The translations under genes and the position numbers were made by a program. Below the pieces are notes generated by a model. The model did no database searches. It saw only the letters and a list, made by a program, of their open reading frames with translations, and had not been told where the DNA came from. Below, piece after piece: positions 1-64,000 of a DNA stretch of 64,000 nt (the first letter of the stretch is position 1; each line of letters opens with the position of its first letter). Source of the DNA: Planctomycetota bacterium (lineage in GTDB: Bacteria > Planctomycetota > UBA11346); NCBI GenBank assembly GCA_038213805.1, contig JBBQSO010000016.1:11571-75570 (forward strand), read 5' to 3'.

Positions 1-430
1 TGGTGGACAGCACCACCGGCACGCCGCGCCAGCGCTCGAGCGCGCTCGCCACAAGCGCCCATGCCGCCCCGGCCGCGGCGGCCAGCAGCAGCGCGACCGG
101 CAGCACCACCCACGCTGGCCCGGGCAGCGCCCAGCGCGTACCGCAAGCGACCAGCAGCGCCGCGCCGGCCAGGAACTGGCCTTCGGCACCGATGTTCCAC
201 ACGCCACAGCGGAAGGCGCAAGCGGCGGCAAGCCCGGTGAGCAGCAGCGGACAGGCGCCCTCCAGGGTCAGCGCGAGGCGCTGCCCGTTGCCCACCGCAC
301 CATGCAGCCAGGTCGCGGCGACCTCGCCCGGCGGCCAGCCGGCGCAGGCGAGCACGCCGAGCAGCACGAGCAATGCGCCGAGCGCCGCGCCGGTGGCCAG
401 CAGCAAATCGAGGAATGCGGCGCGGCTCAT
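1..430 (-). CDS. ABC transporter permease, nucleoside/sugar type (truncated by window edge)
   Basis: Translated by hand from ATG 430, which overlaps the stop of the ATPase: MSRAAFLDLLLATG...PLLLTGLAAACAFRCGVWNIGAEGQF. Hydrophobic, with the NIGAEGQ family motif. Not in the ORF track. Confidence 0.9.
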   Translation of the reverse strand, partial: MSRAAFLDLLLATGAALGALLVLLGVLACAGWPPGEVAATWLHGAVGNGQRLALTLEGACPLLLTGLAAACAFRCGVWNIGAEGQFLAGAALLVACGTRWALPGPAWVVLPVALLLAAAAGAAWALVASALERWRGVPVVLST

Positions 431-1971
431 CGCGGCGCTGCGGCGCTGACGGACGCGGACGGCGCACTGGCATCGGCGTCGAGCATGAGTCGACCGATCG
501 CCGCGCGGTCACAGGCCGGCCAGCCGCTGTCGACCAGCCGGCCCCCCTCCATGACCAGCACGCGGTCGCTGACCCGCAACAGCTCGTCGAGATCGCTGTG
601 GATGAGCAGCACCGCCGCGCCGCGCGCACGTGCCGCCACCAGACGGTCGAGCACCGCGGCGGTCGCGCCCAGGTCCAGACCACGCGTCGGGTTGACCGCG
701 ACCACCGCGGGCGGGTCACAGGCCAGCTCGCGCGCCAGCACCACCTTCTGCTGGTTGCCGCCCGACAGCGCGGCGACCGGTTGCTGCGGGCCGCTGCTGC
801 GCACGTCGAAGGCCGCGATCAGGCGACGCGCGTGGTCCTGCCAGGCGCCGCGGTCGAGCCAGCCGTGGCGGCTGGACGGCGCGTCGCCATAGGTCTTGAG
901 CTGCAAATTGGCGCTGATCGGCAGGGCCAGCACCAGGGCCTCCTCCTGACGGTCGCCGGGGATGACGCCAAGGCGGCGCAGCGGCACAGCGGTACGCACC
1001 TCGCCCGCCTGGATGGCCAGCAGGCCGAGCAGTGCCTGAACGAGTTCCTCCTGGCCGTTGCCGTCAACGCCGGCGATGCCGACGATCTCGCCAGCGCGCA
1101 CCATCAGCGTGACGCGGTCGAGCAGCGGGCGCGCGCCTGGGCCAGCGCCAACGACGGTCACCGCGCGCATGGTCAGCAGTTCCGCCGCGCTGTCAGGCGC
1201 CGGCTGTGGCGTGCGCTCTGGGAGCGCCACCGCGCCGCCGATCATGCGCTCCGCAAGTTCGGCGCGGCTGGGTCCGGGCAAAGACCCGCTGTGCACCAGG
1301 CGGCCGCGGCGCAGGACGCTGACCGCGTCGCACAGCTGCTCGACCTCGACGAGCTTGTGGCTGATGAACACCACGGCGGTGCCCTGCGCAGCGAGCGCGC
1401 GCACCGCCGGCAGCAGGGCCTCGACCTCCTGCGGGGCGAGCACCGCGGTGGGTTCATCGAGGATCAGCGCGCGCGGCGCGCCGGTGCGGCCCGCACCATC
1501 CGGCACGGCCGCGCCGACCAGCGCCTTGACGATCTCGACGCGTTGCTGTGCGCCGACCGATAGCCCGCCGACCAGTGCCGCCAAGTCGAGTTTCCAGCCC
1601 AGCGGCGCAACGATGCCGGCGACGCGCCGGGCCAACGCGGCGCGGTCGAAGGCGCCCACCCCGGACAACGTCGCGAGCGCAAGGTTGTCGAGCACGCTGA
1701 GCGTCGGCACCAGCTTGAAGTGCTGGTGGACCATGCCGATGCCAAGCGCCCGCGCCGCGCGTGGCGATGCGATGCGCACCGACGTGCCAGCCACCGCAAT
1801 GGTCCCGGCATCGGGCTGCGCCAGGCCGAACAGGATGTTCATCAGCGTCGATTTGCCCGCGCCATTCTCGCCGAGCAGGCCGTGGATGCTGCCGGGCGCG
1901 ACGTGCAGGGAGACGTCGGTCAGGGCGGGGATGCCGTTGAATGCCTTGCTGATGCCGGTCAGCGTGATCAT
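427..1971 (-). CDS. ABC transporter ATP-binding protein, two ATPase domains (nucleoside/sugar type)
   Basis: Walker A GENGAGKST, LSVGAQQRVEI, ILDEPT; second domain has LSGGNQQK and NPTRGLD. Confidence 0.95.
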   Translation of the reverse strand: MITLTGISKAFNGIPALTDVSLHVAPGSIHGLLGENGAGKSTLMNILFGLAQPDAGTIAVAGTSVRIASPRAARALGIGMVHQHFKLVPTLSVLDNLALATLSGVGAFDRAALARRVAGIVAPLGWKLDLAALVGGLSVGAQQRVEIVKALVGAAVPDGAGRTGAPRALILDEPTAVLAPQEVEALLPAVRALAAQGTAVVFISHKLVEVEQLCDAVSVLRRGRLVHSGSLPGPSRAELAERMIGGAVALPERTPQPAPDSAAELLTMRAVTVVGAGPGARPLLDRVTLMVRAGEIVGIAGVDGNGQEELVQALLGLLAIQAGEVRTAVPLRRLGVIPGDRQEEALVLALPISANLQLKTYGDAPSSRHGWLDRGAWQDHARRLIAAFDVRSSGPQQPVAALSGGNQQKVVLARELACDPPAVVAVNPTRGLDLGATAAVLDRLVAARARGAAVLLIHSDLDELLRVSDRVLVMEGGRLVDSGWPACDRAAIGRLMLDADASAPSASVSAAAPR

Positions 1972-2005
1972 GGCGGAGGCGCGCAGCTCGCGGCGCGAGA
2001 CACCG

Positions 2006-3019
2006 TCACTTCTCCGGTACTACCAGCGCCCCGCTGAGCAGCTGCTTGCCCGCGTTCTCGACCAGCAGTCCCCAGTCGGCCGGGATGACCGTGCCGACCA
2101 GTTTGGGATTGAGCACGGCCACACACGTACCGGTGGCGAGGTTCTCGCGCAGCAGGCCCGGGGTGAAGGTGCCGGCCTGCACCGTCCGCGCGACGCGCAG
2201 GAAGGTCTGGTCGAGGCGGATCACCGCACTCGCGGGCGTCGCCTCGCTGCACACCGCGTTGGCGTTCTGGTCGGCGACCGAGCCGAACACCCAGACCTTG
2301 GTCGTGGGGTTGGCGGCGTTGCGCTCGGCGACCGCCTCGAAGATGCCGCGGCTGGCAGCGTCGACGTCGTGGTAGATGACGTCGATGCCGGCGGTGAAGA
2401 AGGCTTCGGCCTGCGACTTGGAGAGCGCCGGCTGGTCCCAGCTGGTGTAGGCGTCGGCCACGGTCGCGTCCGGTCGCACGCTGCGCGCGCCAGCGAGGAA
2501 ACCACGGTAGCAGGCCAGCACCGACGGGAACCTGGCGCCGCCGATGAAGCCGAGGTGGCCGCTGCGCGTGAGCTTGCCGGCGACCACGCCGAGCTGGTAT
2601 GAGGCCTGGGAGAGGTCGAAGTCGATGGTCACGATGCCCGGCTTGGCGACGTCGGCGCCGCTCACCGCGATGCGCATCTTCGGATTGCTGCGCGCGAATT
2701 CCGCGGCGGGATTGAGGAATTCGTAGCCGTGCGCAATGACCAGGTCGCAGCCATCCGCGGCGCAGGCGCGCAACTCGTCGCCGGCCTTGTCGCCGCTGAC
2801 CTTCTGCACCACCGTCACCTTGGCGCCGAGCTGCTGCTGCGCAGCGGCCATGCCCTCCTTGGCGAGCTGGTTCCAGCCGCCATCGCTGGCCGAGCCAGAG
2901 AGGATCAGGCCGATGCGCAGCGGCTGGCCTTCCGCACACCAGACGGAGGCGAAGGCGGAGAGCAGGAACACGGCGAGCACGGCGGAGATGCGGTGGATTG
3001 CGGACACGGTGGCCTCCAT
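2006..3019 (-). CDS. BMP family ABC transporter substrate-binding protein
   Basis: Signal-like N-terminus, DGGWNQ, IAHGYEF, LGFIGG, SVADQN; first gene of the ABC operon. Confidence 0.9.
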   Translation of the reverse strand: MEATVSAIHRISAVLAVFLLSAFASVWCAEGQPLRIGLILSGSASDGGWNQLAKEGMAAAQQQLGAKVTVVQKVSGDKAGDELRACAADGCDLVIAHGYEFLNPAAEFARSNPKMRIAVSGADVAKPGIVTIDFDLSQASYQLGVVAGKLTRSGHLGFIGGARFPSVLACYRGFLAGARSVRPDATVADAYTSWDQPALSKSQAEAFFTAGIDVIYHDVDAASRGIFEAVAERNAANPTTKVWVFGSVADQNANAVCSEATPASAVIRLDQTFLRVARTVQAGTFTPGLLRENLATGTCVAVLNPKLVGTVIPADWGLLVENAGKQLLSGALVVPEK

Positions 3020-3072
3020 GCGGTGATAACTTGCAGACAGGATGCTGGGCGAAGCCTAGCAAACCCGCCGTC

Positions 3073-6006
3073 TCACACCACCAAGCGGTCGAACCAGCTC
3101 CGCGCGCCCTCACGCGCCAGGTGCAGGGCGAGGTCGAACGCGGCGAGATCCGGGAAGGCGCAGAGCTTGGCGATGCGCGTGCGGTTGGTGGCATCGGTGG
3201 GCAGACTGCTGATCGCCTTGCCCGCCGAAAGGCGCATGCGCCCCTCGGCGAAGCGCATCAGCCGCAGCCCGCTGGTCAGCTCGGTGGCGGCTTCGACCGG
3301 GATGCGCCCGAGTTCGGCCAGGCGCGAGAACATGCCGGCGATCGGTGTGCCCGGCGGCAGCACCGCGGGTGGCAGGCCCAGGCAACGGTGCTGGGCGATG
3401 AACTCATGGTCGACGTAGCCGCCCCAACCGCGCTTGAGGTGGTCGCGCCCGGCGACGCTCTCCTCGAGGCGGCGGCGCATGTCGCGCACCTGCCAAGCGG
3501 CGTCGTGCGGCAGCGGCTGGCCGAGCGCAGCACCGCGGATCAGCGTCAGCGCCTCGTCAGCCAGGCGCGGATCGCCGGCGAGGTACGAGGCGCGCAGCAT
3601 CGCCATGCGCTCCCACAGCTCGCGCGGGGCGCCCCAGTAGTTGCGCAGCTCCTCCATGTTCGCGACCAGCGGGCCGTGCTCGCCCCACGGACGCAGGCGC
3701 GGATCGATCTCGTACAGGCGGCTGTCGGCCGCGGTGCGCATCAGGCCCTGGGCGACGCGCAGCCAGAACTCCTCGCCGTCGTGGTCGGCGCGCGGGCAGC
3801 GGCCGCCGGGGTCGCAGACGAAGAGCACATCGGTGTCCGAGGCGTAGGTCAGTTCACCGCCGCCGAGCTTGCCCAGGCCGATGATCGCGAAGCGCGTCGG
3901 GCGGCCGCCCTGCATCGGCACGCCCCACAGGCGCGCCTGCTCGGCGACCAGGCGCTGCAGCACCGCGCTGAGCACCGCCTGAGCGAGGGTGCTGAGGTGC
4001 AGCCCCACGCGCGCCGACTCCAGGCCCTGAAGGTCGCGGATCGCCACCACTGCGGTCTCGCGCGCGATCAGGAAAGCCAGCGGCGGACCGGGGTCCTTGA
4101 GGCCGTGCACCAGGTGGCGCGCCTCGTTGGCGAGCAGCGCAGGGTTGCGTGGCCGCTGGTTGAGCACGTCGATGATCTCGTCGGCAAGGCCCGCGAAATC
4201 CTGGAGCAGCGCGACCAGGAACGTCGACCAACCGGCGAGGTCGGTGAAGCACTGCAGGATCTCGGGGCGCGCGCCGAGCAGTTCGAAGAAGGTCGCGCGC
4301 CCGCCGACCGCCGAGACGATGCGTGCGAAGTTGTCGAGCGCCTGGTCCGGGTCCGGGCACTTGGCGAACAGTCGCAGCAGCAGGGGCAGGATCGCGACCA
4401 GGCTGCGCTCGGTGCGCGAGCGGCTGAGCAGGAAAAACGACTCGTTGGCGAGCTTGCGCAGGTTGCGCGCCGCCACCGGCAGGTCGCGGAAGCCGACCTG
4501 CGCCAGGTAGCGCCCGGCGAGGCGCTCGTCGGCTTCGCCCTGGACGAGCAGGGCGAGCATCGCGTCCTGCTCCTGAGTGTGGGTCAGGAAGTGGCGCGCG
4601 ACGATCTCGCGCACGCGTACGCGCACTTGCGCCTGGTGCGCGTCGAAGCGCGCCAGCGGGTCGGCACCGGCGAAACCACAGCGCAGGGCGAGCGCGTGGC
4701 GGGCGGGCGCGGCCTTGGGCAGCTCGTGCTCCTGGCGGTCTTCCAACATCTGCAGGCGGTGCTCGACGGTGCGCAACCAGATGTAGAAGCCCTCGAGAAT
4801 GTCCGCGTGGCCCTTGGGCAGGATGCCGCGGTCGCCGACCAGGCGCAGCATCGGCAGCGTGGCGCGCGCGCGCAGCTCGGGCAGGCGTCCGGCGAAGCAC
4901 AGCTGGAAGAACTGCACCAGGAACTCGATATCGCGGATGCCGCCGGCGCCGGTCTTGATGTTGGCCTCCTGGGCGCGCTCCTCGATGCGCCGGCGCATGC
5001 TGCGTGCCTCCTCCAGGGTCTCCCACTCGGGCTCCTGCGGGAACACCCAGGGGCGCAGCTCCTCGACGAATGCGGTGCCGATGGCCAGATCGCGGCGCAG
5101 CCCGGCGATGGGCCGCGCCTTGATCATCGCCTGCCGCTCCCACGGGCGCCCGATGCTGTAGTAGTAGTCGATGGTCTCGCGCAGACTCAGCACCAGCTCG
5201 CCCTTGTCGCCCTCGGGGCGCAGGCGCATGTCGACGCGGAACAGCCGGCCTCGGCCGTCGGGCTCCTCGAGCATGCCAATGAGATCGCGGCCGAGGCGCT
5301 GGAAGCGCTCGTGCATGGCGCCCTCGGGATCGTCCTCGAGGCCGCTGCGGTAGAGGAAGATCAGGTCGATGTCCGAGCTGTAATTCAGCTCGCGGGCGCC
5401 GTGCTTGCCCATGCCCAGGACTACGAATCCGGTCGCGGGTTCGGTCAGCAGCGCGGTGTGGCGCTCGGCAACCAGGTCGAGCGCCGCCTGGACGAGCACG
5501 TCGACGATGTCCGAGAGTTCGCGCACCACCGCCTCGAAACCGAGCGCGCCGGTGACGTCGCCGAGGATGATGCGCAGGAAGTGGCGGTGCTTGAAGCGCG
5601 CCAGGACGGTCGGGCGCTGCGCCGGGTCCGCGGCGGCAAGCTCGTCCGCCAGGGTCGCGCCCAGGAAGCCTCGCCCCCACACCTGGCGGTATTCGCGCCC
5701 GGCGACCAGGGCGAGGAACTCGTGCGGGCGCAGCCGCGCGACCTCCGCGGCGTAGCGGCTGAAACTGCCGACGCGCAGCAGCAGGTCGAGGGCCTCAGTG
5801 TCGACGCGCAGGCGCTCAAGCAGCTGCGCCGGGTCGGCGCCGGCCTCGACAAAGGCGCGCAGGTCGGTCCAGGCGCGTGCCGGGTCGAGGGCGCCCCCGG
5901 CCACGGGCAGGGCGTGCGCGAGGACCGCCGCGGCGGGCTCGCCCCAGGTCTCCACCCAGGTCGCCTGCCAGGGCGCGGGAGCCGCAGGAAGGGGTTCGGT
6001 GCTCAT
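3073..6006 (-). CDS. glnE: Glutamine synthetase adenylyltransferase/deadenylylase
   Basis: Two nucleotidyltransferase domains: GMGKHGARELNYSSDIDL/RVDMRLRPEG and GLGKLGGGELTYASDTD/DPRLRPWG. Start placed at ATG 6006. Confidence 0.93.
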   Translation of the reverse strand: MSTEPLPAAPAPWQATWVETWGEPAAAVLAHALPVAGGALDPARAWTDLRAFVEAGADPAQLLERLRVDTEALDLLLRVGSFSRYAAEVARLRPHEFLALVAGREYRQVWGRGFLGATLADELAAADPAQRPTVLARFKHRHFLRIILGDVTGALGFEAVVRELSDIVDVLVQAALDLVAERHTALLTEPATGFVVLGMGKHGARELNYSSDIDLIFLYRSGLEDDPEGAMHERFQRLGRDLIGMLEEPDGRGRLFRVDMRLRPEGDKGELVLSLRETIDYYYSIGRPWERQAMIKARPIAGLRRDLAIGTAFVEELRPWVFPQEPEWETLEEARSMRRRIEERAQEANIKTGAGGIRDIEFLVQFFQLCFAGRLPELRARATLPMLRLVGDRGILPKGHADILEGFYIWLRTVEHRLQMLEDRQEHELPKAAPARHALALRCGFAGADPLARFDAHQAQVRVRVREIVARHFLTHTQEQDAMLALLVQGEADERLAGRYLAQVGFRDLPVAARNLRKLANESFFLLSRSRTERSLVAILPLLLRLFAKCPDPDQALDNFARIVSAVGGRATFFELLGARPEILQCFTDLAGWSTFLVALLQDFAGLADEIIDVLNQRPRNPALLANEARHLVHGLKDPGPPLAFLIARETAVVAIRDLQGLESARVGLHLSTLAQAVLSAVLQRLVAEQARLWGVPMQGGRPTRFAIIGLGKLGGGELTYASDTDVLFVCDPGGRCPRADHDGEEFWLRVAQGLMRTAADSRLYEIDPRLRPWGEHGPLVANMEELRNYWGAPRELWERMAMLRASYLAGDPRLADEALTLIRGAALGQPLPHDAAWQVRDMRRRLEESVAGRDHLKRGWGGYVDHEFIAQHRCLGLPPAVLPPGTPIAGMFSRLAELGRIPVEAATELTSGLRLMRFAEGRMRLSAGKAISSLPTDATNRTRIAKLCAFPDLAAFDLALHLAREGARSWFDRLVV

Positions 6007-6264
6007 CGCCGTAGGTGCAGATTGCGCGCCATTTGCGGCGTTGCCACAGGCAGGACTCTGGCTCCCGGCACGCTCACTGGCCCCTACCAATCATCCGTTC
6101 CACTGATCCTCCATGACGATCCCCCGCTGCGGGATTCCAAGGAGCAGGAATCCACCGGGACGACCAGCGAAGCAGAGGCAGCGATCACGAGCCGCAGCGG
6201 AGCGTCATGCGGGGCTGCCACTCTCCTTCCTTCCCTTCCCACCTCTTTGCGATCACATACCGGG

Positions 6265-6864
6265 ATGTTCACCGGCATCATCGAACACGTCGGCCGCCTC
6301 GCGGAGGCCCGCCACGCGCCCCAGGACACCGTCCTGTCCCTGGACCTTGGGCCGCTTGCCGAGGGCACGAAGCTTGGCGATAGCATCGCCGTGAACGGCG
6401 TGTGCCTGACCGTGGCCCGACTGGACGGCGCAGTCGCCGGCTTCGACGTCAGTGCCGAGTCGCGGCGCAAGACCACCATCCCCGGCTGGGCGGTCGGCCA
6501 CGCCGTCAATCTCGAGCGCGCCCTGGCCTTCGGCCAGCGCTTGGGCGGTCACCTGGTAAGCGGCCACGTCGACGGCGTCGGCCGCCTGGTCGAGCGCCGC
6601 CGCGAAGGCGACAGCGAGCGCTTCACCATCGTGCTGCCCGACGACGGCAGCGTGCAGGTCGTCGAGAAGGGCTCGCTCGCCATCGACGGCATCAGCTTGA
6701 CCACCTGGGACTGCCGGGGCGCGCGCTGCTCCATCGCCGTCATCCCCCACACCCTCGCCCACACCACCCTCGCCGGCCTGCGCGCGGGTCACCCGGTGAA
6801 TCTGGAACAGGACATCGTGGGCAGGTGGGTGGAGAAGATGGTGAAGGGAACCTCAAGACCGTGA
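6265..6864 (+). CDS. ribE: Riboflavin synthase (alpha chain)
   Basis: N-terminal MFTGII, GDSIAVNGVCLT, VNLERAL, GGHLVSGHVD, KGSLAIDGISLT. This is the real 3' part of track ORF 2998..6864. Confidence 0.96.
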   Translation: MFTGIIEHVGRLAEARHAPQDTVLSLDLGPLAEGTKLGDSIAVNGVCLTVARLDGAVAGFDVSAESRRKTTIPGWAVGHAVNLERALAFGQRLGGHLVSGHVDGVGRLVERRREGDSERFTIVLPDDGSVQVVEKGSLAIDGISLTTWDCRGARCSIAVIPHTLAHTTLAGLRAGHPVNLEQDIVGRWVEKMVKGTSRP

Positions 6865-7056
6865 GCCAAGACCCGGGTCTCGAAGTGCAGACGACCGCGC
6901 GATCGACCACTCTGCCATTCATGCACGCCGCGTCTGAGAGACTTCCGCTCTGAGGCGACAGCCAGCGCTCTCCCGTCACGCGTCCCAACCCTCGTGACGT
7001 CGCCGCCAACGCCTCACCCCTAGCATCCCTCCCCAACGCCGGATACGGTCCCAAGC

Positions 7057-7782
7057 ATGGCCATCACCTGGGCGATCTGCCGACGCGATCTGCTCGCGGC
7101 CTTCACCACGCCACTGGCGTGGCTGGTGCTGGCGTGCTGGTCGCTGCTGACCAACGGGGTGTTCGTGCGCACGCTGGAACGCGTGCACGGCACGCCTGGT
7201 GATGAGGTGCCACTGGCGGTCGATGCGCTCTACCTGGGGGTGTTCTTCCTCTCGTTGCTCGCTCCTGCGATCACCATGACCAGCTTCGCGGCGGAGCGCA
7301 GCCAGGGCACCATGCAGCTGCTGCTGACCGTGCCGATCCGCGAGCATCAGCTGGTGCTCGGTAAGTTCCTGGCCTCGTTCCTGGTGCTTGCTGCGCTGGT
7401 CGTGACCACCCTGGTCCACCCCCTGGTGCTGCTGCTGGTCAGCCAGGTCAACGTGCCGCACCTGCTCGCGGGCTACCTCGGCCTGCTGCTGGCGTGCGCG
7501 CTGTATGCGGCGCTGGGCACCTGGATCAGCCTGCTGGTCGACAGTCCGGTGGCCGCGTACGTGCTGACCTTCGCGGCCATCGCGGTGCTGCTGATCATCG
7601 GGTTGGCGGGCCCCGAGAGCTGGCTGCACCGTGTCGGCGATGCGCTCGGCCTGGGCGTACGCTCCGGACCGTTCTTCCGCGGCGAGGTGCGGCTCGGCAA
7701 CGTTCTCTACTTCGCCGGCGGCACGGCGGCTTGCCTGCTGATGGCCCATGCAGCGCTGTGCGCACGGCGGATCCATGGGTGA
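7057..7782 (+). CDS. ABC-2 type permease, GldF-like
   Basis: Multi-TM protein with PAITMTSFAAERSQGTMQLLLTVPIR...LVLGKF. Confidence 0.88.
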   Translation: MAITWAICRRDLLAAFTTPLAWLVLACWSLLTNGVFVRTLERVHGTPGDEVPLAVDALYLGVFFLSLLAPAITMTSFAAERSQGTMQLLLTVPIREHQLVLGKFLASFLVLAALVVTTLVHPLVLLLVSQVNVPHLLAGYLGLLLACALYAALGTWISLLVDSPVAAYVLTFAAIAVLLIIGLAGPESWLHRVGDALGLGVRSGPFFRGEVRLGNVLYFAGGTAACLLMAHAALCARRIHG

Positions 7783-9403
7783 ACCTGAGACGGGTCCGGA
7801 GGTCCGGAAGTCCGGAAGTCCGGAAGTCGGAGAGAACGCATCCGCGGGCAAGCCGCGGAGCGGCGGGTTCATGGCACGGTTGTCGGGGCTGGGGGCGCGC
7901 ACGGTGCTGTTCCTGGTGCTGATGGTGCTGGTGGTCGCGGCAGCGGACCGCAGCAAGCTGCAGGCGGACTGGAGCGCGGACCACCGCTTCTCGCTGTCGC
8001 CCAGCTTGGTGCGCATCCTGGGCGAGCAGACGCAGCCGGTGGAGCTGGTCACCATCTGGCGCGGCGACTACGAGCAGGACCTGCAGCCGCTGTCCGACGC
8101 CCTGCGCCTGATGGCGCAGGTGAATCCGGTGGTGACGCTGCGCCACATCGACAGCCAGCTCGACAAGGGCGCGCTCGCCGACTTCAAGCGCCGCTTCCAG
8201 GATGCCGAGGAACCGGCGATCTACCTCGCCCCGGCCGCTGGCTCGCGCGCCTTCAAGATCGCGGTGACCACGGCCACCCGGCAGGTGCTGCAGCGCGAAG
8301 TCGGCGGCGGGCTGGTCGCGCTGCGCGACGAGCATCCGCCGCAAGCGGCGCTGCTCGCGGGCCACGGCGAGCTGCGCGCGGACGGCGGCGACGAGGACGG
8401 TGACGAGCTGCTGGTGCGCACCCTCGACCTTGCCGGCTTCCAGACCGGCCGCCTGGAGCTGGCGCGCGGCGCCACGCTGCCCGCGGACGCGCTGCTGATC
8501 ATCGCCGGCGCGACCGCCGCGCTCGGCGCGCACGATATCGCCGCCGTCGAGGAGCACCTCAAGGATGGCGGCGCTGCCCTGGTACTGGGCGACGACCGTT
8601 TGCCGCAGGATCTCGCCGATCTGCTGCGTCGCCACGGCGTGCTGCTCGGTCCGGGCATCCCGCGCGGCCTCGACCCGACGCAGTGGCCAGCCTTCCTCGT
8701 CGCCGGCGCGCCGACGCGGCCTGCGCAGGTGCTGGCAAGCATGCACCACCACTTCGTCGGTCAGGATGCGGTGCTGCCGCACCACAACCTGCTCTTCGAC
8801 GCGGCCGGCATGAATCCCACCCATCCGGTCACGGCGCAGACCGCCGCGGGCGGCCGCAGCGTACTCAGCCCGTGGAGCACCATCCTCACCATCGTCGACC
8901 CCGCCGGCCTAGGCGACAGCGCCGCCGCCAACAACCTGATCGCCGCCTACCTCGCCATCGGCACACCGCCGTTCACCGCGCAGCGCCTGCTCTCGACCTA
9001 TCCCGGCGACGTCTGGGCAGCGCCGCGCACCGACCCGCTGCAGCCACCCGCGCAGCTCGCCACGGCAAAGCCGTTCGATCTCGCCTGCGCCCTGTCCTAC
9101 CACGCGGCCGCCACCAGCGTGCGCCAGGACCGCCACACCCGCCTGGTGGTGTGGGCCAGCCGCCAAGCCGCCAGCGACGGGGTGTTGGGCCTTGGCACCT
9201 TCGCCAACGCCGCGCTGCTCGCCGACTGCTGCCGCTGGCTCGCCAACCGCGAGGCCGCCACGGACATTCCCGCCGCCGAGACCGCCGCCTTCCGCGTCGA
9301 CTGCAGCGACAATGCCCTCACGTATCTGACCGCCATCCTGGTCGCGATCATCCCCTGCCTGTTCATCGGCGGGGCGATCATCGCGTGGTGGGAGCGGCGC
9401 TGA
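7775..9403 (+). CDS. GldG-like ABC transporter auxiliary component
   Basis: N-terminal TM, DWSADHRFSLSP, LLAGHGE, FANAALL, C-terminal TM ending WWERR. Follows the GldF-like gene. Alternative start at 7871. Confidence 0.8.
   Translation: MGEPETGPEVRKSGSPEVGENASAGKPRSGGFMARLSGLGARTVLFLVLMVLVVAAADRSKLQADWSADHRFSLSPSLVRILGEQTQPVELVTIWRGDYEQDLQPLSDALRLMAQVNPVVTLRHIDSQLDKGALADFKRRFQDAEEPAIYLAPAAGSRAFKIAVTTATRQVLQREVGGGLVALRDEHPPQAALLAGHGELRADGGDEDGDELLVRTLDLAGFQTGRLELARGATLPADALLIIAGATAALGAHDIAAVEEHLKDGGAALVLGDDRLPQDLADLLRRHGVLLGPGIPRGLDPTQWPAFLVAGAPTRPAQVLASMHHHFVGQDAVLPHHNLLFDAAGMNPTHPVTAQTAAGGRSVLSPWSTILTIVDPAGLGDSAAANNLIAAYLAIGTPPFTAQRLLSTYPGDVWAAPRTDPLQPPAQLATAKPFDLACALSYHAAATSVRQDRHTRLVVWASRQAASDGVLGLGTFANAALLADCCRWLANREAATDIPAAETAAFRVDCSDNALTYLTAILVAIIPCLFIGGAIIAWWERR
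7794..7830. repeat. Octamer tandem repeat (GTCCGGAA) x4
   Basis: GTCCGGAG, then GTCCGGAA x3, then GTCGG. Confidence 0.9.
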
Positions 9404-9428
9404 GGCCTGGAGAAGTTTGCAAGTGGCA

Positions 9429-9667
9429 GATGGCTGATGGCTGATGGCTGATGGCTGATGGCTGATGGCTGATGGCTGATGGCTGATGGCTGATGGCCTC
9501 CGGTCCAGGTGGAGGGTCCCGTAATCAGGGACCTCTATCAGAATCCCACCTGCGACCACCGCATACAAGCCGCCAGCCGCCAGCCGTCAGCGGCCCGCTG
9601 GCCGCCAGGCCAGCGCAGGCAGGGCATGACCCACGTCCATCACCCATCAGCCATCAGCCATCACCAT
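9429..9667. repeat. Heptamer array (GATGGCT) x9 plus a partial unit, with an inverted degenerate arm
   Basis: Left arm 9429-9497. Complementary ccatcacccatcagccatcagccatcaccat at 9637-9667 and agccgccagccgccagccgtcagc at about 9568-9591. Confidence 0.95.
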
Positions 9668-9723
9668 GCGGCAAGCCGTGCCCTCCATCGCACCGTGACG
9701 AGATCGATCCCGGGCCTCGGGTT

Positions 9724-9972
9724 TCACCTCCCTCCACGCTTCCGCTCCTCCTCCCGCGCGCGTTTCCTATCCCGCCCGCGCATCCAGAAGAACAGCGACA
9801 CCCCCACCACTAGGACCAGCAGGGGCGCCACCAGGATCGCCGCCTTGCCGAGATAGCGCACCAGCAGCGAGACCGCCATCAGCACCAGCACAAAGCCCGC
9901 GATGCGCGCGACACGGCTGCCGAGGTAGTGGCCGACGTGCACGGTGAGCCGCCAGCGGTCGCGCAGCTTCAT
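9724..9972 (-). CDS. Small two-TM hypothetical membrane protein
   Basis: 82 aa from ATG 9972; two hydrophobic helices and a basic tail. Confidence 0.55.
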   Translation of the reverse strand: MKLRDRWRLTVHVGHYLGSRVARIAGFVLVLMAVSLLVRYLGKAAILVAPLLVLVVGVSLFFWMRGRDRKRAREEERKRGGR

Positions 9973-10107
9973 GAAATAACTAACCTGCTCGCCGTCGCAT
10001 CCCGCAGACGATTCCGGTGCTCCATGCATGTGATCTAGCGATGGGGCCGACGAAACCAATCGACCAAGCCACACAGCCTCGGACAATTGAGTCGTCGAGA
10101 CGATCCC

Positions 10108-11577
10108 TCAGGGCGCAGCGACGACATCGATGACCACCTCATTGGCCACCGCAACGCCGGCGTGATAACTCAGGCGATGCCGACCGGGTTTGATCGCGGC
10201 CGCGGCCAGGGTACAGACCTCGACCCAGGTGCCGTGCTGGCGGATCGTGAAGCACCCATCAAAAGCAGCACCAGTATCCGGATGGTCGACGCCATCGATG
10301 ACGAAAGCGCTGTCGCCACAGCCCTGCATGAACCGCATGGCATCAGCTTCGCGCCCGCCAAGATTTTCGATCAGCAACGCGATGCGACAACCCTTCCCGG
10401 ACACCGTCCGCGCGTACGGCAGCAGGAGGAGTCGCACGCCGGCGGTGGGCTGACCCCATGACGCGGTCAGGCGCAGCAGGGCGATCTCCGGTCGCTCCCC
10501 TCCAAGCCAATGCTTATCCCACATCAAGATATCGGCATCAGGGTGGGCGCTTCTGCAGATCCGCGCCACCGCCGGCACGGCCGGGGCATAGCGCAGGCTC
10601 GCAAGAACCTTAGCGTACCGCGCCTGGAGGTACGGATCCTCGGTCTTTTCCAGCATCCTGAGCACTGCGGGGGCGGCGGGCTGGTAGGCAATGCGCTCAA
10701 GGGCCTGAACCACGCTTTCCCGAGTCTCGGAATCCTGCAGGTGGGCGAAGTCGTCGAGTAGGACCGGTCCGCATTCTGGCGTCGCGATCTGCGCCAAACC
10801 CCACGCCACCTCGCGTTGCCTTACTATGCCGTCCTGGGTGAGTTCCATGAGACCTAGAGTTGGTAGGAGCGCGGCGACCGCCGCGTCTCCACCGTGGTGC
10901 GCGAGAATGCTGATCGCGGCGGTCGCCGCCTGAAGGTCCTCATCACGCACCGTCTGGGTGAAGACCGTGACCGCCGGAATGTCAAGCGCGGCGAAGGAAG
11001 TGATGGCGGCACCGCGGCCGACAGCAGTCGTGACCTGGCGTGCACAGAGCTCGCTCGCATGGCGATCTGCCGCAGCGGCGCTGGCCGGGGTTGCGAATGG
11101 AGGCGCCTCCTGCGGCACGTGCGCTGCCAACACCCTTCCGCCCTCGCCAGGGAGCCCATCGAGCAGCTCACGCACATGCGATGGGCGCTCCTCGGCGCGC
11201 ATGGCGATCAACACCCCATCACGGCGCATCAGGTCGAAGGGCACCGCGACTGCCTGAAAGCCGACCCAATCCGCCGGTAGCACCCACAGGTCGCGCACCG
11301 GAGGCACCGACATTATGCGCAGGTGTACCCCGCCCCGGAGAGCCTGCCACGTCGCCGGTATCCCATCGTCGGCCACCACGGTCTGGGACCATGGCCGCCC
11401 GCTGAGGCGGGCGACAAATGCCTCGACCGCCGGCCCCGCACCCGTGCCGGCTCCATCGCCCTGAGCCATGGCCGCCTCCGCGGCGCCAACCGAGCCCAGT
11501 GCTGCCCTTGTCAAGAGCGCTATGGACCACAGCGGGATGAACCGGACGGCAGCTCGTGGCGCTAAGTCGGACCTCAT
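10108..11577 (-). CDS. HEAT/PBS-lyase-repeat-like secreted hypothetical protein
   Basis: Signal-like N-terminus; helical repeats REVAWGLAQI, RESVVQALERIAYQPAAPAV, AKVLASLRYAPAVPAV. Start uncertain. Confidence 0.6.
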   Translation of the reverse strand: MRSDLAPRAAVRFIPLWSIALLTRAALGSVGAAEAAMAQGDGAGTGAGPAVEAFVARLSGRPWSQTVVADDGIPATWQALRGGVHLRIMSVPPVRDLWVLPADWVGFQAVAVPFDLMRRDGVLIAMRAEERPSHVRELLDGLPGEGGRVLAAHVPQEAPPFATPASAAAADRHASELCARQVTTAVGRGAAITSFAALDIPAVTVFTQTVRDEDLQAATAAISILAHHGGDAAVAALLPTLGLMELTQDGIVRQREVAWGLAQIATPECGPVLLDDFAHLQDSETRESVVQALERIAYQPAAPAVLRMLEKTEDPYLQARYAKVLASLRYAPAVPAVARICRSAHPDADILMWDKHWLGGERPEIALLRLTASWGQPTAGVRLLLLPYARTVSGKGCRIALLIENLGGREADAMRFMQGCGDSAFVIDGVDHPDTGAAFDGCFTIRQHGTWVEVCTLAAAAIKPGRHRLSYHAGVAVANEVVIDVVAAP

Positions 11578-11836
11578 TGGCACAGGTGAACGATGCTAGA
11601 ACCGTGAAGTTCGCCACCAACTGCGTTCCGGCGTCTCAACCCGCATACCAAAAACCTGGAATCAAAGACCGCTGCCCTCTGTTCTCGCCTCTCCCTCGCG
11701 CGCCTCGCCGCCCCCGCCCCCACCCCCACCCTCGCAGGTAGACTGCCCGCCCCTCCCCCCTATCGTGCGCCCTCCTTTCCGCCTCCCCGCCCCGGGCCGT
11801 ACAGGTCCGTGGGCTGCCCCGCCGCTGGAGCCCCGC

Positions 11837-12496
11837 ATGCGCCTGCCCGCCCTCTACCTGACCTCGATCATCTGCGGTTTCTGCATGATGGCCCTGGAGA
11901 TCCTCGGCGGGCGTTTCATCCAGCCGATCTTCGGTTCGTCGATCGACGTGTGGGCGGCGATCATCTCGGTGTTCATCCTGTCGCTGTCGATCGGCTACGT
12001 GATCGGCGGACGCATTGCCGACCGCGCGCGCACTAATCAGCCGCTCGGCTGGCTGATCATCGGCGCCGGCATCTTCTACTGCCTGATGCCGTGGTACGGA
12101 ACGCCCTTCATGGAGGCGCTCGGCGAGAGCGTGCACACCGCGCGCTGGGGCGTGCTGCTCGCGGCCCTGGTGCTGTACCTGCCGCCCTCGCTGCTGCTCG
12201 GCACGGTCTCGCCGATCCTGGTCAAGCTGGTGTTCACCGGCGCCGACAAGGTCGGCAGCACCACCGGCACGCTCTACGCCGTCGGCTCGATCGGCAACGT
12301 GCTCGGCATCCTGGTCGCTGACTACGTGCTGCTGAAGTACGTCGGACTCAACGCCAACATCTTCTCGATGGGCGTGATCCTCGGCGTGCTCGGCGTCGCC
12401 CACCTGCTGATCACCATCGCCGCCACCTCGCCCGCGGCAGCCGCGGCCAGCCAGGCACCGGCCGCAGCCACAGCCGTGCCCGGAACCACGGTATGA
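11837..12496 (+). CDS. Membrane protein resembling the TM part of fused MFS/spermidine synthase proteins
   Basis: MALEILGGRFIQPIFGSSIDVWAAIISV...LSIGYVIGGRIAD and GTLYAVGSIGNVLG. Stop overlaps the start of the next gene. Confidence 0.85.
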   Translation: MRLPALYLTSIICGFCMMALEILGGRFIQPIFGSSIDVWAAIISVFILSLSIGYVIGGRIADRARTNQPLGWLIIGAGIFYCLMPWYGTPFMEALGESVHTARWGVLLAALVLYLPPSLLLGTVSPILVKLVFTGADKVGSTTGTLYAVGSIGNVLGILVADYVLLKYVGLNANIFSMGVILGVLGVAHLLITIAATSPAAAAASQAPAAATAVPGTTV

Positions 12497-14079
12497 AGTC
12501 TGCGCTGTTCGGCATCGCCGCGATGGTCGCCGCCGCGGTCACCGGTTACACCCTGCAGGATGAGCCCTACCGTCTGCGCGCCGCCTTCCAGGCCGCCGAC
12601 CAGGCCGCCCTCGACCACCGCGACAGTCCGTACTCGAACATCACCTGGGTGGCGAGCGCTGACGAGAATTATCTGCAGCTGCGCTTCTTCGACCGGGTCG
12701 AGGGCGGCGTCTGCTTGCACCCGTCGTGGGGCGAGCTGATCGCGCTGGCCGGCAAGGATCCGCACCTGGCCCACCTGGTGCCCAAGCCCGAAGAGCTGCC
12801 GAAGCTGCCCGCCGGCCCGATGTGGCCGTACAGTTGGCTGCCCGACCCGGGCACGGTCAGCAACTCCGCCTACGTGCGCCTGTTCCCCGCGGGCGTGCTG
12901 CTCAACCAGAAGGTGATGGCCGCGGCGGGCGGCGACTGGCGCGCCGCCGCGCCGCGCGTGATGGTCATCGGCCTGGGCTCGGGCATCGGCATCGCCACCC
13001 TCGCCCACCACTTCCCCAAGGCCGCCATCACCGTCGTCGACATCGACCAGGCGGTCATCGACATGGTCAGGGACCACTACCCGCTGATGCGCTGGCTGAC
13101 CACGCAAAAGCTGGCCGACGGTACCCCGCGCCTGCGCTTCGTCGCGCGCGACGCCCGCCAGTACCTGCAGTACGATGCGACCCGCGAGAAGCCCTACGAC
13201 CTGATCGTGCTCGACGCCTACACCTCGGGATCGACCATCCCGCCGCACCTGATGACGCGCGAGTTCTTCGCCCAGTGCGCCGCCGTGCTCGACGAATCCG
13301 GCATGGTCCTGGCGAACGTCATCGGCAGCTACGAGCGCGACCCGCAGTCACCCGGAGACAAGCGTCTGGTCACCGGCGGCGCCGTGCGCACCTTCCGCGC
13401 CGCCGGCCTGGCCAGCGTGTGGAACTTCCCGATCCTGTCGAGCAACGAGAGCCCCGGCAGCTTCAACGACACGCGCCAGCGCAACAACATCGTCATCGCC
13501 AGCCGCCGGAAGCTTAGCCCGCATGACAACGTGGGCGGCTGGGAGCGCCTGCGCGGCTTCACGCTTTATCCCGAGCTGCCGCTCGGCACCTGGATGACGG
13601 ACAGCTACATCCTGATCGATTCCGAGCATTCGCGCTACGCCAGCGCCTGGGTGCCGGCCAGCGTGCTCGGCGCCACCGACGCCAAGCTGCGTGCGCGCAT
13701 GGAGCCCGAGAAGAACGCCCCCGACGCCATGACCGCCCCGCGTTCCTGGCGCAGCAGCGACCGCGAGCTCATGGACCAGGTCTACACCGCCGTGGCGCAG
13801 ACCTACCTCGGGCAGCACCTGCCCCTGCCAAAGGGCTGGGACGACCGCGGCAGCGCCAACGCCCTCGAACGCCGTGAATCCGACTGGGTGGCCTTCGCCC
13901 GCGAGACCTTCCGCGTCAGCGTGGCCACCGCCAAGGACAGCAACAAGCACAGCGGCGAGGCCCTGACCGGCGACCTGCCCGAAGGCCCCGAACGCGACGC
14001 CATGGTCCCCAACTGGATCATTCCGGACGCGCCGCTGTTCACGGACCAGATGCCGAACGCGGACATCTACAACAACTGA
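12493..14079 (+). CDS. Spermidine-synthase-like class I SAM-dependent transferase
   Basis: DSPYSNI, VMVIGLGSG, VVDID, DARQYL, YDLIVLDAY, PPHLMTREFF. Confidence 0.85.
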   Translation: MKSALFGIAAMVAAAVTGYTLQDEPYRLRAAFQAADQAALDHRDSPYSNITWVASADENYLQLRFFDRVEGGVCLHPSWGELIALAGKDPHLAHLVPKPEELPKLPAGPMWPYSWLPDPGTVSNSAYVRLFPAGVLLNQKVMAAAGGDWRAAAPRVMVIGLGSGIGIATLAHHFPKAAITVVDIDQAVIDMVRDHYPLMRWLTTQKLADGTPRLRFVARDARQYLQYDATREKPYDLIVLDAYTSGSTIPPHLMTREFFAQCAAVLDESGMVLANVIGSYERDPQSPGDKRLVTGGAVRTFRAAGLASVWNFPILSSNESPGSFNDTRQRNNIVIASRRKLSPHDNVGGWERLRGFTLYPELPLGTWMTDSYILIDSEHSRYASAWVPASVLGATDAKLRARMEPEKNAPDAMTAPRSWRSSDRELMDQVYTAVAQTYLGQHLPLPKGWDDRGSANALERRESDWVAFARETFRVSVATAKDSNKHSGEALTGDLPEGPERDAMVPNWIIPDAPLFTDQMPNADIYNN

Positions 14080-14118
14080 GACGCTTGCCGATCGACGACG
14101 GATGGAGAGACCGCAGAC

Positions 14119-14255
14119 GATCGAACAGGAGGCGCGGAGCGGCGGAGGTCGGATGAGGACGGCCTGGGGCGGGATGTCCAGGCTGCTGGGGTCCGGCGTG
14201 GCCCACCCGATCTCCCCTCCTCCGACCTCTGTGGCTCCGCGCCTCCTGTTCGATC
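14119..14255. repeat. 40-bp imperfect inverted repeat between convergent genes
   Basis: 14119-14158 against 14216-14255: 36/40 complementary, outer 22 bp perfect, 57-nt spacer. Confidence 0.9.
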
Positions 14256-14274
14256 CGGCTGTCCGCTCGACCCG

Positions 14275-14943
14275 TCAGAACCGGTAGCCGACCGACAACG
14301 CGCCGCCGAAGGTGGTGAAGCGGTTGCTCGCCTCATAGCTGCCGCCGGTGCCGTCGAAGCGGTTCGAGAAGTTGATGTAGTGACGGATGAGGGAGACGTT
14401 GAGGCCGATCTCGAGGTGCTCGAGCACCGCGGCGTAGGCGCCGATCGCGCCGCCGGCGGCCAGGTAGGCGCCCTTGCCACGCGCTTCAAAGGTACCATTG
14501 GTGCCGACATCAAGGTCTTCTTTGCTGGCTCGGCCAAGGTTGACCAGCGGGCCCGCTTCAAGATGCAGCCAATCGGTGATCGGGAAGGCCAAGCCGACCT
14601 CAAGGGTCACCGAGTAGATGGTGGTCTTGAGATCGGTGCCGCTCGCGCTGTCGGAAGCGGTGATGTAGTTGCCGGCCACCGCCAGCATCAGTCCGGGTCC
14701 GTCGCGCAGGTCGGCAAGGGTGTAGCCGAGCGAGACACCCTTGAACTTCTTGCTGCCCACATGGTCGGCGGAATCGCCGGCGGCCCGCGTCGAGGTCAAA
14801 CCCGGGGTGTAAACGTACTCCGTGGACGCGTTCTTCTCGCTCTCCGACACCACGCTCAGGCGCAGGTCGCGGACCAGGCCCTCAACGCCGGGAGCGGCAC
14901 CCATGGCGACGACGAGCAGGGTAGCGGTGACGATGGCTTTCAT
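14275..14943 (-). CDS. Putative outer-membrane beta-barrel protein
   Basis: Signal peptide, amphipathic strands, C-terminal ALSVGYRF. Alternative start at 14970. Confidence 0.7.
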   Translation of the reverse strand: MKAIVTATLLVVAMGAAPGVEGLVRDLRLSVVSESEKNASTEYVYTPGLTSTRAAGDSADHVGSKKFKGVSLGYTLADLRDGPGLMLAVAGNYITASDSASGTDLKTTIYSVTLEVGLAFPITDWLHLEAGPLVNLGRASKEDLDVGTNGTFEARGKGAYLAAGGAIGAYAAVLEHLEIGLNVSLIRHYINFSNRFDGTGGSYEASNRFTTFGGALSVGYRF

Positions 14944-15147
14944 GGCGGGATTCCTGGGGCGTTCGGCCACGGCGGGTCGCGCGGCGGGTCAAGGGCGACG
15001 AGGGCGAAGGGTGCTCCTAACCGTATCCGCGCGGCAGAGCCAGCATCATCTGACCCGCGCGTCGAAAAGCGATGCGGACACCCGCCCGTGCCGCAGCCCC
15101 AGTCCCCCGACGTTGACCCGGCACCGCCCGGCGCCTAACTGGCTGGC

Positions 15148-16047
15148 ATGGCCACCGTCCTGACCATCACCGCCAATCCCCTGCTCGACCACCTCGCTGA
15201 GGCGCGTCTCGAACTGGGCAAGGTCACCCGCGTGTCGCGTTTCACGCCGGTCCCGGGCGGCAAAGGGCTGAACGTCGCGCGCGTCCTGGCGCGGCACGGC
15301 CACCGCGTGGTGGCGGCGGGCTTCGCCGGCGGCCCGGGCGGCGCCCTGATCGCCGACCTGATCGCCGCCGACGGCGTCGAACCCTGCCTGACTGCGACCG
15401 CGGCGCGCACGCGCATCGGCTTCCAGGTCAGCGCCCCGCAGCGCGGCACCACCGCCTTGCTTGAAGACGGCGTGCCGATCAGCGCCGAGGAGTGCGGCGC
15501 CCTGCTGCGCCAGGTGCGCAGCCTGCTGCCCGGCACCGCGCTGGTGGTGATCGGCGGCTCGGTGCCCGACGCCAGCACCTGCAGCGGACTCTACCGCCAG
15601 ATCCTTGACGCCTGCGCCACCGCCAACGTGCCGTGCTGGGTCGACGCCTACGGCCCAGCCATGGACGAGGCCCTCGCCGGCGCTCATCCCCCGCTGCTCG
15701 CCAAACCCAACCGCCAGGAATACGGCAAGGGCCGCAAATGGCTCGCCTGCCGTGAACTGCACCTGACCGATGGCGGCGCAGAGGTCAAAGTGCGCCACCC
15801 CGATGGCCGCTACCGCGTCATCCCGCCGACGGTGGTCGAGCTCAACCCGGTGGGCAGCGGCGATTGCTACATCGCCGGCCTGGCCCACGCGCGCCTGAGC
15901 GGCGCCGCGCTGCCCGACCAACTGCGCTACGCCGCAGCAGCCGGCGCGGCGAACGCCGCGCGCGCCGACGTGGCGCGCATCGGTCCACACGACATCGAAC
16001 CGTTGCTGGACGGCGTCGAACTCATCCCCCTCGGCGAACAGCCATGA
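15148..16047 (+). CDS. 1-phosphofructokinase family (PfkB) carbohydrate kinase
   Basis: TITANPLLD, PGGKGLNVARVL, KPNRQE, NPVGSGDC. Confidence 0.92.
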   Translation: MATVLTITANPLLDHLAEARLELGKVTRVSRFTPVPGGKGLNVARVLARHGHRVVAAGFAGGPGGALIADLIAADGVEPCLTATAARTRIGFQVSAPQRGTTALLEDGVPISAEECGALLRQVRSLLPGTALVVIGGSVPDASTCSGLYRQILDACATANVPCWVDAYGPAMDEALAGAHPPLLAKPNRQEYGKGRKWLACRELHLTDGGAEVKVRHPDGRYRVIPPTVVELNPVGSGDCYIAGLAHARLSGAALPDQLRYAAAAGAANAARADVARIGPHDIEPLLDGVELIPLGEQP

Positions 16048-16451
16048 GCATGCTCAAGCCCTGCTACCTGTCGCAAATCCTGATCGACGAGCAGGCCGAC
16101 CAGCAGGTCATCTTCGTCACCGAGCAGGGCGGCACGCGGCGCATCCCGATCGTCATCGGCCCGCTCGAAGCGATGGCCATCGACCGCGCGGTGAAGGGTC
16201 AGCGCTTCGAGCGTCCGCTGACCCACGACCTGTTCGTGTCGCTGATGACCGCCACCCGCCACAAATGCCGCGAGGTGCGCATCGTCGACCTCAAAGCTGG
16301 CACTTTCTTCGCCCAGCTGGTGCTGATCGGCGACGATGGCCGCGAGATCGCCCTCGACTGCCGGCCCTCGGACGCCATCGCGCTGATGGTACGGCTGCCG
16401 GACACGGCGCTGCTGGTGGCGGAGGATGTGCTGGCGGAGGCGGGGAGCTGA
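16044..16451 (+). CDS. Bifunctional nuclease family (DUF151) protein
   Basis: IPIVIGPLEAMAI, RPLTHDL, GTFFAQL, DCRPSDAIAL. Confidence 0.92.
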   Translation: MSMLKPCYLSQILIDEQADQQVIFVTEQGGTRRIPIVIGPLEAMAIDRAVKGQRFERPLTHDLFVSLMTATRHKCREVRIVDLKAGTFFAQLVLIGDDGREIALDCRPSDAIALMVRLPDTALLVAEDVLAEAGS

Positions 16452-16494
16452 GCGCCGGTATGCCGCGAAGTGCGAGTCTTTAGCCTGCGCGAGG

Positions 16495-16803
16495 CTAGTC
16501 CCTGATCAGTTCCACGGTCTGGCATCTCCACACGCCAAGACCTTCGATGACTGTTCCATGGGTCATACCCGCGGCGTCCGGGGGCTTCCCGTCCTGGTGG
16601 CACGCCGTCTCCCACAACACGAAGATCTGCAGGTGCGGTCCGATGCTCGGATGGCCATGCATGGTGACGATGACATGCGCACCAGGCGGGAGATGCTCGT
16701 TCAACGTCCGCGTGAGGCACCGTTTCTCCCAGGCGATCCTGCCCCACACCACGGCCGTCAGTGCGAGGAGGACCGCCGTGATGGTGATGAGCACGACCTT
16801 CAT
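16495..16803 (-). CDS. Small hypothetical protein with N-terminal TM/signal
   Basis: MKVVLITITAVLLALTAVVWG; 102 aa; no recognised motif. Confidence 0.45.
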   Translation of the reverse strand: MKVVLITITAVLLALTAVVWGRIAWEKRCLTRTLNEHLPPGAHVIVTMHGHPSIGPHLQIFVLWETACHQDGKPPDAAGMTHGTVIEGLGVWRCQTVELIRD

Positions 16804-16858
16804 GGATCCCCTCGCATGTAGCGCTGCGCGCACGACCGCTCGCCCTGATTGCCGCGCG

Positions 16859-17188
16859 TCACCAGGTCTTGAAGGACCGGCTTACCAGCTCGACGAGGAC
16901 CTGCGCGTTCGCGTTCCTGCGCACAGTCCGCCGATCCGTCACGATTCGGTCGAGCTTCATGAGCGGATAGAAGACCAGGCAGGCGCGGTCGTCCGCCGCG
17001 ACCACGGTGGCAATGGTGGGCCCGCGGGAATGGAGATCGTCGGTGGCGGACGTCCTGCCGTCCGCCCACACGAATAGGACTTCTCCCGCATCGATGCGGT
17101 AGACAGCGTACGCGATAACGTAGACCATCGCCAAGGCGAATGCGATGGTCGAGAGCAGGTAGGTGCGCGAAAACCTGGTGGTGGCCAT
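16859..17188 (-). CDS. Small hypothetical membrane-anchored protein
   Basis: 109 aa with an N-terminal TM and VFYPLMKLDR; upstream gtgag could be an RBS. Confidence 0.5.
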   Translation of the reverse strand: MATTRFSRTYLLSTIAFALAMVYVIAYAVYRIDAGEVLFVWADGRTSATDDLHSRGPTIATVVAADDRACLVFYPLMKLDRIVTDRRTVRRNANAQVLVELVSRSFKTW

Positions 17189-17213
17189 GCGGGGCTCACG
17201 ACGTGCCGGCTGT

Positions 17214-18146
17214 TCAATCCACCCATGCCAACAGATTGTCCCCGATCGCCTGCTGCACATCCGCCGGGAAGCGGTGGTCGTAATCCCCGGCCAGCACCAC
17301 CACGCGTGCGCGCGGCAATTCGACCTGGCGCCGCGCGACCGCGTTCAGCACCGGCTCCATCGCCTCGGGCATGGCGACGCGGTCGCTGCGACCGTAGCTG
17401 ATGCCGATCGGGCGTGGCAGCAGGTCGGCGACCACGTCGGCCTGGTCGAGGCCGAGCGCGAGCAGGCCCGGCAGCAGAGTGTGGCGCGGCAGCAGGCGGC
17501 CGTGGCTGAGCAGCACGCCCAGTTGGCCCAGCCCAGAGTGCAGCCACACCGCGCCGACCCGGCGATCGACCCAGGCCAGCCAGGCCGCAGCGCGCGCGCC
17601 CATGCCGTAGCCGAGAACCGAGACCGTCAAGCCGTCGGTCTTCTCATAATCGAGCAGCGCCGCGACGCCGGCACGCAACTGGTCGAGGGCGAGGCTGAGC
17701 AGGCTGCTGCCGTGCGCCAGGGCATGCGACAGGCAGAGCTCCTCCCAGCGCTGGTCGACGGGCATGCCGGGTGGGGCCTGCTGCTGTCCGAAGCAGGGCA
17801 GGTCGGGGCACAGCACCACGAAGCCGCGCGCCGCCAGGGTCACGCCGTAGTGGTGCTCGCGCTGGCCGCGCTGGCCGGCGAGCTCGTCGCCACCCTGGGC
17901 GAAGGCGTCGCCGTGCGGGTGCAGAGCGATCAGGCCAGGCCACGGACCGGCTCCCAGCGACGGACGCAGCAGCCACGCCGACAGCCGGCGCACCTCGCCG
18001 CCCGGCCCGCGCGTGGCATAGCTGACGCGCTGACGCCGCACTGCTCCGGAGACGAACGGCACGCCCTCGACGCGCAACTCGTGTTCGGGCAGTTCGTGTG
18101 AGAGCTTCAGCAGGCCGAGGACGGCAGCGCGTTGATCCGGGGTCAT
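17214..18146 (-). CDS. Dienelactone-hydrolase-like alpha/beta hydrolase
   Basis: PGLIALHPHG, LAARGFVVLCPDLPCFG, YDHRF. The nucleophile elbow reads GYGMG. Confidence 0.8.
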   Translation of the reverse strand: MTPDQRAAVLGLLKLSHELPEHELRVEGVPFVSGAVRRQRVSYATRGPGGEVRRLSAWLLRPSLGAGPWPGLIALHPHGDAFAQGGDELAGQRGQREHHYGVTLAARGFVVLCPDLPCFGQQQAPPGMPVDQRWEELCLSHALAHGSSLLSLALDQLRAGVAALLDYEKTDGLTVSVLGYGMGARAAAWLAWVDRRVGAVWLHSGLGQLGVLLSHGRLLPRHTLLPGLLALGLDQADVVADLLPRPIGISYGRSDRVAMPEAMEPVLNAVARRQVELPRARVVVLAGDYDHRFPADVQQAIGDNLLAWVD

Positions 18147-18365
18147 GGCGGGAAGATACCTTTGGCTGGCGGAGTTGCCAACGGTCGGGATTCGGCACTC
18201 CGCTGCGCTCGCAGCGGGTGAGTGGTGCGGGACAGCGGCGACGGCGTGCCCCAGGACGCCCCGAACATCCGGGGCTCCGCCCACGACGCGGCTGCTTCGC
18301 CACCTCCGCCCAAAAGTCCTGGCCTCCCCCATTGTCCCCGGCGATTTTCCTGGTCCCATGGGCCC

Positions 18366-19811
18366 ATGCGCCCCGCACAGAATCCCTTCGCTCCCCGTCA
18401 GTACGGCAGCCTCGAACGCCTCGGCAGCCGGGTGCATGTCTACCGCAACATCGTCAACAGCACGGTGCTGGTCGGCGCGCGCGGCATGGCCGTGGTCGAC
18501 ACCCAGGTCAACCACGCCCTGGCGCGCCGCCTGCTGGGCCTGATCCAGCGCGAGTTCCCCGGCAAGCCCCTGCTGTACGCGGTCAACACCCACTACCATT
18601 GGGACCACACCAACGGCAACGCGGTGTTCAAAGAAGCCGGTGCCACCCTGGTCGCCAGCCGCCGCACCGCCGCGGCGATGGTCGAGCGCGCGCCGCGCCA
18701 GAAGGGCTTCCTGTCCGGCCGCGGCTTCGAGCTCGGCCCCGATCCGCTGCAGCCCGACCTCTTCGCCGACGACGTCCAGGCCCTCGACCTGGGCGGCCTG
18801 ACCCTGGAGCTGAAGCTTGGCCACGACGCCGAGACCGCCGACCCGACGCTGGTGTGGGTGCCCGAGGAGCGCGTTTTGGTCGCCGGCGACACGGTGATGA
18901 CCGGCAGCTTCCCGATCTTTGGCCAGCCCAGCCAGAACGAGGGCCTGCAGGACGATAGCTGGCTGCAGGCCATCGACGAAGTGCGCGGCTTCCGCCCCAA
19001 CCACGTCGTCCCCGGCCACGGCCCGGTCGCGCACGAGCCCGAACTCGCCCTGCTCGAGCGCATCTGCCGCTACTTCCTCGACCAGGTGCGCGTCCACCAC
19101 CAGGCGGGCCGCAGCCTGGAAGAAACCATCCGCGTGATGGAGGACGACATGCCGGCCTGGATCACGCGCATCCCCGAGGTCTGGGGCACGCCTCGCTACG
19201 CCATCCTGCGCGCGTGGGCCGGACTCGCCGACCTCGGCCAGCCCGGCTGGCAACACGTCAAGCCGAGCGCCATCCCCGCCGGAGAACCGCTCGAGGCGCC
19301 ACTGCCAGACGACCTCGCCGCGTGGACCGAACTCGTCCAGCAGCTTGGCGAAGGCGGCGACATGGGCGCCGCGGTGACTGCCGCGCGCGCCGCCACCGCG
19401 GCGCACCCGGATGCGCCCGAGGCGTGGTGCCAGCTCGCCGCGACCCTGATCACCGCCAGCCGCGGCATCGCCTCGGTGTTGGAAAAGGGCGACTGCTTCG
19501 ACGCCGCACGCCAGGCCGTTGAGCGCGCCCTGGCCATTGACCCGGGGCACGGCGCCAGCCTGCTCCAGTCCGGCCAGTTCCACACCATGATGGCCTACCG
19601 CAACGGCGACGACCCCGGACGCGGCGAAGTCCTGCTCGAACGCGCCGCCGCCGACCCGCGCCTGACCCGCCGCCAGCGCGCCGAGATTGCCTTCTACCGC
19701 GGCATCGCCGCGCGCGCACGCGGCGACGAGCCCGCCGCCAAGGCGCGCTTCGGCGAATCGCTGGCGACGGATCCGTCCTACAAGGCGGCGATGATCGCGC
19801 AGATGGGGTGA
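18366..19811 (+). CDS. Metallo-beta-lactamase-fold hydrolase with C-terminal TPR repeats
   Basis: VVDT, NTHYHWDHTNGN, LVAGD, VPGHG; helical TPR-like C-terminus (ERALAIDPGH, ESLATDPSY). Confidence 0.88.
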   Translation: MRPAQNPFAPRQYGSLERLGSRVHVYRNIVNSTVLVGARGMAVVDTQVNHALARRLLGLIQREFPGKPLLYAVNTHYHWDHTNGNAVFKEAGATLVASRRTAAAMVERAPRQKGFLSGRGFELGPDPLQPDLFADDVQALDLGGLTLELKLGHDAETADPTLVWVPEERVLVAGDTVMTGSFPIFGQPSQNEGLQDDSWLQAIDEVRGFRPNHVVPGHGPVAHEPELALLERICRYFLDQVRVHHQAGRSLEETIRVMEDDMPAWITRIPEVWGTPRYAILRAWAGLADLGQPGWQHVKPSAIPAGEPLEAPLPDDLAAWTELVQQLGEGGDMGAAVTAARAATAAHPDAPEAWCQLAATLITASRGIASVLEKGDCFDAARQAVERALAIDPGHGASLLQSGQFHTMMAYRNGDDPGRGEVLLERAAADPRLTRRQRAEIAFYRGIAARARGDEPAAKARFGESLATDPSYKAAMIAQMG

Positions 19812-19821
19812 CCCCCCGGCG

Positions 19822-20895
19822 ATGGAAACCGCGCTCTTCGACTACCAGTTGCCGCAGGAGCTGATCGCTCAGGAGCCGATCGAGCCGCGCGATGCCGCAC
19901 GACTGCTGGTGGCCGGCTGCACCAGCGGAGCTGCGGCACATCGCCGCGTCGGCGATCTGACCGATTACCTGCGCGCGGGCGACCTGCTGGTGCTCAACCG
20001 CACGCGCGTCATCCCGGCGCGGTTGTTCGGGCGCAAAGATAGCGGCGGCGAGGTCGAAGTGCTGCTCATCCATCCCGAGCCGGAAACTCCAGGCGACGCC
20101 GCCACCGGCGAACGCTGGCGCTGCCTGGTGCGCGGCAAGGTGCGCAGCGGCACGCGCATTGCGCTGGGCGGGCCGGGGGACGCGGTCACCGCCGTGGTCA
20201 CCGCCTGCGCCGACGACGGCGAACGCACTCTGGTCTTCCCGCCCGGCGTCGCGGTGCTGGCCCTGGCCGAACGCATCGGGCACATGCCCCTGCCCCCCTA
20301 CATCCACCGCGCCGACCGTCCTGCCGACCGCGAGCGCTACCAGACGGTCTTCGCCGACCGCCCCGGCTCGGTGGCCGCGCCGACCGCCAGCCTGCACCTG
20401 ACCGCCCCGCTGCTCGCGCGCCTCGCCGCCCAGGGCGTCGCCACCGCCTTTGTCGAGCTCGCCATCGGTCCCGGCACCTTCAAGCCGGTCGACTGCGACC
20501 GCCTTGAAGACTTCCGCATCCACGCTGAGCACTGCGCCTGCCCCGCCGCCACCGTGGCCGCGATCGAGAGCTGCAAAGCACATGGCGGCAGAGTGATAGC
20601 CGTGGGAACCACGGTCGTACGCACGCTTGAGAGCGCCGCCGCCCAGGGCGGTGACCTGGCCCCTTTCGACGGCTGGACGCGGATCTTCCTCCACCCTCCG
20701 CAACGCTTGGCCGTGGTCGACGGGCTGATGACCAATTTCCACCTGCCGCGCTCCTCGCTGCTCATGCTGGTCGCCTGCCTGACCGGGGTCGAGCGCCTGC
20801 ACGCCCTCTACGCACAGGCCATCGCCGAGCGCTACCGCTTCTTCAGTTATGGCGACGCCATGCTGCTGCTGCCGGGGGGCACAGTCATTCCTTGA
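19822..20895 (+). CDS. queA: S-adenosylmethionine:tRNA ribosyltransferase-isomerase
   Basis: FDYQLPQELIAQEP, PLPPYI, RYQTVFA, GSVAAPTA, AVGTTVVRTLE, TNFHLP, YRFFSYGDAML. Confidence 0.97.
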   Translation: METALFDYQLPQELIAQEPIEPRDAARLLVAGCTSGAAAHRRVGDLTDYLRAGDLLVLNRTRVIPARLFGRKDSGGEVEVLLIHPEPETPGDAATGERWRCLVRGKVRSGTRIALGGPGDAVTAVVTACADDGERTLVFPPGVAVLALAERIGHMPLPPYIHRADRPADRERYQTVFADRPGSVAAPTASLHLTAPLLARLAAQGVATAFVELAIGPGTFKPVDCDRLEDFRIHAEHCACPAATVAAIESCKAHGGRVIAVGTTVVRTLESAAAQGGDLAPFDGWTRIFLHPPQRLAVVDGLMTNFHLPRSSLLMLVACLTGVERLHALYAQAIAERYRFFSYGDAMLLLPGGTVIP

Positions 20896-20959
20896 CCCCC
20901 CGCTTCCCTCTCTATGCTTCCACCCCTCCAGCATAAGCCCTGTTCCCATTGAGGTCGCC

Positions 20960-21280
20960 ATGCCCCGCGTCTGTCATTTCACTGGCCGCAAGACCATCAC
21001 CGGTTGGACCCGTTCCGAGAAGGGTGCCCGTCGCGACGGCGGCGTGGGCAACAAGATCAAGGGCCGCACCAAGCGCGCCGTGAAGCCCAACCTCAAGAAG
21101 CTGCGCATCGTCATCGATGGCAAGATCCAGCGCGTCTACGTCTCGACCAGCGCCATCAAGCGCGGCTGGGTGATCAAGCCCAGCAAGGTCAAGCCCGAGC
21201 CGAGCGCGATCGCCGCCAAGGTCAAGCCCGAGGCCAAGCCTGCGGTCAAGGCCGTGACCCCGGCCAAGCCCAAGGCCTGA
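20960..21280 (+). CDS. rpmB: 50S ribosomal protein L28 with Lys/Pro/Ala-rich tail
   Basis: MPRVCHFTGRK...GGVG...RTKR..KPNL...RVYVSTSAIK; RBS gagg at about 20951. Confidence 0.92.
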   Translation: MPRVCHFTGRKTITGWTRSEKGARRDGGVGNKIKGRTKRAVKPNLKKLRIVIDGKIQRVYVSTSAIKRGWVIKPSKVKPEPSAIAAKVKPEAKPAVKAVTPAKPKA

Positions 21281-21311
21281 TTTCCCTCACCGCGCTGCGG
21301 CGCGGTGCCAC

Positions 21312-21382
21312 GGCGCCATGGCGGAGTGGCTACGCAGCGGATTGCAAATCCGTGCACCCCAGTTCGATTCTGGGTGGCGCCT
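21312..21382 (+). tRNA. tRNA-Cys (anticodon GCA), CCA not encoded
   Basis: Acceptor stem GGCGCCA/TGGCGCC, anticodon arm GCGGA-TTGCAAA-TCCGT, T-arm CCCAG-TTCGATT-CTGGG, U discriminator. Confidence 0.97.
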
Positions 21383-21410
21383 CACAGACGAGCTACCTGA
21401 ATTCAGAGGA

Positions 21411-21442
21411 AGCCCTGGCGAAAGCCGGGGCTGCTTCGTTTT
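21411..21442 (+). terminator. Probable intrinsic terminator after tRNA-Cys
   Basis: AGCCCTGGC-GAAA-GCCGGGGCT followed by gcttcgtttt. Confidence 0.65.
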
Positions 21443-21482
21443 CGCGCTCGCGCGCTTCCTCCTCACTACTGCGCAGGCGCCC

Positions 21483-21899
21483 ATGATCACCGCCATCCAC
21501 AAGCTCATCGAAGACCGCGACACCGGTCACCTGCGCATCGGCTTCACCCGGCGCCACGAATCGGACCCGATCGGCACGATCGCCGCGCGCCTCGGCCTGG
21601 CCGAAGACGACGAGATCTACACCGGCATCACCGAGGCCGAGGCCACACGCATTCTCAAGCACCTGCTTGGCGCGGACCTGGCGTACGGTGCCGCGCTGAA
21701 TTTCGATCGCCGCGCGCTCACCGAGGTGGTCTCCGGCTACGAGGACGCGACCTGGTTCACCAATCTGGTCAGCCACGACGGCTACAAGGACTTCAGCGCG
21801 GGCTCCGCCAACGCCGCGACCGGCGCAAGCTATGACGCCGGCATCATCATCATCGCGGGGAATGTGGCGGTAGGGATCTGGGTCGAGGATGAGGATTGA
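21483..21899 (+). CDS. Hypothetical protein
   Basis: 138 aa, acidic, with ADLAYG...WFTN...ATGASYDAG...WVEDED; codon usage looks coding. Confidence 0.7.
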   Translation: MITAIHKLIEDRDTGHLRIGFTRRHESDPIGTIAARLGLAEDDEIYTGITEAEATRILKHLLGADLAYGAALNFDRRALTEVVSGYEDATWFTNLVSHDGYKDFSAGSANAATGASYDAGIIIIAGNVAVGIWVEDED

Positions 21900-21947
21900 A
21901 CCCTTCTCTAGGCTAAACACCCTGGGTCTTTAACAGGGAGATGTCCA

Positions 21948-22202
21948 ATGACTGACCAGGGCACCAGCGACAGCCGCCTATTCCCAATCGTCATCGCGCT
22001 GGCGGCCGCACTGCTGCTCTCGATCGTGATCAACCTACTGCTCTACCGAAGACCGGATATCTGGAAGCAGCGCTGGCACGAGGACACCAAGCAGTTTTCG
22101 CTGGAGATAAAAGAGGCAGCGCAAAAGATTTCCGATATCTCGCAGGAAAAGCTCCAGCTCGAACGCGAACTTGCCGCCATGAAGGCGGCCGCCGGCAAAT
22201 GA
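21948..22202 (+). CDS. Small TM plus coiled-coil hypothetical protein
   Basis: RBS gggag upstream, one TM helix, heptad-rich C-terminus. Confidence 0.6.
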   Translation: MTDQGTSDSRLFPIVIALAAALLLSIVINLLLYRRPDIWKQRWHEDTKQFSLEIKEAAQKISDISQEKLQLERELAAMKAAAGK

Positions 22203-22595
22203 ATCCCCACGAGGACCGTCGCGGTCCCAGTCGTAGGAGGACCGAAATATTCCTGCCGGAGACATTGCGGTCGGCCGCGGCCGCCACCATGTCGCCACGA
22301 GGACATCGCATGCCTCGACGCCCCGACCGTCAGCGTCGGCCTGCTGGAGCCCCTGGCGCAGGGCCTGGGACCGACCTTGGCCGTGTTGGCCAAAACTCCC
22401 CTGGACCGCGACCTCGGACAAGATCGCCGGAACCAAGATCGCGCGGATGCGCGAAGCCCAGGTGTGAGGTCAAATAGGGGTGGTCCGGCTGCGCGGGCAT
22501 CAGGACGTCCTCCAGCAGACCCCGCAAGGTCGCAATCGCCGCGGAGTCATCCTCAGCACGAGGCTGGCGTCCGCCCCGGCTAGGCCGGCGGCCGC

Positions 22596-22624
22596 TTGGA
22601 CATCACGCCCGGCGCCCCTATCCT
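22596..22624 (+). promoter_or_regulatory. Candidate sigma70-type promoter for the pilin-like gene
   Basis: TTGGAC-17 nt-TATCCT about 57 nt upstream of ATG 22681. Confidence 0.35.
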
Positions 22625-22680
22625 CCACCCCAGGCCCGGCCCTTTCCGTCCATCGACCCATCCCCCTGCCGCGAAACCTG

Positions 22681-24039
22681 ATGCAGCACCCCGACCTGCG
22701 CCTGCCGCCGCCGCTGCGCCCCTGCGGCCCAGGCCGTGGTGCCTTCACGCTCGTCGAGATGCTGGTGGTGGTGTCGATCATGTCGATCATCGCCGCGCTC
22801 GCCTTCGGCTCGCTGTTCGGCACCGTCAGCCACAATCGCCTGCTTGCCACCGAACATCTGATCGCCGATTCGGTGCGCCAAGCGCGGCACACGGCGCGCT
22901 CGACCGGGCAGCCGGCGGTGCTGACGATCACGCCAGTTATGGATGATGCAGTGCCGCCGAAGGTGGTCGGCGGGCGGATCGCGGGGACGAGCAGGATTTG
23001 CGTGTGGAGTGAGACGTTCGACGAGGCGGTACTGCCCACGCTGGGCGCTGCTGGTGACGGTACGCCGCTGCCGGCGATCCAGGATCCCGGCAACAGCGAT
23101 GGCGCCGCCGTGGTAGTCGGCCGAACCGGCAAGGGCATGGTGGCGAGCGCCTTCCCCATGCCGCAGACGACCTTGGCCGGCCGCCTCATCAGCCAGGACC
23201 TAGAAAGGTCCGACCAGATCGTGCGCGGATCGCGCACCGACGGCTTCTACCTCACCTGCAACGTCAAGCCGCCGTCGGCGCGCACCGCCGGGACCGTCAG
23301 CATCCCACTGCTGATGATCGGCGACACCCTCGATGCGGACAGCAGCCAGTGCGGGATCAGTCTGACCAACACGGTCAACAACCTGACTGCCGCCATCCCG
23401 CAATACAGCTGGGAACTCGACGGCTGGGTGACCGGCGCGAGCGGCGCACCGGTCCACCTGCTCTCTCTCGATCCAACCACGCGGATCGTCAGCCAGGTCC
23501 CGGTGCCCTTCGCGGACATCGCCGACCCGATCGCCGGCGGCGAGTGGATCGAGGTTGGCTTGCTCTACACGAACAGCGGGGGCGGCAGCGGCGGTCATCT
23601 CACCCTGTTCGTCGACGGCCGACCCATCGCTGAGATGCCGCAGGCCTCCGCCCCGACGGCGCCGACCGTCCCGCTCACCCTGCGCAGCGGCGCCACCGTG
23701 CATGTCGGTCATGCGACCCTCGACCCCATGGTTCCCGACCAGCGCAGCGCTGCCGCCATCGACGACGCCTGCCTCTACCGGGTCGGCACCGACCAGGTGG
23801 GCAATCTGCCTGGCGGCGTGATCGCCACGGGCACCACCGCCCAAGGAGCCCAGATCGTGGCCATGCCCGACGGCCGCGTGCAGGTCCAGCGCCAGGGCGC
23901 CACCAGCGCGGGTACCGCCGGCGCCAGCGCACTGACCTTCGAGGAGTTGCACGCCCCGCAGCAGACGCACGTCGAGATCGCCATCGACGCGCGCGGCGTG
24001 GTGTCGAGCAAGTACGTGGTCCCGGGAGCGCCGCCATGA
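22681..24039 (+). CDS. Type IV prepilin/pseudopilin (GspH/FimT-like) with LamG-like insert
   Basis: GA|FTLVEMLVVVSIMSIIA cleavage/methylation motif, RQARHTARSTG, GEWIEVGL...LTLFVDG, AIDDACLY. Confidence 0.85.
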   Translation: MQHPDLRLPPPLRPCGPGRGAFTLVEMLVVVSIMSIIAALAFGSLFGTVSHNRLLATEHLIADSVRQARHTARSTGQPAVLTITPVMDDAVPPKVVGGRIAGTSRICVWSETFDEAVLPTLGAAGDGTPLPAIQDPGNSDGAAVVVGRTGKGMVASAFPMPQTTLAGRLISQDLERSDQIVRGSRTDGFYLTCNVKPPSARTAGTVSIPLLMIGDTLDADSSQCGISLTNTVNNLTAAIPQYSWELDGWVTGASGAPVHLLSLDPTTRIVSQVPVPFADIADPIAGGEWIEVGLLYTNSGGGSGGHLTLFVDGRPIAEMPQASAPTAPTVPLTLRSGATVHVGHATLDPMVPDQRSAAAIDDACLYRVGTDQVGNLPGGVIATGTTAQGAQIVAMPDGRVQVQRQGATSAGTAGASALTFEELHAPQQTHVEIAIDARGVVSSKYVVPGAPP

Positions 24040-27000
24040 TTCCCGCCCGCAGATCGCCGCGCTCCGGCGCCGCTTTGATCATCGCCCTCGTCATTCTCGC
24101 AGCGCTGATGCTGCTCGGCCTGCCGTTCATCTTCAGCCAGTCCGGCGCACTCGCCGGCACGCGCTCGTTCGCACGTGGACAGACCGCGCAGGTTGGGATG
24201 GGCGCGGCCGAGAATTCGGGGATCGGCCTGGCCGGCAATGCGTCCGCACGGCACCTGCTCGCCGGCGTGAGCGTCGGTTTGACCAAGGATCAGGAGTGGA
24301 GCCGCATCGACTGGGACCTGGACACCCTCTACGCCGCCGGGGTCGGCTCGGTGAATCCGATCCGCTGGTCGTACTTCGACGGGCGCCGCTATCAGATCGA
24401 CTGGCTGAGCACGCCGCTCGCGTCCGCCGCCCCGCTGCCCGACCAGCTCCGCCGCGATCTGCTGGGACTGACCATCGAGGACGAGGGCGGGAAGCTCGAC
24501 CCAAACCACTTGGACGCCGCGGGCTGGCAGCGACTGCTCGCTGCGCCAACCGTCGGCATCGCCGATCCCAACGATCCGGCCGACCATGACACGTACGGCC
24601 AACTCGCCAAGGCGCTCGCCAACCTGCGCTTCACACTGCCGGGTGGTCGCATCACCGATCTCGACCAGCTGCTCGCCGCCGTCCCGTCGGGCACCGGACG
24701 TCAGCACCTGACCAAGGCTGAGCTCGCCCACGTGCGTCCGCACCTCACCCTGTCCAGCCTCGCGCAGGCGCGGGCCGGGCTGATCGATCTCGGCACGGTG
24801 GTGCTGGTGGACGCCCCACCGCTAACCGCGACGGTCGTGCCCTACCTGGACAGCGTGGCGCCGTCAAAGCAGCTCGCCTTCCCGGTGACCCCCGACCTGA
24901 TCGGCGCTGGAACTGTGCTGGTCTCGCAGGTCGGCACCGCGACCGCGCAGCCCAGCCGCCTGACCAGCGGGGACCTGGCTTCGAACATCACCGTCACCGC
25001 GCCCAACACCGTGGTCCTGACGCCCCTGGCCGCCAACGCCGCGCTCGCCATCGAGGCGCCGCCGGCGGTGAACATCCACGAGGCGACGACGACCACGCTC
25101 GCCACCCTGCGGCTCGTACCCATCTCGATGCCCGCACTGACCATGCCGCTCCCGGCGATGGCCTTGGACACGGTCGGCACGCTGCACAGCGTCATCGCCC
25201 AGGTCGATGCGCGAGCGGGGACGGGACCGCAGCTGTCCGCATTTGATCTGCTCGATCCGCTGGCCGACTACGACGAGATCACCACGGGAACGCTCAGCCA
25301 AAGCACTATTGGCGACGGTGTCACGCCCGCGAACGACACCGATGGCACGCCGCTGGTCGTTCAGGGCGCCATCTACTTGCACGTGCAGGGCGCTGACTTC
25401 GCCCGTGTGCCGCGCACCGGCTACGCGCGTGTCCACGGCACCTACGCCGGTAGCCACCTGCCGGCGATCGGAGGAAATCCTGCGACGCCTGCGCAGACGG
25501 GACCGGACGAGTTCATCTCCTATTCGCTCTCGCCCACCACCGCGGCCGCCACTGACCTCACTGACGTCAGCATCGTGGCATTGCGCCCGGGCGTGGCGGC
25601 GGTCTCGACGAATTTCCGCGTGGAACCGGGGAATCCTCCGGTCATCACCTTCATCTCGCCCCACGAGCAGGCGCCGGTCGCGATCGCCTCAGCCGGTGTC
25701 GTGACCATCGACAGCTCCGCGACCGTGACCGACGCCCAAGGCAAGCCCGACGCCAAACGCGGCCGGCGCATCGTGGCCCAGGCGGTCCCGCAGGAGGCGC
25801 CGCTGGAAACGCGCTGGACCACCCAGAGCCAGATCCAGGCGCTGCTCGCCAGCCGCCAGGGCAGCCTGATGACGTCCTTCCCGGTTGCGGTGCAGCGGGT
25901 CACCGACCTGACCACCAGCGACGTGGCGATCGCGCCCACTGGCGAACTGCAGACCAGCGTCGGGCCGCCGGTGGTCGGTGAGGACCAGCTTACCGGGCTC
26001 AAGCCCGCGATCCTGCCCGCTCCGCATGGCAGCCAGCTGGACCTGCTCTGGTCGCGCACCTTTGCGGGCACCACCAACAACCCCAGCGTGAACGCGTTCT
26101 GGCAGAACGGCCTCTCACCTGGATTGCCCGCGAAGAATCCGCTGCAGACGCTTGACCACGTGATGTCGCCGGAAGGCCTGCGCATGGGCATCGGCGACAG
26201 CGCCCTGGCCTATCCGAATCCGCTCGGCACCAACGGCTTCATCCCCTTCGGCAATGAACCGAGCTCCGGCAGCGTGTCGACGGTGGCGCCGTTCCACTTC
26301 GCCATCTGGATCAAGCCGACGATTCCCTTGAGTGGCGTGGTCACGGTCTTCGACCTGCGCATGCCTGCGGCGAGTGCTGGGTTGCCGCTGTTCGTAGCGC
26401 CCTTCGATGCCCCAGTTGCCGACTTCCCCTCGCGGCCGAGCATTGATGTGCAGAACCGCGTCTCGCTGCGCTACCTCGCCGACCTGAAACAATTCTCGCT
26501 GCTGGTCAACAACGGCGCGATCGAGCACACCACCGATCACGGGCCGAAGATCCTGGCCGACGATTTCACCGAGCCTTTCTACGATCCGCAGAGCGGGCCC
26601 ACCTCGGCCAGCGCCGATGCCCAGGCCTTGGCGCCCGGGCGGGGCAACCAGACCATCAAGCTGCGCTATGCGATGGGCGCCAATGGGCTGCAGCCCAATG
26701 TCTGGCATCTGGTGCAAGGTGTGATCTGCGGAAATCTGCCGGGGGGCATGGCGTTGATGGTCGATGGCGTGGTCGGACGGGAAGCGATCCTGGAATCGCC
26801 GGTCGACCTCAGCGCCATGGGCGACCACATCACGCTGCCGAGCATGCGGCTGCTGACCGCGCTCCCTCTGAAGACCACCGCGGCGGTTCAGTCGAACGCG
26901 AAGAACGCGCTGCTGGCGGGTGATATCGATCTCGATGCGTGCACCTCCGCCCTCACCCCCAGCGGCGGCCTCGACCATGGCGGTGCCGCGGTCCACGACC

Positions 27001-29528
27001 TGCTGCCGGCGCGGGGCATGATCCGCATCGGGCAGGAGTTCATCAGCTATTCGGGCATGACCGTGGCAGCGGATCGCGCTACGCTCCACCACTGCCTGCG
27101 CGCGCGCCGGCAGAACACCGATGGCGACGGCATGGGTGGGGCGCCCCTGACCGATCCGTGGCCGGTGACGCAAGCGCACGCGGTCGGCGATCTGGTTGTG
27201 CCGGGGGGGTACCGCATCTCACCACCTGCAGGTCCGCCGCGGCAGCTGTATCGTGGGGGATGCGCACTGTCGGTGGGGACACTAGCCAAGAACAGCACGG
27301 CGACGCCGCCGATCCCTTTCCCACAGGGACCCGCTGCGTCGAATTACCAGCTATTGGCGCAAGTTGACGGTGCAGCCAACGATACCGTTGTCTCGCTTGT
27401 GGCACCGACAGCGACGCTGACTGCCCGGGGATCGCAACTGCCCAACTGGCCGGGGCGTGGGGTGATTTGGGTAGACGCGACGAATGGCAACCCGCAGTAC
27501 CTGTTCTACAACGCGCTGACACTGTCGGGCGACGGGACCAGCGGGGTGTTCAGCGGCCTGCACCGCTTGGCGATTGGCGGCACTCCGGCGGGCACGCCGG
27601 CCCAGCCATTTGCCCTCTCGAACATCAATGCCTTCACCATCCTGCTGGTCAGTCTGGAGGTGACCGGCGACCCGACCGAGGCCGGCCGATACAAGCCCAA
27701 CGGCGAGTGTCTCTTCCAACTCTACGATCCCGCGGGCGATGGGCGCGCCGAGTGGATCACCTACACCGACACGGTGTTCATCACGCCGGACCTGCTCGAT
27801 CCGTCGGTGCCAGCACCCGCCACTGGCGTCGGCTTCTTCATCGATCGCTACAACGGCTTCAAATACGACGTCACCAATCCGACCGCCACCACCTCCAGCC
27901 GCGGTCGCGAACGAACCCGCAACCCCGATTCGGCGCAGCCGCCACTGCCGACCGATTTCGCGGCTGGCACCCTGGTCCTGCCGGTCCAGACCGAAATCAA
28001 CACGGCCGGCTCCTTGATCACCACCGGCGACATCCTCACCATCGCTCCACGCCAACCGACGCCCGCAAGCAAGCCGCTTCAAGTATGCGTGCGCTACGCG
28101 CCGGCCGATGGCTTCTCGGGCACGGCCGACAGCGTCGTCGACACCCACAACCACTACTTCGCCTTCACCACAACCCTGCCCGACGGCAACACCTGGAACT
28201 GCAACACCACCGCCACGGCATTCGACCTGCTCTGCTGGCCCTGCTGGAACTCCGAACTGGATCTCAGCCCGTACCTGCCGGTCGGCGGCGACAACACCCT
28301 GCTGCCGTTGACCCAGATGCCGTGGGCGAAGAGCCTGCAGACCGGTTTCGCCACGCCCGGCGACGCGCGCGTCTACTTCGGCGTCCTCGACGACCGCGCC
28401 TATCCGACCGATGCGCAGTTCCCCGGGCTGATCGACATGCCGCAGTCCGGGCCCATGCCCCCGATCCGCATGCTGACCTCGACCAGCGTACCCGGAACCA
28501 TCTGGCTGACAAAGACCGACAGCATTTCGCAACTCAATGGCATCAAAATCAACTACCCCAATGCCACATTCCCGCAGAAGCATGGGCTGGTGATGATTGG
28601 CGACGAAGTCTTCGCTTTCGAGCGCATTGACAATCCCCCGGTGGCAATTCCACCCGCGACGCAAGATCTACCGCAAATGACAGCCAAACTCATCGGCCGC
28701 TCCCTGCTCGGCAGCAAAGCCGTCGACCACAGTCTTTACGAAAAGATGGTCTTCCTGCCCATCGGTCCGGTCACGGAACTTGCCACCCCCATGCCGATCG
28801 GCGCAACCGGCCACGTCACCTTCCGCCTGAACGACCGCATCGACGCGCCCGCCTTTCTGATCTGCAGCCCGGATGGCCAGGAGATGGAACTGGTCGCACT
28901 GCCGCAAATGGTTACGGCGCCGTGGCTGCGCGGGATGTACGGGACCATGCCGCACAACTGGCCGACCTCGGCCGGGACACCGCTGGTGATCGCCTGGTGG
29001 CCCCGCTATCCGAGCGCCTTCCCGCATCCGACGGGGCTGACAGCGCTCGGCCTTCTGCCAGACCTGCAGTCCAGCCTGCTCCGCTCCCGCTCCTACGCCT
29101 GGGCTTCGTTCCCGGTTCGCTTCCACGATACCTACTTCATTGATGCGGACCCCTTCACCATCGACTTCCCGCCCCGGCCGCCGAATTCCAATGTGACCAT
29201 CAGCTATGCTGCCATGAGCAATGGCATGGCCTGGGACTTCTCGACGTTCAAGAGTCCATACGCCGGCACGCCCAGCGCGAACACGATTCCCATATCGTCG
29301 GGACAATTATTCAGCGCCACACCCTTCACCAGCGGAGGACATCCGTCGCCCGTCGACGGCGCCGAGATCCGCGTGATCTGGCAATACGCGACGCCCCCTT
29401 ACATCGGCACCGACGCAGTCGCATTCCTTGAACAGGCCGCTGCCAACGCCAATCAAGCGCCAATGTTCGGTTCGGCCAAGGTCGTCGTGCGCGCGCCGAG
29501 CAAGGTCCTGGCGGTCGTGCCACCGTGA
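24036..29528 (+). CDS. Giant GspK/PilX-like pseudopilin, 1830 aa
   Basis: SG|AALIIALVILAAL N-terminus with no Glu5, IEDEGGKLDPN GspK-like motif, LamG-like segment (FAIWIKP; WHLV...LMVDG). Start overlaps the previous stop. Confidence 0.78.
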   Translation: MIPARRSPRSGAALIIALVILAALMLLGLPFIFSQSGALAGTRSFARGQTAQVGMGAAENSGIGLAGNASARHLLAGVSVGLTKDQEWSRIDWDLDTLYAAGVGSVNPIRWSYFDGRRYQIDWLSTPLASAAPLPDQLRRDLLGLTIEDEGGKLDPNHLDAAGWQRLLAAPTVGIADPNDPADHDTYGQLAKALANLRFTLPGGRITDLDQLLAAVPSGTGRQHLTKAELAHVRPHLTLSSLAQARAGLIDLGTVVLVDAPPLTATVVPYLDSVAPSKQLAFPVTPDLIGAGTVLVSQVGTATAQPSRLTSGDLASNITVTAPNTVVLTPLAANAALAIEAPPAVNIHEATTTTLATLRLVPISMPALTMPLPAMALDTVGTLHSVIAQVDARAGTGPQLSAFDLLDPLADYDEITTGTLSQSTIGDGVTPANDTDGTPLVVQGAIYLHVQGADFARVPRTGYARVHGTYAGSHLPAIGGNPATPAQTGPDEFISYSLSPTTAAATDLTDVSIVALRPGVAAVSTNFRVEPGNPPVITFISPHEQAPVAIASAGVVTIDSSATVTDAQGKPDAKRGRRIVAQAVPQEAPLETRWTTQSQIQALLASRQGSLMTSFPVAVQRVTDLTTSDVAIAPTGELQTSVGPPVVGEDQLTGLKPAILPAPHGSQLDLLWSRTFAGTTNNPSVNAFWQNGLSPGLPAKNPLQTLDHVMSPEGLRMGIGDSALAYPNPLGTNGFIPFGNEPSSGSVSTVAPFHFAIWIKPTIPLSGVVTVFDLRMPAASAGLPLFVAPFDAPVADFPSRPSIDVQNRVSLRYLADLKQFSLLVNNGAIEHTTDHGPKILADDFTEPFYDPQSGPTSASADAQALAPGRGNQTIKLRYAMGANGLQPNVWHLVQGVICGNLPGGMALMVDGVVGREAILESPVDLSAMGDHITLPSMRLLTALPLKTTAAVQSNAKNALLAGDIDLDACTSALTPSGGLDHGGAAVHDLLPARGMIRIGQEFISYSGMTVAADRATLHHCLRARRQNTDGDGMGGAPLTDPWPVTQAHAVGDLVVPGGYRISPPAGPPRQLYRGGCALSVGTLAKNSTATPPIPFPQGPAASNYQLLAQVDGAANDTVVSLVAPTATLTARGSQLPNWPGRGVIWVDATNGNPQYLFYNALTLSGDGTSGVFSGLHRLAIGGTPAGTPAQPFALSNINAFTILLVSLEVTGDPTEAGRYKPNGECLFQLYDPAGDGRAEWITYTDTVFITPDLLDPSVPAPATGVGFFIDRYNGFKYDVTNPTATTSSRGRERTRNPDSAQPPLPTDFAAGTLVLPVQTEINTAGSLITTGDILTIAPRQPTPASKPLQVCVRYAPADGFSGTADSVVDTHNHYFAFTTTLPDGNTWNCNTTATAFDLLCWPCWNSELDLSPYLPVGGDNTLLPLTQMPWAKSLQTGFATPGDARVYFGVLDDRAYPTDAQFPGLIDMPQSGPMPPIRMLTSTSVPGTIWLTKTDSISQLNGIKINYPNATFPQKHGLVMIGDEVFAFERIDNPPVAIPPATQDLPQMTAKLIGRSLLGSKAVDHSLYEKMVFLPIGPVTELATPMPIGATGHVTFRLNDRIDAPAFLICSPDGQEMELVALPQMVTAPWLRGMYGTMPHNWPTSAGTPLVIAWWPRYPSAFPHPTGLTALGLLPDLQSSLLRSRSYAWASFPVRFHDTYFIDADPFTIDFPPRPPNSNVTISYAAMSNGMAWDFSTFKSPYAGTPSANTIPISSGQLFSATPFTSGGHPSPVDGAEIRVIWQYATPPYIGTDAVAFLEQAAANANQAPMFGSAKVVVRAPSKVLAVVPP

Positions 29529-29586
29529 CCCCTACACGCGGGACGTCGTCGTTATTGCAGGGTGCAAGCGCTGATTGACGCAACAT

Positions 29587-29615
29587 TTGCCGAGCCCGGA
29601 CCCACGCAGTATACT
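29587..29615 (+). promoter_or_regulatory. Candidate sigma70 promoter
   Basis: TTGCCG-17 nt-TATACT in the intergenic region upstream of the zinc-ribbon gene. Confidence 0.5.
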
Positions 29616-29788
29616 TACGCGCTCGCATTGCCACCCGTCCTGGATCCCGTGATGTCCACCCACCTCGTCCGCGCTGCCAATGTCACCTCCAGAAATCTGC
29701 GCTACGACCACGGCGCGGCCTCGCCAACCACCCAGATCGCTCACCCAACGCACGAGCGGATGAGCGCGCCGATGCGGAGCGCGGCATC

Positions 29789-30139
29789 ATGAGCATGCGC
29801 AATGAAGCCCGCCAAGCGCGGCGCGAAATCGAATCCAACCCCATGGCCCAGGTCAAGGCGCGGAACGCCGTCGCGAAAGTCGATGATCTGCAGCGCGGGC
29901 TCGTCCTGCTCACCCACCGCGTCAAAGTCATGGAGGCACTCCTCGCCCAGGCGGTTGGGCTGCCGCCAGAGAAGCTGCAGGAGATCCTCGACCAGGGCGT
30001 GCGCGAGCTCTCCCGCACCAAGACCATCGACGAACTGGCCAAGGAGACCGTCACCTGCCCCGGGTGCAGCAGGAACGTCCACCGCAGCCTCAAGCATTGC
30101 CAGGTGTGCGGCGCGGCGGTATCCGGGACCCCCGCCTGA
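29789..30139 (+). CDS. Small protein with coiled coil and C-terminal zinc ribbon
   Basis: CPGC-x10-CQVC at the C-terminus. Confidence 0.8.
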   Translation: MSMRNEARQARREIESNPMAQVKARNAVAKVDDLQRGLVLLTHRVKVMEALLAQAVGLPPEKLQEILDQGVRELSRTKTIDELAKETVTCPGCSRNVHRSLKHCQVCGAAVSGTPA

Positions 30140-30199
30140 GTGCAGGTCATGTGGCGAAACAGGTCGACTTGGAGTCGGAACACGATCCGCTCATGACGC

Positions 30200-30637
30200 A
30201 TGTCCGCTGAAACCCCATCCACTTACTTCGTGCAGCTGTGGGCAGCCCGCATCCCCGGCATCCTCGCGTTTGCCGAACACTATTGGCTGGAGATCCGCGA
30301 CGGGTCCGGAGACGAGCGCTGGGAGGTCTGGCAGCGCCCGGATGCCGGTGGCGTCAGCTGGGGTCACCTGCACCGTGACCTGCTGCCGCTTGAAAGCGGC
30401 GTCGGCAACGGACCGGGTCGCCTGGTGGCGCAGTGGGACGGAGACGTTGCGATCAGACTGCGCTCCATCATCACTGCCTCGCCGACCACCTACCCGTGGG
30501 CCGACCGTTACCGGCTGTGGCCCGGCCCCAACAGCAACACCTACGTGCAGTGGGTGCTCGGGCGCGATCACATGCTGGGCTGGCGCGGCTTCGGCAAGCG
30601 ATACGCGTTCAAAAGACCAGGTCGGGCCCGTTCCTGA
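30200..30637 (+). CDS. DUF3750-like protein
   Basis: AEHYW...ERWEVW...YPWADRYRLWPGPNSNTYVQWV. Confidence 0.8.
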   Translation: MSAETPSTYFVQLWAARIPGILAFAEHYWLEIRDGSGDERWEVWQRPDAGGVSWGHLHRDLLPLESGVGNGPGRLVAQWDGDVAIRLRSIITASPTTYPWADRYRLWPGPNSNTYVQWVLGRDHMLGWRGFGKRYAFKRPGRARS

Positions 30638-30809
30638 TCGCAGCTGCGACAGGAAAATGGACAGATCATCGACATCACAGGCGCGAACGGGCCACAGCCA
30701 GACTGCCTCTCCTGCCGGCGGTGATTGCAACCAGACAGCGCACCATCTGACTGCACTCGAATTGGCCCTTTTCCCATGCCGGTCCGACGTAACCTGATTG
30801 CTCATCGGC

Positions 30810-31220
30810 ATGACCCGTGCACTCACATTTCCTTGCCGCACGGCCTGCTTTTTCGCCGGGCTGCTCATGGCTGTCTTTTCGCCATGCTGCCCTGGCGAGG
30901 AAGACCCTTGCACGCGCATCAGGATCAAGGCGGATGTCATGTCCAAGTCGCACCCGCCGAATGGTGATGCGGTGGTGTGGTTCGAGTGCGACCGGTACGA
31001 CGTTCCAGGCGACAATGGCACATGGATCGTGAGCGTCGAGCACGATGGACAGGTCATGAAGACCATCCCCATCTGCGTCGCCGATGGTTTGACCGGCATC
31101 GCACAGATGGCCGGCGGGCTGGATTCCGCGCTGGCGGAACTTCCGGTCGGGATCTACACGCTCCAGGCTGGAAAAGGCACCGCGTTGAGCCGCCCCAAGA
31201 CCATCCGCATCGCTGAATGA
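30810..31220 (+). CDS. Hypothetical secreted or lipoprotein-like protein
   Basis: Hydrophobic N-terminus with Cys residues; beta-rich, ending LPVGIYTLQA. Confidence 0.5.
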   Translation: MTRALTFPCRTACFFAGLLMAVFSPCCPGEEDPCTRIRIKADVMSKSHPPNGDAVVWFECDRYDVPGDNGTWIVSVEHDGQVMKTIPICVADGLTGIAQMAGGLDSALAELPVGIYTLQAGKGTALSRPKTIRIAE

Positions 31221-31247
31221 TCATCCGCAGGGCCGTCGGGCTGCGCC

Positions 31248-32060
31248 TCACTCCACCGCATCGCACCCCCGCCACGACCGCCCCGGCACAAGCCGCTGCA
31301 GCCTGCCTGTATCGATCCAGCGCGCCGGCGTCGGCGCACCATCGCCGACCAGTGTCGCCGTGACCCCAGCCAGACGCGCCTGCAATTCGTAGTATCCGCG
31401 CACCGTCATGCGCCCCGGCGCCGCGGCATTGAGCACGCCGCGCCCGAGCCCGCCCTCGAGCGCGAGCACGCACAGTTCGGCGAGGTCATCCTCGTGCAAC
31501 CAGCTGAACGGCCGCTCCACATCCCCCTTCACCACGCACGCCTCGCCGGCCGCAGCCGCGGCCGCCACGCGCCCGCGCGCGTGCGTGCGCGTCGGGCCGA
31601 CCAGGGCGGTGGCGCGCAGCACCAGTGAGTCGGCCTGGGCGAGCACCGTTTCTTCGATGGCGAGCAGGGCAGCGGTCGACGGGTCGCCGCGATCGACCGC
31701 ACCGTCCTCATCGACGCCTCCGCCCGCCGCGTCCGCGTAGACCGAGGTGGTGCCGGTGTACACCAGGCGCGCCGCGGGGTGGTGCGCGGTCACCGCCTGC
31801 GCGGCCTGGACCAGGCCGTTATCGCCACCGCGGCGCACCCCGGGATTGGCGGACAGCAGCACCGCATCGACGCGCGGCAGCGCGCTGGCCAAGGCGACGT
31901 GCAGGGTGGGATCGGAGATGTCGCCCGAGACCACGGTGAAGGTGGCGGTCGACTGCGGATGGGGGCGACGACGCACGCCCAGCACGGTGTGTCCAGCCGC
32001 CGTCAGCAGGTCGCCGGCGCGCGCGCCGATCTCGCCGCAGCCCAGGATCAGGATGTTCAT
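31248..32060 (-). CDS. NAD-dependent epimerase/dehydratase, atypical SDR (YeeZ-like)
   Basis: ILILGCGEIG, YTGTTSVY, SWLHEDDLA. Confidence 0.88.
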   Translation of the reverse strand: MNILILGCGEIGARAGDLLTAAGHTVLGVRRRPHPQSTATFTVVSGDISDPTLHVALASALPRVDAVLLSANPGVRRGGDNGLVQAAQAVTAHHPAARLVYTGTTSVYADAAGGGVDEDGAVDRGDPSTAALLAIEETVLAQADSLVLRATALVGPTRTHARGRVAAAAAAGEACVVKGDVERPFSWLHEDDLAELCVLALEGGLGRGVLNAAAPGRMTVRGYYELQARLAGVTATLVGDGAPTPARWIDTGRLQRLVPGRSWRGCDAVE

Positions 32061-33016
32061 ACCGTGCTCTCGTCGTGGTGGGCGGCGCCGGCGCCCGCGG
32101 TCAAGAGATCATGCGCGGCATCGCGCCGCCGCTTCTCGCGCTTCAACTCGGCGATGATCACCGCGCTGACGATCACCAGCAGCCACCAGGAGGTCAGTTT
32201 CTGGAAGTAGACCGGCGCCCAGCCGTGGTGCTGGTTGGGATAGCGCCAGGCGCCAAGGAAGGTCGAGATGTTCTCGGCGAACCAGATGAACAGGCCGACC
32301 AGCAGGAAGCCGCTGGTCACCGGCATCCAGCGCCGCGGGCCGTTGCAGACGAACGTCACGCGCGCGCGGCGGAAGACCACGGCCACCGCAAGGAACAGCA
32401 GCAGACGCTGGTCGGGCAGGAAGTGGTTCGCGAAGAAATTGCCATAGATGCCAAGCGCCAGGGCGACGCACAGCGGACGCGCCGGCCAGCCGGTGAAGAC
32501 CAGCTGCAGGCGGCGCCACGCCTGGCAGATGTAGCTGGCCACCGCCGCATACATGAAGCCGCCGAAGAGCGGCACACCGCCGACCTTGGTCCACGCCTCG
32601 CCCGGGTAGGACCACGAGCCGTAGTGGACCTTCCACAGCTCCAGCGCCAGACCAAGCAGGTGGAACACGCAGATGACCTTGAGTTCGTCGCGGCTTTCGA
32701 TGCGCGCCGCGATCATCCAGGCCTGCATCCCCAGGCAGAGCAGCAGGAGCAGGTCGTAGCGGGGCAGCCCCGGCACTGCAAAATAGTGCGTGGCGCCGAG
32801 CATGGCGAAGATGAACACCGCGAAGAGGCAGGACAGCGCCTCGTGCCAGGCAAAGGCGAGCAGTTCGGTGGCGGCACGCAGCAGCAGCGGACGCCGCGCG
32901 TCGCGCCGCAGCAGCGGGGGCAGCCACGTGCCGGCTGCGTCTGGCGCCGGCATGGGCAGGGTCGCCGCGGCGGTGTCGTATGCGGGTTCCACAACCGGGC
33001 CCCCGTCGGCTTTCAC
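32057..33016 (-). CDS. DUF817 (YoaT-like) membrane protein
   Basis: RYDLLL, ELKVICVFHLLG, GSWSYPG, GVPLFGGFMYAAV, FIWFAENISTF. GTG start overlaps the HD gene stop. Confidence 0.85.
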   Translation of the reverse strand: MKADGGPVVEPAYDTAAATLPMPAPDAAGTWLPPLLRRDARRPLLLRAATELLAFAWHEALSCLFAVFIFAMLGATHYFAVPGLPRYDLLLLLCLGMQAWMIAARIESRDELKVICVFHLLGLALELWKVHYGSWSYPGEAWTKVGGVPLFGGFMYAAVASYICQAWRRLQLVFTGWPARPLCVALALGIYGNFFANHFLPDQRLLLFLAVAVVFRRARVTFVCNGPRRWMPVTSGFLLVGLFIWFAENISTFLGAWRYPNQHHGWAPVYFQKLTSWWLLVIVSAVIIAELKREKRRRDAAHDLLTAGAGAAHHDESTV

Positions 33017-34347
33017 CACGCGCGCAGCTTTTCCATCACCTGCGCCGCCTTCGCCGCGTCGCCGCGCAGCACGTAGGTGTGGCGCAGGTCGATGGGCTTA
33101 TTGAAACTGGCGAGCAGTTCCGAGTGGTTGGTGACCGCCTCGATGATCGGCCGGCCCAGCACGCGCCGCTCGCAGAGCAGGCGCCGGCCGCCGCCGGGAG
33201 TGGTTGGGGCGCTGCCCGCACCAGCCAGCGACGAGAACACCTGGCGCGAGTGGCGGGTGAAGACGTGGCAACCGGCGGCGCGCAGCGCGCCGACCAACTC
33301 TTGGGCGAGGAAGTTCTCCTGGGCCTCGGCGCCGACGCGCTCGCGCAGCACCAGCTTGGCGGGCTCACGGTCGAGGATGCGGCGACTCCAGGGGCTGCCG
33401 GCGCTGCGCGCGGCGTGCAGGCGGCTGTGCACGATGTCGTCGCGCAGCTCGACCAGGTCGGGCAGGCCGCGCGCCAGCGACAGGTCGATCTCCTGCTCGG
33501 CGATGGCGTGGCCCAGGTAGTACTCGAAAGCCGGTGGGGTCTTGTGGAAGTAGACCTGCAAAAACATGTGGTAGCGCGCCAGCAGCAGGCCCTCGAGCGC
33601 GTGCACACCGTGCACGTCGAGGCCAAGCTCGGGACCGTCGGGGCCGTCCAGCACGGTCTCGCAGGCGATCAGGCGTTGCAGGTCGTAGATGCCATAGGTG
33701 ACGCCGGAAAAATGCGAGTCGCGCAGCAGGTAGTCGCAGCGGTCGGCGTCGATCTCGCCGCTGACCAGCGCGCGCAGGATGCCGACCAGGGTGCCGAGTC
33801 CGGCGAGGCGCTGGCTGCGGCGCACCTCCTTCGACAGTACCGCGGCGATGTCGCGGGCCAGGTCCTCGTCGAGCACGCCCTCGCCGACCAGGCCGTGGAT
33901 GATCGCCAGCGAGCAGTCCTCGTGGGTGGCCTGGCGTCCTGCCGGCACCATGCCCTGGCGGTACCAGGCGGCGGGCAGGGCGAAGAGTTCGACCGCGGGC
34001 AGGAATTCCTCGGCGGTGTGGCTGAAGGGCGCATGGCCGGCGTCGTGCAACAGGCCGGCGAAGCGCGCGACGCGGTAGGCGTAGTTCAGGTCAGCCGCGG
34101 CGAAGCCGGCCAGCCCCTTGGGGCGCGCAGCGACCAGGCGGCTGAAGCGCTCGCCGGCCAGGTGCATGACGCCAAGCGAATGCTGGAAGCGGTCATGCAC
34201 CGCGCCGGGATAGACCAGATTGACGAAGCCGAGCTGGCGGATGTGGCGCAAGCGCTGCACCCACGGATGGTCGAGCACGCGCCGCTCATCCTCGGTGATG
34301 ATGATGGTGCGATGGATCGGATCGCGGATCTCGTAGGTGTCGGCCAT
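33013..34347 (-). CDS. HD-domain phosphohydrolase, dNTP triphosphohydrolase-like
   Basis: RDPIH, QRLRHIRQLG, RFQHSLG, LLHDAGHAPFSH, DADRCDYLLRD, VYFHK. Confidence 0.92.
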   Translation of the reverse strand: MADTYEIRDPIHRTIIITEDERRVLDHPWVQRLRHIRQLGFVNLVYPGAVHDRFQHSLGVMHLAGERFSRLVAARPKGLAGFAAADLNYAYRVARFAGLLHDAGHAPFSHTAEEFLPAVELFALPAAWYRQGMVPAGRQATHEDCSLAIIHGLVGEGVLDEDLARDIAAVLSKEVRRSQRLAGLGTLVGILRALVSGEIDADRCDYLLRDSHFSGVTYGIYDLQRLIACETVLDGPDGPELGLDVHGVHALEGLLLARYHMFLQVYFHKTPPAFEYYLGHAIAEQEIDLSLARGLPDLVELRDDIVHSRLHAARSAGSPWSRRILDREPAKLVLRERVGAEAQENFLAQELVGALRAAGCHVFTRHSRQVFSSLAGAGSAPTTPGGGRRLLCERRVLGRPIIEAVTNHSELLASFNKPIDLRHTYVLRGDAAKAAQVMEKLRAW

Positions 34348-34439
34348 GGCGCAGCGGCTCGGGAGTGTGCGCGGGCGGGGGGAAACTCACGCGCGTTTTA
34401 TGGGTTCATGAGAACCTATGAGTGGTGGCGAGGGTGGCA

Positions 34440-34551
34440 ATGGCTGATGGCTGATGGCTGATGGCTGACAGCCAAGGTGATCCTCGCGTAGGTAACGCTG
34501 CTGCATTGCTTCAACCAACGAGCTTGAGAGACGATCCGTCAGCCGTCAGCC
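34440..34551. repeat. Heptamer array (ATGGCTG) x4 with short inverted arm
   Basis: Left arm 34440-34467; ccgtcagccgtcagcc at 34536-34551. Confidence 0.88.
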
Positions 34552-34751
34552 TCCCGGCCCGCTCCCAATCCCGCCATTCCAACGCTCCGCCGCCAATTCC
34601 ATTCATTATTTGCATCGACTATTTCCAACGCATGCACCGGGCAGCGTATAACAGGCAACCTCTGTTTGACTTCTCCATCGCTTCTTCACACCCTTTCCAA
34701 CCGCCCTTCTTACGCGCCCAGCCGCGTCCCTCGTCCTTCCCAGGAATCCCC

Positions 34752-36350
34752 ATGGCACAGATCCTCGTCACCGACGGCATGGCTCCCGAAGGCCTCGAAC
34801 TGCTCAAGCAGGCGGGCCACACTGTCGACAACCGCAAGATCTCGGTCGATGAGCTGCTGCGCATCATCGGCACGTATGACGGCCTGGTGGTGCGTTCGGC
34901 GACGCAGGTCACCGACGCCGTGCTCAAGGCCGGTGCCCCGCGCCTGAAGATCGTCGGCCGCGCCGGCGTGGGCGTCGACAACGTCGACCTGCCCAATGCC
35001 ACCGCCGGCGGCGTGATCGTGATGAACGCGCCCCTGGGCAACATCACTTCGGCCGCCGAGCACACCATCGGCCTGATCTTCGCCGCCGCGCGCTTCATCC
35101 CGCAGGCGCACGCCAAGCTCGCCAAGGGCGAGTGGGACAAGAAGTCGTTCACCGGCGTCGAGATCGAAGGCAAGGTCCTGGGCATCGTCGGCCTGGGCAA
35201 GATCGGCAAGCACGTCGCGCAGGTGCTGCAGGCCGCCGGCGCCGAGGTCATCGCCTTCGACCCGTTCCTGAGCCCCGAGGTGGCCAAGGAGCTGCGCATC
35301 GAGTCGGTGACCCTTGAGCAGCTGCTGGCGCGCGCCGACTTCATCACCCTGCACACGCCGCTGACCGACCAGACCCGCAACCTGATCAACGCCGATCGCC
35401 TCAAGCTGATGAAGAAGACCGCGCGCATCGTCAACGTCGCGCGCGGCGGCATCATCGATGAGGTCGCGCTGGCCGCTGCGCTCAAGGCCGGCACCATCGC
35501 CGGCGCCGCCATCGACGTGTTCGCCGAAGAGCCGCTGCCCGCCACCAGCCCCCTCATCGAACATACCAAGACCGGCGCGCAGAACCTGATTCTGACCCCG
35601 CACCTGGGCGCCAGCACGGAAGAGGCGCAGGTCAAAGTTTCGGTCGACATCGCCAACCAGTTCAACGCCTTCTTCCTGAGCGGGAAGATCATCAACGCCG
35701 TCAACGTGCAGCTGCGCGTCGACCCGGCGATCGACGGCTACCTGGCCGCCGCCGAGGCGCTCGGTGCCGCAGTGGTGCAGACCCTCGACGAGCCGCTCAA
35801 GGGCCTGGAGGTGACCGCGCGCGGTGATCTCGCCAAGTACGACACCAAGCCCCTGGCCACGGCCGCGCTCAAGGGCGCGCTGGCCAAGATCAGCGCCGAG
35901 GTGGTCAACTTCGTCACCGTCGCCAAGATCGCCGCCGAGCGCGGCATCACCCTGGTCAGCGCGTCCAGCGAGCAGACCATGGGCGGCAAAGGCGGCCCGA
36001 TCGAGCAGCTCACCATCAAGGCGATCACCGCCAAGGGCGAGCACCTGATCGGCGGCAGCCTGATCGGCGGCGTGCTGCGCGTGCTGCGCTATAACGAATA
36101 CCCGATCGACCTGCCGATCGGCGGTCATCTGCTGGTCATGGAGTACCCGGACCGCCCGGGCATGGTCGGCAAGTACGGCAGCATCCTGGGCGAGAACCGC
36201 ATCAACATCGCTCGCATGGAAGTCAGCCGCATCGACGGCCGTGGCGACGCGCTGGTGATCCTGACCCTCGACGATCCGGTGCCGGTCGCCGTGCTGGAGC
36301 AAATCAAGCAGGTGGTGCGGCCGACGAAGGCGTACAAAGTTTCGCTGTGA
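34752..36350 (+). CDS. serA: D-3-phosphoglycerate dehydrogenase with ASB and ACT domains
   Basis: VRSAT, GRAGVGVDN, GLGKIG, NVARGG, TPHLGASTEEAQ, DRPGMVG. Confidence 0.96.
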   Translation: MAQILVTDGMAPEGLELLKQAGHTVDNRKISVDELLRIIGTYDGLVVRSATQVTDAVLKAGAPRLKIVGRAGVGVDNVDLPNATAGGVIVMNAPLGNITSAAEHTIGLIFAAARFIPQAHAKLAKGEWDKKSFTGVEIEGKVLGIVGLGKIGKHVAQVLQAAGAEVIAFDPFLSPEVAKELRIESVTLEQLLARADFITLHTPLTDQTRNLINADRLKLMKKTARIVNVARGGIIDEVALAAALKAGTIAGAAIDVFAEEPLPATSPLIEHTKTGAQNLILTPHLGASTEEAQVKVSVDIANQFNAFFLSGKIINAVNVQLRVDPAIDGYLAAAEALGAAVVQTLDEPLKGLEVTARGDLAKYDTKPLATAALKGALAKISAEVVNFVTVAKIAAERGITLVSASSEQTMGGKGGPIEQLTIKAITAKGEHLIGGSLIGGVLRVLRYNEYPIDLPIGGHLLVMEYPDRPGMVGKYGSILGENRINIARMEVSRIDGRGDALVILTLDDPVPVAVLEQIKQVVRPTKAYKVSL

Positions 36351-36422
36351 TGGGTGCGGGCGTTGGCTGAGGGCCATCCCAATGCCGATTTCCCTGCCGC
36401 GCCGCCCCCTGTAGGCAAGGCC

Positions 36423-36992
36423 ATGCGCACTGCCCGTCCGCCCGCCACGACCAGCCGCACGCGCGCGACCACCACGGCCGCCCCGCTGCGCATCACCCTC
36501 GCCGACGCCAGTCTGCCCACCCTCGGCCGCGTGCGCCTGGCGACCACTGAGACCGGGATTTGCGCCCTGGCCATGCCCGACTGGAACGACCACCAGCTCG
36601 GTCTCGAGCCGTGGACGCGCGCCGGCGCGACCTGCGCCACGGGGCGCCACCCGCACCTCGATCTGGCATTCGCCGAGCTGCGCGGCTACGTCGCGGGCAC
36701 CGTGACGTCGTTCACCGTGCCGGTGGACCTGTCGCGGATGACGCCGTTCTTCCTGCGCGTCCTGACCGAGCTGCAGCGCGTCGCGCACGGCGCCGTGCTG
36801 ACCTACGGCCAGCTCGCTGATCTCGCCGGCAGCCCGCGTGCCGCCCGCGCCGTCGGCCAGGCGGTCGGCCGCAACCCGGTGGCGGTGATCGTACCGTGCC
36901 ACCGCGTGCTCGCCGGCAACGGCATCGGCGGGTTCGGGTTGGGGTTGGAGGCGAAGCGGATGCTGCTGGGGCTCGAAGGGATCGAGGCCTAG
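36423..36992 (+). CDS. ogt: Methylated-DNA--protein-cysteine methyltransferase
   Basis: TYGQLA, AARAVGQA, NPV...PCHRV active site. Confidence 0.93.
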   Translation: MRTARPPATTSRTRATTTAAPLRITLADASLPTLGRVRLATTETGICALAMPDWNDHQLGLEPWTRAGATCATGRHPHLDLAFAELRGYVAGTVTSFTVPVDLSRMTPFFLRVLTELQRVAHGAVLTYGQLADLAGSPRAARAVGQAVGRNPVAVIVPCHRVLAGNGIGGFGLGLEAKRMLLGLEGIEA

Positions 36993-37173
36993 CCGAGGGC
37001 GATCCGGGTTTTTACCCAGACCCGCGTCAAGGCTCGAATGCCGTAGTGACTGCGCGCCAAAGCCCGTCCACGCACGGGGATGGCAAGATGCCACGGAACA
37101 CCCGGCACAGCCTCCACATTCCAATTGAGTCCCTGTGCGCAGGCTGATCATAGCCGCCTTCCCCGGAGTCATC

Positions 37174-40100
37174 ATGGGCATGAGCATCTTCGCCGGCATC
37201 GTCGGCCGTTTCCGCAGCTTCCTGGTCGCGCCGGGGGAATCAGGCAGGCGGTGGGGTCGCGCGCTCCTGACGTGCACGCTCCTTCTGGGGGCCGCCATCC
37301 AGGTGCAGGCGGCAGAAACCAGCCCCCTGCTGAAGCTTCCCGCCCGGTTGCGCGAGACCCTCGCCGATCCCGCGACTCAGACCACCGGCATCGGCCGCAC
37401 TCTCCGGTCGCAGGTGAAAGCCACCGGGCACGACGACACCATCTTCCTGCAACTCGACGTCATCGTGAATGACGCGAATCTCGCCGCCATCAGCGCCACC
37501 GGCGCATCCGTCACCAGCACCAGCGTGCGCTGGAATGCGGTTTCCGTCGAAGCGACGGCAGACCAGATCGTCGCCCTCGCGAACCTCCCGGCAGTTGCTG
37601 CCGTCAAGGTTCCGCGCTCGCCGTTCCATCGCGCCCAGCCCGGCACGGTGGTCAACCAAGCGGGGGCGGTGATCCATGCCGATGACCTGACCACCACCAG
37701 CAACATCACCGGCATCGGCCAGACGGTCGGCATCATCTCGGATTCCATCAATTTCACGACCGCGGTCGGAACTGGCACCACCACGGGCAGCATCGCGCCG
37801 TTCACTCTCACGGGGACCCTGCCGCAGAGTCGCGGCGATCTGCCTGCCTCCATCCAAATCGTCGAATTCGGTACGAATTCCGTCAGGGACCCCGCTACGG
37901 ATGAAGGCGAGGCGATGATGGAAGAGTGCTTCAAGCTTGCGCCGGGTGCCACGTATGCGTTCGGCTCGTGCAACAAGGCCGGGCATGATCCCAGTCAGCA
38001 GAACATGGCCGACACCATCGCGGACCTGGCCAGCAAATCGCATTGCACCATCATGGCAGACGATATTGGCTTCTTCGATGAGCCGATGTTCCAGGATGGT
38101 CCAATCGCCCAGGCCGCCAACACTTTCGTGCAGAATGGCGGCATCTATCTGTCGGCCTACGGCAATGACGGCGTGCAAGGGATCCAGACAGGCTACCTGG
38201 ATGTCAGCACCACGGTCGACCCACATACCGGCTATCCCCTAAGCACCGGCTTCTTCCCGACCGGTAACGACTTCCACGACTGGGGCATCGGCGGCGCCAC
38301 GCCGGGATTCCTGCCGCTCGACATCACCGGTCCTTTCACCATCACCCTCGAGTGGAACCAGCCCTTCCACAGCTTCGGACTCGGAGCAGGGTCACAGAGC
38401 AATTACGACATGTATCTGTTCACCAATCCGGTCGCATCCAAGGATAATCTCGTCGATGCCATCACCCCCGGCCTCAATGCCTCTCAGAGTTTCACGGTCA
38501 GCATGGAAAACCAGGGCACGATCGGTAGTCCAGCCGGCGATCCCCTCGAAATCATCCAGTTTCAAATTGCGGGCGGCGGTCCACACCACGTGTTCCTCGC
38601 GATCGACAAGGTCGGCGGCGCATCGGGAGACCTGCTGCGGGTCGTGATCCATTGCAATACGCTGGCCTTTCCGAGCGGTGGCGCCGGCGTGCAGGCGATG
38701 ACGGGCTTTGGGCATCCCACCGCCGCGGGTGTACTCGGCATCGCTGCTGCACGATTCAGCACCCCGAACGTGCCCGAGTCTTTCACCTCCAAAGGTGGCA
38801 TTGGCGGCGCCGGCGTCCCGTTCTTCTTCAACACGACCGGTGGGGCCCTGGCTGGCGCGCCGCAGCTGCGTGACAAGCCGGAACTGACTGCACCGGATGG
38901 CGTCGCGACCTCAAACAGCGGATTCAATCCGTTCTTCGGCACGTCCGCAGCGGTGCCCAACGCGACCGCCGCCGCGGCGTTGACCTGGTCCGCAAATCCC
39001 ACGCTGACCAACGCCCAGGTGACGGCGCGCATGATCGCCACGGCCAAAGATATTGACGGTGGCGCCGCCTCCACCGGCAATGACGCGATCTCCGGCCACG
39101 GCATGGTCGAAGCCCAGCGTTCCGCCGGCGTGCCGGTCACGAACATCACCGCCACGCCAAGCACTGGCCTAGTCGAAGCTGGGAACATCGACATCAGCGT
39201 CACCTTCGCCTTCCCAGTGACGGCCACCGGGACTCCACGGCTCGCGCTGAACACCACGCCAGCCCGGTTCGCCACCTTCCTGTCCGGAAGCGGCACCACT
39301 GCCCTGGTCTTCCGCTACACCATCACCACCGGCGATGCCAGCACGCATCTCGATCTCGCCAACGCCAACGCCCTGACCTTCAATGGCGGTACCATGACCG
39401 CGACCAGCACCGGGGTGACCTTCACCGCTGGCGACCCGATCATGCTGCTGCTACCGACGCCTGGAGCGACCAACTCGCTGGGCGCCAACACCACGATCGA
39501 CGTCGATACCACCGGACCGGTCGCCACCATCGTCGGCAACCCGGCCACCAAGCAGACCTCGGACCTGACCTTTGACGTGACCTTCGCGCAGGCGGTTACC
39601 GGCCTGGGCACCGGTAGCTTCACCGTCACCAACGGCACGGTCACATCCGTCACCGGTTCGGGCGCGAGCTATGTCGCGCACGTGACGGCGACCGCGCCCG
39701 GCACGGTGACGCTCAGCATCGCTGCCAACACGGTGTTCGATGCGGGCAGCCTCGGCAACCACGCTGCGAGCGGCACGGCGACCTTCGATATCGTCGCACC
39801 GACCCTGGTCATCACCCCGACCCTGAACAGCGTGGTGACGACAACCAGCGTGTCGGTGACGTTCACCTTCAGCGAGGCGGTAACCGGCTTCGCCGTGGGC
39901 GACATCACCATCACCAACGGCACGGCAGGGGCGCTCACCGGCAGCGGCGCGGTCTACCACATGCCGGTGACCGCCGGCTCGCCCGGCCCGCTGACCATCA
40001 CCGTGCTGGGTGGCACCGTCACCGATCTCGCCAACAACGCCTCGACCACCGATGCCACGGCGACGGTCACGGTCACCGAGGTCCCGGCTTCCTCGGTGCA

Positions 40101-40200
40101 CGGCTGCGGCCTGGGTTCGATGTTCGCTTCGGTGTTCGGGCTCGGCCTGCTGGCGTTGATGGCCTGGGCGCGGGGACGGGATGGCGTTACCAAGCGCTGA
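37174..40200 (+). CDS. Secreted subtilase (S8/S53-like) with bacterial Ig-like repeats and C-terminal anchor
   Basis: VGIISDS, DEGEAM (Glu at the His position), AYGND, FFGTSAA; Ig-like repeats (VTFTFSEAVTGF); tail GCGLG-TM-basic. Start uncertain (37174 or 37180). Confidence 0.85.
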   Translation: MGMSIFAGIVGRFRSFLVAPGESGRRWGRALLTCTLLLGAAIQVQAAETSPLLKLPARLRETLADPATQTTGIGRTLRSQVKATGHDDTIFLQLDVIVNDANLAAISATGASVTSTSVRWNAVSVEATADQIVALANLPAVAAVKVPRSPFHRAQPGTVVNQAGAVIHADDLTTTSNITGIGQTVGIISDSINFTTAVGTGTTTGSIAPFTLTGTLPQSRGDLPASIQIVEFGTNSVRDPATDEGEAMMEECFKLAPGATYAFGSCNKAGHDPSQQNMADTIADLASKSHCTIMADDIGFFDEPMFQDGPIAQAANTFVQNGGIYLSAYGNDGVQGIQTGYLDVSTTVDPHTGYPLSTGFFPTGNDFHDWGIGGATPGFLPLDITGPFTITLEWNQPFHSFGLGAGSQSNYDMYLFTNPVASKDNLVDAITPGLNASQSFTVSMENQGTIGSPAGDPLEIIQFQIAGGGPHHVFLAIDKVGGASGDLLRVVIHCNTLAFPSGGAGVQAMTGFGHPTAAGVLGIAAARFSTPNVPESFTSKGGIGGAGVPFFFNTTGGALAGAPQLRDKPELTAPDGVATSNSGFNPFFGTSAAVPNATAAAALTWSANPTLTNAQVTARMIATAKDIDGGAASTGNDAISGHGMVEAQRSAGVPVTNITATPSTGLVEAGNIDISVTFAFPVTATGTPRLALNTTPARFATFLSGSGTTALVFRYTITTGDASTHLDLANANALTFNGGTMTATSTGVTFTAGDPIMLLLPTPGATNSLGANTTIDVDTTGPVATIVGNPATKQTSDLTFDVTFAQAVTGLGTGSFTVTNGTVTSVTGSGASYVAHVTATAPGTVTLSIAANTVFDAGSLGNHAASGTATFDIVAPTLVITPTLNSVVTTTSVSVTFTFSEAVTGFAVGDITITNGTAGALTGSGAVYHMPVTAGSPGPLTITVLGGTVTDLANNASTTDATATVTVTEVPASSVHGCGLGSMFASVFGLGLLALMAWARGRDGVTKR

Positions 40201-40266
40201 AAAGCGCGTGCGCGCCGACAGGCTGGCGCGCACCGTCCTGACTTCGCCATGCCTGCGCCAATAAGA

Positions 40267-40296
40267 ACGGGACCGGATCGCATGATCCGGTCCCGT
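40267..40296. terminator. Hairpin between convergent genes (probable terminator)
   Basis: Perfect 13-bp stem ACGGGACCGGATC-gcat-GATCCGGTCCCGT. No clear U-tract. Confidence 0.65.
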
Positions 40297-40319
40297 CATT
40301 TCCACGCGGGTGTAGATGC

Positions 40320-41468
40320 CTACTGCTCGACGCGGTAGACCTTCCCTTCCTTCCAACCACTGCCCTCGAAGGTGGTGAGGTAGACCTCGCCATCGAGGTC
40401 CTCGCCGAACGACGTGATGTTCTTGCCGGGCTGGGCGAGCTGGTGGTTTTCGACCTGGTCGCCACTGCGCTTGAGACCCCAGATGCGCGTCGACTGGAAG
40501 TCGGCGTAGATGTAGACGCCTTCGAGCGCGGTGAAACGCTTGCCGCGGTACACGCAGCCGCCGGTGATCGACTGGCCGACGTCGTGCTTGTACTCCCAGA
40601 TCGGCTCGATGGCGCCGGGGACGGGCGGCTTGTTCTCGAAGGCGTGGTGCGCCTCGTGGTGGTTCCAGCCGTAGTTGCCACCCTTGGTGACGATGTCGAC
40701 CTCCTCCCAGATGTTCTGGCCGACGTCGCCCAGCCACAGCTCGCCGGTCTTGCGGTCGAAGCTCATGCGCCAGGGATTGCGCACTCCGTACGCGTAGATC
40801 TCGGGGAAGACCCCGGCCTTGCCGACGAAGGGGTTGTCCTTGGGGATGCCGTAGGGCTTGCCGTCCGCGGGATGGTCGGGGTCGATGCGCAGGATCTTGG
40901 CCAGGAAGGTGTCCATCTTCTGGCCATTGGCGTGCGGGTCGCCGCCGGCGCCGCCATCGCCCTTGCTGAGGTAGAGGAAGCCGTCCTTGCCAAACGCCAC
41001 GGTGCCGCCGTTGTGGTTGTCGTAGGGGTTCTCGACCTGGATCAGGATCTCTTCGCTGGCGGGATCGGCGTGCAGGTGGTCGGCCGTCGCCTTCATGCGC
41101 GACAGGGTGTTCTTCTTCGATCCGGCGGCGGTGTAATAGATGAAGAAGACGCCGTTGGTCTTGAAGTCGGGGTGGAAGGCGAATGACAGCAGGCCCTGTT
41201 CGTTGCTGGCGCTGTTGGTCTTGGCGGTCCAATCGAGGAATACGGTCTTGTCGGCATCGTCAGCGGCGAAGGTGACGAGGTGGCCGTGCTGTTCGAGCAC
41301 CACGTAGCGCGCCGTGCCGTCGGCCAGCTGGGTGAAGCCGACCGGGCGGTCGAAGGCAAGCTTGGGGAAGGCCGGGACCAGCTTGATGGCGTCGGCCGCG
41401 GTGAGCGGGGCGAAGCCGGCGCAGGCGGCGACCAGGGCGGCGGCGAGCGGGCGGAGGACGTGGCGCAT
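40320..41468 (-). CDS. PQQ-dependent glucose/sorbosone dehydrogenase family protein
   Basis: Signal peptide, EQGLLSFAFHPDF, NHNGG, GDGG, YGVRNPWR, DVGQ, SITGG, SFGED. Confidence 0.93.
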   Translation of the reverse strand: MRHVLRPLAAALVAACAGFAPLTAADAIKLVPAFPKLAFDRPVGFTQLADGTARYVVLEQHGHLVTFAADDADKTVFLDWTAKTNSASNEQGLLSFAFHPDFKTNGVFFIYYTAAGSKKNTLSRMKATADHLHADPASEEILIQVENPYDNHNGGTVAFGKDGFLYLSKGDGGAGGDPHANGQKMDTFLAKILRIDPDHPADGKPYGIPKDNPFVGKAGVFPEIYAYGVRNPWRMSFDRKTGELWLGDVGQNIWEEVDIVTKGGNYGWNHHEAHHAFENKPPVPGAIEPIWEYKHDVGQSITGGCVYRGKRFTALEGVYIYADFQSTRIWGLKRSGDQVENHQLAQPGKNITSFGEDLDGEVYLTTFEGSGWKEGKVYRVEQ

Positions 41469-41601
41469 CGGGTGGGCTCCAGGTGGGAAACGCTAGCTGG
41501 GTCTACGCTCGGCACCAGTCCAGCGTTGTCGGGGCGACGGGCGCTGGACACGCGCCAGCCCCACCCCAGCGTAGCGCCATGCCCGCCCCCGGTGACCCTC
41601 G

Positions 41602-43146
41602 ATGACTGGCGCCTTCCGGCCCTGGGACTGGGCGGTGTTCGCTGGTTATTTCGCCTTCCTGGTCGGCACCGGCGTGCTGCTGGCGCGGCGGCCCGGCGAC
41701 GCCAAGGACTACTTCATCGGGCACCGCCAGATGCCCTCTTGGGCGGTGGCGGTGTCGGTGTTGGCCTCGGCGTTGTCGGTGGCGACCTATCTGGGGGCGC
41801 CGCAGGAGGCATACGCGGGCGATCTGACTTACCTGCTCGCCAACGTCGGCACCATGCTCGCCGTGGTGGTAGTGGCCTATGCCTTCATCCCGGCTTTCTA
41901 CCGCCACGAGGTGGTGACGGTCTACCAGCTGCTGGGCGTGCGTTTCGGACCGCGCGCCGCGCAGGCGGCGAGCTGGACTTTCCTGGTCGGGCGCGCCCTG
42001 GCGAGCGGTGCGCGGCTGTTCATGGCGGCGATCCCGGCGGGCATGATCCTGACCGGGGACGGCGACGCTGTCGCGCCGGTGGTGGCCGGGATTCTGATCC
42101 TGACCGCGATCGGCATCGCCTACACCCTGGTCGGCGGCATCAGCAGCATCATCTGGACCGACGTCATCCAATTCCTGATCATGATCGGTGCGGTGGTCGC
42201 CGCGTTGGTGCTGCTGTGGTCGCGCATCCCGGCGGCGCCCGCCGACATCTGGCACGCGCTGTCCGAGCCGCGCACGGACGGCCCCGGCAAGCTCGCGCTG
42301 GTGTCGCTGTCGCTGGACCCGACGCGGGCCAACACGCTGTGGACCGCCCTCGGCGGCTACCTGCTGCTCAACCTCGCGGTCTACGGCACCGACCAGGATC
42401 TGGCGCAGCGCATGCTCACGTGCCGCAATGCGGTAGCGGGGGGACGTGCGGCCCTCGCCGCGATCGTGATGAACATTCCGGTGGTGCTGCTGTTCCTGGG
42501 CCTGGGTCTGCTGCTGTGGGTGTTCTACCAGCGGCCGGATCTGATGGGCGGGGCGGTACCAGCCTACCCCGTCCCGGGAGGGCAGAAGGTTTTCCTCACC
42601 TTCATCCTGCACGAGATGCCGCAGGGCATGGCCGGACTGATGATGGCGGGGCTGTTCGCGATCGCGCTGACCAGTCTGCTGTCGGCGCTCAATGCCATGG
42701 CTTCGGCCTTCATCACCGACTGCTATCGTGGGGCGGCGCCCGGTCGCGATGAGCGCCATTACCTGACGGCCAGCCGCTGGGCGGTTGCGGGTGCCGGCGT
42801 GGTGGTCGCCCTGGTGGCGATCGGCTGCATGGCCTGGGAGCGCCACAGCCACATGAACCTGCTGGCGCTCGCCTTCAGCGTCATGGTGCTGGCCTGTTCG
42901 GGGCTGCTCGGAGTGTTCCTGACGGCGCTGTTCACCCGGCGTGGCAATCAGACCAGCGCCATCGCTGCGCTGGTGATGGGCTTCGCGACCTGCGCAGCCC
43001 TGCAGTGGGCACCCTACGCGGAATTTTTCTGGCCGGGTGGTGGGCAGCTCGCCTGGCCGTGGATCATGGTGATCGGCACCGCGGCCGCCTTCGCCACCTG
43101 CTGCGCAGGCACCCCTTCCGCACGCACTCGTGAGACCAGACTGTGA
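41602..43146 (+). CDS. Sodium:solute symporter (SSS) family transporter
   Basis: DYFIGHRQMP, SALSVATYLGAP, GGISSIIWTDVIQF, GTDQDLAQRML; multi-TM. Confidence 0.93.
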   Translation: MTGAFRPWDWAVFAGYFAFLVGTGVLLARRPGDAKDYFIGHRQMPSWAVAVSVLASALSVATYLGAPQEAYAGDLTYLLANVGTMLAVVVVAYAFIPAFYRHEVVTVYQLLGVRFGPRAAQAASWTFLVGRALASGARLFMAAIPAGMILTGDGDAVAPVVAGILILTAIGIAYTLVGGISSIIWTDVIQFLIMIGAVVAALVLLWSRIPAAPADIWHALSEPRTDGPGKLALVSLSLDPTRANTLWTALGGYLLLNLAVYGTDQDLAQRMLTCRNAVAGGRAALAAIVMNIPVVLLFLGLGLLLWVFYQRPDLMGGAVPAYPVPGGQKVFLTFILHEMPQGMAGLMMAGLFAIALTSLLSALNAMASAFITDCYRGAAPGRDERHYLTASRWAVAGAGVVVALVAIGCMAWERHSHMNLLALAFSVMVLACSGLLGVFLTALFTRRGNQTSAIAALVMGFATCAALQWAPYAEFFWPGGGQLAWPWIMVIGTAAAFATCCAGTPSARTRETRL

Positions 43147-45047
43147 ACGACCTCCAGCATCTGCCGCCTCTGCTGCTGCCGGCTCCGCGCCTGCTCGTCG
43201 ACTCCCGCGACAGCGCCGGCTGGCTGACCGTGCCGGCGACGGTGCGCATCAACGGGTACCCGCCGTACATCGCGCTGGCCACGGCGATCCTCGCCGACCA
43301 CCTCCACCTGGCAGAGTCCACCCTCGCCGACTTCGGGCCGCTGTGCGTCGACGGGGATCCGCCCGAGCCCGCGCTCAGCGGCGGCGAGGCCTACCGCCTG
43401 CGCATCGACGCGCGGCGCATCCACCTCGCTGCGCACAGCGAGGCCGGCATGCGTCATGGGCTGCGTACGCTGGCGCAACTGATCATCCAGTACGGCCGCC
43501 GCCGCCTGCCGTGCGTGCTGATCGAAGATGCACCGGTATTCGCGGTGCGCGGCGTGATGCTGGACGTCAGCCGCGACCGCGTGCCGACCATGGCGCACCT
43601 GCTCGAGACCGTCGATCAGCTCGCCAGGTGGAAGATCAACCACCTCCAGCTTTATACTGAGCACACCTTCGCCTACGCTGGCCACGAGGAGGTGTGGCGT
43701 GGCGCCTCGCCGTTGACCGCGGATGAGATGCTCACCCTCGACGTGCACTGCCGCGCGCACGGCATCGAGTTGGCCGCGAACCAGAACTGCTTCGGCCACC
43801 TGGCCGCGTGGCTGAAGCATCCGCGCTACGCGCCGCTGGGTGAGATCGCCCCGGACGCGGAGTGGGACTTCAACGGTCTGGTGATGCGACGCGGTCCGTT
43901 CAGCCTGTGCCCGAGTGACCCGCGCGCGCTGGCGCTGGTCGAGGATCTGCTCGACCAGCTGCTGCCGACCGTCGCTGGGCCGCTGGTGAACATCGGTTGC
44001 GACGAGACCTTCGACGTCGGGCAGGGCCGTTCCAAGGACGCCGTCGCCAGCCGCGGGCGCGCTGCCGTCTATCTGGAATTCGTGCGCGCGATCTGCGCCG
44101 TGGTGCGCCGCCACGGCAAGCGCCCGATGTTCTGGGCCGACATCGCGCTGGAACACCCCGAGGCGCTCGCCGAGCTGCCCGCGGACCTCATCGGCCTGGC
44201 CTGGGGCTATGAGCCCGATGCGCCCTTCGCACGCTGGTGCCAGCAGCTGCGTGCGGCCGGGCGCGAGGTGTGGGTATGCCCCGGCACCTCGTGCTGGCGC
44301 GCGATCACCGGCCGCACCCGCGAGCGGCGCGCCAATCTGCTCGCCGCCGCGCGTGACGGCGCGGCGCACGGCGCGACCGGCTATCTCGCTACCGCCTGGG
44401 GTGACGTCGGCCACCGTCAGCAATGGCCGATCACCCTGCACGCCCTCGCCGAAGCAGCGCACCGCGCGTGGAGCGGCAGTGCGGAGTACGATGTCCGCGC
44501 CGGGTCGCTGCACGCTTTTTCCGACCGTACCCTGATGGTCGGCGCCTGGCTCGACGAGCTCGGCGATGTCGACGCCGGCCTGCGCGCCATCGCCGGCAAG
44601 CCGCAGGCCGACGGCCAGCCCCGCGCGCTGCGCAACGCCAGCGCGCTCTTCACCGACACCCAGAAGCCGCTCGCGGAACCCTGGAAGGGCTCGCGCGGCG
44701 ACTGGGAAGAGGTCGCCGAGCGCCTCGAGGGCCTGGCCGCACGCCAGCCCCAGCTGCCCTCGAACCTGCACAACCAGGAGCTGCTGTTCTCCTGCCTCGA
44801 TGCCAGCTTCGCCGCAACCCGCGCCTTCCTGCGGCGCTTCTCGCAACCGGTGATGATGGAAGGACTGCTGCCCGAGCTGCGCCTGTTCGCCGAGGCCGAC
44901 CTGCCCCTCTACCGTTACCTGTGGCGCCAACGTTCCCGTCCCGGCGGCCTGGCCGCGAGCTGCGCGCATTACCGCGCCCTGCTCACCGAACTCGGCCCGC
45001 TCGACGAGCTCGACCTGCTCGATGCGGTGGACGACCCGGCGAGCTGA
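43143..45047 (+). CDS. Glycoside hydrolase family 20 (beta-N-acetylhexosaminidase)
   Basis: IEDAP..RGVMLDVSR, KINHLQLY, FGHL, NIGCDE catalytic pair, MFWAD. No signal peptide seen. Confidence 0.9.
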   Translation: MNDLQHLPPLLLPAPRLLVDSRDSAGWLTVPATVRINGYPPYIALATAILADHLHLAESTLADFGPLCVDGDPPEPALSGGEAYRLRIDARRIHLAAHSEAGMRHGLRTLAQLIIQYGRRRLPCVLIEDAPVFAVRGVMLDVSRDRVPTMAHLLETVDQLARWKINHLQLYTEHTFAYAGHEEVWRGASPLTADEMLTLDVHCRAHGIELAANQNCFGHLAAWLKHPRYAPLGEIAPDAEWDFNGLVMRRGPFSLCPSDPRALALVEDLLDQLLPTVAGPLVNIGCDETFDVGQGRSKDAVASRGRAAVYLEFVRAICAVVRRHGKRPMFWADIALEHPEALAELPADLIGLAWGYEPDAPFARWCQQLRAAGREVWVCPGTSCWRAITGRTRERRANLLAAARDGAAHGATGYLATAWGDVGHRQQWPITLHALAEAAHRAWSGSAEYDVRAGSLHAFSDRTLMVGAWLDELGDVDAGLRAIAGKPQADGQPRALRNASALFTDTQKPLAEPWKGSRGDWEEVAERLEGLAARQPQLPSNLHNQELLFSCLDASFAATRAFLRRFSQPVMMEGLLPELRLFAEADLPLYRYLWRQRSRPGGLAASCAHYRALLTELGPLDELDLLDAVDDPAS

Positions 45048-45069
45048 CCCCCTCCCACCGGGATCCCAC

Positions 45070-45112
45070 CTTCGAGCTTCGAGCTTCGAGTCTCGCAGCT
45101 CGCAGCTCGCAA
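45070..45112. repeat. Compound heptamer array (CTTCGAG) x3 plus (CTCGCAG/A) x3
   Basis: Read directly from the GH20-anmK intergenic region. Confidence 0.88.
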
Positions 45113-45284
45113 CTCGGCGCTGACGCCTCGCTTCCAGACTCTCGCGCCGAGCGGCCCCAGCCTCGCGCCTGGCTCTTCGCGCCGCGCGCGACCCCACAAA
45201 CGCCCATTCCCCCCGCACAATCCCCCCCTAAGCCTTCCCCCCACGCCACCGCGCGGCCTGCGCCCCGGCCTGCCCAGGAATCCC

Positions 45285-46454
45285 ATGCCCCGCGCCTCGT
45301 TCACCCAGCTCTCGAAGCCGTCCGACACATTCGACCGCGCCAACCCCGAGCATGCCCGCCAGACCCGTTCCGCACGCCGCCACCACGGCACGCGCTACGT
45401 CGTCGGCTGCATGACCGGCACCAGCATCGACGCGCTCGACGGCGCCCTGGTGGCGATCGATGGCACCGGGATGGAGATGCGCCTTGAGCTGCTCGGCCAG
45501 GTGACGTGGCCGCTCGGCGCCCTGGCCGAGCCGCTGCGCCGTCTCGCCAACCAGGAACCGATGAGCGCACGCGACATCGCCACCCTGGCCCGCGACTTCG
45601 CCCTGCTGCACTGCGACGCCATCGACGAGCTGAAGGGGCGCAGCGAGCTGAGCCTGATCGCGGTGCACGGGCAGACCGTGTTCCATGCCCCGCCGGTGAG
45701 CTGGCAGCTGTTCAATCCCGCGCCGCTGGCGGCGCGCTTCAAAGTGCCGGTGGTCTCTGATCTGCGCGGCGCCGATCTCGCCGCCGGCGGCGAGGGCGCG
45801 CCGATCACGCCGCTCGCCGACTATCTGATCTTCCGCCACCCGCGCGAGCGCCGCACCATCGTCAACCTCGGCGGCTTCTGCAACATCACCCGCCTGCCCG
45901 CAGGCGAGGGCCTCAGCGGCCTGACCGGCGCGGATATCTGCGCCTGCAACCAGGTGCTTGATGCAATCGCGCGGCGCGTGCTGGACTGTTCCTACGACCG
46001 CGATGGGCAGCGCGCGCTGGCGGGCACCGCCAAGACCCGGCCCGCGGCGGCGCTCGCGACCATGCTTGAGGCGCAGGCCAAGTCCAAGCGCAGCCTGGGC
46101 ACCGGCGATGAGCTCGGCGCGTGGATCGACAAGCACCAGGTGCTGTCGCCCGAAGATCTCGCGCGCACCGCTTGCGCGGCCATCGCCCAGATCATCGTCC
46201 GCCACATCGGCCAGGCCGACCGCATCATCCTGGCCGGCGGCGGCATCCGCAACCGCGCCCTGCTCACCGAGCTCAGGAACCAGACGCACATCCCGCTCAT
46301 CATCAGCGACGAGGCCAATGTGCCCGCCTCGCTGCGCGAGGCCATGGCCATCGCCGTGCTCGGCGCGCTCTGCCAGGACCGCGTCCCGATCACCATCCCG
46401 CGCATCACCGGGGTCGAGCGGGCGCCGGTGGCGGGGATGTGGGTGCTGCCTTAA
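45285..46454 (+). CDS. anmK: Anhydro-N-acetylmuramic acid kinase
   Basis: GCMTGTSID, HGQTVFH, DLAAGGEGAP, NLGG..NIT, GGGIRN, REAMAIA. Confidence 0.93.
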   Translation: MPRASFTQLSKPSDTFDRANPEHARQTRSARRHHGTRYVVGCMTGTSIDALDGALVAIDGTGMEMRLELLGQVTWPLGALAEPLRRLANQEPMSARDIATLARDFALLHCDAIDELKGRSELSLIAVHGQTVFHAPPVSWQLFNPAPLAARFKVPVVSDLRGADLAAGGEGAPITPLADYLIFRHPRERRTIVNLGGFCNITRLPAGEGLSGLTGADICACNQVLDAIARRVLDCSYDRDGQRALAGTAKTRPAAALATMLEAQAKSKRSLGTGDELGAWIDKHQVLSPEDLARTACAAIAQIIVRHIGQADRIILAGGGIRNRALLTELRNQTHIPLIISDEANVPASLREAMAIAVLGALCQDRVPITIPRITGVERAPVAGMWVLP

Positions 46455-46463
46455 AACAGGAGG

Positions 46464-46604
46464 CCCTAGACCCTAGACCCTAGACCCTAGACCCTAGACC
46501 CTAGACCCTAGGTAGTGGCTCGGGAGTCTTTGACTGAGATCATAGGTCCACCTCATTTTCGCACAGCGATCTTCGCAAAACGATCTAGGGTCTAGGGCAT
46601 AGGT
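46464..46604. repeat. Heptamer array (CCCTAGA) x6 plus a partial unit, with inverted (TCTAGGG) x2 arm
   Basis: Left arm 46464-46511; right arm 46584-46597 followed by degenerate cataggt. Confidence 0.93.
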
Positions 46605-46662
46605 TCTGGGCCCTCAGAGTCGCGCAGGCGATGGACGAACCCCTCAAGCCGCCGATCATGGG

Positions 46663-47580
46663 ATGTCCATGGAACTCCCCCCCGACCGCTCCCACATCCT
46701 GACCGAGGCCCGCAATACGGGCAGCACCGGACTGCACCGGTTGTCGGCGGCGGAGTGCGTGCGGCTGATGAACCGCGAGAACGCGGCGGTGCTGGCGGCG
46801 ATGGAGCAGGCCGAGGCCGCTCTGACAGCGTTCATCACCGCCGCGGAGCCGGGCTTCATCGCCGGCGGGCGGCTGATCTACCTGGGCGCGGGCACCTCGG
46901 GACGGCTCGGCGTGCTCGACGCGTCAGAGGCGCCACCGACCTTCCAGGTCGAACCGGGGCGCGTGGTCGGAATCATCGCTGGCGGCGACGCGTCGCTGCG
47001 CCGTTCCAGCGAGAGCCGCGAGGACGAGATCCAGGGCGCGTGGGACGAGCTCACTGCGCTACACCTGGGCCGCCACGACACGGTCATCGGCATCGCGGCC
47101 GGTGGCACCACGCCGTATGCACTCGGCGCCCTGACCTTCGCCAAGACTCAGGCTGCAGAGGCGCCGCTGACCGCCTTCATCTCTTGCACGCCGGTAGTGC
47201 GTCCGGAGCACGCCGACCATCTCATCGTGCTGGCCAGTGGTCCCGAGGTGCTGACCGGTTCGACCCGGCTCAAGGCGGGGACGGTCACCAAGCTCGCGCT
47301 CAACACCATCTCGACCACGCTGATGGTGCGCGCCGGCAAGGCCTACGGCAACCTGATGGTCGATGTGCGCGCGACCAACGCCAAGCTGCGCGACCGCGCC
47401 GCGCGCATCGTCGCCGAACTGACCGGTCGCGACCGCGCCGCCGCCTTCGCCCTGCTCGACGCCGCCGGCGGGACCGTGAAGACAGCGGTGGTCATGGCCC
47501 GCTGCGCCCTCGACCGTCCCAGCGCCGAAGCCCGCCTCGCCGCCCACGCCGGCCGGCTCGATCGCGTGCTGGACGGCTGA
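46663..47580 (+). CDS. murQ: N-acetylmuramic acid 6-phosphate etherase
   Basis: GAGTSGRLGVLDASE.PPTF, GPEVLTGSTRLKAGT, YGNLMVDVRATNAKL. Confidence 0.96.
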   Translation: MSMELPPDRSHILTEARNTGSTGLHRLSAAECVRLMNRENAAVLAAMEQAEAALTAFITAAEPGFIAGGRLIYLGAGTSGRLGVLDASEAPPTFQVEPGRVVGIIAGGDASLRRSSESREDEIQGAWDELTALHLGRHDTVIGIAAGGTTPYALGALTFAKTQAAEAPLTAFISCTPVVRPEHADHLIVLASGPEVLTGSTRLKAGTVTKLALNTISTTLMVRAGKAYGNLMVDVRATNAKLRDRAARIVAELTGRDRAAAFALLDAAGGTVKTAVVMARCALDRPSAEARLAAHAGRLDRVLDG

Positions 47581-47814
47581 TTCCGGGGGTCGCTACCCGA
47601 CGCGGCAGCGTTGCCCGCGCGTCTTGCCAAACGCATGGTCCCAGGGCCGCACCGGGTCGTCTCCCGTCATGCCCGTCGCCTCAGCCCGCTGGCAACTCGC
47701 CTGTCGCGACTCGCCGGCTGTACCTCGTGCCTCCTCCACGCGCCCCCGCCGCCCCGACCCGCCCTTGGACGGGCACCGGGCCACAGTTACGCTCGCCAGC
47801 CCCTGGGAGCCCGC

Positions 47815-48549
47815 ATGCAGCGCCTCATCCCCGCCTTCACCCTGTTCGCGATCGTCACCGGCGGTGCCGTGACGGCCACCGCCGCAGAGGACCTGCCGAG
47901 CATCCACGACCTGTTCGTGGGCGTGCTGGTGACGCCCGTCCCGAAGATCCACGAAGAGACCCATGACAGCGCCAATACGGCGATCGCCACCGACTGGCGC
48001 GACCAGGACAGCAACGGTTTCGGCGTCAGCGTGGTCAGTCTCAATTGCAGCATGACCCATGACTGGGGCGGCATCATGTGGGGCGGCGAACTGGTCACCA
48101 CCAAGGCGGACATCACCGCCGGCACGCTGCTGGAATCCGGCAGTCTGCCCGCCTACCGCAACCCGTCGACCGAACGCATGCAGTATCAGACCCTGGGCGC
48201 CAATCTGCTGGTCGGATACGAATATGGAATCGCGGCGCTGGAGGAGGACGAGTTCGGCGGCTGGGTCGAGGTCCTCGCGGTGCTCGGTGGCGGCGGCGTG
48301 CGCGCGGACTCCGAAGACCGCTTGAACCACACCGTCGTGCAGCGTAAGGGCGGCAACGGCGTTTATTACAACTACGGTCTGCGCGTCGCCGGTTTCCTCA
48401 CCGAGCGGCGCTGGATCTTCGGCGCCTCGGTCGAGTGGCTGGCCGGCACCGCGCAAGTCGACATCGACTACGGCGGCGCGGCGAGCACGAAGATGACCAT
48501 CGATCAGAACGGGCTGGGATTCGCGTTCCTGGCGGGCTACCGGTTCTGA
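47815..48549 (+). CDS. Putative outer-membrane beta-barrel protein
   Basis: Signal peptide, amphipathic strands, C-terminal FLAGYRF. Confidence 0.7.
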   Translation: MQRLIPAFTLFAIVTGGAVTATAAEDLPSIHDLFVGVLVTPVPKIHEETHDSANTAIATDWRDQDSNGFGVSVVSLNCSMTHDWGGIMWGGELVTTKADITAGTLLESGSLPAYRNPSTERMQYQTLGANLLVGYEYGIAALEEDEFGGWVEVLAVLGGGGVRADSEDRLNHTVVQRKGGNGVYYNYGLRVAGFLTERRWIFGASVEWLAGTAQVDIDYGGAASTKMTIDQNGLGFAFLAGYRF

Positions 48550-48640
48550 GGGACGGGGCCCGCGTGGGTCAGGCTGACCGGACAGCAGGCGCCGAACTCG
48601 CGCCCATCCGAAGCCCGCGGCACGGCGGGCCGGTTCTGGA

Positions 48641-51600
48641 CTAGACCTTCCGCGTGGGCGGCGTCGGAGCCGGCATCGCGCTGCCCGCCGCCGCGCGGAT
48701 GCGCTCGCACAGCGCCACCACCGCCTGGCGCTGCGCCGGCAGGTCGGCGCCCAGGCCGAGGTCGGGGAAGTCGGCCAGCATGCGCTCGCATTCCTCACCA
48801 AGGCGCGAGCGCGCGGGGCCCCCGATGCGCGTCACCAGCACGCGGTGCTCGAGGAGGCGCGTGCGCGCCTCGGCGATGGCGTCGCGTTCAGCGGCCACGC
48901 GCTTGCCGACTTCAAGCAGGCCGCCACGCAGGCGACCCTCCGCGAAACCGGCGCCGCTGGGCGCGCCGCGCGCCAGGCCGGCGGGATCGCCGAGCGCCAG
49001 CAGGCACTCCTCGAGCACGCCGCCCAGCTCGCGCACCTGCCCGGCGCAACCCAGGGCCAGGACCAGGCGGGCGGCATCGGCTGGCACGGCGTCGTCCCAT
49101 ACCGCGAGCAGCCCGGCGCAACGGTCGGCGGCGCGCTTGGTGTCCTGTGGCTTGGTCGCAGCGAGATCGAGGCGGCGGGACAGCGCATCGAGGTAGACAT
49201 CGGCGCGGCGCAGTGCGTGCCAGGGCAGGCGCGCCGGCAGGTCGGGCGCGGACAGCCGCGCCACCTGCTCGGCGGCGCTGGCGATCGCCGCCGCCGCGGC
49301 CAACGATTTGGCGCCTTGCTTGAGGCGCGCGCGCAGCGGCTCGGCGCGTGCGCAGATGCGCTCGAGCAGGGCATCGATCTCGCCGCCCGCCGCGACAAGG
49401 GCGACCTGGGCGCGTTCCTGTAGGTCGACGAAGGCCGCCGCGTCGCGGATGCGACCGCGTTCGACGCTGCGCAGCACGCTCAGCGCGCAGGCCCTGCGCA
49501 GCGCCCCGCAGCGCGCACCGAACAGGCGCTCGACGCGCGTGGTCAGCACCAGCGGTGCCGGGGCCAGCGCGAGTGCGGACAGCTCCCCATCGCAGGCCGC
49601 CTCGAGCAGCGCGTCCAGGCCGTCATCGTGCCAGGCCTGCGCGGCAAGGGCGCTGGCGAAGACCGTGCGTCGCGCCGCCACCAGCCCGCGCTCGTCGCGG
49701 CAGCGCATCAGCGCGACGTGGCCGGTCACGCCGCCGGCCGCGACCTCGCCCGGGCAGTCGCCGGGCCAGACGGTGGCCGGCGGCGTCTCCCACAGGCCGC
49801 GCAACACGCGCAGGCGATCGCCGGCAGCGGCGGCCTGAGCAGCGAGGAATTCCGGATCGCGGCCCTCGTAGGCGAGGGTGCCATCGACGCCGCGGATGCG
49901 AAAACGCAGGCGCAAATGCGCGGGCAAGGCCCCGGCCATGAACGGCGGGCAGGGCTGGCCGAGCCGTTCGCGCACCAGTTCGCCGAGCAGCTGCGGCAGA
50001 CCGCGGCGGGTGGCCGAGTCAGGCAGGGCGAGGCAGCGCGCGGTCAGGTCGCGGGCGCTGTCGGCGAGCGGGATCAGGCGCCGTCGCAGGTCCTTCGGCA
50101 GCTGGCCGAGATACGCCTCGATGGTCTCGGGCAGCGCACCCGGCACCAGCCAGTCGAGGCGGCCCTGGTCGACCAGCGCGAGCTGGTCCTCACGCAGCTC
50201 GAGGGTCGCGCCGTCGTCGGTGTCACCGGGCACGAAGCGGTAGCGCAGCCCCAGGCGCTGGCCGCCCATCGCGATCTCCTCTGGGAAACCGGCCGCGGCG
50301 CGCGCCACCGCCTCGGGGTCGGCGAGGTCGGCCGCGGCTATTACCAGGCGGTCTTCACCGTGCGTGCGGAACCAGCGGCGCAGCGCGTCGCTGGAGGCGA
50401 TCACCGGCGGATCGGCGGTGTCCAGGCCGAGCCGTTCGCGGTAGAATGCCGCGATTTGCGCGTCATCGATCCACAGCGTCGGATCGCGCAGGCGGTCGCG
50501 CAGGCGGCGCGCATCGGCCAGAACCGCGCGGTTGCGCGCGATGACGGGGAACTCGCCGTCAAGGTGCTCGCCACACAGGCCCTCATGCACGAACACCGCG
50601 GTCGCGTCCCGCGCATCGATGCGCTCGTACGGCACCATGCGCCCGCTTCGCACCGGCAGGCCCTTCCAGGTGACGGTCTCGGTGCACACCACTTGGCGGC
50701 GCTTGACGTGCCAGTGCGGATCGCGGTGGCGGCGGCGCACCCGGTCCCCGGCGAGCTCGACCACCCATTCCGGATCGATGGGCGCGCACAGCCGCGCGAA
50801 CAGCCGGCTGGTCTCGACCACCTCGCAGGCGACCAGCCACGGCGGTGGCGGCGGCGCGCGCTTGCCATCGTCGACCTTCCCGGCGCGCAGCGCGCTGCCG
50901 GGATGGACGTGCAACTGGCGGTCGCCGGCGCCGCGGAAGACGCGCTGCTCGGGATCGTACATCAGCACGTTGCCGAGCATGCCGGCGAGCACCGCGCGGT
51001 GCACGCGGTCCAGCGGCCACGCCTCGGCCGGGTGGCCTGTCGGCGGCACGACCGCGCCCTTGGCCTGGCCCGCGCCCGCGGGGCCCGCGCGGCGCTCGCG
51101 GATGGCCTGCCACAGCTGGTGGCGCACGTCCGCCCACTCGCGCATGCGGCGGAAGCCGATGAAGCCCGACTCGCAGAAGCGCTTGCGTGCGGATGCCGAG
51201 GCCGCTTCCTGGTAACGGTCCCACAGGCGCAGCACGGTGGCCAGGTCGCCCGCCTCGTGCGCCATGGCCTTGTGCGCGCTGTCGGCCTTGGACTCGGAGC
51301 CGAGCGGCCGCACGCGCGGATCCTGCACCGACAGGAAGGCCGCGATGGTGCAGGCCTCGTGCGGCACGCCCTCGGAAAGCCCGGCGAGCAGGATGCGCGC
51401 GACCTGGGGGTCGGCGGGGATCGACGCGAGTTGACGCCCCATGTGGGACAGCGCGGACTGCTGGTCGCGAGGCGCGGAGTGCGGAGTGCGGAGTGCGGAG
51501 TGCCGGTCTCCTGGCGCGGTGGCCGCTGCGCTGGCGTCGCCAGGCGTGCGTTGAGAATCAACCTGCTGCTGGTCGGAGTCCGTGGGGACAGGCCGCCGCT

Positions 51601-53098
51601 TCGACGCAGGCACCTGCGCATTCCGCACTCCGCACTCTGCATCTCTCGGCGGGTCCGCAAACGCCCCGAGTTCATCGAGCAGCGACCTGGCCTGCTGCCA
51701 CGCATGCCCCACGGGCGCATCCAGCCATGGGAACGATTCCGGCTGCCCCAGCCCCATGCCCAGGCACTGCAGCAGCACGCCGGCAAGGTTGGAGCGCAGG
51801 ATCTCGGGTGTGGTGTAGGGATCGCGCGCGGTGAAGTCCTCCTCGGGGAAGAGGCGGATGCACACGCCGGCCGAGACCCGGCCGGCGCGGCCGGCGCGCT
51901 GCGTGCTGCTCGCCTGTGAGATCGCCTCCACCGGCAGGCGCTCGGTGCGCGAGCCGGCCTGGTAGCGCTTGATGCGCGCCAAGCCGGTGTCGATGACGTA
52001 GCGGATGCCACTGATGGTCAGCGAGGTCTCGGCGATGTTGGTGGTGAGCACGATCTTGCGCCCGCGCACCGGCTGGAAGACGCGTTGCTGCTCCTTGGGG
52101 GTCAGGCGGCTGAACAGCGGCAGCACGGTCGCCCCGGCGAGGTCGTCGAGGCGGCGGCCAGCCTCGATGATGTCGCGCTCGGTGGGCAGGAAGCACAGCA
52201 CGTCGCCGGGCTCGCGGTCGCCGTGCACCTCGCGGATCGCCGACAGTGCCGCGCCGAGGTAGCCGATGTCGTCGTCACCGGGCGGTTGATACCGGATCTC
52301 GACCGGGAACATGCGCCCTTCGACCGCGATGATCGGCACCGGCGGCGGGACATGCGCGCTCTCCGCCAGCGGCCGCGAGAAGTAGGTGGCGAAGCGCTCG
52401 GCCTCGATGCTCGCGGACGCGATCACCACCAGCAGTTCCGGCCGGCGCTCGCGCAGCAGGCGCAGCAGGCCAAGCAGCAGGTCGACGTTGAGGTTACGCT
52501 CGTGCGCCTCGTCGACGATCACCGCGTCGTAGCGGGACAGCTCAGCGTCGTTGGCGAACTCGGCGAGCAGCAGGCCATCGGTGACCACCCGTACCAGGGT
52601 GTCGGCGCCGGCGCGGTCGTCGAAGCGCACACTGTGCGCGACCACGCCCTCCGCCGCCGCCAGCTCCTCGCGGATGCGCGCCGCCATCGCCACGGCCGCG
52701 ACGCGGCGCGGCTGGGTCAGCGCGATCATGCCGCGCCGGCCATAGCCCGCCTCAAGCAGCATCTTCGGCAGCTGGGTGGTCTTGCCCGAGCCGGTCGCGC
52801 CGGTCAGCACCACCACCTTGCTGCGCGCGATCTCAGCGAGGATCTCATCACGCCGCGCCGCCACCGGCAGCTGCTCCGGATAGGCGATGGTCAGCGGCAG
52901 GGCGCTGCGGCGCTGGACTTCGGCCACGCCCTGGGCGAGCCGCGCCGCGACCTCGTGCAGGGTGCGGTCCGCGGCCTGCCCGCGCGCCAGACGCTGGGCA
53001 GCCTGGCGCAGGCGCGGCTCGGCCCACAGCGCATCGCCGACGCGCGCGGCGGCGGCCTGGGCGCGCAGGGCCTCGACGGTGGGAGTTTCCGGGGCCAT
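48641..53098 (-). CDS. hrpA: ATP-dependent DEAH RNA helicase HrpA
   Basis: YPEQLPV, GATGSGKTTQLPK, TQPRR, DEAHER, NIAETSLTI, QRAGRAGR, HA2 region, GRLDWLVPG. Start placed at ATG 53098. Confidence 0.93.
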   Translation of the reverse strand: MAPETPTVEALRAQAAAARVGDALWAEPRLRQAAQRLARGQAADRTLHEVAARLAQGVAEVQRRSALPLTIAYPEQLPVAARRDEILAEIARSKVVVLTGATGSGKTTQLPKMLLEAGYGRRGMIALTQPRRVAAVAMAARIREELAAAEGVVAHSVRFDDRAGADTLVRVVTDGLLLAEFANDAELSRYDAVIVDEAHERNLNVDLLLGLLRLLRERRPELLVVIASASIEAERFATYFSRPLAESAHVPPPVPIIAVEGRMFPVEIRYQPPGDDDIGYLGAALSAIREVHGDREPGDVLCFLPTERDIIEAGRRLDDLAGATVLPLFSRLTPKEQQRVFQPVRGRKIVLTTNIAETSLTISGIRYVIDTGLARIKRYQAGSRTERLPVEAISQASSTQRAGRAGRVSAGVCIRLFPEEDFTARDPYTTPEILRSNLAGVLLQCLGMGLGQPESFPWLDAPVGHAWQQARSLLDELGAFADPPRDAECGVRNAQVPASKRRPVPTDSDQQQVDSQRTPGDASAAATAPGDRHSALRTPHSAPRDQQSALSHMGRQLASIPADPQVARILLAGLSEGVPHEACTIAAFLSVQDPRVRPLGSESKADSAHKAMAHEAGDLATVLRLWDRYQEAASASARKRFCESGFIGFRRMREWADVRHQLWQAIRERRAGPAGAGQAKGAVVPPTGHPAEAWPLDRVHRAVLAGMLGNVLMYDPEQRVFRGAGDRQLHVHPGSALRAGKVDDGKRAPPPPPWLVACEVVETSRLFARLCAPIDPEWVVELAGDRVRRRHRDPHWHVKRRQVVCTETVTWKGLPVRSGRMVPYERIDARDATAVFVHEGLCGEHLDGEFPVIARNRAVLADARRLRDRLRDPTLWIDDAQIAAFYRERLGLDTADPPVIASSDALRRWFRTHGEDRLVIAAADLADPEAVARAAAGFPEEIAMGGQRLGLRYRFVPGDTDDGATLELREDQLALVDQGRLDWLVPGALPETIEAYLGQLPKDLRRRLIPLADSARDLTARCLALPDSATRRGLPQLLGELVRERLGQPCPPFMAGALPAHLRLRFRIRGVDGTLAYEGRDPEFLAAQAAAAGDRLRVLRGLWETPPATVWPGDCPGEVAAGGVTGHVALMRCRDERGLVAARRTVFASALAAQAWHDDGLDALLEAACDGELSALALAPAPLVLTTRVERLFGARCGALRRACALSVLRSVERGRIRDAAAFVDLQERAQVALVAAGGEIDALLERICARAEPLRARLKQGAKSLAAAAAIASAAEQVARLSAPDLPARLPWHALRRADVYLDALSRRLDLAATKPQDTKRAADRCAGLLAVWDDAVPADAARLVLALGCAGQVRELGGVLEECLLALGDPAGLARGAPSGAGFAEGRLRGGLLEVGKRVAAERDAIAEARTRLLEHRVLVTRIGGPARSRLGEECERMLADFPDLGLGADLPAQRQAVVALCERIRAAAGSAMPAPTPPTRKV
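51474..51640. repeat. Inverted heptamer arrays inside hrpA: (GCGGAGT) x4 and about 3 complementary units
   Basis: 51474-51501 and gcattccgcactccgcactctgc at 51618-51640. Confidence 0.92.
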
Positions 53099-53289
53099 GG
53101 GGCGCGGAGTGTGCCAAACCCATAGCGGAATGCACTGCATAGCGGGGCGCAGGGTCGCAGGACGACTAGGGTTGCGGCGTGGGTGCGGTGAAAACCTCCA
53201 GACTCGCACGGACCGGCGTAGGTCGTACAGCGGGGCGGTGATCCTTGCGTCCCCGCCCCGCGGCGCGCTAATGCGATCAGGAGAGCGCC

Positions 53290-53904
53290 ATGGGATCCAC
53301 TACCCTCATCATCCTCGCCGTCGTCGGAGCGGTCGTGCTGCTGGCCCTGATCGTCGTGGTCTGGGCGGTCAGCGTGTTCAACAACCTGGTGACGCTGCGC
53401 AACCGCACCAAGAACGGCTTCTCGCAGATCGACGTGCAGCTCAAGCGCCGCTACGACCTGATCCCCAACCTGGTCGAGGTCGCTAAAGGCTACATGAAGC
53501 ACGAGAGCGCGACCCTTGAGGCGGTCATCGCCGCGCGCAACAGCGCGGTCGCCGTCCAGGCCAAGGCCGCCGCCGATCCCACCGACCCGGCGGCGATGAA
53601 GCAGCTGCTCAGCGCCGAGAGTGCAGTCACCGGCAGCCTCGGCCGGCTGTTCGCGGTCTCCGAGGCCTATCCCGACCTCAAGGCCAATACCACCATGACC
53701 CAACTGTCGGAAGAGCTGACCACCACCGAGAACAAGGTGTCGTTCGCCCGCCAGGCCTACAACGACGCGGTGCTGGGCTACAACACCGCGCGCGAGGTCT
53801 TCCCCGGCAACATCTTCGCCGGCATGTTCAACTTCACCGCTGCCACCGCCTACGAGATCGAGGCCGCGGCGCAGCGCGAGGCGCCGAAGGTGTCGTTCAC
53901 CTGA
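53290..53904 (+). CDS. lemA: LemA family protein
   Basis: SQIDVQLKRRYDLIPNLVE, EAYPDLKAN, TTENKVSFARQAYND, FPGN. Confidence 0.96.
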   Translation: MGSTTLIILAVVGAVVLLALIVVVWAVSVFNNLVTLRNRTKNGFSQIDVQLKRRYDLIPNLVEVAKGYMKHESATLEAVIAARNSAVAVQAKAAADPTDPAAMKQLLSAESAVTGSLGRLFAVSEAYPDLKANTTMTQLSEELTTTENKVSFARQAYNDAVLGYNTAREVFPGNIFAGMFNFTAATAYEIEAAAQREAPKVSFT

Positions 53905-53949
53905 ATCCCGACCTGGAGCGCGTGCGCAGGCCGGGCTGAAGGCATTCGG

Positions 53950-53993
53950 GCACTCCGCACTCCGCACCTCGTTTCTCGCTTCTCGCTTCTCGC
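53950..53993. repeat. Compound heptamer array (GCACTCC) x2.5 plus (TTCTCGC) x3
   Basis: Read directly from the lemA-M48 intergenic region. Confidence 0.85.
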
Positions 53994-54041
53994 CACCCTG
54001 CATCGCACCCCCTCCACCGCGATCGAGGCCCGTCCCCGACC

Positions 54042-55994
54042 ATGGATTTTTTCGCGCGCCAGGATTCCGCCCATCGCCAGAGCCGGCGGCTCGGCTGGCT
54101 GTTCGCCATGGCCGTCATCGGCGTGGTGGTGGTGCTGAACATCGCCGCCGCCTTCGCCGTCACGGCGTGGCTCGCACAGGGGCGCACCCACGACCGCCAG
54201 GCGATGGAATACAGCCCAGACCAGGTCGTGCTGCTGCGCTGGAAGGTGCACGGGCTGCTTACTCTTGGAACCCTGGTGGTGGTCGCGCTGGGCTCGCTGT
54301 ACAAGACCGCCCAGCTCGCAGCGGGCGGCGCGGTGGTCGCCGAGATGATGGGCGGGAGGCGCATCGACCGCAATTTGTCCGGCGCGGCCCCGGCGGAACG
54401 GCGGCTGCTGAACGTGGTAGAAGAGATGGCGATCGCCTCGGGCGTGCCCATGCCCCAGGTCTTCGTGCTGCCCGAGGACGGCATCAACGCCTTCGCCGCC
54501 GGGCACCGTGCGGACGACGCGGTGGTGGCCGTCACCGAGGGCACGCTGGCGCGGCTGACGCGCAGCGAGCTGCAGGGCGTGGTCGGCCACGAGTTCAGCC
54601 ACATCCTCAACGGCGACATGGGCATCAATCTGCGCATGCTCGGCCTGGTGCATGGCCTGCTGCTGATCGCGCTGATCGGCGAGGTGATCATGCGCACCAC
54701 CTATTATTCGCGCTCGTCGTCGAACGACCGGCGCGACGGCAACGGCATCTTCTTCGCGGGCGTCGCGCTGTTCGCGATCGGCTACGTCGGCTATTTCTTC
54801 GGCAACCTCATCAAGGCGGCGATGAGCCGGCAGCGCGAGCAGCTCGCCGACGCCTCGTCGGTGCAGTTCACGCGTAATCCCGACGGCATCGGCAACGCCC
54901 TCAAGAAGATCGGCGGCGGCTATAGCGAGTCGCGCCTGACCAGCCCGCACGCGGCCGAGTGCAGCTCCATGTGCTTCGGCGAGGCCATCCCGCTGTCGTT
55001 CAGCGGCCTGTTCGCCACCCACCCACCCATCGACGAGCGCATCCGCGCCGTGGATCCTGCCTGGGACGGGCGCTTCCTACCCGCGCCACGCCTCGATGCC
55101 GCGGTGGAGCGGGAAGCGCCGGAGCACGCCGCGCCGGTCAGCATGATGGGGCTCGCCGCCGCCCCTGGCGCGGTGCGCATCGCCGCCGATGACGTCACTG
55201 CGCGCGCCGGCACGGTCGCACCCGACGATGTCGCCTACGGCGCCGCGCTGCTCGCGCGCATCCCTACCGGACTGCTCGATGCGGCGCACGAGCCGTTCTC
55301 CGCCCGCGCGGTCGCGCTCGCCACCCTGTTCGATACCGATCCGGCGCAGGCTGCGGCGCAGCGCGAGCTGATCGCGCGCGCCGATCCCGACCTGACACGC
55401 GTGCTGCCGCGCATCCAGGGCCTGGTCGTGGGCCTGGGTCCCGGCGCGGCCCTGCCGCTGCTGCTGGTCTGTATTCCAGCGCTGCGCCAGCTGACCTTGC
55501 CGCAACGCGACGCCTTCCTCGCGCTCAGCGAGAGCCTGGTTGCCAATGACGGCGTGGTCAGCCTGCACGAGTTCGCTTTGGCCAAACTGCTCGCCGTCCA
55601 CCTCGGCCCGGCGCCGGAACGCACCGAGCGCATCTACGCGATGAAGCCGCTGCTGCCGCATCTCGCGGTGCTGCTGTCCGCGCTCGCGCGCAGCGGCAGC
55701 GCCGACGACGCGGGCGCGCGCCGCGCCTTCGCCGCCGGCAGCGCCAAGGTGCTGCTCGCGGGCGAGGCCCTTGATTTCCTGCCGCCAACCGCCGCCACCG
55801 CCGCGACCCTCGACCGCGCCCTCGCCGGCCTCGCCCTGGCCAGCACCGGCATCAAGCGCCGCGTCCTGACTGCGTGCGCCTGGTGCGTCGCCGCCGACGG
55901 CACCGTCACGGTCGCAGAAGCCGAGCTGCTGCGCGCCGTCGCGGATTGCCTGGGCTGCCCGCTGCCGGCATTCGCGGATGCGGTGGCAGCGTAG
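54042..55994 (+). CDS. M48 (HtpX-like) zinc metalloprotease with long C-terminal extension
   Basis: NVVEEMAIASG, INAFAAG, HEFSH, SRQREQLADA, FATHPPIDERI; adjacent to lemA. Confidence 0.92.
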   Translation: MDFFARQDSAHRQSRRLGWLFAMAVIGVVVVLNIAAAFAVTAWLAQGRTHDRQAMEYSPDQVVLLRWKVHGLLTLGTLVVVALGSLYKTAQLAAGGAVVAEMMGGRRIDRNLSGAAPAERRLLNVVEEMAIASGVPMPQVFVLPEDGINAFAAGHRADDAVVAVTEGTLARLTRSELQGVVGHEFSHILNGDMGINLRMLGLVHGLLLIALIGEVIMRTTYYSRSSSNDRRDGNGIFFAGVALFAIGYVGYFFGNLIKAAMSRQREQLADASSVQFTRNPDGIGNALKKIGGGYSESRLTSPHAAECSSMCFGEAIPLSFSGLFATHPPIDERIRAVDPAWDGRFLPAPRLDAAVEREAPEHAAPVSMMGLAAAPGAVRIAADDVTARAGTVAPDDVAYGAALLARIPTGLLDAAHEPFSARAVALATLFDTDPAQAAAQRELIARADPDLTRVLPRIQGLVVGLGPGAALPLLLVCIPALRQLTLPQRDAFLALSESLVANDGVVSLHEFALAKLLAVHLGPAPERTERIYAMKPLLPHLAVLLSALARSGSADDAGARRAFAAGSAKVLLAGEALDFLPPTAATAATLDRALAGLALASTGIKRRVLTACAWCVAADGTVTVAEAELLRAVADCLGCPLPAFADAVAA

Positions 55995-56054
55995 CGCGCA
56001 GGCCGCGGGACGCCGAGCTGCACCGGCGATTGACGCCAGGACCAGCGGCGACGT

Positions 56055-59000
56055 TCACCGCACAGGTCCGACCTCCGCCACGCGTCCGGTCAGGACATCG
56101 CGCACCCGGACGCGCAGACCCTGCCCATCCTCATCCGCCAACGGCAGGCTGAGCGTGCCGCGCCCATCGGCGCCGCTGAGCGCGTTGCGCACGAGGTGGC
56201 GCAGCGGCGCGCCGGCCGCATCCAGCACCTCGATGTGTACCACGTGCGGGGCGAAGGCCGTGACCGGCGCGTGCAGCTGCCAGGCGATGCGCAGGTCGCC
56301 GTCGGCGATCGCCGCGGTGACCGTGAACCCGGTACTGGCGTAGGGCAGCAGCGCGAGTGGATGGCCCTCGCCGGCGCGCATGGGCACGCTGATCACCTGA
56401 CCATCGCCGCTCAACACTGCACCGCTGCGGCAGTCGATGCAGGTCACTGCGCCAAAGCCGGACAGATCCACGCGCACGCTCTCGACCTCGGCGCCGGCGG
56501 TGGCGTCCTTCTCCTGATGGGCGACGCCGTCGGCGCCGACCACCTCGTGCATGCCGATGGGCGCGCGCAGCAGGGTGAGCAGATATGCCGGCACGGTTCC
56601 GGACAGGGCGTGCACGACCGCGGTGGTGCCGGGGCCAACGGTGAGCGGCACCTGGGGCTTCGCCCCGGCCTTGGCCAGCGCTGCTCGCAAGTCCCCCTTC
56701 ACTGCCGCGAAACGGGTCAGGCGCTGGGCCAGCGCCGGCGCCAGCGGCACTGGCCGCAGGAACTCATCGAGCTCGGGTTCGTCCGTGACCAGCGCCATAC
56801 CACCATGGTCGAGCAGCGCGGCGATCGCCGGCAGAACCGCCACGCCACCGGGCCCTGCACCGCGGCCGACGGCCAGCGTCATGGGCAAGGCGAGCACGCG
56901 CACTCCGCGCTTCTCAAGCACCCCGGCCGCGACCTCGGCGTCGCTGACCAGGAACGGATCCAGGCCGGCGGCGGTGAGCGCTGCCAGCAGCGTCTCCTCA
57001 GCCTTTTTGAACTCCTCGAAACGGCCGCGCGCCCAGGCGGCGCGCTGACTGGGCGCACTCCACAGTACCGCCACCGGCGAGAACACCCGCGTGGCCTGCT
57101 GGTACTGCATGCCCACCCCGGCGCGCAGCTCGGCGAGCGCCCGCTGGTAGTCGCGGCCAGAACGGCAGAAGGTCAGATCGGGGTCGTGCAGGCTCGGCCA
57201 CCAGAACAGCGCCGCGCCGGCGGCGCCGTCAAGCAGGTCAGACCATAGCTGGTGGGCCACCGACGGGCCGCTGCGGCCGTAGGCGCACCACGGCGTGGCG
57301 CGCAGTTCCGGTCCTCCCCAGCAGTGCCGCTGCAGCTCCTGGTGGCGGCCGCCGTAGCCGCACACCGCGCCCAGGGTGGGCGTGAGCTTGGCCCAGTCGA
57401 TGCCATTGAACACCGCCTGTTCCTGGGTGCCCGAGACGCTCAGGCGCGCCTCCGGATAGCCGGCGTGCACCGCCTCGCCATAGAGGCGGAAGACCCCGGC
57501 CCAGGCATCATCGTTGTGGTCGCGCCAGGCGTTCCACAGGCCGAGGTGGCCGCTGTCCTTGGCCTCCTGGCCGGTCTGAGGACCGACCTGCTCGAAGCTG
57601 GCGAAGGCGGTGCCGAAGGCGGCGTTCAGCGCGGCGATGCTCCCGAACTGCGTCTGCAGATGGGCGCGGAAGGCTGCGACGTTGGCGGGGTGCTCGTCGA
57701 GGTCAAACTCGGTGGTGTAACTGGTCAGCGAGGTCTCGTCCGAGGTGATCAGTGAGAGCGGCGCATACGGGACCATGTCCTTCGCCAGCGCGGTGACGCG
57801 CGCGCGCTCCTTGGCGGCGAATTCGGGATCGGCGAATGACGGCTTGCGCACCAGTGCGCTGCGCTCCTTGTGCTCGCGCCAGATGCGCATCTGCCCCTCG
57901 AGATCGTCGACATGCAGACCGTTGGCGAAGCCGACCACCTGCAGGCGCATGCCACCGCGCAGCAGCCGCCGCCACTCGTCGGGATCGCCCGGACTGGCGG
58001 TATTGCCGGTCAGGCCGAACTCGCGCATGCGCGCCATCTCGAGATCGGCGAGGAAGGGCAGGCCACGCTCGTCCCAGGTGAAGACCTCGTAGTCGTTCCA
58101 GCGCGGCGTCGGCGTGACCACCACCTCGGCCCGTCCCTCAGCGATCAGACGGCCATCGCGACGCGCCTGCAGGCGCACCAGCGCCACCGCTTGGCGCACG
58201 CGCGCGGTCGGCAGGGTCACGGTGCCGGTCGCAGCCGTGACCGGGACGGTGGCGAGCGTACGCCAACGGCCGTCGCCGAGTTCACCGAGCACCGCGCTCC
58301 AGGTCGCGCCCGCAGATTTTTCCGGGGCGGCGAAGGTCAGCGTGATCGACGTCCCCGGCATGACCGACACCGGCGCCTGCACCGGGAAGCGCAGGAAGGC
58401 CGGATCCGGATCGGCGAAGCCCAGCTCCCAGTCGGTGACCGCGCCGGCCGCGTCCTTCCACTGCCGCACGCTGTACCAGGGATCTGCGTCGTCGCCCTTC
58501 ACGGCCAGGACCTGCGGCTCGCCCTGGCGGCTGAGCGGCCGGTTGCCGGCCCAGGCCGCGGCGCGCGCCAGCAGCGCGTACCACGCCTCCCAGTAGCGGT
58601 GCTCCGGGCGGGCCACGAAGTCGTCGGGCACCGCCATATAGGGCGTCAGCGATGGGCTGCGCGCGGCGATCGTCACCACCCGACCCTTGCCGACCTGGCG
58701 CACCGCCAGCACCGGGGTGCCATTGGCCAGGGCGATCAGCACCTGCGCGCCAGGCGCGACCACGCAGCGCTGGGTCTCCATCTGCCCGGTGGGCAGGGCG
58801 TCGAGCGGCACACCCGCGGTGAGCGGATGCGCGCCCTGCGCGACCCAGCGCCCGCCGAATTCGCGGCCTTCGCTGGGCGCGTGCATGCCGCCGCCGTCGT
58901 CGGCCCAGTCGCTGGCGCCGTCGATCAGGGCGCTGAGCGCGCGCAGGTCCTCTGGCCAGGGTTGCCCGCGCTCACCGGGGAAAGGATTGATCAGCACCAG

Positions 59001-59960
59001 GCCCTCGCCCTGGTCGCGCACCCGCGCCAGCAGGGCCTGGCGTGCGGCCAGGCCAAAGCGGTTCCAGCCCATCGGCGTCGACATCACCAGGACCTCGAAG
59101 TGCTCCGGGCCAAGCAGCGAGCTCGCCAGGTAGCGCTGCATCAGCGCGCAGTCCAGCCCATGGCCGCGTTCGCCGTACGCGTCGCCAAAGCCCCAGGTGT
59201 TATCCCCCCACTCGCGGTCCCACGACAACACGCTCGGCTGCAGATCGATGCGCTCCATCAACTCGACCACTTCGCGGCCGGTACGCACTCCGGCCAGGGC
59301 GAAGGCGCGCAGCGGCCCACCGGCGAGCCCATGCGCGAACGGCAGGTGCGGCGACGACACTGTCATGGTCGGCTGATGGTCGAGGCGCTCCGCATAGGGG
59401 ATGAATGGCACTTTCTCGGCCTCCATCCTCCCCAACCGAATGTCGTCGAACCACACCGTCAACCCGGCCGGCGGGTGATCGAAGAACAGGGTCATGGAGG
59501 TGACGGCGTGCAGGTCGATGCTCTTGCCGATCGCCGCGACCGGGATCTGCACCCGCGTCCGCCCCGCCGCCACGCGCACCTCGCCGTTGTAGCGCGAGGC
59601 GTAGCCCGCGCTCTTCGCATCGTCAACGCGCACCGCCAAGGTGCGCTCGCTGGTCGACCACACCGAGAACGACAGCGCCTCGTGATGCGACCAATCGCGC
59701 GGCACGCGCGCGCCGTGCAGCGTCAGCGCCGGGTAGTCACCGCTCACCGCCACCATCTTCAGGGCGGTGTCGCGCTCCGTGACCGAACGCGGGCCGACCG
59801 ACAACGTCACGTGGTCGTGGTCCCAATCCACGCCTTGGAGGTCCTCAGGGACTGCGAAGTGTGCCAGGAGCACGCCGCTGTCCGCCTCGGCGGACCAGCT
59901 ACGGATGGAGAACGTGAGGATCGCAAACGCGTACAGGGCGGATGTAAGGACGGTGCGCAT
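56055..59960 (-). CDS. Secreted multidomain glycoside hydrolase, GH42/beta-galactosidase-like
   Basis: Signal peptide, CBM-like N-terminal domain (DWSHHEALSF...WFDDIRL), SDET, FRAHLQTQFGSIAALNAAFGTAFASF, PVAVLWS trimerisation-like domain. Confidence 0.7.
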   Translation of the reverse strand: MRTVLTSALYAFAILTFSIRSWSAEADSGVLLAHFAVPEDLQGVDWDHDHVTLSVGPRSVTERDTALKMVAVSGDYPALTLHGARVPRDWSHHEALSFSVWSTSERTLAVRVDDAKSAGYASRYNGEVRVAAGRTRVQIPVAAIGKSIDLHAVTSMTLFFDHPPAGLTVWFDDIRLGRMEAEKVPFIPYAERLDHQPTMTVSSPHLPFAHGLAGGPLRAFALAGVRTGREVVELMERIDLQPSVLSWDREWGDNTWGFGDAYGERGHGLDCALMQRYLASSLLGPEHFEVLVMSTPMGWNRFGLAARQALLARVRDQGEGLVLINPFPGERGQPWPEDLRALSALIDGASDWADDGGGMHAPSEGREFGGRWVAQGAHPLTAGVPLDALPTGQMETQRCVVAPGAQVLIALANGTPVLAVRQVGKGRVVTIAARSPSLTPYMAVPDDFVARPEHRYWEAWYALLARAAAWAGNRPLSRQGEPQVLAVKGDDADPWYSVRQWKDAAGAVTDWELGFADPDPAFLRFPVQAPVSVMPGTSITLTFAAPEKSAGATWSAVLGELGDGRWRTLATVPVTAATGTVTLPTARVRQAVALVRLQARRDGRLIAEGRAEVVVTPTPRWNDYEVFTWDERGLPFLADLEMARMREFGLTGNTASPGDPDEWRRLLRGGMRLQVVGFANGLHVDDLEGQMRIWREHKERSALVRKPSFADPEFAAKERARVTALAKDMVPYAPLSLITSDETSLTSYTTEFDLDEHPANVAAFRAHLQTQFGSIAALNAAFGTAFASFEQVGPQTGQEAKDSGHLGLWNAWRDHNDDAWAGVFRLYGEAVHAGYPEARLSVSGTQEQAVFNGIDWAKLTPTLGAVCGYGGRHQELQRHCWGGPELRATPWCAYGRSGPSVAHQLWSDLLDGAAGAALFWWPSLHDPDLTFCRSGRDYQRALAELRAGVGMQYQQATRVFSPVAVLWSAPSQRAAWARGRFEEFKKAEETLLAALTAAGLDPFLVSDAEVAAGVLEKRGVRVLALPMTLAVGRGAGPGGVAVLPAIAALLDHGGMALVTDEPELDEFLRPVPLAPALAQRLTRFAAVKGDLRAALAKAGAKPQVPLTVGPGTTAVVHALSGTVPAYLLTLLRAPIGMHEVVGADGVAHQEKDATAGAEVESVRVDLSGFGAVTCIDCRSGAVLSGDGQVISVPMRAGEGHPLALLPYASTGFTVTAAIADGDLRIAWQLHAPVTAFAPHVVHIEVLDAAGAPLRHLVRNALSGADGRGTLSLPLADEDGQGLRVRVRDVLTGRVAEVGPVR

Positions 59961-60124
59961 AGAACGCCTACGCTAGCATCAGTAGGCCGTTGCTGAGACG
60001 CGCAGCACGAAGTGAGGACGCCAATCGTCTCATCGCGCCGGGACGATCCTCCAATGCTGTAGCCGTGCTGGCGAGTTGGCTCGTTTCTAAGCCAAGTCCG
60101 CAAGCATTTCAGCGTAATTCAGCG

Positions 60125-61252
60125 CTACCCAGCCTCGCCCCGCATCAACACCAGCATGTTGTCCCGATGCACTGCCGCCTTGGGCAGCGCATAACCGAGC
60201 GCGTTGCTCGCCGCATCGAGGCGCTTGCCGCAGATCGGTCCGAGCTCCGCCGCGGACAGCGACACCAGTCCGCGCGCGACCTCGTCCCCGGCGGGATCGA
60301 CGATGGCCACCGTGTCGCCGCGTTCGAAGCGTCCGTCGCAGCGCAGGATGCCGGCGGGCAGCAGGCTGCGCCCGCCGCGCATCAGCGCCTGGGCGGCGCC
60401 GGCGTCGACGTGCAGGTGGCCCTTCACGCGGCGTGCGACTGCCAGCCAGCGGCGGCGGCCATCGGCGCGCTCGCCGTGGCCGGGTACGCGCGTGCCGATG
60501 GATTCGCCGGCGACGATGCGCTCGATGACGCGCGCTTCGCGCGCCAGGGCGATGGTGGTGGTCACGGCTGCACCGCTGGCCAGGCGCGCGGCCTCGATCT
60601 TCGAACGCATGCCGCCGCGCCCGCGCGCGCCGGCGCCGCCGGCGGCGGCGACCATGCGCGCGGTGACCAGTGGGATCTCGTCCAGGCGCTTGGCGTCGGG
60701 GTTGGTGCGCGGGTCGGCATCGTAGACGCCGTCGATGTCGGTGAGCAGGATCAGGCGCTCGGCGCCGAGCTGGGTGGCGACCAGGGCCGAAAGCCGGTCG
60801 TTGTCGCCGACGGTCAGCTCCTCGACGGCGACGGTGTCGTTCTCGTTGATCACCGGCACCGCACCGAACTCGAACAACGCCTGAAAGGTGGCGGTGAGGT
60901 TGAGGTAGCGCTCGCGCTCGGTGAAGTCGTCGTAGGTCAGCAGCACCTGCGCAGCGACGAGTCCGTGCGCTGCAAGCGCGACTTCCCAGCGGTGCGCGAG
61001 CGTGGCCTGGCCGATCGCGGCCAGCGCCTGGCGCTCGGGCAGGCCGGGCGGCCGTTCGGCCAGGCCGAGGATGCCGACGCCACTGGCGACCGCGCCGCTC
61101 GACACCAGCACGGGCTGAGCGCCGCCGCGCGCGATCGCCGCGAGCTGCGCCGCGACTGCATCGAGGTAGGGCAGATCGATGCGGCCAGCGCGGTCCACCA
61201 GGCTGTTCGAGCCGATCTTCACCACCACCACGCAGCGCGCGTCAGCGGCCAT
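60125..61252 (-). CDS. proB: Glutamate 5-kinase with PUA domain
   Basis: VVKIGSN, VSSGAV, AAIGQ, PVINENDTV, GDNDRLS, GGMRSK, SLLPAGI, HRDNM. Confidence 0.96.
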   Translation of the reverse strand: MAADARCVVVVKIGSNSLVDRAGRIDLPYLDAVAAQLAAIARGGAQPVLVSSGAVASGVGILGLAERPPGLPERQALAAIGQATLAHRWEVALAAHGLVAAQVLLTYDDFTERERYLNLTATFQALFEFGAVPVINENDTVAVEELTVGDNDRLSALVATQLGAERLILLTDIDGVYDADPRTNPDAKRLDEIPLVTARMVAAAGGAGARGRGGMRSKIEAARLASGAAVTTTIALAREARVIERIVAGESIGTRVPGHGERADGRRRWLAVARRVKGHLHVDAGAAQALMRGGRSLLPAGILRCDGRFERGDTVAIVDPAGDEVARGLVSLSAAELGPICGKRLDAASNALGYALPKAAVHRDNMLVLMRGEAG

Positions 61253-62957
61253 CGCCAGGCTCCTTGTCCGTGGTGCCGGCGTCCAGCTTGCCCGGGCCCT
61301 TGGCCGGAGCTTCTGGAGTGGTCTCGGGCGCTGCCGTAGGTAAGACAGGTGCATCTGCCACAGGTTCGGCCGTAGTTTCAGGCGCCGCAACGGGCGCGTC
61401 GGCCAGGGGTTCGGCCGCAGTCACGGGCGGATCCGCGGGCGGATCGCTCAGGGTATCGGCAGGGACGATCTCATCGCCCAGCGCCTCCTGCGCATGCGAA
61501 CTCTCGTCGTGATCGCGGCCGAAGTGGTGGTCGTCCTCGCTGCGCGACGCCTCCGGCGGCACCTCGCCGGTGATGGCGTGGTGATGCTCCTCGTCGACGT
61601 GGACGTCGTGATGGCCGCTGACGTTCGCAGCCTGGGCCGCGCCGTGGTCGTAGGCACTGCGCGGCACGGTCGCACCCGGCGCATCCCAGGCCGCCGGCGC
61701 GGGCGGTGGGAACTGTTGCGCCGCTGCAGCCACCGGCGCGTGGCGGGCGTTGTACCACATCATCAGGCGGCTGGCGAGCAGACCGCCCTCGAAGAGCATC
61801 TGCAGCGGGATCATCATCACGATCATGCTGGTACCGTCCGGCGGCGTGACCAGCGAGGCGATCACGGTGTTGATCAGAATGACGAACTTGCGCATCTTCG
61901 CGAGCTTGGCCGTGGTGACGAAACCGAGCCGGACGAGGATCATCACCAGCCACGGGATGTCCATCATCAGGCCGAAGCACACCGTCATCATGGTGAACGA
62001 CGCCTGGTAGATGGCCTGCGGCACCATCTGCTCCTTGAGCGTCGGATCGCCCGCCGACCATTCGAGCAGCCACGCGAAGTAATAAGGCAGGCCCCAGAAA
62101 TAGCCGAGCACCGCCCCGGCGTAGAAGAACAGGATGCCGGCGGGCACGAACAGGAAGGCGAGCTGGCGTTCCTTGTGCAGCAGGCCGACGCTGACGAACC
62201 GCCAGATCTGGTAGACCAGGAAGGGGATGGCCACCACCAGCGCCGCGTAGAAGCTGACCGACATCGACACCATCGCGCTCTCGGATAGATTCATGCTGAC
62301 CAGCACGCGTGCAGGATTGCGTGCGGCTCCCGCACCGCTGCCAGCGACGGTGCTGATGATGCCGGTCGCGGCGTCGACCTTGCGGATGCGCTGATTGTTG
62401 GTGTCGGCGATGTAGAGATTGCCGGCGGCGTCGACGCTGACCGCACCCGGGCAATCCAGCTGCGCCTCGATCGCCGGGCCGCCATCGCCGGAGAAGCCGG
62501 CCATGGCTGTGCCCGCCACGGTGGTCACGACGCCAGTGGCCTTGTCGATCTTGCGGATGCGCGAATGGAACTGGTCGGCAATGTACACGTTTCCTGCGCC
62601 ATCGACGGCGAGCGCCGCCGGATTGTTGAGCGCAGCCTCGAGCGCCGGCCCACCGTCGCCCGGCAGCGGCTTGCCGGCCTCCGCCTTCGCTTCGCTGACC
62701 AGCGGCGTGGCATGCACCCTGCCATCGCCCGAATCCAGACCCAGCGCCCGCGCCTGCTCGGGCCCGAGGATGTGGATCGCGTGGATCAGCGGCTGCACGT
62801 AGACGACCTTGAGCTCCTTGTTGTAGGCGAAGCCCGCCAGGAAGCCCACCACCAGCACCGCGATCGGCACCATCAGCCGCTTGCGCAGCTCGTGCAGGTG
62901 GTCGCCGAGGCTCATCGGCATGTCGATCAGGTGCGGCAGCGGGTTCAGGCGGACCAT
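61242..62957 (-). CDS. tatC: Twin-arginine translocase TatC with inserted NHL repeats and long C-terminal tail
   Basis: MSLGDHLHELRKRL, YQIWRFV..GL..KE, LFFYAG, FG...DIP, TPPD..S, PLQMLFE. Two NHL repeats at aa 100-208. Confidence 0.9.
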   Translation of the reverse strand: MVRLNPLPHLIDMPMSLGDHLHELRKRLMVPIAVLVVGFLAGFAYNKELKVVYVQPLIHAIHILGPEQARALGLDSGDGRVHATPLVSEAKAEAGKPLPGDGGPALEAALNNPAALAVDGAGNVYIADQFHSRIRKIDKATGVVTTVAGTAMAGFSGDGGPAIEAQLDCPGAVSVDAAGNLYIADTNNQRIRKVDAATGIISTVAGSGAGAARNPARVLVSMNLSESAMVSMSVSFYAALVVAIPFLVYQIWRFVSVGLLHKERQLAFLFVPAGILFFYAGAVLGYFWGLPYYFAWLLEWSAGDPTLKEQMVPQAIYQASFTMMTVCFGLMMDIPWLVMILVRLGFVTTAKLAKMRKFVILINTVIASLVTPPDGTSMIVMMIPLQMLFEGGLLASRLMMWYNARHAPVAAAAQQFPPPAPAAWDAPGATVPRSAYDHGAAQAANVSGHHDVHVDEEHHHAITGEVPPEASRSEDDHHFGRDHDESSHAQEALGDEIVPADTLSDPPADPPVTAAEPLADAPVAAPETTAEPVADAPVLPTAAPETTPEAPAKGPGKLDAGTTDKEPGDGR

Positions 62958-63032
62958 GCGCCCCCCTGCGTCACGAAGCCCGCGCTCTGCGCTGGAGCCC
63001 GCGTACGGACCGGCCCGGCGATCGCCATCAGC

Positions 63033-63953
63033 TCACGCCCCCACCGCATGGACGGCCGCCGCCAGCACCCCGGCGCGCGCCGCCACGATCCGGGCCAGGT
63101 CGCGTGCAGCGCCATGCTTCTCGATCAGCCGCACCAGGTGGCTGCCGACGATCACACCGTCGCCGAAACCGGCGGCGAGCGCGGCCTGCTCCGGCGTCGA
63201 GATGCCGAAGCCGATGCATACCGGCGCGTCCGCGACCTTCTTCAGCGCCGCCACCTGCTTTGCCAGGTCGGCAGGCAGGTCGGCGCGTTCGCCGGTGACG
63301 CCAAGACGGCAGACGTAATAGAGGAAGCCGCGGCTCTCGCGCATCAGCATGCGCTTGCGCGCCAGCGGCGTGGTCGGCGCGGACAGGCACACCGTGGCCA
63401 GGCCGGCGGCGCGCATCGTGACCAGGAACTCCGCACCCTCTTCCGGCGGCAGGTCGAGCGGCAGCAACCCGTCGACCCCGGCCGCGACCGCATCGCGCGC
63501 GAAGGCCTCCATGCCGTACGCCAGCACCGGGTTGACGTAGGTGAAGAACAGCAGCGGCACGTTGGTGCGCGCACGGATGCGCTGCACCGCCGCAAGCACC
63601 CCGCGCACGGTGGTCCCGGCCTTCAACGCGCGCTCGCAGGCCGCCTGGTTGGCTGGACCATCCGCCATCGGATCCGAGTACGGGATGCCAAGCTCGATGA
63701 TGTCGACGCCGGCCTCCGCCATGGCCACCACCAGCTCGACGGTGGCGTCAAGGTGTGGGTCGCCGGCGCAGATGTAGGCGATGAAGGCCTTCCGCCCGTG
63801 CGCCCGCAGCTCACTGAACCGTTGCGCGATGCGGTTGGCGGGCGGGGCGGAAGGTGCGTCCGGAAGTCCGGAAGTGCGGAATTCCCGCAGTCCCCTGGGC
63901 ACAGGCCCGCTGGCGCGGCCGGCCGCCGTGGCATCGGTAACGGCTGTCGCCAC
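63033..63953 (-). CDS. trpA: Tryptophan synthase alpha chain (start uncertain)
   Basis: YICAGDP, ELGIPYSDPMADGP, DLPPEE, GFLYYV..GVTGER, GFGISTPEQ, DGVIVGS. Confidence 0.96.
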   Translation of the reverse strand: MATAVTDATAAGRASGPVPRGLREFRTSGLPDAPSAPPANRIAQRFSELRAHGRKAFIAYICAGDPHLDATVELVVAMAEAGVDIIELGIPYSDPMADGPANQAACERALKAGTTVRGVLAAVQRIRARTNVPLLFFTYVNPVLAYGMEAFARDAVAAGVDGLLPLDLPPEEGAEFLVTMRAAGLATVCLSAPTTPLARKRMLMRESRGFLYYVCRLGVTGERADLPADLAKQVAALKKVADAPVCIGFGISTPEQAALAAGFGDGVIVGSHLVRLIEKHGAARDLARIVAARAGVLAAAVHAVGA

Positions 63954-63992
63954 CCCGGGCGTCCGGCCGTACGGCCTTACGGGCTTACGGGC
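63858..63992. repeat. Two octamer arrays: (GTCCGGAA) x3 and degenerate (GGSCKTAC) x3
   Basis: 63858-63881, and ggccgtac ggccttac gggcttac gggc at 63965-63992. Confidence 0.75.
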
Positions 63993-64000
63993 CCGGGCGC

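Follow-up and report, generated by a model that had tools for sequence, protein, structure and literature searches.

Two NHL blades in the first periplasmic loop of a planctomycetal TatC, and a possible propeller shared between three subunits

What a fragment of an NHL propeller might be doing inside a component of the Tat translocase is the question raised by this locus. The 64-kb window (the whole stretch of DNA that was analysed, 64,000 nucleotides) contains a tatC gene (P0001; 61242..62957, minus strand, stop codon counted) that forms an unbroken frame of 571 amino acids, and within the loop joining TM1 to TM2 on the periplasmic side (P1) this protein carries two NHL blades. A sequence-only reading of the window had suggested that three TatC subunits might pool their blades into one six-bladed ring, and we consider here how well the gene, its relatives and the known Tat structures accord with that suggestion, and which other explanations have to be weighed against it.

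The TatC core and its genomic setting

The TatC core of this protein is complete. The Pfam family PF00902 (TatC) is matched by amino acids 19-384 over the entire profile (1-208 of 208; E 4.5e-45; 154.5 bits against a cut-off of 25.1), the match falling into two stretches spread over 366 residues because the insert splits the domain, while the NCBIfam model TIGR00945 (tatC) is passed narrowly (137.3 bits against a cut-off of 132.7). The N-terminal part, amino acids 14-74 (62736..62918, minus strand), begins in the cytoplasm, where the conserved motif HL-ELR-RL lies, and continues through TM1 into the first P1 helices; AF2 places helices here at 17-44, 46-64 and 66-71, and TM1 aligns to the N. 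salsuginis chain 9e02_E (chain residues 4-74) as well as to 9e03, 4hts and 4b4a. Beyond the insert, amino acids 223-405 (61743..62291, minus strand) supply TM2-TM6 and match TatC chains of known structure, namely 9e02 (query 226-394), 9dzz, 9r91, 4hts and 4b4a, with AF2 helices at 224-256, 261-303, 314-344, 356-370 and 375-406. These five together with 17-44 make up the six transmembrane helices expected of the TatC “glove” fold in the predicted model, for which Foldseek gives a target-normalised TM-score (TMt) of 0.74 to N. salsuginis TatC (9e02/9e07) and of 0.55-0.58 to the E. coli and Aquifex proteins. In an alignment of 19 sequences the cytoplasmic glutamate E263 is invariant and E23 nearly so; going by the motifs in which they lie, we take these to be the counterparts of the glutamates in the signal-peptide binding site of E. 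coli TatC. The remainder of the chain, amino acids 406-571 (61245..61742, minus strand), is a low-complexity cytoplasmic tail with much His, Asp and Pro, for which AF2 predicts no secondary structure (pLDDT about 30); His/Asp-rich tails of differing length are also found on the TatCs of relatives.

The gene lies between trpA (tryptophan synthase alpha; 63033..63953, minus strand; Pfam Trp_syntA, E 8.2e-79) on its upstream side and proB (glutamate 5-kinase; 60125..61252, minus strand; Pfam AA_kinase and PUA) on its downstream side, the last 11 nt of tatC being shared with proB if, as is likely, the latter starts at 61252. Among 24 related loci, trpA is found upstream of tatC in 17 and proB downstream in 21, and the remaining three end within about 220 nt of tatC. 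This trpA-tatC-proB arrangement is conserved in a Planctomycetota clade and occurs also in relatives that have no insert, while the closest relative of the window (L001, a 62-kb contig from a metagenome-assembled genome) has the same neighbours around a TatC-NHL gene of its own; the NHL-bearing gene is the resident tatC of its lineage. Neither tblastn nor a motif scan found a TatA/TatB-like ORF in the 64-kb window, and no significant tatA or tatB match appeared in the related loci.

The insert: blades, relatives and selection

The insert itself corresponds exactly to amino acids 100-208 (62334-62660, minus strand), and both of the repeat sequences that had been singled out from the DNA alone are present letter for letter in an uninterrupted frame. 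The first of them, blade 1 (amino acids 100-156; 62490..62660, minus strand), is recognised by a blade HMM at E 7e-32 and is predicted by AF2 to form four strands (113-118, 124-128, 133-137 and 143-148; block-mean pLDDT 78-91), and blade 2 (amino acids 157-208; 62334..62489, minus strand; blade HMM E 3.2e-32, best Pfam NHL stretch 167-193) likewise forms four (170-175, 181-185, 190-194 and 200-205; block-mean pLDDT 79-94). On the N-terminal side the blades are preceded by a linker of amino acids 75-99 (62661..62735, minus strand) that is predicted to be flexible (pLDDT below 50 at residues 77-94), varies among the TatC-NHL proteins and is absent from insert-free relatives, while on the other side amino acids 209-222 (62292..62333, minus strand) lead back to TM2, whose predicted helix begins at 224, with pLDDT below 50 at residues 208-217. 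Three relatives without the insert (P0122-P0124) join the two halves of TatC by a short loop alone, and in 9e02_E the alignment to our TatC resumes, from TM2 onward, at chain residues 166-331. A domain search returns PF01436 (NHL; 39.1 bits against a cut-off of 20, in two stretches) inside the split PF00902 match, and in addition PF25021 (TEN_NHL; E 3.4e-17, 62.9 bits against a cut-off of 27.1). Pfam, NCBIfam and AF2 thus agree with the sequence-only reading of an otherwise complete TatC that has two NHL blades in its TM1-TM2 loop.

Since there are only two blades per chain, rather than the six in one chain of an NHL propeller, a propeller would be possible only between chains. The two blades are identical at 32 of 57 amino acids and 111 of 171 nucleotides, and must therefore be an old pair; a recent tandem duplication or slip of a single blade was considered and rejected, both on this nucleotide identity (65%) and because the signatures that distinguish one blade from the other are common to all the orthologues.

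The same architecture was found in five distinct proteins (P0001, P0029, P0030, P0104 and P0121) from different contigs and sources. In every one of them the blade HMM finds exactly two blades (E about 1e-28 to 1e-33), whereas in 160 other TatCs it finds none at E ≤ 1 (strays having whole-protein E values of 1.6-9.4), so that the matches in the TatC-NHL proteins are far beyond chance. A blade alignment shows that the blade 1 and blade 2 signatures are each retained across the orthologues. A blade number that varied between homologues would have told against threefold closure; in the event it is constant. As to how widespread the architecture is, the figures rest on 19 proteins, 24 loci and the best 150 of 7352 TatC representatives: NHL blades occur in one of the 24 related species loci, the other 23 being without insert, and in two of the nearest 150 representatives (best 150 of 7352, E ≤ 1e-3). 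A whole-protein search gathered 8000 candidates, mostly multi-blade NHL proteins, with four TatC-NHL entries (the query included) among the 120 matches listed, while a search of the ESM Atlas for look-alikes of amino acids 1-410 gave no usable match. A single origin of the insert fits the tree, with weak support (42/87; 48% of the bootstrap trees).

Other TatCs have also acquired additional material in their periplasmic loops. Among the best 150 of the 7352 representatives there are about 14 further enlarged P1 loops and two or three P2 inserts, in none of which was a Pfam domain found. One relative (P0125) has a different insert at the same P1 site; both MAFFT and hhalign thread this sequence onto the blades, but the blade HMM is blank even at E ≤ 10, and the idea that it might be a decayed NHL pair was accordingly dropped.

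As regards the source of the blades, residues 99-208 match teneurin-like NHL proteins at E 5e-24 per repeat pair, with 52% identity in the Foldseek match, and multi-blade NHL proteins (e.g. P0004, P0025 and P0099) are 61-68% identical across the insert. Bacterial teneurin-like or multi-blade NHL repeat proteins are thus the likely type of donor, although within the 64-kb window a tblastn search for a donor or partner NHL gene gave self-hits only. The belief that no TatC-NHL fusion had been described stands to the extent that neither such a fusion nor any NHL insert was found in literature searches on TatC; it needs qualifying in that TatCs with large periplasmic inserts have been described (PMC13323110), and the supplement of that paper may list further examples.

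Comparison of the window with L001 gives a dN/dS of 0.17 for the insert as a whole, and of 0.14 and 0.16 for blades 1 and 2 respectively; as judged from this one pair of sequences, the insert is under purifying selection. At the amino-acid level it is 79% identical between the two, as against 89% for residues 2-74 and 88% for amino acids 223-405. No decayed or lost blade was seen in any of the five TatC-NHL proteins, and both blades are conserved down to an overall identity of 65% (P0121).

A propeller shared between three subunits, and the alternatives

The predicted two-blade unit superimposes closely on the nvPizza2 chain 4zcn_A in Foldseek (TMt 0.87, rmsd 1.7 Å, 96 columns), on Pizza2 itself (3ww7/3wwb, TMt 0.81-0.82) and on the teneurin-like structure 9ifo (rmsd 1.8 Å, 113 columns), and by sequence it matches the Pizza2 series at E 2.7e-7 to 5.7e-7 (Pizza2-SR, E 4.5e-7). 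It is therefore predicted to have the geometry of neighbouring blades in a six-fold propeller, bearing in mind that the NHL structures from which AF2 learned are all six-bladed and that the six-fold angle between the blades may reflect this training. The alignment also shows that both blades of all five orthologues retain the complete pattern of hydrophobic strand positions typical of blades inside a propeller, as would be expected if both faces of each sheet were buried. Pizza was derived from the PknD sensor domain, and the prefix “nv” stands for “no velcro strand”; a literature search for the publication on the PknD-34/345 fragment structures gave no match. The PDB entries for Pizza2 contain three chains each, and Pizza2 self-assembles as a trimer into a six-blade propeller (PMC7337062). 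Nonetheless, two-blade units need not dictate a six-blade ring.

That three TatC copies are present in the translocase core was part of the sequence-only reading, and it is borne out by PMC13323110 (2026), in which the core is (TatBC)3 with its TatC subunits tightly packed at the periplasmic face, and by the PDB, where there are three TatC chains per entry throughout (9dzz, two entries and six chains; 9e02, four entries and 12 chains; 9e03 and 9r91, three chains each). By analogy with Pizza2 and with the trimeric periplasmic insert of M. xanthus TatC, then, it is plausible that three times two blades make one propeller. The history of such an arrangement might run as follows. A two-blade piece of a multi-blade NHL protein of teneurin type would have been inserted in frame into P1 and subsequently kept by selection, and on the threefold axis, immediately beyond the membrane, the three inserts of one TatC3 complex would come together to form one six-bladed NHL propeller. 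Two linkers, one of about 25 residues and the other of about 14, would tether each pair of blades, and both would leave the ring on the face turned towards the membrane. A six-blade NHL ring is about 45-50 Å wide. Such a ring could clamp the TatC trimer from the periplasmic side and so stabilise or template it, while the face pointing outwards would be left available, possibly for docking, perhaps in a lineage-specific way, e.g. of factors of the Planctomycetota envelope or of substrate maturation. It had been suggested that the ring might be a clamp, a lid or a docking platform; the lid is the part that does not survive, because transport is inferred to take place at the periphery of the core (PMC13323110) and a ring on the axis would not lie over that path, which leaves clamp or platform as the reading. 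Taken as a whole, we would give about an even chance to the proposition that this is a resident, functional TatC with a captured NHL pair kept by selection, three copies of which build a six-blade ring that serves as a periplasmic clamp. The fuller version, that of a natural propeller split three ways and rebuilt on the (TatBC)3 assembly, locking the trimer and offering a docking platform outwards, has in our estimation slightly less than an even chance of being right.

The most substantial competitor to a shared ring is that each TatC simply carries its own flexibly linked two-blade unit, with no ring, which would bind something in the periplasm (part of the cell envelope, perhaps, or a substrate after export, or a maturation factor) or do no more than shield the periplasmic face. 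NHL domains generally mediate interactions, and both linkers are predicted to be flexible (see above); furthermore, the P1 insert of N. salsuginis TatC is described as disordered in the cryo-EM map, albeit with extra density in 2D classes (PMC13323110). Against this, open two-blade sheets would leave bare the hydrophobic faces that every one of the five orthologues has preserved, a constant blade count (five out of five) is more than simple binding would call for, and those two-blade units of NHL type that occur in isolation in the PDB are pieces of oligomeric rings (Pizza2; PMC7337062); on balance we regard independent modules as rather unlikely, but they have to be taken seriously. An appreciably less probable idea is that the blades are a tolerated passenger, P1 being a permissive loop that repeatedly takes inserts and the NHL pair being neutral but seldom lost, since clean loss is rare and misfolding costly. 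The other enlarged P1 and P2 loops without Pfam domains, the different insert at the same site in P0125 and the faster divergence of the insert than of the core would all suit such a passenger, whereas the dN/dS of 0.17 (from the one sequence pair), the blades that AF2 folds confidently and that are nowhere lost or decayed, and the blade-specific signatures that persist even in P0121 would not.

Two further explanations carry much less weight. A separate periplasmic NHL protein might complete the ring and by that means be recruited to the translocase, and as a general point incomplete propellers do need extra blades; multi-blade NHL proteins much like the insert are indeed abundant. Yet tblastn found no other NHL-coding sequence in the 64-kb window, no four-blade partner was identified, and the threefold symmetry of TatC3 offers a simpler solution, so that we consider a mixed propeller of this kind very improbable. 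Lastly, the window comes from a metagenome-type assembly, as does its closest relative, and one might suspect an artefact or a pseudogene. An assembly chimera is all but excluded by the finding of identical in-frame junctions in five distinct sequences whose contigs and sources differ, the 62-kb contig of L001 among them, and with an open frame, two conserved TatC halves and an insert that appears to be under purifying selection any explanation of this sort has a negligible probability.

How the Tat core assembles, and how its trimeric form is maintained, are current questions, the first structures having appeared in 2025-26. If the ring exists, it would provide independent evolutionary evidence, from well outside the proteobacteria, for TatC3 as the working unit; the domain arithmetic would in effect spell out how many subunits the translocase has. 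It would also be the first NHL propeller to be built between the subunits of a protein translocase, a second and unrelated case (after M. xanthus) of selection for extra periplasmic contacts between TatC subunits, and a rare natural instance of a multi-chain propeller, a class represented so far mainly by designed proteins and a few lectins. On the practical side, cryo-EM of small Tat complexes could use the insert as a rigid marker, a ready-made fiducial. Should there prove to be no ring, the locus would still illustrate cleanly how a permissive loop in an essential membrane protein can capture a domain.

Comparison with known systems

The protein described here shares the six-helix core and the full Pfam and NCBIfam matches with canonical TatC (E. 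coli, 9DZZ; Aquifex aeolicus, 4B4A/4HTS), but its P1 is longer by some 140 residues and it ends in a disordered tail of about 165. The teneurin-like and other multi-blade NHL proteins (e.g. PDB 9IFO; P0002-P0120) resemble the insert in having consecutive repeats of 56-57 residues, but they have at least six blades per chain and play no part in a translocase. Pizza2 and nvPizza2 (PDB 3WW7, 3WWB, 4ZCN and 5CHB) consist of two tandem NHL-type blades that are like the insert both in sequence and in fold (TMt 0.81-0.87 and rmsd 1.7-2.8 Å overall, by Foldseek). They are, however, artificial, soluble and perfectly symmetric, with blades of 42 residues and about 30% identity to the insert, whereas the blades in TatC occur naturally, have a length of about 55 residues and a mutual identity of 56%, and are anchored in a membrane protein at either end.

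Among TatCs with periplasmic inserts, that of N. salsuginis (9E02, 9E04, 9E06 and 9E07) is the one that shares the site, its insert of about 100 residues also lying in P1 (TM1 at chain 4-74, TM2 from near 166), and Foldseek aligns our model across the gap. This insert is not NHL, there being no match to our residues 99-208. PMC13323110 gives the complex as (TatBC)3 and reports the disorder of the insert in the cryo-EM map alongside the extra density in 2D classes; as 9E02 is the only solved TatC with a P1 insert, a P1 insert evidently need not become ordered on the axis.

M. xanthus TatC, on which the arrangement proposed for the NHL insert is modelled, provides the other point of comparison: there too a large folded domain interrupts a periplasmic loop of a TatC that is normal in other respects; in our protein such a domain is present in P1, its fold being confidently predicted by AF2. 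The M. xanthus chain matches ours only up to its residue 135, which places its insert in P2 (TM3-TM4) rather than P1. In PMC13323110, which covers the cryo-EM structure of M. xanthus TatBC (9E03) and a crystal structure of the isolated domain (residues 127-303; 9E0S), this insert is found on the threefold axis as a homotrimer that makes extra TatC-TatC contacts. Residues 99-208 of our protein have no match to 9e03, which aligns to the TatC core only (query 15-66 and 223-300), and by sequence the likeness is thus one of analogy and not of membership. The form of the trimer would differ accordingly: in M. xanthus each subunit contributes a whole fold, whereas here each would contribute one third of a single fold.

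A tatC gene carrying two internal NHL blades

The tatC ORF lies at 61242-62957 on the minus strand of the window and, as the sequence-only reading had held, runs as a single unbroken frame (571 codons). All 208 positions of the Pfam TatC profile are matched, spread across residues 19-384 (E 4.5e-45), and the NCBIfam tatC equivalog TIGR00945 is narrowly passed (137.3 bits, 132.7 being needed); on all sequence tests made, the protein is TatC. Inside the TatC match are two NHL repeats (PF01436, 39.1 bits against a cut-off of 20; teneurin-type NHL, PF25021, E 3.4e-17), so that the earlier identification of the repeats as NHL is borne out; the insert (residues 100-208) falls exactly at 62334-62660, where that reading had placed it, and both repeats that it cited are present letter for letter. 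The two blades share 32/57 amino acids and 111/171 nucleotides, and are therefore an old pair, a fresh duplication being excluded.

Protein searches yielded four more TatC-NHL proteins (P0029, P0030, P0104 and P0121), 65-85% identical overall and differing in contig and source, with the alignment free of frame problems at the insert junctions. These counter the concern that the gene might be an assembly chimera: on this evidence the TatC-NHL architecture is no artefact, an explanation to which we attach a negligible probability. By a blade HMM, all five proteins have exactly two blades and 160 other TatCs have none at E <= 1.

Scanning a single genome for each species gave 24 related loci, all titled Planctomycetota, planctomycete, Planctomycetales or Brocadiaceae except L023 (“uncultured bacterium”). 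Downstream of tatC lies proB in 21 of the 24, the remaining three contigs stopping within about 220 nt of tatC, and upstream lies trpA in 17. This order, trpA-tatC-proB, is also that of the window, whose tatC is therefore the resident locus rather than an additional copy; the neighbours are 95-97% identical to those in L001, the closest related locus. No second tatC, tatA or tatB was found within the 64-kb window. The end of tatC overlaps proB, which probably starts with the Met at 61252, by 11 nt (61242-61252), and 75 nt separate the end of trpA from tatC, a layout that suggests co-transcription of the three genes. Beside proB, in L001 as in the window, is a 1301-aa ORF of high GC3 (56055-59960, minus strand; 75% identity across 1300 residues), for which Pfam at E <= 1e-5 gave no match; the same threshold gave none for a 789-aa ORF of high GC3 (17214-19583, minus strand), nor for the 1830-aa ORF that, at 22480-29528 on the plus strand, directly follows a protein of 519 aa bearing the prepilin-type N-terminal methylation motif PF07963. 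At 43143-47580 (plus strand) a GH20 hexosaminidase, AnmK (anhydro-N-acetylmuramic acid kinase) and a SIS-domain MurQ-like protein stand in a row, a run of cell-wall recycling type that fits with turnover of peptidoglycan in this planctomycete.

Distribution and selection of the insert

Only one of the 24 related loci, L001, has the insert; in the rest the TatC halves are joined by a short loop. A search with the C-terminal half gave 7352 TatC representatives, and of the best 150 two (P0030 and P0121) carried NHL. In a TatC-core tree the five NHL-bearing proteins fall together on one branch side, a weakly supported grouping (42/87, 48% of bootstrap trees) that is compatible with a single origin of the insert.

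Among those 150 nearest representatives, about 14 have the TM1-TM2 periplasmic loop (P1) enlarged by 40-190 residues (P0125, P0148, P0176, P0180, P0182, P0188, P0216, P0226, P0231, P0236, P0205, P0230, P0242 and P0276) and two or three (P0196, P0266, perhaps P0248) are split at P2, the TM3-TM4 loop; no Pfam domain was found in these other inserts (150 nearest, P0136-P0281). Fusions also occur there: TatA-TatC (P0233, P0235), TatC-FecR (P0169, P0228) and TatC-LptD_2 (P0265). In the close relative P0125 (437 aa), which lies on a long branch of the tree, the same site in P1 (about residues 70-160) is occupied by another insert, of some 85 residues; alignment programs thread this insert onto the NHL blades, yet the blade HMM gives no match to it even at E <= 10.

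In a single pair, the window against L001, dN/dS is 0.17 for the insert (blade 1 0.14, blade 2 0.16) and 0.45 and 0.23 for the N and C parts of TatC; judged by these values the insert is evidently under purifying selection. In the same comparison dS is uneven, at 0.65 for the insert (62319-62672, minus strand, against 6283-6636 of L001), 0.13 for the N part and 0.28 for the C part, and GC3 is 0.83 in the insert as against 0.99 and 0.93; possible reasons are that codon bias is weaker there or that the insert has exchanged sequence with other NHL genes.

Predicted structure and possible ring closure

The N-terminal 74 residues align with TM1 of solved TatCs, and residues 223-405 with TM2-TM6. 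TatC has an N-in topology with the TM1-TM2 loop periplasmic, so the blades face the periplasm. An AlphaFold2 model (input alignment of 19 sequences) has a core of six long helices and, complete and non-permuted within P1, two four-stranded blades (113-118, 124-128, 133-137 and 143-148; 170-175, 181-185, 190-194 and 200-205) with block-mean pLDDT of 78-94 and an inter-blade angle of six-fold type. The linkers comprise about 25 (75-99) and 14 (209-222) residues, and their stretches 77-94 and 208-217 are of low confidence. The cytoplasmic tail (residues 406-571, about 165 residues; 61245-61742, minus strand) has a high content of His, Asp and Pro and is disordered from residue 410 on in the model (pLDDT about 30); the insert-free relatives P0122-P0124 have HG/HD-repeat tails of differing length, and a function in metal binding or regulation is conceivable.

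The sequence-only reading proposed that three TatCs, each contributing two blades, build one six-blade propeller acting as clamp, lid or docking platform, and we give about even chances to the three inserts of TatC3 closing such a ring on the threefold axis. The entry of the chain into a propeller blade (strand A) and its exit (strand D) lie on the same face, and therefore both tethers of each two-blade unit would be directed to the membrane. The ring could clamp the TatC trimer, as the Myxococcus xanthus domain does, and the outer side of the ring would stay available to a partner. The lid has to be given up: PMC13323110 calls transport through the centre of the Tat core “highly unlikely” and requires the periphery instead, and a ring would then be no lid on the transport path.

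If the blades were instead flexible binding modules that never close, as the disordered P1 insert of N. salsuginis might encourage one to think, their hydrophobic faces would be exposed; both blades of all five orthologues retain the alternation of hydrophobic residues seen in internal blades, which is what burial of both sheet faces would lead one to expect, and this together with the invariant blade count makes the explanation a doubtful one. Still less probable is a passenger tolerated by a permissive loop, for which the other enlarged P1 loops and P2 inserts, and the unrelated insert of P0125 at the same site, might speak; the low dN/dS and the conservation specific to each blade argue against it. 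That another NHL protein supplies the missing blades is very improbable, the window containing no candidate partner.

Comparison with known Tat complexes and propellers

Literature searches found no description of a TatC-NHL fusion, and to that extent the novelty claimed by the sequence-only reading stands; periplasmic inserts in TatC are however already known, including a trimeric one, and an insert forming one third of a single fold would be new. That reading put three TatC copies in each complex, in agreement with PMC13323110 and with PDB entries of three TatC chains each; a TatC3 with touching periplasmic faces is established, and an axial trimeric insert has precedent. The N. salsuginis TatC has its insert in the same P1 loop (TM1 at chain residues 4-74, TM2 from about 166 in the alignment), described as disordered in PMC13323110 (Nat Microbiol 2026), whereas that of M. 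xanthus lies past chain residue 135, in P2; neither is NHL, and the trimerising M. xanthus insert is likened to ours by analogy, without homology.

Unlike a six-blade NHL propeller, the TatC insert does not hold six blades in a single chain. Propellers are “almost always” single-chain, according to PMC6805158, which also describes blocks cut from WD40 propellers that form oligomers of six to nine blades. The insert matches Pizza2 variants in sequence (E about 3e-7 to 6e-7); in predicted fold it matches nvPizza2 (4zcn_A; target-normalised TM-score 0.87, rmsd 1.7 Å, 96 columns), Pizza2 (3ww7/3wwb, 0.81-0.82) and the natural two-blade fragment PknD-34 (8pkq, 0.80). Closure of a ring by 2 + 2 + 2 NHL-type blades has an established precedent.
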